Shown here: in pieces, positions 1-32,000 of the stretch
Position numbering within the stretch: position 1 is the stretch's first letter
Layout: every line of letters begins with the position of its first letter
NCBI GenBank assembly: GCA_002794465.1
Contig: MTSL01000190.1
Location: 20,124 to 52,123, forward strand
Direction of reading: 5' to 3'
DNA from: Paramicrosporidium saccamoebae KSL3
Taxonomy: Eukaryota; Fungi; Cryptomycota
DNA: 32,000 nucleotides
Program-made: the position numbers and the translations under genes
The notes under the pieces: model-generated
What the model was told of the DNA's origin: nothing
What the model saw: only the letters and a program-made list of their open reading frames with translations
The model's database searches: none

Positions 1-230
1 ATGGAGACGTTTTCAGAAGTGCAACAGTTGATGAATCTGATGACGGCGGAGCAAGTACACGAATATTTGGACCCCATTGTACGGAATCGAAAATACCCGA
101 GCCTACGCTCCAATGATCTCATCCCCGTCCTCCAAAAGTAATGGTGTTGCCGTGATTAGATTTTTGTAGAGTGACAGAGCCGGTGGATAAGAAGCGCGTC
201 TTTGAAGACATGCTACTCCTTCTTCGTTAG
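1..230 (+). CDS. 3' end of an unknown protein-coding gene (partial; predicted intron 138-169)
   Basis: Frame 1 is open from base 1. A 32-nt GT..AG intron (gtaatg...tttgtag) removes the TAA at 139 and gives ...LIPVLQKVTEPVDKKRVFEDMLLLLR* (TAG ends at 230). Intron size matches the others. No family recognised. Confidence 0.45.
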
Positions 231-289
231 CATCTAGTGAATACGCTGTAGGGTGTGTATATGGCAGGGTGGATATGTGGTAGTGTTGA

Positions 290-385
290 TTGAATCGGCC
301 CAGTTTGCTGCTTGAATCGACCCAGTTTGCTGATTGAATCGACCCAGTTTGTTGCTTGAATCGACCCAGTTTGCTGATTGAATTC
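290..385. repeat. 22-bp tandem repeat x4 plus a partial copy (TTGAATCGACCCAGTTTGCTG[A/C]) upstream of POL2
   Basis: Units start at 290, 312, 334 and 356, with a partial unit at 378. The last base alternates C/A. Confidence 0.95.
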
Positions 386-485
386 ACAAGCCTCAATCTC
401 AATCACAAGCACAATCTCAGCCTTAGTCTCACCCACTGAAACATTTAATAAAAAGCGATAATTTTTATTCGGGACGCGGCGCACT

Positions 486-3400
486 ATGCCGCCCAAATTC
501 AAAAAGGGCATTCGTGCGGTGGCCGAAGGAGAGGAGGACGAGGCATTAGTTAATGTTAAACGCTTTGCAGAGATCTCACGTCGCGCTGAGATTGACTCGC
601 AGATGGGATTTTCTTCCTTCTCTGGCGGGACACGCATTGGTTGGATGCTTAATATGCAATCTGTAGCATCAAGAGTTCCTTGTCTGATGGGTGTAGACCT
701 TTGTGATGGACAGTGAATGGCCGAGTGGGAGGTCGGCTGTCGACTATTACTTTATGTGTGAAGATGGTTCCTGTTTCAAGGCAACCATGACATACAGCCC
801 CTACTTTTTTGTCAAATGCAAGGCATCACCCTCGCTCTGTATCTTAATATGTAGAAAGGAACGGAGAATGAGGTGGAAGAATATTTGCGACGGAGATTTG
901 AGAACACCATCGAGTCGATGCAACGAATGATGAAAGAGGACCTTGATTTACCCAACCATCTGGCTGGAGTGCAGCGCTGCTATCTCCAACTCTGCTTCCG
1001 CAATACCTCGGACCTCTTGTCAGTTCGCAAAGTGCTCCTTCCCGCAGCCACTCGGAATGGCGAGGGATACAAAGAGGCCGTCATGGCACAGGATGAACCA
1101 GTTTCCAAACGAAGTGAACATGGAGCCCTGTCCAATATTGTGGGCCTGCGGGAGTATGATATTCCGTATCATTTGCGTGTGGGCATTGATCGTGATGTGC
1201 GGGTTGGGCTTTGGTATACAGTCACATCTCACGGCCCCACTACAACTCTCACGAGGCTCACCACCAAAGATGTTCGTCCCGATCCGGTCGTATTTGCATT
1301 TGACATTGAAACGAGCAAGATGCCGCTCAAATTTCCCGATGCCGCCCAGGATCATATTATGATGATTTCATACATGGTCAACGGACGAGGCTTCCTCATT
1401 GTCAATCGCGATATTGTTAGCGAGGACATTGAAAACTTTGAATACACGCCAAAGCCCGATTTCCCCGGTGTCTTTACCATCTTTAATGTGGCCGATGAAC
1501 AAGCACTACTACAAAAATTCTTTTCGCATATCCAACTCATTAGACCGCATGTATTTGTCACTTACAATGGCGATTTCTTCGATTGGCCGTTTATTGAGAC
1601 TCGTGCAGCATCATATGGGATGGTAATGGAGTCGATGATTGGGATTGCAAAAAACTCGCAGGGAGAGTATTGTGGCAGTTATTGTGTGCACATGGACTGT
1701 TTTTGTTGGGTCAAGCGAGACTCGTATCTGCCGGCAGGTAGTCATGGACTCAAAGCCGTCTGCTCCATCAAGTTGGGCTATGATCCCTTGGAACTGGATC
1801 CCGAGCTGATGACTCCCTTGGCGTCTCAGGATCCCCATACTTTGGCAAATTACTCTGTCTCAGATGCAGTGGCCACATATTACTTATACATGAAGTATGT
1901 CCATCCATTCATCTTTTCCCTCTGTAACATTATTCCCCTAATGCCTGATGAGGTGTTACGGAAGGGCACCGGGACTCTGTGTGAGACCCTTCTGATGGCT
2001 GAAGCATACAAAGCCACCGTTATTATGCCGAATAAATACGAAGAGGCTCGCGAAAAGTTTCACAAAGGCCACCTATTGGAGAGTGAGACTTATATTGGCG
2101 GTCATGTGGAGGCATTGGAGGCTGGCGTGTATCGGAGCGACTTTACATACAAATTCAAGATTAACCCCGAAACGATGCATCAACTGGTTAATGATCTGGA
2201 CCGGGCACTTAAATTCTTCTTGGAACACGAAAGTCACACCCCGCTTGCCGACGTGCGCAATTATGAAGAGGTTTACGAAAGCATCAAGGGAATGCTTTTG
2301 GCTCTTGCGGAAACGCCTACTAAGCACGATCGTCCGTTAATTTACCACTTGGATGTGGGGTCCATGTATCCCAACATTATCCTTACTAATCGTCTACAAC
2401 CCTCCGCCATGGTGAGCGATGCAACCTGTGCAGTGTGTGACTTTAACCGACCCGGAAAGCAATGTCAGCGAGCCATGACCTGGTCCTGGCGTGGCGAATA
2501 TTACAGTGCCAAGCAAAATGAATACAAGATGATCAAGAAGCAACTTGAAGGCGAGAGATTCCCGTCCAAGCACGTTCCCAACACTACTGTCGCCTTTCAT
2601 GAACTGTCCCAGGTGGAACAGAGTGCTCTGATCAAAAAGCGTCTGGCTGATTACAGTCAAAAGGTTTATCGACGCACTCGGCAAAATGAAGTGATCACAA
2701 AGACGTCGGTGGTGTGTCAGCGTGAAAATTCCTTTTATATTGATACAGTGAAAAGCTTCCGCGACCGCCGCTATGACTATAAGAATCTGCAAAAGGTTTG
2801 GAAGAAGAAGCTGGATGAGGCAACCAAGGGAAAGGATCCCACCAAGGTGGAAGAGGCCGGAAAATTAGTCGTCCTGTACGATTCGTTGCAACTTGCGCAC
2901 AAGTGCATCCTCAATTCATTTTACGGTTATGTGATGCGCAAGGCGGCCCGATGGTATTCCATGGAGATGGGAGGGATTGTTTGTGAGACAGGGGCGGCAA
3001 TTATCACTCTCGCCCGACAGCTGATTGAGCAGTTTGGACGTCCACTTGAGCTGGACACGGATGGGATCTGGCTCATGTTGCCCTCGGGATTTCCCCAAAA
3101 CTTTTGTTTTGATCTCTATTCGGGAAAAAAGGTGCATTTTGCATATCCCTGTGTGATGCTTAATCATTTGCTATTTGACAAGTTTACCAATCATCAATAT
3201 CAAACTCTCGTGGGACCACAAAGCTATACGGTGAGCAGTGAAAATTCCATCTTTTTTGAAATCGACGGACCGTACAAGGCAATGGTGATCCCCTCTTCCA
3301 CCGAGGAGGGCCGACAGCTGAAGAAACGATATGCCGTCTTCAATGAGGACGGCACATTGGCCGAACTAAAGGGCTTTGAAATCAAGAGAAGAGGAGAGTT

Positions 3401-6400
3401 GAAGCTGATCAAGATTTTCCAATCGCAAATATTCAAGACATTCTTGGCGGGCACCAACTTGGTAGAGTGTTACAAAGAAGTAGCCACGGTGGCAAATTAT
3501 TGGTTGGACATTTTGTACTCTCGCGGCGCCAATCTGCACGATTCCGAGCTAATTGAGTTGATTTCGGAGAATAGGAGCATGTCCAAGGCATTGGAAGACT
3601 ATGGTGCCCAAAAATCCACCTCCATCTCCACGGCCAAACGACTGGCCGAGTTTCTTGGCGATCAGATGGTAAAGGACAAGGGTCTGGCTTGCAAATTTAT
3701 CATCTCTGCCAAACCAGCCGGCCTGCCCGTTACCAACCGAGCCATTCCCGTGGCCATCTTCTCCGCCGCCCCTGAGATCCGTCGTCATTATCTCTCCAAA
3801 TGGCTAAAGGACAGCTCCCCTGCCGTTGACATTCGTGATATTATCGACTGGTCGTACTATTTGGAGCGCATTGGGACAATGATCCAAAAGCTCATTGTGA
3901 TTCCAGCTGCGTTGCAATCAGTAGCGAACCCAGTGCCAAGGGTCATCCCGCCTGAATGGCTAAAGAGCGGAACGGCAGGCAAGCCAGTGCAAAAGGAACA
4001 AAGAAAGATTACTGACATGCTGGCGGCCATGCGCACAGTCGACATGGAAGATACTGTTCTGATGACAACAAAAGTTGCATTTAAACGTCCAGCTGAGGTT
4101 CTAGTCACGGCAAACGATCCAGTGGTTTTGGCCGAGATTGATCCGGAAGTGGACTATTCCGCTTGGGTTGCGTCTAGGAAAGACCACTGGCGACTGCTGA
4201 AATCTAAATTGAAGAATAGCGAGTCGGTAGGAAAGAAGAAGAATAATACGATTGGATCCATGTTGAACCAGGATCGGGTCAATGTATTACGGACGCCATG
4301 GGAAATAGTGGCTATCCAGGAAACATTGGTGCCGGGGGAATTTCAACTATGGGCCATGGTTGCAGATACGATGCGATCGTTCAAATTGACGTGCCCTCGT
4401 CGGGTTTACGTGGGTACCAAGGAGCCACTAGCCGATCTGGGCAGCCGGGTTCATTTCCGTCTTCCCGAGGGATTGTCCGCCAGTCACCTCTATGAGCTGG
4501 TAATGCCGGAGCGGGTTTTCCAGGAAGAATTCATCTCCAACTCGGCGGCGCTCCTTGATCCCATGTTGGAGGGCATTTGGGAGGCCAACATTCCACTAAA
4601 CTTTCAACTGTACACTCGGCTGGGAGCAGTGGTGTCAGTGGTGAAGGAGGCGCAACGGGAAACCTCTGTTGACCGTGTCTTTACCCCTGACGAATTAGTG
4701 TTCCGTGCTGAATTGCCCTATTTACAAGGGGAAAGGATTGTATATGGATATTATGGTGCGTTGAGCGCTGATAATCGACATGTCATGTTGTTAGCATTCA
4801 GCAATTCGCCCATTCTGCGGATTTTTGTGACGGATGATGGAATGAGGAGACAGCTGACTGGACCAAAGGCGCTTCTAGCTATGGCGTTGAAGAGTCACGA
4901 ATTGCTGCCCGCTCCCTTTACTATCGATGAGGAGCTTGTTCAATATGAAATTGATTATTTCCCCGACTACGAGTCTGCTGTAAAGACTCTGCAACGCGCG
5001 ATTAATAGCTATTTGGATGATCGACCTCTGCCGACCATCATGTTGACACTTTCCTCAACCAAGGACATTCCTGCATTCTCCCGATTGCCCTGTGTGCCCA
5101 TCCCCTCGTGGCATGGACAATACATCTTCCCGCCCCTCGATTGGCAACGAAGCTCTGCCCGTCGTCTATTGGAATATTACGTGCAGATCAATAGCTGGCT
5201 GGCCGACCGTATTGCATTGGCACGCTTTTCTCATGTTCCATTGGCCAATTTGCCTGCCAAAACGGACGTGATGAGCTTTGTATCGGATATATTCTTTGCA
5301 CGCATGCATCGCCAACAGGGATATCTGCTACCTTGGAACCAGAATGACAACATTTCCTGGCGTAATGATTCAACCGATTACGAGTTGCACATTACTCCCA
5401 GTGCGGGAATTGACACTCCGGGATTATACCGTCACGTATCGGTGGATTTTGATGTATCGGCAATGCCAATCAATGCGATTCTCGAGTACGGACACATTAG
5501 TCCCGATGAAAACACGCCGCCCATGTTCACCATCCTAAAAACGCTACTCACCAATTGGCTAAAGGAGACGATCAAAGGCAATCCGCTGGCTGCCCAACTC
5601 GTAGAGAGTGCCTTCCGATGGATTCGATCGGGAGAATCCCAATTATTGGCGTCATCGGTGCTGCAGCGCCTCAATGTGACAATGCAGCGTGCACAACAGC
5701 GTCTTGTGGAGCATTTGCGCCAACTCGGCTGTACAGTGGTGCATGGTGACCATCATCGTTTGGTAATTGCAACGGCAAAGGACCATGTGGAGAATGCCAA
5801 GGCATTTGTAGAGTATTTACTGAATGATTTGAAAAGAACTGATGGTTTGGCATGGATTACCCTCCATCCGGCCATGTATTGGCAGAGTATCTTGTGGATG
5901 GATAAATCCAATTTTGTTGCCTTTCCCTGCACTGAGGACGGGAACAGTGAGGTAACACTGAGGTTGAATTTGGGAGACTATTTGCCGCCGATCCTTCATC
6001 GACCCTTTACTGTAATGGTTGCTGAATATCTTGCGCAAATATCCACAACGATCCCAACGGCTTCCCAAACAAAGATCGAACCAATGAAGGCGGCCGAATT
6101 GTTTGATGAGGAAGCTGATGATGCGGAGATGGAGCAATGTGAGGAGCTGATCAGTGCAGAGTATAAGACTAAGTTCCTGTCGGTAGTGCGTGAGGTGCAG
6201 CGTCTACTATCAGGGGCGCCCATATCGTCGGAGGATGCCCTACGGAAAGCATTCCCTGTCCGTGTTGGGTCCCACGTCGAGCTGACTGATGCTCCACTTA
6301 CCTTTGTCAAGTTCCTGGGAGCTCTACTATCCCTGGACAAGATCTGCGCCCCAGCCATCTTCAATCTCGTTAAACAGGCATATGCGCTACTCGGAGTCCG

Positions 6401-6818
6401 TGAATTCAGCGAAGCAACCGTCTTTGTGGACCCGTGTCGCTCCTTTGTCCTGCCCGCCGTCATCTGTCCCGGCTGCAATCACACCCGCGATCTTGATTTC
6501 TGTCGGGATGTCGATGTACTCGCCGCCATGTCCCGTCCCGTCCATTCCTTTTCCTGTTCCTGTGGTCGTCTCTATGATTTGGTCGAGATAGAGGCAGAGA
6601 TTGTGGCTGTCCTGGCTGAGGAGGCTGAACGATATCAAAGACAGGATCTGACGTGTTCGTGCGGCGTGGTGGCAGAGTTGATGGGATGCAAGTGTGCCGG
6701 AAAATACCGACTAGAGGGCTTGGATGCGATGGAGCGGGTGCGTGTGGTCACTCGGGTGGCCAGGGCGCTTGATCTGCAGTCCCTGTCCGCATACATTTCA
6801 AGCAACTATAATCTGTAA
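486..6818 (+). CDS. POL2: DNA polymerase epsilon catalytic subunit, ~2088 aa; exons 486-662, 697-822, 855-6818
   Basis: Exo motif FDIETSKMPLKFPD; Pol motif A LIYHLDVGSMYPNII; motif C LELDTDG; CysX CAVCDFNRPGKQC...CQREN; C-terminal CysA/CysB fingers. Introns 663-696 (GT-AG) and 823-854 (GC-AG) join the ORFs at 486, 703 and 873 in frame. Confidence 0.98.
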
Positions 6819-6892
6819 ACAATCATTTATATTAGTGAGTGGTGGGGGGGATGAGAGAGATAGAGAGCATATATTAGTGTAAAGGATCTTGG

Positions 6893-7104
6893 TGTCGCGT
6901 AGTGGGGATAATACCACGGCCCAGTTTAGGTGAGAAGAGAATTTATTCAGTCAATCCAACGACCCATTTATAGTCTCACAAATAACATAATCCCCAAATG
7001 GTAAGATATAGATCTCATTATCCTTCATCGATTGTTCTGATTATCCCTTCTCCAAACTAGAGAACTATTTCCAAAAGACATACTAATCAGTCTTCTACGT
7101 CACA
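6893..7104 (-). mobile_element. Solo-LTR-like (or Ginger/MITE-like) element, copy A, 212 bp
   Basis: Termini are TGTCGCGTAG...CTACGTCACA (8/10 inverted). Flanked by 4-bp direct repeat TTGG (6889-6892, 7105-7108). Minus strand has TATAAAT (6972-6966) followed by AATAAA (6947-6942). Inverted homolog at 8101-8325. Confidence 0.8.
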
Positions 7105-7240
7105 TTGGTACCTATGCAAGTTTGTGTTTACATCTGTTTAACTAATAGTAAGCAAATTGCCATCTACTTGCCAAGACACATAGTATTCCTCTTACCAAGC
7201 ACCATCACGTTTATTGAACTGCTCCTTCACTACACCAGTC

Positions 7241-7956
7241 CTAATCCTCCAGCCCAACTCGTTCCAAGATCTTGTCGAGGGTCCCTCGCTGTGCCACCTT
7301 GACTACCTTTTCTGCGGGTAATGCCTTCCTTGGCACTCTCACCACCAACACCCCCAAAGTACTCCACGCTTCCACTCGTTCTTGGTCCGCATCTTCGGGT
7401 AGCTCAAACACTTCTTCCACACTCCGCTCATAACATGCACGACGTGAACCCCGGGAGAAGCATTCCTCGTGATCGCCAAAGACAAGCAGCTGGTTGCGGG
7501 TCAAATGTATATGCAGCGACGAGATGGGCAGACCGGGACAATCCAGAAAGACAATGTAGTCGTCTGGCAGCACTCTGACCTGAAAGTTTCTGCGATCAGT
7601 ACGAAGGCTGTCCATGCGAACTCTAAAAGTCTCATTAGCACAGAAAGGCGGTACCCAGTAAGTTGTTGACGTACACGCGTGAGAATATCAGAAGCCTTGT
7701 CCTTTGTCCAGCTGACTGCCTCCTGGGCCCGTTCCGCCACGTCTTGGGTTCTGTCTTTGGTCCAATGCATTGCATCACTATTTAGTCAGTAATGATTCAA
7801 CGTGGAATACCTTGTGGCATCTTTGACTGCTTGGGAAGCATCCCTCAAGCCCACAGATGGTGATTCCACATATTCTCCAGGATGCATCAATGTCCAGGAT
7901 TGCAATGCGAAAATGATGGCTGTACTTGCAACAAGTGCTGGAGCTGTAAGTATCAT
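7241..7956 (-). CDS. Small heat-shock protein (HSP20/alpha-crystallin domain) with N-terminal hydrophobic leader and LEA-like helical segment, 216 aa; exons 7956-7811, 7777-7655, 7622-7241
   Basis: ACD motifs YIVFLDCPG, QLLVFGDHEE, FELPEDAD and GVLVVRVPRK, plus an IxI-like VKV tail. Introns 7810-7778 (33 nt) and 7654-7623 (32 nt, GCTAAT branch point) join three frames without stops. Confidence 0.85.
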
Positions 7957-8460
7957 GTTGTTGGATGCGAGCCAAATCGAACTCTTTAGTACAATGTTAT
8001 TGAACGCGAGCTAAATCGAACCCCTTAGTATAACGTTGTTGGATATGAGCTAAATTGAACTCTAGTAAAATATTGTTGGATATGAGCTAGATCACAAGTC
8101 CGTGACGTAGAGGGTCGATTAGTTGGGTATTTGAGGATGGTTCCCTAGGCTGGAGAAAGGATAATCAAAACAATCGATGGAGGATAATGAGATCTATATC
8201 TTTACCATTTGGGACTGTTACTTTATTTGTGAGACCATAAAAGGGTCGTTGGATTGACTGAATAAACTCTCTTCTCGTCTCTTCCCGCCCGACAAAGTCC
8301 GTGGTTTTATCTCCACTACGCGACAAGTCTGCTCCTTAGTATAATGTTGTTGGTGTTGAGCTAAATTGAATTCTAGTAAAATGTTGTTGAATATATGCTA
8401 GATTGAACTCCTTCATACAGTGTTGCTGAATGTGGACCAAATTGAACATTTACTCCTTAA
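7956..8460. repeat. 37-39-bp degenerate minisatellite, ~7 units, interrupted in unit 4 by LTR-like copy B
   Basis: Consensus is roughly TGTTGTTGGATATGAGCTAAATTGAACTCCTTAGTATAA. Units start at 7956, 7995, 8034, 8071, 8345, 8382 and 8421. Confidence 0.9.
8101..8325 (+). mobile_element. Solo-LTR-like element, copy B, 225 bp, inverted relative to copy A
   Basis: Termini are CGTGACGTAG...CTACGCGACA. 4-bp TSD AGTC at 8097-8100 and 8326-8329. CATAAAA at 8236 and AATAAA at 8261. The core matches the reverse complement of copy A (roughly 90% by eye). Confidence 0.8.
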
Positions 8461-8483
8461 TACACTTGCTTTATTAGTACTGT

Positions 8484-9191
8484 CTACAGATAGGGACCAA
8501 CTCGACATTCAGGTGTAATGCACACCTGTCCCACAATATTAGGCTTGATTGCTATATATCCGTCGTGTTCCTTTAGCACTGACCAGAACAAGCCCTCATA
8601 AACCAAGACGTTCGTGTCCGCAAACCGTAGTGATCCACCAAGCCAGCGTTTTAGCAGACTAATCTGCGCACCGAGGGTGAGAGTCACAAAGACGGCAGCC
8701 TTTACTGCCGCTGACCAATAGACGGTGAAGAGCCCGTAATCCACTGCAGTCATGATTAGAGGCGGGATGATTGCTACCATACAGCAAATACCGTCCAACA
8801 GGGCCATTAGGGCGGTTCCCGGGAAGGACCAGGTTTGCAAATCAAAGAGCCTTTGGTCCTTTTTGCCCTCGGGATGCTGAACTAGGGTCTCCAAGTTCCA
8901 TACTGCTGCCGACGAGCCATCTGAAAGACGCACCTGTGAAAAGAAGAGATGCATTTGCTCGATTATTCCTTGCTTATCTCCATTATTGACTGAATCGCCG
9001 ACATGCAGTTTACCCTGGAACGCATGGAAGATCATCATCCTCACGAACAACATGAAAAGGAGCCCGCTGATCATTCCCAAGTTTACCAATCCCTTGCCAT
9101 AGATCTGTGTCGCTTTCCATAGTTCCCATCCCTGTTGTCCGGCAATAAAGATCGAAGCGGCGTCTATCGCAACCCCGATCCACCACCACAT
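8484..9191 (-). CDS. Unknown multi-pass membrane protein, ~235 aa (MWWWIGVAIDAASIF...)
   Basis: Long ORF with several hydrophobic segments. ATG at 9191 chosen because the upstream part of the ORF overlaps the GT37 gene. No family recognised. Confidence 0.6.
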   Translation of the reverse strand: MWWWIGVAIDAASIFIAGQQGWELWKATQIYGKGLVNLGMISGLLFMLFVRMMIFHAFQGKLHVGDSVNNGDKQGIIEQMHLFFSQVRLSDGSSAAVWNLETLVQHPEGKKDQRLFDLQTWSFPGTALMALLDGICCMVAIIPPLIMTAVDYGLFTVYWSAAVKAAVFVTLTLGAQISLLKRWLGGSLRFADTNVLVYEGLFWSVLKEHDGYIAIKPNIVGQVCITPECRVGPYL

Positions 9192-9269
9192 CAGCCGACC
9201 AACCAGAAGTTGCTTCCTAAAATGGAAATGACTGACCAATGAATTTGAGCCCAGCTGACAAACATTAGG

Positions 9270-10814
9270 ATGGAACGGCGGTGGCAATTCATTCTTACAC
9301 AATTCGTCCTGCCATTTCTGGTGGGAGTGGGGATTGCCGTGGTTATAGTAACATGGCGGACGAACGTCCCTCGGCACGATGATGAACCGGCCATGATGGC
9401 ACAGCCGTCAATGATTATTGAGCCAATGGCCCAATTCGAAGAGCTCAAAGTGGAGGAGGATCAGCAAATTGCAGCCGAACCAAAGATTGAGGAGGAGCCT
9501 GGACCAGCCGAGTTTACGCCAATGAACACACCTCCTAAGCCCGACGATGCGGCGAAACGAAAACTGCGCGCAGAGCGAGCCGCCAAGGGCAGCTGGACCT
9601 GCCGACACCGCTCCACCAAGTGGCTTGAACAAAACTCGCAGTATCTCCCATCCGAGTTACGTGAATATCTCCAACGGTACAACCGACTTCATGACAAGTC
9701 GCTGAAAGAGTTGTCAGTCGAAGAGGCTTTTCAGACCAGCCTGACGAGTGTCAAAAATAATGTGCGATATATAGTATGGCGGCCGGTAGGAGAGGATTTG
9801 GCGGGACAGATTCTTAGTCTCACCTCTGCCTTCCTGCTAGCATTACTGACCGATCGAATCTTGCTCATCAATCTTCCCTATGTAAGACTATTCTTCTGCG
9901 AGCCATTCACGCGCTCCTCCTGGATCTTTCCCCAGAAACACCTGGCAGATTTAAATAATTTCACAGTGATGCGAAACGCCTTGCAGACGCGCACTTTACT
10001 GCGGGTTACGCGTCTCAAGCTCAAAGACGGATTCCAGGATGACGACTCGATCTTTCTAACTTGCAATGGAAACCTCAAGACGATGATAGCGCATTCCCAA
10101 ATCCTACTGGTCGAGTCACCAGTTGGATTTGTGGAATTATTAGCTGCAAATCCGTCTCATCGTAACCGTCTCAACCACCTGTTCCAGGATCGTCCTATCT
10201 ACACTCTTCTCATGCACCATTTGCTGCACCCATCAAACGACATGTGGTTCCGGATTATTGACACATATCATGTGCACTACACTAATGATGTTGAGCGTCC
10301 CTCCCGTCTCGGTGTCCATTTGCCCGTTGTTGGAACTGACGCGGTTGAATCCTTCAAACTCCGCCACAAGATGCAATGCGCCCTCCGGAAGCATATCGAC
10401 TTGCCGACCACACAGGGCCGCATTATCTACTACAGTCCCTCAGGGCCGACCAACGACCCCCGATTGTGGGCAAAGAGACAGCTGAGTATTCCGATGGGAT
10501 ACAAATTGGTGACGTCAACAGCAGAGAATTCCAAAAAGGGCTACCTGGGCGACTGGCGACGGCTCCTCACAGATATATGGATGGGTAGTTGGACGCATGT
10601 ATTTGTGATAGGCGAAATGACTCAGGCGGCACTGGCGACGCATTACTACCGGGCAAAGGAGTCGTGGGTACTGGAGCAACAAGCCGAGGGAGAGGATTGC
10701 AACTATGTTGCAATGTCGTCTGCATACCTACTGCCAGTGCCTGAAAATTTGACTGATTGTCCAGCCTTTCGGCAAGAATGGCGTGCCAAATACAAAAAAG
10801 TCAAATCTCAATAA
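9270..10814 (+). CDS. Type II membrane glycosyltransferase resembling plant xyloglucan fucosyltransferases (GT37), 514 aa
   Basis: N-terminal TM plus a Pro/Glu-rich stem. PSELREYLQRYNRLH, RYIVW...ILSLTSAFLLALLTDRILL, FCEPF..SW..P and HLLHPSNDMW match recalled FUT1-family blocks (KYVVW...RILSLASVFLYALLTDRVLL, FCEPF, YLFHPTNQVW). Confidence 0.75.
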   Translation: MERRWQFILTQFVLPFLVGVGIAVVIVTWRTNVPRHDDEPAMMAQPSMIIEPMAQFEELKVEEDQQIAAEPKIEEEPGPAEFTPMNTPPKPDDAAKRKLRAERAAKGSWTCRHRSTKWLEQNSQYLPSELREYLQRYNRLHDKSLKELSVEEAFQTSLTSVKNNVRYIVWRPVGEDLAGQILSLTSAFLLALLTDRILLINLPYVRLFFCEPFTRSSWIFPQKHLADLNNFTVMRNALQTRTLLRVTRLKLKDGFQDDDSIFLTCNGNLKTMIAHSQILLVESPVGFVELLAANPSHRNRLNHLFQDRPIYTLLMHHLLHPSNDMWFRIIDTYHVHYTNDVERPSRLGVHLPVVGTDAVESFKLRHKMQCALRKHIDLPTTQGRIIYYSPSGPTNDPRLWAKRQLSIPMGYKLVTSTAENSKKGYLGDWRRLLTDIWMGSWTHVFVIGEMTQAALATHYYRAKESWVLEQQAEGEDCNYVAMSSAYLLPVPENLTDCPAFRQEWRAKYKKVKSQ

Positions 10815-10868
10815 AGCGATGCAAACTGTGAGATAGTATAACTACGAGCCAGGGATACGAACAGGTAC

Positions 10869-11023
10869 TGTTGATGGGTCTCGTTTTTATTAAAGTATAT
10901 AGCTTCTTTATAGGTAACCATTCCGAATATAACCAAACTGGCCTGTGGGACCGCCACCTGAGTCGGACTCGCCAATAATAAGCGGGTGCTGTTTAACAGG
11001 GACCTTATAACCTCACACCAACA
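10869..11023 (-). mobile_element. Possible second-family solo-LTR-like remnant, 155 bp
   Basis: Ends are TGTTGATGGG...CACACCAACA (imperfect inverted repeat). Minus strand has TATAAA followed by AATAAA near the end. Flanks GTAC/GATC are not a perfect TSD. Confidence 0.3.
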
Positions 11024-11138
11024 GATCGGCTACATGATGATGCGACGACCTACGTACAGAAACAGGAAGCGAGAGCTATGTTTATTGGGGTAGAGTGTCT
11101 TTTCTAGGGCGGTTTTCACCGATCATGCTCTGACTAGA

Positions 11139-11265
11139 TATGACGTGACATGACATGTCATGATATTATATTATATTATATCACTATTATACTATTTTGA
11201 TATTCCAATATTCCACTATTTCACTATTTTGATATTCCACTATATCACTATTCCAATATTTTACA
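11139..11265. repeat. Low-complexity microsatellite tract (TGACA, ATATT, TATTCCA/CACTAT units) upstream of the LMBR1-like gene
   Basis: Visible runs such as gacgtgacatgacatg, atattatattatatt and tattccactat. Confidence 0.8.
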
Positions 11266-11342
11266 GATTCGCCGTGTATCAATAAGTAATGCCTGCAAAC
11301 ATATGGACATAGTATCTGATTGGTCAGTAATGCTGCGATGAG

Positions 11343-13184
11343 ATGAACAGTTCAACAGACGAATTCTATGAATCCAGCCGTCGTGCCGTTGCCGTCCTGC
11401 TGCTCTTCTGGCTTTCTTATGTGCTTGCCTACACCATAATGGCCTGGGTCATTCTCCCATCGCGGCCGTATAATCCATTGTCTCGGAAGCGACGTTCGAA
11501 TTTGTCGCGACTCATGCTGTTGGGGCGACCGGAGCGGAGACCGCGCTCACTGCCCCCCGCCAGGACAAATAGACACTTGAGGACGGCTAGTCTGCGGGAC
11601 ATTGCAGAAAGTGAAGGAGACCACAGTCTTTGTGATGTGGACAGTCTCTCGCGAGCCAGTGACACTGACGCTGGTTGGGGAGATGAGTTTCGAGTGTCTT
11701 CGGGAAGCGTGGAGGCATTATCGAGTCGTCACATTTTGTCCTCGTTTGCACCGGAATACACTGCCGCTGTCTGCGGCTTGGCGGTGGTGATTCAGGGCAT
11801 CTTGTTGGTGCCGGCTAGTTTGGCAGTGTTGGCAGTGGTGGATGGAATGCCCGAGGCACAGCGGCTTTTCCATGGAATATTGCTTCGATGGTGGCATTGG
11901 GCCTGGAATGCTGCATTGATTCTTATATTTGCAGCATTACCAGTGTCATCAGCTTGGATAGAAGGTCGTGGTCGGAGAGACGCACCGATTCTAAAGAAAC
12001 TCTCTATACTGTGCTACCGACTCGTTGATGGAATTTCCCGATGGGGTCTTCTAAAGCCTCTGCTCCTCGGCATCGCCATGATATTTTTTTACCTGCTGGC
12101 AGTTCTTTTGGGCTTTTTCAGTCCCATCAACTTGAACGAATGGGCCATCATCCTGAACATTGCCTGTATAGGCACAATATCACTTGCTAGTTTGGTTTGT
12201 ATCCCATTGGGAGTGTCAACCATCTTTCGCAATATCTTGGCCCTTGATGTTGTTCCTGGAGGCTACCGTGAAGCTACGGATCAGCTGGTCGAGTTGAAAG
12301 AATTGAAGGAGCAAATATTGTCCATTGAGACTACACTTGCTCCCCAAGGTACGCTGCGAAGAAATGCGTCCATGCCAATGGAACTCACCCCCGTCTCGTC
12401 AAAATCGCTTCGGTCCAAGCTGATAGAATTGCGATCTAGGTCGTCCGAGCTGCAAAGTCAGCTCCCATATGGTAGTAGATCAGGATGGCGAAGAATGGGG
12501 GTTGCGCTACTTGTCTTTATAATTAGTCTTTCCTTGGCGTTCGCTATTTATGTCGAGGTCCGCTGCTTTATCCAGTTTATTGTTACTAATCTGCTTTGGT
12601 ATATACCAGGTGTCCAACTTGTGGATCGTCTATTGTACCAGCTGGCCTTGCTTGTTGGTCTTGTTCATGTTCCTAGCGTCGAGACTCGGCCGAAAAGGAT
12701 AGACGTCTACTCATTGATCATTTCCGCCTGGATGAGCCTGATGCTTATGACTGTGCTGTTCATTGGGTTACGACGGCTCGTGAGACGTCGCCTCAAGAGT
12801 GTGCACATAATCACTGCACAGTTTTCGTTGCCCAGACGGACATTGGACAAGTTTATAGCTCCACTGATGATTGGGTTGGCTTCTACGATTCTCTTTGTTC
12901 CACTGCTTTCCTTGTCGGGAGCGACGGATTACATTGACTCTCAGATTACTGCTGGGGACCGGATTAACAGCTATGTTTCACCTCTGGCCAGCGTATTCCC
13001 TCCGCCATTACGGAACCTCTTTGGTGCCTTGCATCATGTCGTGTTTCTGAGATTTCCCCTGCTCGTCTGGCTGATCATGGCGTATCGAGGGTTATTGATT
13101 CTGGTCCTGGTGGGAGTCGGTACTCGATCCGTCCGTGCCAGCATCCAACTGCTTGTCGACAAGTCCAAGTCACATATAGAATAG
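11343..13184 (+). CDS. LMBR1/LIMR-family multi-pass membrane protein, 613 aa
   Basis: FYESSRRAVAVLLLF..Y, AVCGLAVVIQGILLVPASL and WNAALILIFAALPVSSAWIEG parallel recalled LMBR1 blocks. Central coiled-coil loop between TM bundles. Confidence 0.65.
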   Translation: MNSSTDEFYESSRRAVAVLLLFWLSYVLAYTIMAWVILPSRPYNPLSRKRRSNLSRLMLLGRPERRPRSLPPARTNRHLRTASLRDIAESEGDHSLCDVDSLSRASDTDAGWGDEFRVSSGSVEALSSRHILSSFAPEYTAAVCGLAVVIQGILLVPASLAVLAVVDGMPEAQRLFHGILLRWWHWAWNAALILIFAALPVSSAWIEGRGRRDAPILKKLSILCYRLVDGISRWGLLKPLLLGIAMIFFYLLAVLLGFFSPINLNEWAIILNIACIGTISLASLVCIPLGVSTIFRNILALDVVPGGYREATDQLVELKELKEQILSIETTLAPQGTLRRNASMPMELTPVSSKSLRSKLIELRSRSSELQSQLPYGSRSGWRRMGVALLVFIISLSLAFAIYVEVRCFIQFIVTNLLWYIPGVQLVDRLLYQLALLVGLVHVPSVETRPKRIDVYSLIISAWMSLMLMTVLFIGLRRLVRRRLKSVHIITAQFSLPRRTLDKFIAPLMIGLASTILFVPLLSLSGATDYIDSQITAGDRINSYVSPLASVFPPPLRNLFGALHHVVFLRFPLLVWLIMAYRGLLILVLVGVGTRSVRASIQLLVDKSKSHIE

Positions 13185-13330
13185 TTGTAATATTATTTAG
13201 TATATAATGGAGTCTCGTCCAATTCCAATTGTAGGATGACTGCGTGAGTGCGTGAGTGGGTATATTTACTGGTTGCAAATTACGGAACAGTAATAATGAA
13301 TTTTTACTACATCCTCAAATCCAAACTTTA

Positions 13331-15075
13331 CTATTTTGTTATGGAAAGACTTCCAAATTTGGAATTCCAGTCAAGATAAAGATCCAGATCGGCAGTGGAG
13401 ACGCTGGCACGCACTTGAGTCATGGCATCTCGGAAATCGTGAATCAAAATGGATCTGACCTGATCGGCTGCTACCTCCATAATGTTCTCGATGCTCCGAA
13501 TGGGTCCCAGCGCAGCCTCGCGACACAGATTGTCTACATCTGCGCCTGAATAGCCGTCCGTCTTGGTGCATATTTCCTCCATATGTTCATTGCTTAGCTC
13601 ATGGCGTTGGGAGGCCAGCAGAGTCTGGACAATAGTGAGACGGGCCGGCGCGTCAGGAAGTGGAATGTATAATCGCTTGACCAATCGTCGCCGTGCTGCC
13701 TCGTCCAGTTCCTGTGGTCGATTAGTGGCACCAATGACCAAAATTCGATCAGCATCTGAGGTGGCCGCTCCATCGAATTGGACAAGAAATTCCGTCTTGA
13801 TGCGACGCGATGCTTCAAATTCGCCATCGGTGCGCTGTGTCAGTAACGAATCGATTTCGTCAATGAAAATGACACTCGGCTGCATTGCCCGAGCACAGGC
13901 AAATAATGCCCGCACCAACTTTTCGCCCTCTCCCACCCATTTGGATGTTAGGGATGAGGCGCTGATGCTGAAAAAAGTGGCCTTTGCCTGACTTGCTATG
14001 CACTTTCCAATCATTGTTTTACCGGTTCCTGGTGGGCCGAATAGCAAAAGTCCCTTTGGAGGACCGCGCAGTCCCACGAAAATGTCGGGACGGAGCATGG
14101 GCCAAATAACAATCTCTTTGATTGTCGTTTTGGCATGTTCAAGACCGGCAATCTGCGACCAGGTGACCGTGTCCACGCGATGGATAATTTCGTTCTGAAT
14201 TGTCTCCAACAATTTTGGATCAATACTTCGCAGACGTGGATCAACGTCACTATCAGCGGGCTCAGTTGGCTCTGGCGGTTTTGGAGGCTCCACCCGGACA
14301 CGCTTACTGAGCCCCACCGGCTTCTTGGGCGCTGAAGAGGCCGTTTTTGCTGCGGGAGCAAGCCGTCCCATCTATATACATCAGTTATCCATTGACAATA
14401 CCATTTGGCCTGCAGTCTGAAAATCATTTCGACCACTTGATGGCGCAGAAGTGTTTGAGGAGGGAGCATTTTCCTTGATCGAAGCAGGAGTACTGTCCCT
14501 AGACATGGTGGGTGCATTATCCCTCACTGAAGCAGAAAGGGTCTCTCTTGACGGAACTGAAAAATTCCTCAAATTCCTCAGACTACTCGAGTTACTCGGA
14601 TTACTCGGATTATTCGGATTACTCGGATTACTCAAACTATTCACAGCTCTTGAACTACCCACATGACTCATAGATTTTGGCTCAATCACTTCGGGCTTTA
14701 GCAGATTTTGATAATATGCATTCAGCTGCCCTATACAGGCGGGAGTATCTGGATGTATCTATTGTCAAGACGTGACGCATTATTTACCAAGCTCTCAATC
14801 GAATCAAATGACTCTCCAACGTCGGGCGCAACACTAGAGCGGTTCTCAAGCGACAACACCTTCATCAGTGCATCCTCCAGTGTCCATTCTGTGGCAGCAC
14901 AGAGATTGTCATCTGCGCATAAAAGTAGACTTTGTTGTATCAAAGCCTCTAATGATTCTGGAGCGCATTTGTCTGTCCAACCATCCAACGAAAAGTCGAG
15001 ACCATTCTCTGTATCAATGCGGTCCTGGTTGGCTTCCAGCTCTGCATACACTGCCCTCCTATACTGTTCCTCCAT
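13331..15075 (-). CDS. FIGNL1: Fidgetin-like 1 AAA ATPase, ~561 aa; exons 15075-14788, 14758-14402, 14371-13331
   Basis: [55 protein letters not shown] is typical of FIGNL1; Walker B IFIDEID. Introns 14787-14759 (29 nt) and 14401-14372 (30 nt) keep frame. Confidence 0.92.
14584..14633. repeat. 9-bp coding minisatellite (TACTCGGAT x5.5) encoding NPS/NPN repeats in the FIGNL1 linker
   Basis: Units start at 14584, 14593, 14602, 14611 and 14620. Confidence 0.9.
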
Positions 15076-15272
15076 GACCGAAAAAGTAAAGTTTATATAT
15101 CATAATAATTCGAGGCCATTCGATAATGCCATGTCCTAATAATCCGAGACCAGTCAATACACATTCTATTGTCATGTCATGTCATGTCATAATAATTCGA
15201 AACGATTAGATGATATCAGGCAAAGCATTAGACATAAGTAGGTATTATTCTACCGGACTATAATGCTACTAT

Positions 15273-15613
15273 TTAGTTAAACTTGCGTCTGAACTGGGTT
15301 CCATCAACAAGACGGGCCTTTCCACCGGTGGGGTGGCACAGAACCTGGTTGCAGCTCGGGCAGGCAACTACAGTCTGGGCGTGGCTGAATACGGTCGTGA
15401 TATTGAAGCATCCTTGGCACTTGACATCCATAAAGTACGAGTTCGGGCCCTGCACCAGGCGCTTCTTCTTGTGGGTGGTCTTGACCGTCGCGGGAAGCGG
15501 GTTCAACAAATCCACAACAAGCTAAGCGGTTAGAAACTGTATTATGGGGGAAACGGGAGCGCAGAGGCCGCGGTTAGATGGATGGAAGGGTGGGGAACGG
15601 TACTTACAGTCAT
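15273..15613 (-). CDS. RPS27: 40S ribosomal protein S27 (eS27), 84 aa; exons 15613-15608, 15521-15273
   Basis: DLLNP...[20 protein letters not shown]...C..C zinc finger. ATG ACT|GTAAGT...CTAACCGCTTAG|CTT gives [10 protein letters not shown]. Confidence 0.97.
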
Positions 15614-15645
15614 GGTCACTGAGAGGACCCTGGTCGCGGAGCTAG

Positions 15646-17146
15646 ATGAACCTGAGCTGGAGACAGTTGCTGCTGTGCGGCACCGTGGTGGCTGCGACAG
15701 GCATAATAGGATATCGTCTATTGACGACCGCTCAAGTGCATGCAGAGAAGAAGGTAAAAGAAGTCAAGACTGCGGGAAAGGCTCATAAAAAAGTCAAGCG
15801 TCGTGCCAAACCAGAAGCCACTGGGGGGGAGACGTTGCCCGATGGGTTAGGTGACATGCTGGGAAAGTGCGAGCTTTCAGTCCCTGAACTGCTCAACCTT
15901 TCTCCCGAGGAAAAGCAAAATGTATTCTACGCTTTGCTAATGAGAGGGGAAATGGTCATGTCAAAGGGTCCTGCCGAGGTGGAAAAGGCCTTGGACTACT
16001 TTTCCAAAGCCGTATCGATAGTTCCTAATCCTGGTGAGGTTGTCGCTGCATTTGAAAATACTCTCCCACGGCCCATCTTCAATGCGCTTTTAGACAGGAT
16101 TCAGCGCGACATTCAAGTAAAGGTTGGAGAATACTTTGCTGGACTGCTCCCAACAGATAGCAAGGCTACTTTTGCAGAGACGCTGATAGCCGAGCCGGGA
16201 GCTGAACATCCCTCAAAGGTATGGGTTCCTAATGCCACCGACGATGTAAGTGTTGGGACGACTCTTTGGGAGGAACATGCAGACGTGGTTGCCCTCAATG
16301 TGGAGGCAAAAGGCGAGCACTGTGAGCATTGTTTAAGGAGCTTGCATGGGACCCACGTCGGATGTCCTGCCTGTGACCAACCACTCTACTGCTCTCAGCC
16401 CTGTCAGATCAAGTCGGCTGAAGTATACCATGCGTACTTTTGCAAGGCACCAAACGCAGTATACAGCGCCATGAATGAGCTGCGCCAAGTCTGCAAGGAA
16501 AATCAGTCATCACTTGCTTTGCTCGTGTTGCGATATGTTGCCTTCCTGCTGAGCGAGGAACTACGTGGCAATGGAGCTGCCAACAACGGCCCATTTGCCC
16601 ATTATGACCATTTGCGACCAGTGTTCAGAGCACCAAATGACATTGATCGCACCGAGGCCAAAATATTACGAGAGATTTTTTCATCCACGAACAAGAACAT
16701 TGTTGAATGTACCCGACCTGGGATGGCAGCTAATTCTGTAGTTTTAAGCGATGATATTTACACTTCAATGAAGGCAACTATTGCCAGATGTGTCATGTCC
16801 AGTTCAACTGACGATGCACTTTCTCATATGGTATACTCCCTACGGTAAATTCACGTTTTAGGAGTGTCGCAATCTGAACGATTCTCTCCAAGCATTATCC
16901 TTTTTCCACGTCTCCGCCCACATACCGCATTCTTGTGATCCTAACGCTATGGCTATTCGCCCCGTTGCTGGTAGTCTGCGAGTTGCAGCTCTTAAGAATA
17001 TTTCCAATGGCGAAAAGTTGACCATGTCATATTTGCCATTCGCCGAGGGCACTTCCACTGCCGAGCGACAGCTGCACCTGATGCGCATATTTGGAATCCA
17101 CTGCCAGTGCAAATTGTGCACGGACGATCTTCCCATCCCAGCTTAG
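15646..17146 (+). CDS. Tom20/MAS20 receptor domain fused to an SMYD-type split SET-MYND domain, ~478 aa; probable introns 16709-16741 and 16831-16861
   Basis: N-terminal TM, a basic linker and Tom20-like helices (EEKQNVFYALLMRGEMVM...ALDYFSKAVSIVPNPGEVVAAFENTLPRPIFNALL). MYND finger CEHC...CPAC...YCSQPC...H...C. After splicing: PHSCDPN, GEKLTMSY and post-SET CQCKLC. Confidence 0.85.
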
Positions 17147-17162
17147 TGAATGCAACAATAAA

Positions 17163-17228
17163 TTCTTGTAGAAAGAACATGGTATTCTTGTAGAAAGAAC
17201 ATGGTATTACTGTAGAAAGAACATGTCC
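17163..17228. repeat. 22-bp tandem repeat x3 (TTCTTGTAGAAAGAACATGGTA) immediately upstream of RPC1
   Basis: Units start at 17163, 17185 and 17207; the first two are identical. Confidence 0.95.
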
Positions 17229-17253
17229 ACGGCTTCCGGGGTGGGTGGTGAAG

Positions 17254-20200
17254 ATGGGCAAGGAGCTTTTGAAGCTCGACACGGCCCCCAAGCGAATCAA
17301 ACACATTCAATTCGGGACACTGACCCCGCCGGAAATCGATGAAGTGTCAGAGGTGGAGGTGGTCAATCGAGAGCTGTACAGCATTCTGGACCGCGTCCCC
17401 ATCAAGCACGGGGCTCTCGACCGACGTCTCGGGACGTCCGAGAAGAACTCGACCTGTGAAACATGCGGTGGCAAGCTATCAGACTGTGCTGGTCATTTCG
17501 GCAATGTCAAGCTGGCCCTACCCGTCTTTCACATTGGCTTTTTCAAGGCTTCTCTGCAGATTCTTCAAGACATTTGCAAGACTTGTGCCAGGATCCTGCT
17601 GACCGAGGAGGAGCGCTCATCCTACCTGAAGAGAATCAGGATGCCCAAGCTGGACAGTCTACAGAGGCTGGCGGTGGTAAAGGCAGTGCATGATAGATGT
17701 CGAAAGACGGCCAACTGTCATTCATGCGGTGCGCTTAATGGACTAATCAAAAAGGTTGGCATTATGAAGGTTGTGCATGAAAAATATCGGTCGGTACGGA
17801 AGCAACATGGGGACGCTGAATTGTTCAAACGACAATTTTCCCATGCTATCGAGTCCAATCCTGAGCTCAAGATGCATGTGGGCAAGGCACAGGAGGATGT
17901 GAATCCGCTCAAAGCACTGGAGTTGTTTACTCGCGTGACGGCAGAGGATTGTGAGCTGCTTGGCTTGGACCCAACATATGCCCATCCAAGGACGTTCATG
18001 TGGACGTGCGTTCCAGTGCCCCCGTCGTGCATCCGTCCCTCTGTGGCCATGTCGGTGGAGAATGGTAGCAACGAGGATGATTTAACTGTCAAGATGACTG
18101 AGATTGTCTACACCAACATGATCATCAAGGACGCAATTGAAAAGGGTGCCCCAGTGCACATGCTTATGGAGGACTGGGATTTCCTGCAACTTCAATGTGC
18201 CATGTACATTAATTCCGAGCTACCAGGTATTGCAAATGCGCTACAAGTGACGGGAAAGCCGATTCGAGGCCTTTGCCAAAGGCTAAAGGGAAAGATGGGC
18301 CGTTTCCGAGGGAATTTATCGGGAAAGCGTGTGGATTTTAGCAGTCGGACAGTCATCTCGCCCGATCCCAATCTCGCCATTGATCAAGTGGCTGTGCCAG
18401 TGTACGTGGCCAAGACGCTGACATATCCCGAAGTGGTCACGCGATTCAATTTGGAGCTGCTGCGACAGGCAGTGCTCAATGGCCCCGATCAGCATCCTGG
18501 TGCCAATTTTATCCAAAGCGAGGGAACGGCTGGATTGAAACGATACCTCAGGTTTGGAGATCGCAAAAAGATTGCGCGGGAGATGCGGGTGGGAGATATT
18601 GTGGAACGTCATTTGCGTGATGGAGACGTAGTGCTCTTCAATCGCCAGCCTTCCCTGCACAAATTGAGTATTATGGCGCATTTTGCCGTGGTCAAGCCAT
18701 GGCGTACCTTTCGTTTCAACGAGTGTGCCTGCACTCCCTACAATGCGGATTTTGATGGAGACGAAATGAATTTGCATTTGCCACAGACTGAAGAGGCTCG
18801 TGCCGAGGCGATTCATTTGATGGGGATCAAACACAATTTGGTGACGCCCCGGAACGGTCAGCCGCTTATTGCGGCCATGCAGGATTTTATTACGGCGTCC
18901 CATCTGATCAGTAATCGCGATGTGTTCTACGACCGCGCCGAGTTTGCACAATGCTGCATGATGATGTGTGATGCGGCATTACGGGTAGATCTCCCACCGC
19001 CTACCATCCTCAAACCGGTAGTTCGATGGACAGGCAAGCAGGTGGTAGGAATCCTAATGAGACCAAATCACAATACCAATGTGATGGTCAATCTCGAATT
19101 GAAGACTCGCACCATGACCAAGGTTCCTGAAGGCACCGCCCTGGAAATGTGCCCCAATGACGGATATATGTTGATTCGGAACAGTGAATTGCTTTGCGGC
19201 ACGCTGGACAAGGCAAGCGTTGGTGGAGACAGCAAGGGGAGCATCTTTTATGTGCTGATGCGAGACTACGGGGTGGACTATTCCATTGGATGCATGTCCC
19301 GACTGGCCAAGTTGTGTGCTCGCTGGTTGGGGAACCGTGGCTTCTCCATCGGCATCAATGACGTGCAACCAGATATTGCGTTGCAACAGCAAAAGGAGAA
19401 ACTTGTCAAAAAGGGCTATGCCGACTGTGACGACAACATTGCCGAGTTTCGGATGGGAAGGCTGCAATGTCAGCCAGGATGTAGTGCAGAACAGACATTA
19501 GAGGCCGTGATTTCGGGGATTCTCAGCAAGATCCGCGACGACGTGGGTCAGATCTGTTTGCAAGAGTTGAGTAGACACAATGCTCCATTGATTATGCAGT
19601 GGTGCGGCAGTAAGGGTAGCAAAATTAATGTTTCTCAAATGGTCGCCTGTGTGGGACAACAGATTATTTCGGGCTCACGTATCCCCGACGGCTTTGAAGA
19701 TCGTTCCCTACCTCATTTCCCAAAACACTCCAAGACGCCCGCGGCCAAGGGTTTCGTCAAGAATAGCTTTTACTCGGGTCTCACTCCCACCGAGTTTTTC
19801 TTCCATGCCGTCTCGGGTCGAGAAGGTCTTGTGGACACTGCTGTCAAGACTGCAGAGACAGGTTACATGCAGCGTCGTCTGATGAAGGCGCTGGAGGATC
19901 TGTCCACCAGCTATGACATGTCAGTGCGAAACTCGACGGGAGGAATGGTGCAATTTTGTTATGGAGACGATGGATTGGACCCGGCCTGTATGGAGGGCGA
20001 CGGTGCACCGGTCAATTTTGTGCGAAATCTCATGCACTCTCGGGCGATACTTACCAAGACGACCCAATCCCTCACCGTCCCAGAAATTAAGAATCAATTG
20101 GCGGCCCGACTGGGAGCGGATGAGTTTAACCTGTGCACTGACGGATTCAAAACCTCTTTGAGCGAATTTGTAGAGAAGACGATTGTATCAAAGACTGAGA

Positions 20201-21429
20201 AGCTTTCTGCAAAATACGGCCACATCCATGGCGGGGCATTGCTTGACAATATGACCAACCTCACCATGGACCACTTGAACAAGTTTCTGGATATTTGTCT
20301 GGAAAAGTACATGCGAGCTCGTATGGAGCCAGGAACTGCAGTGGGAGCACTAGGAGCGCAGAGCATCGGAGAACCCGGCACTCAGATGACCCTAAAGACT
20401 TTTCATTTTGCCGGTGTTGCTAGCATGAATGTCACCCTGGGAGTGCCCCGCATTAAGGAGATTATTAATGCGGCCAAGGTCATCTCTACGCCCATCATTA
20501 CAGCCAGTCTGGCAAATGCAGAGAGTATCCCATCGGCGCGAATAGTCAAGGGTCGGATTGAAAAGACACTGTTGGGCGACATTGCCGAGTTTATTGAAGA
20601 GGTTTACCAGCATGACGGCTGCTATCTGGGAGTAAAGCTGGACTTGAAGGCAATTCAGGCTTTGCAGCTGGAAATTGATGTGGACACGGTGCAACGGGCC
20701 ATAGTAAAGGCGCCCAAGCTAAAGATGCACGAGCAGCAAGTGCGGGTGCAACATCCCGACCGCATCCGCGTCTATCTGTCGTCGGGGAAGAAGGATGATA
20801 CATCAACTTCGCCATACTTTGGACTGCAGCAGCTGAAGCGTCAGTTGCCCGATGTCGTAGTCAAGGGCTTTACAACGGTGAGTCGAGCGGTTATCAATGA
20901 CGTGCAAGGTAATGGGTCACGATACAATCTGCTAGTGGAAGGGTACGGCTTGGCTCAAGTAATGACCACAGAAGGTGTGGTGGGCACTCAGACAACCAGC
21001 AACCACGTGATGGAGGTGCAGGCTGTGTTGGGGATTGAGGCGGCGCGTCAGACCATTGCTAATGAGATTCAATACACTATGAGCAAGCACGGCATGACCA
21101 TTGATAATCGCCATGTCATGTTATTGGCGGACATTATGTCGTTCCGGGGCGAGGTATTGGGAATTACGCGTTTCGGCATTGCCAAGATGAAGGACTCGGT
21201 GCTAATGTTGGCGTCATTTGAAAAGACCACGGACCATTTGTTTGATGCAGCGCGGTTCAGCAAACGCGACGACATTGACGGTGTCAGTGAGTGCATCATC
21301 ATGGGCAGTCCCATGCCGATTGGCACGGGAATGTTTAAGCTGCTACAACGAGTGGATCGGCCCCGGATAATGCCCGTTAAGCCGCTACTCTTTGACCGGA
21401 CCGAATACCATCCTAAATGGAATCCATAG
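17254..21429 (+). CDS. RPC1: RNA polymerase III largest subunit, ~1391 aa, intronless
   Basis: Catalytic TPYNADFDGDEMNLH, GRFRGNLSGKRVDFS, GEPGTQMTLKTFHFAG and GEVLGITRFGIAKMKDSVLMLASFEKT (Pol III type). No heptad CTD. First ATG is at 17254; the ORF-track start at 17245 is a GTG. Confidence 0.97.
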   Translation: MGKELLKLDTAPKRIKHIQFGTLTPPEIDEVSEVEVVNRELYSILDRVPIKHGALDRRLGTSEKNSTCETCGGKLSDCAGHFGNVKLALPVFHIGFFKASLQILQDICKTCARILLTEEERSSYLKRIRMPKLDSLQRLAVVKAVHDRCRKTANCHSCGALNGLIKKVGIMKVVHEKYRSVRKQHGDAELFKRQFSHAIESNPELKMHVGKAQEDVNPLKALELFTRVTAEDCELLGLDPTYAHPRTFMWTCVPVPPSCIRPSVAMSVENGSNEDDLTVKMTEIVYTNMIIKDAIEKGAPVHMLMEDWDFLQLQCAMYINSELPGIANALQVTGKPIRGLCQRLKGKMGRFRGNLSGKRVDFSSRTVISPDPNLAIDQVAVPVYVAKTLTYPEVVTRFNLELLRQAVLNGPDQHPGANFIQSEGTAGLKRYLRFGDRKKIAREMRVGDIVERHLRDGDVVLFNRQPSLHKLSIMAHFAVVKPWRTFRFNECACTPYNADFDGDEMNLHLPQTEEARAEAIHLMGIKHNLVTPRNGQPLIAAMQDFITASHLISNRDVFYDRAEFAQCCMMMCDAALRVDLPPPTILKPVVRWTGKQVVGILMRPNHNTNVMVNLELKTRTMTKVPEGTALEMCPNDGYMLIRNSELLCGTLDKASVGGDSKGSIFYVLMRDYGVDYSIGCMSRLAKLCARWLGNRGFSIGINDVQPDIALQQQKEKLVKKGYADCDDNIAEFRMGRLQCQPGCSAEQTLEAVISGILSKIRDDVGQICLQELSRHNAPLIMQWCGSKGSKINVSQMVACVGQQIISGSRIPDGFEDRSLPHFPKHSKTPAAKGFVKNSFYSGLTPTEFFFHAVSGREGLVDTAVKTAETGYMQRRLMKALEDLSTSYDMSVRNSTGGMVQFCYGDDGLDPACMEGDGAPVNFVRNLMHSRAILTKTTQSLTVPEIKNQLAARLGADEFNLCTDGFKTSLSEFVEKTIVSKTEKLSAKYGHIHGGALLDNMTNLTMDHLNKFLDICLEKYMRARMEPGTAVGALGAQSIGEPGTQMTLKTFHFAGVASMNVTLGVPRIKEIINAAKVISTPIITASLANAESIPSARIVKGRIEKTLLGDIAEFIEEVYQHDGCYLGVKLDLKAIQALQLEIDVDTVQRAIVKAPKLKMHEQQVRVQHPDRIRVYLSSGKKDDTSTSPYFGLQQLKRQLPDVVVKGFTTVSRAVINDVQGNGSRYNLLVEGYGLAQVMTTEGVVGTQTTSNHVMEVQAVLGIEAARQTIANEIQYTMSKHGMTIDNRHVMLLADIMSFRGEVLGITRFGIAKMKDSVLMLASFEKTTDHLFDAARFSKRDDIDGVSECIIMGSPMPIGTGMFKLLQRVDRPRIMPVKPLLFDRTEYHPKWNP

Positions 21430-21444
21430 AAATAAATTATTAAC

Positions 21445-21663
21445 ATGGGCCAAGGATGGAGCAATGCTCGACGGACACTGGTGGGGAAGGATGTCTTTGG
21501 AAACCGGTACTATGAACAAGTTGTGGAAGGGAAACGCCGTCGCTGGTTTAAGCCGCCGGGAATGATGGCGAGACCGATGGACTATGATGTGGACCGAGTG
21601 CCGGCCAACTGGCGGTCCTGGCTGACATTTCAGCGACCCGACGTGCGTGACATGGAGGATTGA
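21445..21663 (+). CDS. Short NDUFA12/NDUFAF2 (mimitin)-family complex I protein, 72 aa, possibly truncated
   Basis: LVGKDVFGNRYYE...RRRW...DYDVDRVPANWRSWL matches the family G-x-D-x-x-G-N-x-Y-Y and P-x-x-W-x-x-W motifs. A possible 28-nt intron (21643-21670) does not lengthen it. Confidence 0.75.
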   Translation: MGQGWSNARRTLVGKDVFGNRYYEQVVEGKRRRWFKPPGMMARPMDYDVDRVPANWRSWLTFQRPDVRDMED

Positions 21664-21681
21664 TTAGCAGCGGGGGTGGTG

Positions 21682-21816
21682 TTAGTTGAAAGGTCATTAG
21701 ATGGAAGGTTATTAGTTGAAGGATTATTAGTTGGAGGGTTATTAGTTGAAGGATTGTTAGTTGGAGGGTTATTAGTTGAAGGATTGTTAGTTGGAGGGTT
21801 ATTAGTTGGAGAGTTG
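21682..21816. repeat. 15-bp tandem repeat x9 with alternating A/B units (TTAGTTGAAGGATTG / TTAGTTGGAGGGTTA)
   Basis: Units every 15 bp from 21682; units 3-8 alternate, giving a 30-bp higher-order period. Confidence 0.95.
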
Positions 21817-22000
21817 TTGGGTAGAATGCATCGGATAAAGCATTGTTAGATAGAGTGCTGCTATACAGAATGCTGTAGCTCAAGTATTGCTATTGGAAAT
21901 CTCTTTCAAATCGGATACATATCTCTATATACTTCTCTTTTATCATCATGTACACTTTAGTTAATCACTTATTTACTCTCGAATCACAATATCTCTATGA

Positions 22001-23494
22001 TTACGGGGTCAGGACCAATTTGCGGTCAGGGTGGGCAAAGGCGAGCCAGACAATCACTCCGATAACGTAATGGAAGGCAGCAGCCAGGAAGACCAAGGCC
22101 CAACTTCCGGTCCATTTCAAGATCAGACCAGTAACTTGCACTCCCACAATGCCAGTCAGGGTTGCGGCAGTGTTGCCCAGACCAAAGATGACACCGGCGT
22201 ATTCGGGATTGATGTCAAAGTGGGCGACAGAGAGACCAACGTTGCTGAGCGAGTTGAGACCAAGGGCCAGCGTAATAAAGATGACACCCTGCGTAATGTT
22301 CTTGGCCACAAAACCGGCCATCAACATGAAAAAGGCGGCTCCCAAGAGGGCAATGGTTTGGCTGCCCTTGCGGATCCACACAAGCGGCACTTTGAGTCGA
22401 TAAACCATCCAATCAGCGACAAAACCCACTGCCAAGCCCACTGTAAACTGCACACAGTACGGCACAATGGAAATGAGACCCAAATCGGCAAGATCTACCC
22501 CAAACTCCTGGCGATAATAGGTGGGCAACCATTGCAGTAGCACAAAGAAGCCCCAGCAGTTGCAGTATTGGTTGACCAAGATGGCCCAAGTGTACTTGTT
22601 GCGCAAGATGCGTTTCCAAGGAACAGGACGACGCTTCAGGGGTGGCTCGTTGGCGTCGTGTTGTTGTTCCTTGGTGGGAGAGCCATTGAGGGCGGGATCA
22701 GGTGGCACAGTGTTCATCTCCAACTGATGCTTTCCAGGGACGGTGGAATCGGGCGGAAGAGCCACGGCAGGATGTGATCGGATCAACAGTAACCAGGGGA
22801 GCATCCAGACAATCCCGACCCCACCAAAGATGTAGAACACCCACGGCCAGCCGATTGTGGACGATGCGGCCATGGGAGCTGAAATGAGCAAAGCCATAAT
22901 GGCCCCGGCGTAGCTGAACGAATTGACTGCAGCTGTGGCTCGACTCCGTTCTCCAATGGGAAGCCATTTCCCCAACAACGAGTTGATCGCAGGATAGCTC
23001 ACTCCCTCTGCAATGCCCAGAAACACGCGACACACAATCAGCGCTGCAAAATGCCACCGGGCTGCAAACGGAGTAATCAGAGTGAACACACTCCAGCCCA
23101 ATGCACCGGCTGCAAAGACGTATTTGCCTCCAAAGCGGTCAGCCACATATCCACCCAGGATCTGCGTGGCCATGTAGCCGTAGAAGAAGCAGGAGAAGAT
23201 GGCTCCCTCAATGGCGGGGTCCCAACCAAACTCCTTACTCATGGGGATAATGGCAATGGCAATGTTGGACCGATCCGCATATGAAATCGACAGCCCCAAA
23301 CAGCTCAGCACTACCAATACGACACGACGGGGCACTCCGCAGATGGTGCCCTGCAGACGCGCTGCCTCCTTTTGCAGATTGTTAATTGCCACCGAGGGCG
23401 AGACGGGCGGGCTTTGCGAGGCAGACTGCGTCACATTCGGAATGTGCTCGTTAGAGTCCTTCAGGACCATAGTGTACAGTGTGTTGTGATCCAT
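22001..23494 (-). CDS. MFS anion:cation symporter of SLC17/PHT4 type, 497 aa
   Basis: ISYADRSNIAIAIIPM, FFYGYMATQILGGYVADRFGGK, RVFLGIAEGVSYP and WLPTYY; about 12 hydrophobic segments. Confidence 0.9.
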   Translation of the reverse strand: MDHNTLYTMVLKDSNEHIPNVTQSASQSPPVSPSVAINNLQKEAARLQGTICGVPRRVVLVVLSCLGLSISYADRSNIAIAIIPMSKEFGWDPAIEGAIFSCFFYGYMATQILGGYVADRFGGKYVFAAGALGWSVFTLITPFAARWHFAALIVCRVFLGIAEGVSYPAINSLLGKWLPIGERSRATAAVNSFSYAGAIMALLISAPMAASSTIGWPWVFYIFGGVGIVWMLPWLLLIRSHPAVALPPDSTVPGKHQLEMNTVPPDPALNGSPTKEQQHDANEPPLKRRPVPWKRILRNKYTWAILVNQYCNCWGFFVLLQWLPTYYRQEFGVDLADLGLISIVPYCVQFTVGLAVGFVADWMVYRLKVPLVWIRKGSQTIALLGAAFFMLMAGFVAKNITQGVIFITLALGLNSLSNVGLSVAHFDINPEYAGVIFGLGNTAATLTGIVGVQVTGLILKWTGSWALVFLAAAFHYVIGVIVWLAFAHPDRKLVLTP

Positions 23495-23527
23495 TTTGGT
23501 GACCGTTTATACCCCCTACTTTCGTCG

Positions 23528-23551
23528 TCATGACAACCCATCTTGTCATGA
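23528..23551. other. Perfect inverted repeat TCATGACAA-N6-TTGTCATGA
   Basis: 9-bp arms, 33 nt upstream of the MFS start codon. Confidence 0.85.
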
Positions 23552-23646
23552 AACGGCGCTGAATATTCTTCACGATCCGTTTCTAGTCCCACACAATGCC
23601 ATAAATATTCATAAACATCTTCTCGGCGGGTTGCCAAAAGAAGACA

Positions 23647-23665
23647 GCCGGGGTCGGACCCCGGC
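23647..23665. other. Perfect inverted repeat GCCGGGGTC-G-GACCCCGGC
   Basis: 9-bp arms with a 1-nt centre, 26 nt upstream of the predicted FKBP ATG. Confidence 0.9.
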
Positions 23666-23691
23666 GATAACGTCGACGGCAAGAGTACAGA

Positions 23692-24923
23692 ATGTTGAGA
23701 AAACCTATTGGATTTTGGGGTATGCTAGAGTTTTTGTGTTGCTTATGCTGTAGGACTCGTTATGGAGCCCGGAAAGATGTATTCCCAGGAGGTGCCCGTG
23801 TCCTTCTGGATCACCATGGCCGCCCTTGGGCCCGAGGCCTTTGAGAAGACGACCGAAAAGCCCGCCCGCTCGCAAGTCAAGCTTACCCACCAGAAGGACG
23901 GCGAGTTTACCCTCTGCACACTGCGTCCCGATATGGTAAGCTTCCGAGTTGGCATGACTAATGCAGTAGAGAGACCAACAGGCTCTTGATCTGGTGTTCC
24001 TGGAAGGCGAAACTATCCATCTGCGTGTTGTTGGGGAGAATTCGGTGCATCTAACTGGCTACTATATTGACGATGTGGAGGACCGTGACCCCTATGCGAG
24101 GTTTGACAGCGAAGAGTTGGATGCCGAAATGAATGGCGAGGACATTGAAGAGTCTGATGAATGCTGTGAGCATTCTGAAGAAGACGATGAGGATGAGGAG
24201 ACTGAGGATGAAATGGCCGATTTCATTGATGACGGATCCGCCGACGAATCTGCGGACGAAAAAGTTTCCCGCAAAACACGCACTATCCGTGAAATCACCT
24301 CTGATGAGGATTCAGAGATGGATGACGAGTATCTCAGCGAAGAAGATTATGACACTGAGGATGGCACTGAGGAGGACATTGAGGATGACGGATGCAACTT
24401 TTCGGGATCAGCAGATGAGGAAATTGACTCTGACGAGGCCGGTTCTGTTGACATGATCAGCAAGGCCCGCAAGATGGCTTCCTCTGAGGCGCCCTCCAAG
24501 AAGAGCAAAGTTGAGAAGCCATCCGCAAAAGTTCAGGCGGTGGAGAAGAAAAAGGCCGTCTTGCCCTCCCCAAAGCCGGTAAATACGACACTCCAGGGAG
24601 GCATCAAGGTTGAGGACATCAAGGTCGGGGCCGGAATTAAGGCGCAGAAGAGCCGCAAGGTGGACATTTCCTACACTGTCACTGGTGAGGACAACAAGCC
24701 CGTAGAGTCGGCAGGCAAGACATTGACCTTTAATCTCGGAGATTCCAAGGTGCTCAAGGCCCTAAGCAGCGGGATCACAGGAATGGCATTGGGTGGTGTG
24801 CGCAAGCTGGTGGTTCCCAGCAATATGGCGCAGGAAGGTCTTCAACCCGCCTTAACCAAGGGCAGCAATTATACAATCACTGTCACCCTGAACAAAGTGG
24901 AGCCCAGCTTCAAAGCAAAATAA
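23692..24923 (+). CDS. Nucleoplasmin-like + acidic + FKBP-type histone chaperone (Fpr3/Fpr4/FKBP39 family); exons 23692-23719, 23754-23935, 23970-24923
   Basis: Spliced N-terminus MLRKPIGFWGLVMEPGK...ITMAALG...LCTLRPDMRDQQALDLVF..GE...VHLTGYY is an NPL domain, followed by a long D/E tract, a basic tract and a C-terminal FKBP fold (GGIKVEDIKVG...GMALGGVRKLVVP). Confidence 0.88.
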
Positions 24924-24981
24924 ATCTGCACACCCTTGCACTTTAATATATCTGTGACGTTTACGTTACGTTTGTACTAAA

Positions 24982-25180
24982 GCTTTTGGTCCGTGCCATG
25001 TAATCTTTTAAGGCTTTGATCCGGAGTATATTCAGTTTCTAGTGCTTTGGTCCGGGGTGTATTCAAAGTCTTGAGCTTTAATTCAGGATATATTTAAAGC
25101 TTCAGAGCTTTAATTCGGAATGCATTCAGAGTTTTAGAGCTTTGATCTGGGATATATCCAAAGTCTTTAGGATCTTTGAC
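24982..25180. repeat. Degenerate 31-34-bp tandem repeat, ~6 units (GCTTT[G/A]ATCCGG..ATATTCAAAGT..TAGA)
   Basis: Units start at 24982, 25013, 25044, 25075, 25107 and 25139. Confidence 0.85.
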
Positions 25181-25268
25181 CCATTATAAATTCACCGGAG
25201 CTTCAGTCCATGGTATCCTTTCAATATGACATGCTCTCTCGCAATCACATGGTTATAAATTAAAAGAA

Positions 25269-26015
25269 ATGTATTTATTATTGTTTCTGGTAATGACCGT
25301 TTCTGCTGGAAAGGATAGCGGCTCGACTGCGGCACGTGCCGTGGAGAAGAATACCGTTTATGGCGCGGGCCATGCAATCTTCCTGTTAGGTTCCATTCTG
25401 TACTTTGTGACGTCGGGGGTCTTTTTCTACAAGGTGGCGCTTTTGGGACTATTGGCGACACTCATGTTGGAGGTGTACAGCACCTGCATGACCGCCACTT
25501 CCATTGCTGATGCGCTCTTTTCCTCAGAGTCGACACCGTATTTCTACTTGTCGCTGCTGCTGTATATCCTGCCCCCCAACAGCATCCTGCTCCTTCCATT
25601 GGCTCTGCAGTCCATGCTCCATCTGAATGCATTTGCCCGAGCCCGTCTGTCGTCAATGGCATGGTGGTCGCAGGTTGCTCCCTACTCTACTCAACTGCTC
25701 GCTCTGCGTCCTCTGCTGCTTGACGTGACTGCGCATCTTGAGCTGGTCGTGTTGCCCATGCTGCTCCTCTCCATCTTTTCATCCGGACTGGCTCTGCCCG
25801 TTGTCTATGGCAGCTTCCTGCGTTGGCAATACTTTGTGTCTCCGCGGACTCGAAGCACTGTTGGAGTGTGGGATGAGACGGCAACCAAGCTTGTGGAGAA
25901 TCCCCATTGTCCACGACAGGTTAGAAAAGTCTACGGAAATGTTCAGGGAATGTTGAAGAAGTGGATGAAGACGCAGGGTGTGCAGATGAATCGATCTGCC
26001 TCCAAGGCCAAGTAA
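25269..26015 (+). CDS. Pom33/TMEM33-family ER/nuclear-pore membrane protein, ~248 aa
   Basis: Hydrophobic hairpins. VVYGSFLRWQYFVSPRTR and LVENPHCPRQVRKVY resemble the recalled TMEM33 C-terminal blocks. The start could be a later ATG. Confidence 0.7.
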   Translation: MYLLLFLVMTVSAGKDSGSTAARAVEKNTVYGAGHAIFLLGSILYFVTSGVFFYKVALLGLLATLMLEVYSTCMTATSIADALFSSESTPYFYLSLLLYILPPNSILLLPLALQSMLHLNAFARARLSSMAWWSQVAPYSTQLLALRPLLLDVTAHLELVVLPMLLLSIFSSGLALPVVYGSFLRWQYFVSPRTRSTVGVWDETATKLVENPHCPRQVRKVYGNVQGMLKKWMKTQGVQMNRSASKAK

Positions 26016-26312
26016 ACACCAATAAACGTGAATCGTATCTAAGAGTTATTGGCATAGTGGTTTGCAAAGTTGAACTGTTACGTGGCAATCCAACAGTCCA
26101 CGTATAGGACCTCACTATCGTGGCACTTTAAGCAAGAGTCGGTTTTAGTATGGTGGGTCCTTATGTTGTGCAATCATGATCAATACACGGCACAGCGATT
26201 ATTCCTTAGACGCAGGTTGGTCCATCACCCGTCATTAATAATCATCTTGGTGAACTGCATCCGCTTATGATTGTAATATTTATGATCGGCAGATTAGCCG
26301 GTTTATTTAGAC

Positions 26313-27690
26313 TTATCCCTCTTGTCCAAAGTCGGCAGTAAATTTGACGTGTTCAGCAATGTCCTTGTCGCTGACTGTCGGTCGTGTTGTTTGCAGCGAC
26401 TTGAGAAAGTCAGCCAGGCCCAGATCCGGCTCTAGCAGCTCATCGCCCTCCACATCCGTCCAGTGCTTCTCGATAGCCCCCGCGTCCCCAGGCGAACAGG
26501 GTGTTAGATATCGTCTTGTCCGCTTTGGATCAGCACGATCCGGTCCTTCAACTTGCTTGAAATGCGTCGCCCCCTGCACCTTTCGTACTGGCTGCATCAG
26601 TGCATCCCGCACCACTGTAGCAATATCCGCACCTGAATAGCGTTCCGTGCATTGACCGAGTTGTTTATAATCCTCCGGACGCAATAGACAGGGCGTGTTC
26701 TTAATATGGATCTGGAACATCCGGGATCGGGCCGGGGCTTCGGGCAAGGGAATGTAGATGCGTTTCTCAAAACGACGTCGAATCGCCGAATCTAATGCCC
26801 ACGGCAAGTTGGTGGCGCCCAGGATGAGAATTCCCGTAACGTCATTCCCCACCCCATTCATCTGCACCAAAAATTCCGTCTTGATGCGACGTGACGCCTC
26901 ACTCTCGCCTTCTCCACGTGCACCGCACATTGAATCGATTTCGTCAATGAAGATGATGCAGGGTCGATTCTTGCGGGCCAACTCGAACATTTGCTTCACC
27001 AGCTTTTCCGATTCGCCCATCCACTTACTGACCAAATCTGCTGATGAGATGGACATGAACGTCGATTGCGCCTCTGTCGCCACCGCCTTGGCCAAATACG
27101 ACTTTCCTGTTCCCGGTGGACCATATAGCAAAATTCCACGCCATGGGGTGCGTTGGCCCGTGAATAAATGCGGGAATTTAATGGGAAGAATCACTGCCTC
27201 CTTCAACGCCTCCTTAGCGCCCTCCAATCCCGCAATGTCGTCCCAACGCACATTTGGCTTTTCCGTCAGGATGGCCTGCGACAGGGTGCTCTGCATCTTT
27301 GCATTCTCCTCATCCCTATAGTGTCAATCTTTGAACCCATTATATACTTGCTATCCCCTCCTCCTCCTCCTCCCCCGCCTCCACCGCCAGAAGCGGCTGC
27401 CTTCTTTTTGGGCGGGTTCGTCTTTCCTTCATCTATGGCCGTCTTGAGTTTTTCCATCCTGTCCAAATACTCGGCCACCTTTTTCCTAATAGTCTCCTTC
27501 ACCTTGTCATTTTTCTCGTATTTGACAGCAGTCATGAAATGCTCCACGCCAGAGTCGTACAGTCGGTATGCTGATTCATAATTTCCCGCAGAGTCCTCCT
27601 CGGTGGCCTGTTTTGTAAGCGAAATTGCCTTCTACAATCGACATTAACCCTGTCATGGATGCTTACCTGAAAAAACTCGGAATGGCTCAT
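26313..27690 (-). CDS. VPS4: VPS4 AAA ATPase, 436 aa; exons 27690-27667, 27631-27348, 27315-26313
   Basis: MIT domain ([25 protein letters not shown]), [31 protein letters not shown] and a beta domain with LTPCSPGD. Introns of 35 and 32 nt. Poly-Gly linker of about 11 residues. Confidence 0.97.
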
Positions 27691-27733
27691 GTAATTCTAT
27701 GAGGCGAGACGGACAACGTGTTGTAAACTCGAC

Positions 27734-27948
27734 AGCCAATGAACGCTTTTGTTGCCATTTGGCCAATCATTTTATTTGCAAGAATCCTATCACCATGGCA
27801 AAAATCTGGCTATCTTAATGTCGTAGTGCGCTAATGTCTTGGCGTTTGTCGTAGAATTACAGCTATTGTAAAGTAATGGAATGATTAGCTGAGGGATATA
27901 GGGTGGACCGCATGGGAGAGCCAATGGCGAGCAACGGAAAGATTGGCC
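27734..27948. promoter_or_regulatory. Four CCAAT boxes in the divergent VPS4/SRP72 spacer
   Basis: AGCCAATGA (CCAAT at 27736), GGCCAATCA (27763), AGCCAATGG (27921) and ATTGG (27942). The first three fit the NF-Y/HAP consensus RRCCAATSR. Confidence 0.5.
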
Positions 27949-28088
27949 CTCTATCCGTGTTTTGGCATCTTTTCCACTATGCGGGAATACTCTCACCAGG
28001 CAACACCACTGCTACAGTTTCAACCATAGTAAATTATTAATTGGCACAACTATTAAAATCAACTATCTCGTTCCGCCAATCAGAAGGA

Positions 28089-29330
28089 ATGGAAAAGGTA
28101 GCACGTCTAATTGACCAGGAACTTTTTGGAGAGGCCATCACCGCTATAGATAGCTTGCTAGTGGAGGCTGACGATAATAGCGAGAATGAGTTGATACGGG
28201 CAAAAATAGTGCTGCTAGTTTTGGAGGAGAATTTTGCAGAGGCATTAAACTTGCTTAACACCACGGACGTTTCCACGGAAGGGCTCGTGTTTGAGCGTGC
28301 ATACTGCCAGTACCGTCTTGGAAAGTACCAAGCAGCGCTCGAGATTGTTAATGGCGCCGAAGGAAGTGACCCTCGGTTGTACACTTTAAAGGCACAAGTG
28401 CTGTATAGGCTGAACCGCTTCTCGGAATCCCACCAACTCTACCGAACCCTCCTCTCAGCGGCCACAGAAGACGACGAACGTCTCGTCGTCAATTGCAACG
28501 CTGCCCATGCCCTCGATACCGAAAGCACGGTCAGCCCAGTGTCAGTTAATGATTCCAGCGAGACGCAGTTCAATTACGCCTGCCATCTTGCCGGACGTGG
28601 TGATTACGACCAAGCATTGGATGTGATTGACACTAGCATCCAGTGGGCAAAAGAAGCGTCGATGGATGATTCGGTTGACAGTGAACTGCGTCAATTATAC
28701 GTGCAAAAGGCATTTATTCTATCCAAAATGAATCGTCTGGACGAGGCCAAGACGATTTTAAAAGCAATTCCCCCTGCAAATGATGCCGTGTCCTTGCTGG
28801 CTCAATTCAATTATCATGTTGTCTCTGAGAATGAGACAGTGTCAAGAAATGCAGTTGGTAGCTTGCTAAAAGACGGAAAATTGAATCCGCTCCAAAGACA
28901 ATATGCACTGCTCAATTTGGCTGTTGTCTCTATCAAGGAGAACCGGCTCAAGGCAGCGGCACGGATCCTAAGGAAACTTGTTAACGTAAAGCCCATGAAA
29001 GGACTTGCCACGTCTCTACTGTTGCGCGTGTTGCAATCCATAGGATCGGTGACAGAAATCAAACGGCGTTCCGAAGAATGTGAAATGATGAGAATTGCTG
29101 TTGAGTTGGACCTTGTTCTGCGTGGGAAAAAGAAGGAATTTTCTGAACAGCTACTCAAGTATCCTGGAATACAAAGTGTCCTATACTCGGTCAATGGGAA
29201 AATGTACCCCGCCCGCAACGATGCATTCAAGGCCAACAAGTTATCAGATACGATCAAACTGCTCGGCAAGCTTGAGCAGACGAGGGACGTTAAGAAATCT
29301 CTCGAAATTGCTCAACTGTTGAATAACTAA
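28089..29330 (+). CDS. SRP72: Signal recognition particle subunit SRP72, TPR region only, ~413 aa
   Basis: LVFERAYCQYRL, LKAQVLYRLNRF, ETQFNYAC and LYVQKAFIL match SRP72 TPR blocks. First in-frame ATG is at 28089; the ORF-track start at 28041 is a TTG. Confidence 0.88.
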   Translation: MEKVARLIDQELFGEAITAIDSLLVEADDNSENELIRAKIVLLVLEENFAEALNLLNTTDVSTEGLVFERAYCQYRLGKYQAALEIVNGAEGSDPRLYTLKAQVLYRLNRFSESHQLYRTLLSAATEDDERLVVNCNAAHALDTESTVSPVSVNDSSETQFNYACHLAGRGDYDQALDVIDTSIQWAKEASMDDSVDSELRQLYVQKAFILSKMNRLDEAKTILKAIPPANDAVSLLAQFNYHVVSENETVSRNAVGSLLKDGKLNPLQRQYALLNLAVVSIKENRLKAAARILRKLVNVKPMKGLATSLLLRVLQSIGSVTEIKRRSEECEMMRIAVELDLVLRGKKKEFSEQLLKYPGIQSVLYSVNGKMYPARNDAFKANKLSDTIKLLGKLEQTRDVKKSLEIAQLLNN

Positions 29331-29555
29331 TAAACAACGGGTATTCTCATTGTTCGAATGCTGAACACCTAGTAACTGGTGGGTGTCCCATTGTCCAAAT
29401 ATTAAATAACTAATAAATAATCTCATTATTCATTGCTCATTGCATATACGGCCTTTGCGGACGCAGCGCAGTTCGTGACCAGGGCGGGAGGTGACCTTTA
29501 GACGGGAATTTAGTCGCCGCGTCACCTTGACACATTGAAACTGAGTGGTCATCCG

Positions 29556-31230
29556 ATGCTAACCACCAACCACGACGCTGGGCGTCCTCTCTCCAACCAT
29601 GGTAGTTCCATGGAGCGACTGACCTGTAGACCGGTGCGAGCCACCCTATCCGCTGTGTGATGACCCCGCCTATACGCTTACTCGTCCCCCCGCACCCCGC
29701 CCACCGCCTCGTACTGTTTCAGACTTTTCGGGCTTTGAATCGTTCCTGGCCACGCTGGGACTGGTCCCACCTCAAAGTCCACATGTCGCCAAACTAAACA
29801 ATCTATTGGCAGTGGTGGAGGGACATCCTGAGCGTCGCGCCTTGCGTCAACTGCTGGCGGATGCGCAGCCTAGACAGTCCAAATGGTTTGATCCGGGGAG
29901 ATCGGGCCAGGCCGAGCTGTATGATGCTCTTGAGAGAATACTGCTGCAATTGAAGAACACGGTGCCCCATTCGTTGCCCTTTCTGCAGCGTGTAAATAGG
30001 AAAGAAGTGCCCGATTATTTCGACGGTCACATTACTGGACTGCGCTGATTGTGTAGTGGTGAAAAAGCCCATGGATCTGGGAACAATGTATAAAAAGATG
30101 AAGACTTTTTCATACATTAACAAGACGCAATTTCTGTCGGATTTGGAGCTAATGTACGATAATTGCTATCTGTATAACTCTGAGCCTGTAAATTGCAATC
30201 TCTAGGCTCATTGTGATAGGAAAGTCCGTTTCGGAACCACGTGAATATTCTAAAAGACCGATGGACAACACTCTTGCAGGCTGTGCCTGATATTGTGGTG
30301 GGTGGCGGGTTGAAAGATGAAATGGACACTTTGCTGAACGACCATCTGAGTCGGCTGAGCGAAGATGATTCCTCGGCTGGCTCAATTGCCAGTACATCGC
30401 ATCACAGTCTGCCCCAGCCGACTCCTTTGAAGAATCAGACTGAAGTGGGGTTGCACGAGCTGGAATTGCCGATCCCCAGGAGAAGTGCGGTAGGAATGGG
30501 TGGATACCATCGAAGTCGCAGTAATCCCGAAACAATGCACTTTCATCAATCCTTTCCTGATTGCATTCCGCCAATACTCTCCAGGAGGGTGGAAAAGACT
30601 ATAGTCAATGTTCCGCTTGATAAGGATATATACGAACAGTGTGACTTGTTGCGGCAGGTTAGAGCCGCAACAAATGGAACTGCTCTTACTGCATCTCCCC
30701 CACCAAACATACGAAGCTATTCCTCTGGCAATGTGTACACTCCTCGTCTTGGTGATGCGGTTCTATTGCCGGCGCTGGGATGGCTGCTGCTGCAAGCCGG
30801 ATTCCAGTCTTTTAACCCCGCCGCCGCCTCCCTCCTCTCTGACCTCACGAGCCATTTTATCCTAGAAATGCTGCAGTCCCTTAAACTGTTTATAGAGTGC
30901 ACCACATCTGACGCCATCACCCTCAACCTCGCTCTTGCTTCGCATCTTCTCGCTGATCACACCCGTCGCAGAGCCAAAACTCTTCTCCGGTACGTTCAGG
31001 ACCAACCCGTGCACATCCGACGTCTTACCAAGGCGCTATCGTTGGTTAAGCAGCGGAAGGAGCCATCGGAGCCGAGCGAGTCGATGATTGTGGATGAAGA
31101 GGTGGATCTGGAGCTGCTGGGCGATCCAGCGGGATGGGTGCCTGCCAAGAGACCTCTTGCAGAGTCCGAGGGGGAGGAGGCCTCGCTTCAGGAGCTTCTC
31201 AATGATAACTTTGTACCATCCGAGAGATAG
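29556..31230 (+). CDS. SPT7: SAGA subunit Spt7-like (bromodomain + histone-fold), ~527 aa; exons 29556-29601, 29630-30025, 30057-30187, 30220-31230; 5' end uncertain
   Basis: GQAELYDALERILLQLKNTVPHSLPFLQRVNRKEVPDYFDVVKKPMDLGTM...DNCYLYNS is an Spt7-type bromodomain. LLLQAGFQSFNPAAASLLSDLTSHFI is a histone-fold. Introns of 28, 31 and 32 nt keep frame. Confidence 0.85.
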
Positions 31231-31344
31231 TACATTTTGTATAAATTTTATTTGTATTTCGCCCCGGCGTCTACGATAAACACCAACCAATGATTTCAAA
31301 GCGCGCGAAATTATCCCTTTCTTTTCGATAGTGACAGGAACAAC

Positions 31345-32000
31345 ATGCAGCCTGACCATCAGTCTCCCTCCTCCACCCACACCAATGGCGCTGTAAATAG
31401 TTCTACAACTGGTAATGTAAACGGTGCGACGACTGGAACTGCCAATACTAACACTAGCGGGTCTCCGTTCAAGAGCACCCCGTTTGGAGCTGTTCCCGAG
31501 AAACGCGCCAGCATTGATGAATCCTGGGTAAATGTGGACTGGAACGAGCTGGCCCGCAAGACTCAGGCTGAGGGACTGAGCCAAGCGGGAAAGTCTGAGA
31601 CGACTGAAAAGGTTGAAAAGACGGAGCCAATTTCGTTTGGATGGGGTGCCAAGCCCCACTTTGAAACCCCGAAAGACATTCCGTCGCCACAAAAGCCCGT
31701 GGATTTGTTCAAGCCAACAGAATACAAGCCCGAATCTCCCTACAAAGCCTCTGAACATAAGGCCCCCGAGTACAAGGCGTCCGAACACAAAGCCCCCGAA
31801 CATAAAACCGAGTCTCCTTACAAGGCTTTCGAGCACAAAGCACCCGAACATAAAATCGAGTCGCCCTATAAGGCACCTGAACACAAGGTAGAGTCCCTCT
31901 TCAAGGCTACCGAGTCTCCTGTCAAGGCTTTTGAACACAAATCAGAGTCGCCTTACAAGGCCCCCGAGCACAAAGTTGCTGAACATAAAATCGAGTCCCC
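31345..32000 (+). CDS. Unknown low-complexity protein with ESPYKA/PEHK repeats (5' part; runs off the window)
   Basis: Open frame from ATG 31345 to the window end (218 codons). The repeat units vary at synonymous positions while the peptide is conserved. Confidence 0.8.
   Translation, partial: MQPDHQSPSSTHTNGAVNSSTTGNVNGATTGTANTNTSGSPFKSTPFGAVPEKRASIDESWVNVDWNELARKTQAEGLSQAGKSETTEKVEKTEPISFGWGAKPHFETPKDIPSPQKPVDLFKPTEYKPESPYKASEHKAPEYKASEHKAPEHKTESPYKAFEHKAPEHKIESPYKAPEHKVESLFKATESPVKAFEHKSESPYKAPEHKVAEHKIES

What the first reader, a model, noticed from the sequence alone, without database searches (positions are those of the whole stretch)
15646..17146. Tom20 import-receptor domain fused to a non-canonical SMYD (SET-MYND) domain: a possible mitochondria-tethered lysine methyltransferase or pseudo-enzyme
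Seen: one open reading frame carries an N-terminal TM anchor, Tom20-like TPR helices and a complete MYND finger. One frame-restoring 31-nt intron adds the C-SET and post-SET cysteines. Established: Tom20 is normally a small receptor facing the cytosol, and SMYD proteins are soluble methyltransferases with GxG, NHSC and a catalytic Tyr. Here the Tyr (KLTMSY) and post-SET CxCxxC are kept, NHSC reads PHSC, and no GxG motif is visible. The Tom20 YFDxKRR motif after the TM is also missing. Inference: the protein could methylate or bind presequence-bearing precursors, nascent chains or ribosomes at the TOM complex. I recall similar MAS20+SET architectures in annotations of some other fungi, so the fusion may be conserved but functionally uncharacterised.
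Basis: partly seen in the sequence, partly recalled or inferred. Interest (0 to 1): 0.75.

Follow-up and report, generated by a model that had tools for sequence, protein, structure and literature searches.

The report
Tom20–SMYD fusion gene, Paramicrosporidium
This is a real three-exon gene of the amoeba parasite Paramicrosporidium saccamoebae that joins a membrane-anchored Tom20 mitochondrial import-receptor domain to a SET/MYND domain; it is a divergent, publicly mis-annotated member of a fungal family that has been catalogued but never studied functionally.

Summary
Window 15646-17146 (+) encodes one 478-aa protein. It has an N-terminal membrane anchor, a basic linker, a Tom20 core (Pfam MAS20 42.6 bits, cut-off 27), a complete MYND finger and a split SET domain with post-SET cysteines. 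A relative has introns at both positions, and there read-through is impossible.

The window is Paramicrosporidium saccamoebae (Rozellomycota). Its public gene model is chimeric. It skips the C-SET exon and splices into the downstream RNA polymerase III gene.

The architecture is not new. It is "Group 25" of a 2022 survey of fungal SET proteins (88 genes, none in Ascomycota). That survey listed none for this species. At least 75 representative clusters carry the fusion, from chytrids to mushrooms.

The Tom20 presequence groove is conserved. The SMYD3 cofactor and lysine-channel side chains are mostly replaced, and the family as a whole lacks the NHSC asparagine. The module is therefore probably non-catalytic or weakly catalytic.

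Verdict: a new, divergent member of a known but uncharacterised kind. Interest is moderate. Whether it is this organism's only Tom20 is unresolved.

The parts
15646..16708 (+). Exon 1 (aa 1-354 plus 1 nt): start codon, anchor, linker, Tom20 core, N-SET, MYND, most of I-SET
   Evidence: ORF list. The N-terminus MNLSWRQLLL matches MNLSWKQ(V/L)LL of relatives P0005, P0006 and P0008.
15667..15723 (+). Single moderately hydrophobic segment (aa 8-26, LLLCGTVVAATGIIGYRLL): predicted N-terminal signal-anchor
   Evidence: This is the only 19-residue window with Kyte-Doolittle mean above 1.6 (value 1.79).
15727..15825 (+). Basic linker (aa 28-60; 11 K/R against 3 D/E); the canonical YFDxKRR motif is absent
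15829..16140 (+). Tom20 core domain (aa 62-165; TPR-like helices forming the presequence groove)
   Evidence: Pfam MAS20 42.6 bits, model positions 54-131. PDB Tom20 hits from E 2.6e-8 to 1e-5, with groove residues conserved in character.
16213..16320 (+). N-SET strands (aa 190-225); the GxG position reads K-V-W-V
   Evidence: hhalign and hmmsearch alignments to SMYD3 residues 17 onward; motif census.
16321..16443 (+). MYND zinc finger (aa 226-266): C226, C229, C240, C243, C249, C253, H262, C266
   Evidence: All eight ligands are invariant in the clade. Pfam zf-MYND scores 18.8 bits here and 27.4 in P0007.
16444..16830 (+). I-SET helical insert (aa 267-384) with the family-specific GPFxHYDHL motif; interrupted by intron 1
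   Evidence: Invariant columns. An I-SET HMM built from this clade hits family members with canonical Tom20 N-termini (e.g. P0034, P0038, P0044), but no hit that has N-SET and C-SET and lacks the Tom20 core is I-SET-negative in fewer than 34 cases, i.e. most generic SMYD-like hits are missed.
16709..16741 (+).
   Evidence: Homologs lack the 11 residues. A 40-nt intron with a stop codon sits at the same position in L008.
16742..16830 (+). Exon 2 (aa 355-384)
16831..16861 (+). Intron 2: 31 nt, phase 0, GTATAC...TTTTAG
   Evidence: The junction LSHM|ECRNL matches LSRIECRQV and relatives. A 74-nt intron sits at the same position in L008.
16862..17146 (+). Exon 3 (aa 385-478 plus stop): C-SET (PHSC at 406-409, Tyr441) and post-SET C465-x-C467-x2-C470
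   Evidence: Pfam SET 26.8 bits; SMYD3 alignment.
17157..17162 (+). AATAAA, a polyadenylation-like signal 10 nt after the stop codon
   Evidence: A similar AATAAA follows the stop codon in L008.

Best explanation
The locus is one three-exon gene of Paramicrosporidium saccamoebae encoding a 478-aa protein. That protein is a divergent Rozellomycota member of the fungal 'Group 25' Tom20-SET family.

Most likely mechanism, which is inferred rather than shown: the moderately hydrophobic N-terminal helix and the basic flank insert the protein as a signal-anchor into the mitochondrial outer membrane, leaving the rest in the cytosol. The Tom20 core binds the hydrophobic face of presequences at or beside the TOM complex. 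The SMYD-like module (N-SET, MYND, I-SET, C-SET, post-SET, with no C-terminal TPR-like lobe) serves mainly as a zinc-stabilised protein-binding or regulatory module with lost or weak methyltransferase activity.

Shown here: the gene structure, the domain identities, the family membership, the conservation of both halves, and which active-site residues are kept or replaced.

Inferred: localisation, presequence binding, and lack of catalysis.
For: - **Organism:** the neighbouring RPC1 ORF is 100% identical to an NCBI protein of P. saccamoebae.
- **Gene model:** both junctions are matched by homologs. Both intron positions are conserved in L008, with different lengths and a stop codon in one. P0007 carries the whole architecture in one ORF.
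- **Domains:** Pfam MAS20 and SET score above their cut-offs. The family profile matches SMYD3 at E 3e-28, hhalign gives 99.6% probability, and Foldseek's top hits are SMYD3 and SMYD2 at E 4e-11.
- **Family:** 75 of the top 150 representative clusters carry both a Tom20 core and a C-SET. Named members come from Basidiobolus, Podila, Piptocephalis, Hysterangium, Coniferiporia, Entophlyctis and Ambispora. The architecture is published as Group 25.
- **Lineage of the Tom20 core:** the window clade's core scores 14-36 bits (30 for the window protein) higher against an HMM of fused-type cores than against an HMM of stand-alone Tom20.
- **Anchor:** there is one hydrophobic segment followed by a segment with 11 K/R.
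- **Groove residues (human numbering):** Q67=Q, F70=F, L71->Y, I74->L, L81->M, V99->I, L106->V, V109->A, L110->F.
- **Constraint on both halves:** identity across the clade is similar for the Tom20 core (41-78%), the I-SET (36-71%) and the C-SET (31-67%).
- **Weakened catalysis, window protein:** N205->P406, F259->I463, D262->Q466, Y124->F317, N181->C371 and F183->M373. In SMYD3, F183A abolishes activity, F259A and N132A almost completely abolish it, and Y124A and D262A substantially impair it (PMC3105404).
- **Weakened catalysis, whole family:** the NHSC Asn is present in only 6 of 75 members, and the catalytic Tyr is F or W in 24 of 75. Y239F abolishes SMYD3 activity.
Against: - There is no localisation, binding or enzymatic data for any member of the family.
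- The window protein keeps Tyr441, His407, Ser408 and all four zinc ligands of the post-SET site. The F->M and F->I changes are hydrophobic and could still form a pocket, so residual or altered catalysis is not excluded.
- The juxtamembrane YFDxKRR motif, present in most family members and in canonical Tom20, is lost here. The MAS20 score is only 42.6 bits, against 130-150 bits in the three other family members scanned, which have canonical N-termini. Docking to TOM may therefore be altered.
- I could not determine whether the genome also has a stand-alone Tom20.
- The I-SET alignment to SMYD3 (Y124, N132) is of low confidence.
Confidence: 0.6

Rival explanations
1. It is an active lysine methyltransferase tethered to the mitochondrial surface. 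The Tom20 domain would capture presequence-bearing precursors, chaperones or TOM subunits, and the SET domain would methylate them during or before import.
For: The catalytic Tyr441, His407-Ser408-Cys409, Pro-Asn and the post-SET CxCxxC are all kept. The SET half is as conserved across the clade as the Tom20 half. The linker between the two domains is conserved, which suggests one functional unit. The Y257F change seen here retains more than half of SMYD3 activity.
Against: Most side chains that hold the cofactor or form the lysine channel in SMYD3 are replaced, including N205, F259, D262, Y124 and F183. There is no GxG. The C-terminal lobe that SMYD3 needs for activity is absent. One third of family members have F or W at the catalytic Tyr position.
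Confidence: 0.27
2. It is a paralog that no longer works in import. A separate canonical Tom20 would serve the TOM complex, and this protein would use a repurposed TPR-like Tom20 fold plus the SMYD module as an outer-membrane scaffold for something else.
For: Stand-alone Tom20 proteins of 160-230 aa are present in phyla that also have Group 25 genes. One example is Dacryopinax, with a 230-aa Tom20 and one Group 25 gene. The window clade has lost the YFDxKRR motif and has a weak MAS20 score.
Against: The hydrophobic groove residues are conserved in character. The genome is strongly reduced (3750 protein models; four SET genes listed for the species in the survey), so retaining a functionless paralog is less likely. 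No second Tom20 from this species appeared in the visible top 120 of 245 hits, but that list was truncated.
Confidence: 0.2
3. The public gene model is right: the Tom20-like N-terminus is spliced onto RNA polymerase III subunit RPC1, and the C-SET exon is non-coding.
For: NCBI protein P0161 (1806 aa) has exactly this structure, and both the donor (16831) and the acceptor (just before 17194) are GT..AG.
Against: The skipped segment encodes a C-SET and post-SET that is 31-67% identical to relatives. Relatives call RPC1 as a separate gene downstream. An AATAAA follows the stop codon. The acceptor lies inside a 22-nt tandem repeat. A membrane-anchored RPC1 is biologically implausible.
Confidence: 0.02

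Closest known systems
Fungal 'Group 25' SET-domain proteins (MAS20 upstream of SET; J Fungi 2022, PMC9692433)
   Same: The order of domains in one polypeptide is the same: anchor, Tom20 core, N-SET, MYND, I-SET, C-SET, post-SET. Members share the family-specific I-SET and the non-canonical active site, with the NHSC Asn mostly absent.
   Different: The window clade (Paramicrosporidium and uncultured relatives) lacks the YFDxKRR juxtamembrane motif. It has a much weaker MAS20 score (42.6 bits against 130-150). It has also lost the N181 and F183 equivalents that many other members keep. The survey listed no Group 25 gene for this species.
Canonical Tom20 (yeast, Neurospora, human; PDB 1OM2, 7VC9, 9I7S)
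   Same: Both have an N-terminal signal-anchor, a basic flank, and a TPR-like core with a hydrophobic presequence groove and the TLP(P/x)P(V/I)F helix.
   Different: Canonical Tom20 is 145-230 aa and ends shortly after the core. Here about 310 further residues of SMYD-type domain follow, and the YFDxKRR motif is missing.
Human SMYD3 and SMYD2 (split SET with MYND lysine methyltransferases)
   Same: The fold and domain order from N-SET to post-SET are the same, and so are the zinc ligands, the HSCxPN motif and the catalytic Tyr.
   Different: There is no C-terminal TPR-like lobe and no GxG. The cofactor and lysine-channel side chains N205, F259, D262, Y124, N181 and F183 are replaced. The protein is membrane-anchored through a Tom20 domain rather than soluble.
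Yeast Ctm1, the cytosolic SET-domain enzyme that trimethylates apocytochrome c before import (from my own knowledge; not tested here)
   Same: It is a conceptual precedent for lysine methylation of a mitochondrial precursor on the cytosolic side.
   Different: It belongs to a different SET subfamily, has no MYND finger, no Tom20 domain and no membrane anchor. No homology was tested.

Membership tests
Tom20 / MAS20 (PF02064) | Pfam MAS20 score above the gathering threshold | tested here: met
   42.6 bits against a cut-off of 27, but covering only model positions 54-131.
Tom20 / MAS20 (PF02064) | Single N-terminal transmembrane signal-anchor with a positively charged C-terminal flank | tested here: met
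   Residues 8-26 have a Kyte-Doolittle mean of 1.79. Residues 28-60 contain 11 K/R against 3 D/E. This is a prediction only.
Tom20 / MAS20 (PF02064) | Juxtamembrane YFDxKRR(N/S)DP motif | tested here: not met
   The motif is absent in the window protein and in its whole clade. It is present in most other fused members.
Tom20 / MAS20 (PF02064) | Hydrophobic presequence-binding groove | tested here: met
   Aligned to human Tom20: Q67=Q, F70=F, L71->Y, I74->L, L81->M, V99->I, L106->V, V109->A, L110->F. The list of groove residues comes from my own knowledge of the 1OM2 work.
Tom20 / MAS20 (PF02064) | Mitochondrial outer-membrane localisation and association with Tom40/Tom22 | not testable with these tools
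   No localisation or interaction data are available.
SMYD (SET and MYND domain) methyltransferases | SET domain split by a MYND finger, followed by a post-SET CxCxxC | tested here: met
   hhalign to SMYD3 residues 17-271 gives 99.6% probability and E 6e-25. Pfam SET scores 26.8 bits against a cut-off of 22.4. All eight MYND ligands are invariant. The Pfam zf-MYND score itself is below its cut-off (18.8 against 22.7).
SMYD (SET and MYND domain) methyltransferases | Cofactor-binding motifs GxG and NH(S)C with Asn | tested here: not met
   The GxG position reads K-V-W-V. The NHSC motif reads PHSC. Asn is present in only 6 of 75 family members.
SMYD (SET and MYND domain) methyltransferases | Catalytic tyrosine (SMYD3 Tyr239) | tested here: met
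   Tyr441 is present in the window protein. Across the family the position is Y in 51, F in 17 and W in 7 members.
SMYD (SET and MYND domain) methyltransferases | C-terminal TPR-like lobe that closes the substrate pocket (SMYD1-3) | tested here: not met
   The protein ends 8 residues after the last post-SET cysteine.
SMYD (SET and MYND domain) methyltransferases | SAM-dependent lysine methyltransferase activity | not testable with these tools
   This needs biochemistry.
Fungal Group 25 MAS20-SET proteins | A MAS20 domain upstream of a SET domain in one polypeptide, with a shared family-specific I-SET | tested here: met
   The ORF is continuous from the anchor to the I-SET. The family profile search returned 81 clusters at E<=1e-30. 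In total 75 clusters carry both a Tom20 core and a C-SET, and 50 hit all four regional HMMs.
Fungal Group 25 MAS20-SET proteins | A Tom20 core of the fused-type lineage rather than the stand-alone Tom20 lineage | tested here: met
   The window core scores 75.7 bits against the fused-type HMM and 45.7 bits against the stand-alone HMM. All 12 clade members show the same direction. The taxon composition of the two training sets could bias this comparison.

The most novel reading that the evidence does not exclude
In Paramicrosporidium, and perhaps in Mortierellomycotina, Zoopagomycota and chytrids, the Tom20-SMYD fusion is the only Tom20. Presequence recognition would then be physically coupled to an active lysine methyltransferase that marks precursors, chaperones or TOM subunits at the point of entry. 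That would be a co-import modification step unknown in yeast and animals. The stand-alone Tom20 of Dikarya and Mucorales would be a later, domain-stripped derivative.
Probability: 0.1. Interest if true: 0.8.

Novelty: new member of a known kind. Interest (0 to 1): 0.45.

Why it matters
Tom20 is the textbook presequence receptor, and it has been studied almost only in Ascomycota and animals, where it is a small stand-alone protein. In many other fungal lineages a full Tom20 is fused to a SMYD-type domain, and nobody has tested what that does.

This window adds three things. First, the family reaches into Rozellomycota, the reduced parasites next to Microsporidia, where the gene survives strong genome reduction. 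Second, the public record of this gene is a chimera with RPC1, which hid it from the one published survey. Third, a residue census suggests that the family's SET domain has drifted away from canonical catalysis.

If the fusion proves to be the sole Tom20 in some lineages, it would change the picture of how the fungal TOM receptor evolved.

Tried and rejected
- **First protein search too narrow.** The word-indexed search found only 11 relatives, all unnamed, and made the family look tiny. The exhaustive profile search corrected this.
- The representative search turned it away, so the profile and the structure model were built on P0007 and relatives instead.
- **Search for a second Tom20 inconclusive.** A MAS20-only profile search returned 245 hits but listed only 120. 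None was from this species, and even the query's own full-length members were missing from the list. Absence therefore cannot be concluded.
- **Literature searches.** The combinations Tom20 + SET domain + MYND, Tom20 + SMYD, Tom20 + Paramicrosporidium and Tom20 + Rozella returned nothing relevant, and a search for the assembly and run accessions of the relative P0007 found no paper. The genome paper does not discuss TOM or introns.
- **Rfam.** The scan of the window found nothing.
- **Technical failure.** MAFFT --auto on 75 sequences timed out, and I reran it with a faster mode.
- **Two separate genes (Tom20-like, then SET): rejected.** There is no stop codon between the Tom20 core and the MYND/I-SET region, and P0007 has everything in a single ORF.
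- **Retention of the 33-nt in-frame segment as coding: rejected.** Homologs lack it, and the same position is an unreadable intron in L008.
- **N132 equivalent not assigned.** The I-SET alignment to SMYD3 is too uncertain.
Full report
**What is in the sequence**

An ATG at 15646 opens a 400-codon ORF that ends at a TAA at 16846-16848.

The segment 16709-16741 (33 nt, GTACCC...CTAAT...TGTAG) is in frame and free of stop codons, so it reads through silently. However, seven homologs read ...N(I/V/M)(V/A/Q/L)(E/D)FL(S/T/K)D(D/E/Q)(I/V)Y... across this point and lack the 11 residues CTRPGMAANSV.

In a relative (L008, protein P0006) the homologous position holds a 40-nt GT..AG intron that contains a stop codon and is not a multiple of three. 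Both are followed by sequence encoding FLSDEIY... and ...FFHISAHMPHSCDPN...CQCDLC.

The gene is therefore three exons: 15646-16708, 16742-16830 and 16862-17146. It encodes 478 aa.

The fusion itself does not rest on any intron. The anchor, the Tom20 core, the MYND finger and the I-SET share one ORF in the window. In relative P0007 all domains lie in a single 528-codon ORF.

**Domains**

Pfam results on the 478-aa protein:

| Pfam family | Score (bits) | Gathering cut-off | Region matched |
|---|---|---|---|
| MAS20 | 42.6 | 27 | residues 62-149, model positions 54-131 |
| SET | 26.8 | 22.4 | C-SET |
| zf-MYND | 18.8 | 22.7 | below cut-off |

Although zf-MYND is below its cut-off, the eight zinc ligands are all present and invariant in the clade. 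They are C226, C229, C240, C243, C249, C253, H262 and C266. P0007 scores 27.4 bits for zf-MYND.

PDB sequence searches hit fungal and mammalian Tom20 as well as SMYD2 and SMYD3. A profile of the family's SET half hits SMYD3 at E 3e-28. It aligns to SMYD3 residues 17-271 with 99.6% hhalign probability. An AlphaFold model of P0007 has mean pLDDT 63.9, with 74-92 over most of the Tom20 core. Foldseek finds SMYD3 and SMYD2 as its best structural matches, at E about 4e-11.

The only strongly hydrophobic segment is residues 8-26. It is followed by a stretch with 11 K/R against 3 D/E. That is the pattern of outer-membrane signal-anchors such as Tom20; the comparison rests on established knowledge.

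The protein ends eight residues after the post-SET CxCxxC. The C-terminal TPR-like lobe of SMYD1-3 is therefore absent.

**Organism and public annotation**

The downstream ORF (17254-21426) is 100% identical to an NCBI protein of Paramicrosporidium saccamoebae (Rozellomycota). That NCBI entry, P0161, is 1806 aa long and carries MAS20 plus RNA-polymerase domains.

Its first 395 residues are the window ORF, including the retained 33-nt intron. It then jumps from the donor at 16831 to an exon starting at 17194 and continues into RPC1. The public model is therefore a chimera that deletes the C-SET and post-SET exon. Four observations argue against it:
- The skipped exon is conserved in relatives.
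- An AATAAA lies 10 nt after the stop codon.
- The acceptor lies inside a 22-nt tandem repeat.
- Relatives call RPC1 as a separate gene.

**Family**

The first word-indexed search found 11 unnamed environmental relatives. An exhaustive profile search found 81 representative clusters at E<=1e-30. Local regional HMMs show that 75 of the top 150 carry both a Tom20 core and a C-SET.

Named members come from seven genera across five fungal groups:
- Zoopagomycota: Basidiobolus ranarum (annotated 'mitochondrial import receptor subunit tom20'; Entomophthoromycotina) and Piptocephalis tieghemiana.
- Mortierellomycotina: Podila epigama.
- Basidiomycota: Hysterangium and Coniferiporia.
- Chytridiomycota: Entophlyctis helioformis.
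- Glomeromycotina: Ambispora gerdemannii.

Most of these have a fully canonical Tom20 N-terminus (anchor plus YFDYKRRNDPxFRKKL), and the three scanned score 130-150 bits for MAS20. The Paramicrosporidium clade has lost that motif.

The architecture is already published. A 2022 survey of SET proteins in 229 fungi defines 'Group 25' as SET proteins with MAS20 upstream: 88 genes, none in Ascomycota, function unstudied. Its Table S1 lists only Groups 1, 4 and 5 for P. saccamoebae. This is the expected consequence of the chimeric model. I found no functional paper on the fusion.

The gene order RPS27e(-), Tom20-SET(+), RPC1(+) is seen in L001, and Tom20-SET followed by RPC1 holds in all five relatives' loci examined, down to 30% protein identity.

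**Is the Tom20 half functional?**

Aligned to human Tom20, the groove positions keep their character: Q67=Q, F70=F, L71->Y, I74->L, L81->M, V99->I, L106->V, V109->A and L110->F. The TLPxPIF helix is also kept. The list of groove residues comes from my own knowledge of the rat Tom20-presequence structure.

Across the clade the Tom20 core is 41-78% identical. This is similar to the I-SET (36-71%) and the C-SET (31-67%), so both halves are under constraint.

The core scores 14-36 bits higher (30 bits for the window protein) against an HMM of fused-type cores than against an HMM of stand-alone Tom20. It therefore belongs to the same ancient fusion lineage.

Stand-alone Tom20 proteins of 160-230 aa exist in Basidiomycota and Mucorales, phyla that also have Group 25 genes. 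One example is Dacryopinax. In those lineages the fusion is a paralog. Whether Paramicrosporidium has a second Tom20 could not be determined (the hit list was truncated).

**Is the SET half catalytic?**

The roles of SMYD3 residues are taken from PMC3105404:
- Phe259 stacks on the adenine; F259A almost completely abolishes activity.
- The Asn205 side chain and the main chain of Arg14 and Asn16 hold the homocysteine amine.
- The Tyr124 hydroxyl holds the carboxylate.
- Asn132 holds the ribose.
- Asp262 braces Arg14.
- Phe183, Asn181, Tyr239 and Tyr257 form the lysine channel.
- F183A and Y239F abolish activity, whereas Y257F keeps more than half.
- The C-terminal TPR domain is needed for activity.

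The window equivalents from the hhalign and hmmsearch alignments:

| SMYD3 residue | Window residue |
|---|---|
| R14-G15-N16-G17 | K191-V192-W193-V194 |
| Y124 | F317 (low-confidence region) |
| N181 | C371 |
| F183 | M373 |
| N205 | P406 |
| H206 | H407 (kept) |
| Y239 | Y441 (kept) |
| Y257 | F461 |
| F259 | I463 |
| D262 | Q466 |

Its numbering agrees with the paper at every residue named.

Counts across the 75 family members:
- The NHSC Asn is present in 6.
- The following His is present in 66, and the Cys in 62.
- The catalytic position is Y in 51, F in 17 and W in 7.
- The post-SET cysteines are present in 61-62.

The zinc scaffold and the fold are thus strictly kept, while the cofactor-binding and catalytic side chains are not. 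This points to a module whose conserved role is structural or binding. Residual or altered catalysis in the window protein, which keeps Tyr441, is not excluded.

**Conclusion**

It is a divergent Rozellomycota member of a known but functionally unexplored fungal family, and it is hidden in the public record by a chimeric gene model. The best mechanistic reading is an outer-membrane, Tom20-type presequence receptor carrying a probably non-catalytic SMYD-like binding module. I give this about 0.6 overall: about 0.9 for identity and gene model, and about 0.5 for the mechanism.

The main rivals are an active TOM-tethered methyltransferase (about 0.27) and a paralog that has left the import pathway (about 0.2). 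These two overlap in part with the main reading.

Noticed in passing
window 15646-21429: The NCBI protein for this locus (P0161, 1806 aa, named 'DNA-directed RNA polymerase subunit', P. saccamoebae) is a chimera. It consists of the first 395 residues of the Tom20-SET ORF, then a false 363-nt intron (16831-17193), then RPC1. This explains why a published survey lists no MAS20-SET gene for the species.
   Followed up: yes
window 17162-17225: A 22-nt unit (ATTCTTGTAGAAAGAACATGGT) is repeated 2.9 times in the 107-nt spacer between the Tom20-SET stop codon and the RPC1 start codon. Its 15-nt core occurs three times there and nowhere else in the window. It could be a promoter or terminator element, and the false acceptor of the public model lies in copy 2.
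   Followed up: partly
window 15273-15646: RPS27e lies on the minus strand: exon 1 at 15613-15608, an 86-nt intron, and exon 2 at 15521-15273. Its start codon is only 32 nt from the Tom20-SET start codon on the other strand, so the two genes share a very small divergent promoter. An RPS27e gene is also called upstream on the minus strand in L001.
   Followed up: partly
window 16709-16741 and 16831-16861; L008 1533-1572 and 1665-1738: The introns here are unusually short (31 and 33 nt). The RPS27e intron next door is 86 nt, and the homologous introns in a relative are 40 and 74 nt. Some relatives (P0001-P0003, P0007) have no intron at one or both positions.
   Followed up: partly
window 9270-10814; also L003 and L004 1-1210: An ORF matches Pfam XG_FTase (xyloglucan fucosyltransferase, 91 bits), a family best known from plants. 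It is present here and in a related environmental contig. This is unexpected in a reduced intranuclear parasite of amoebae.
   Followed up: no
window 873-29330: The neighbourhood is ordinary compact housekeeping: DNA polymerase epsilon (873-6818), an AAA ATPase (13331-14371, minus strand), RPC1, an MFS transporter (22001-23494, minus strand), an FKBP, TMEM33/Pom33, Vps4 (26313-27296, minus strand) and an SRP72-like TPR protein. ORFs 11343-13184 (613 aa) and 30241-31230 (329 aa) have no Pfam match.
   Followed up: partly
family members P0034, P0040, P0044, P0074 (not in the window): Several fused Tom20-SET proteins with canonical N-termini (Basidiobolus, Piptocephalis and others) carry an additional tail of 150-280 residues after the post-SET. 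In the two sequences inspected (P0034, P0044) the tail is strongly acidic and low in complexity. The Paramicrosporidium clade lacks it.
   Followed up: no
one search hit list (not in the window): Among the top 120 Tom20-region hits, stand-alone Tom20 proteins came from Ascomycota, Basidiomycota and Mucorales. Hits from Mortierellomycotina and Kickxellomycotina were all truncated 'partial' proteins; the longest (Podila, 318 aa) also carries a MYND finger. This hints that the fusion may be the only Tom20 in those lineages. The list was incomplete, so this is only a lead.
   Followed up: no
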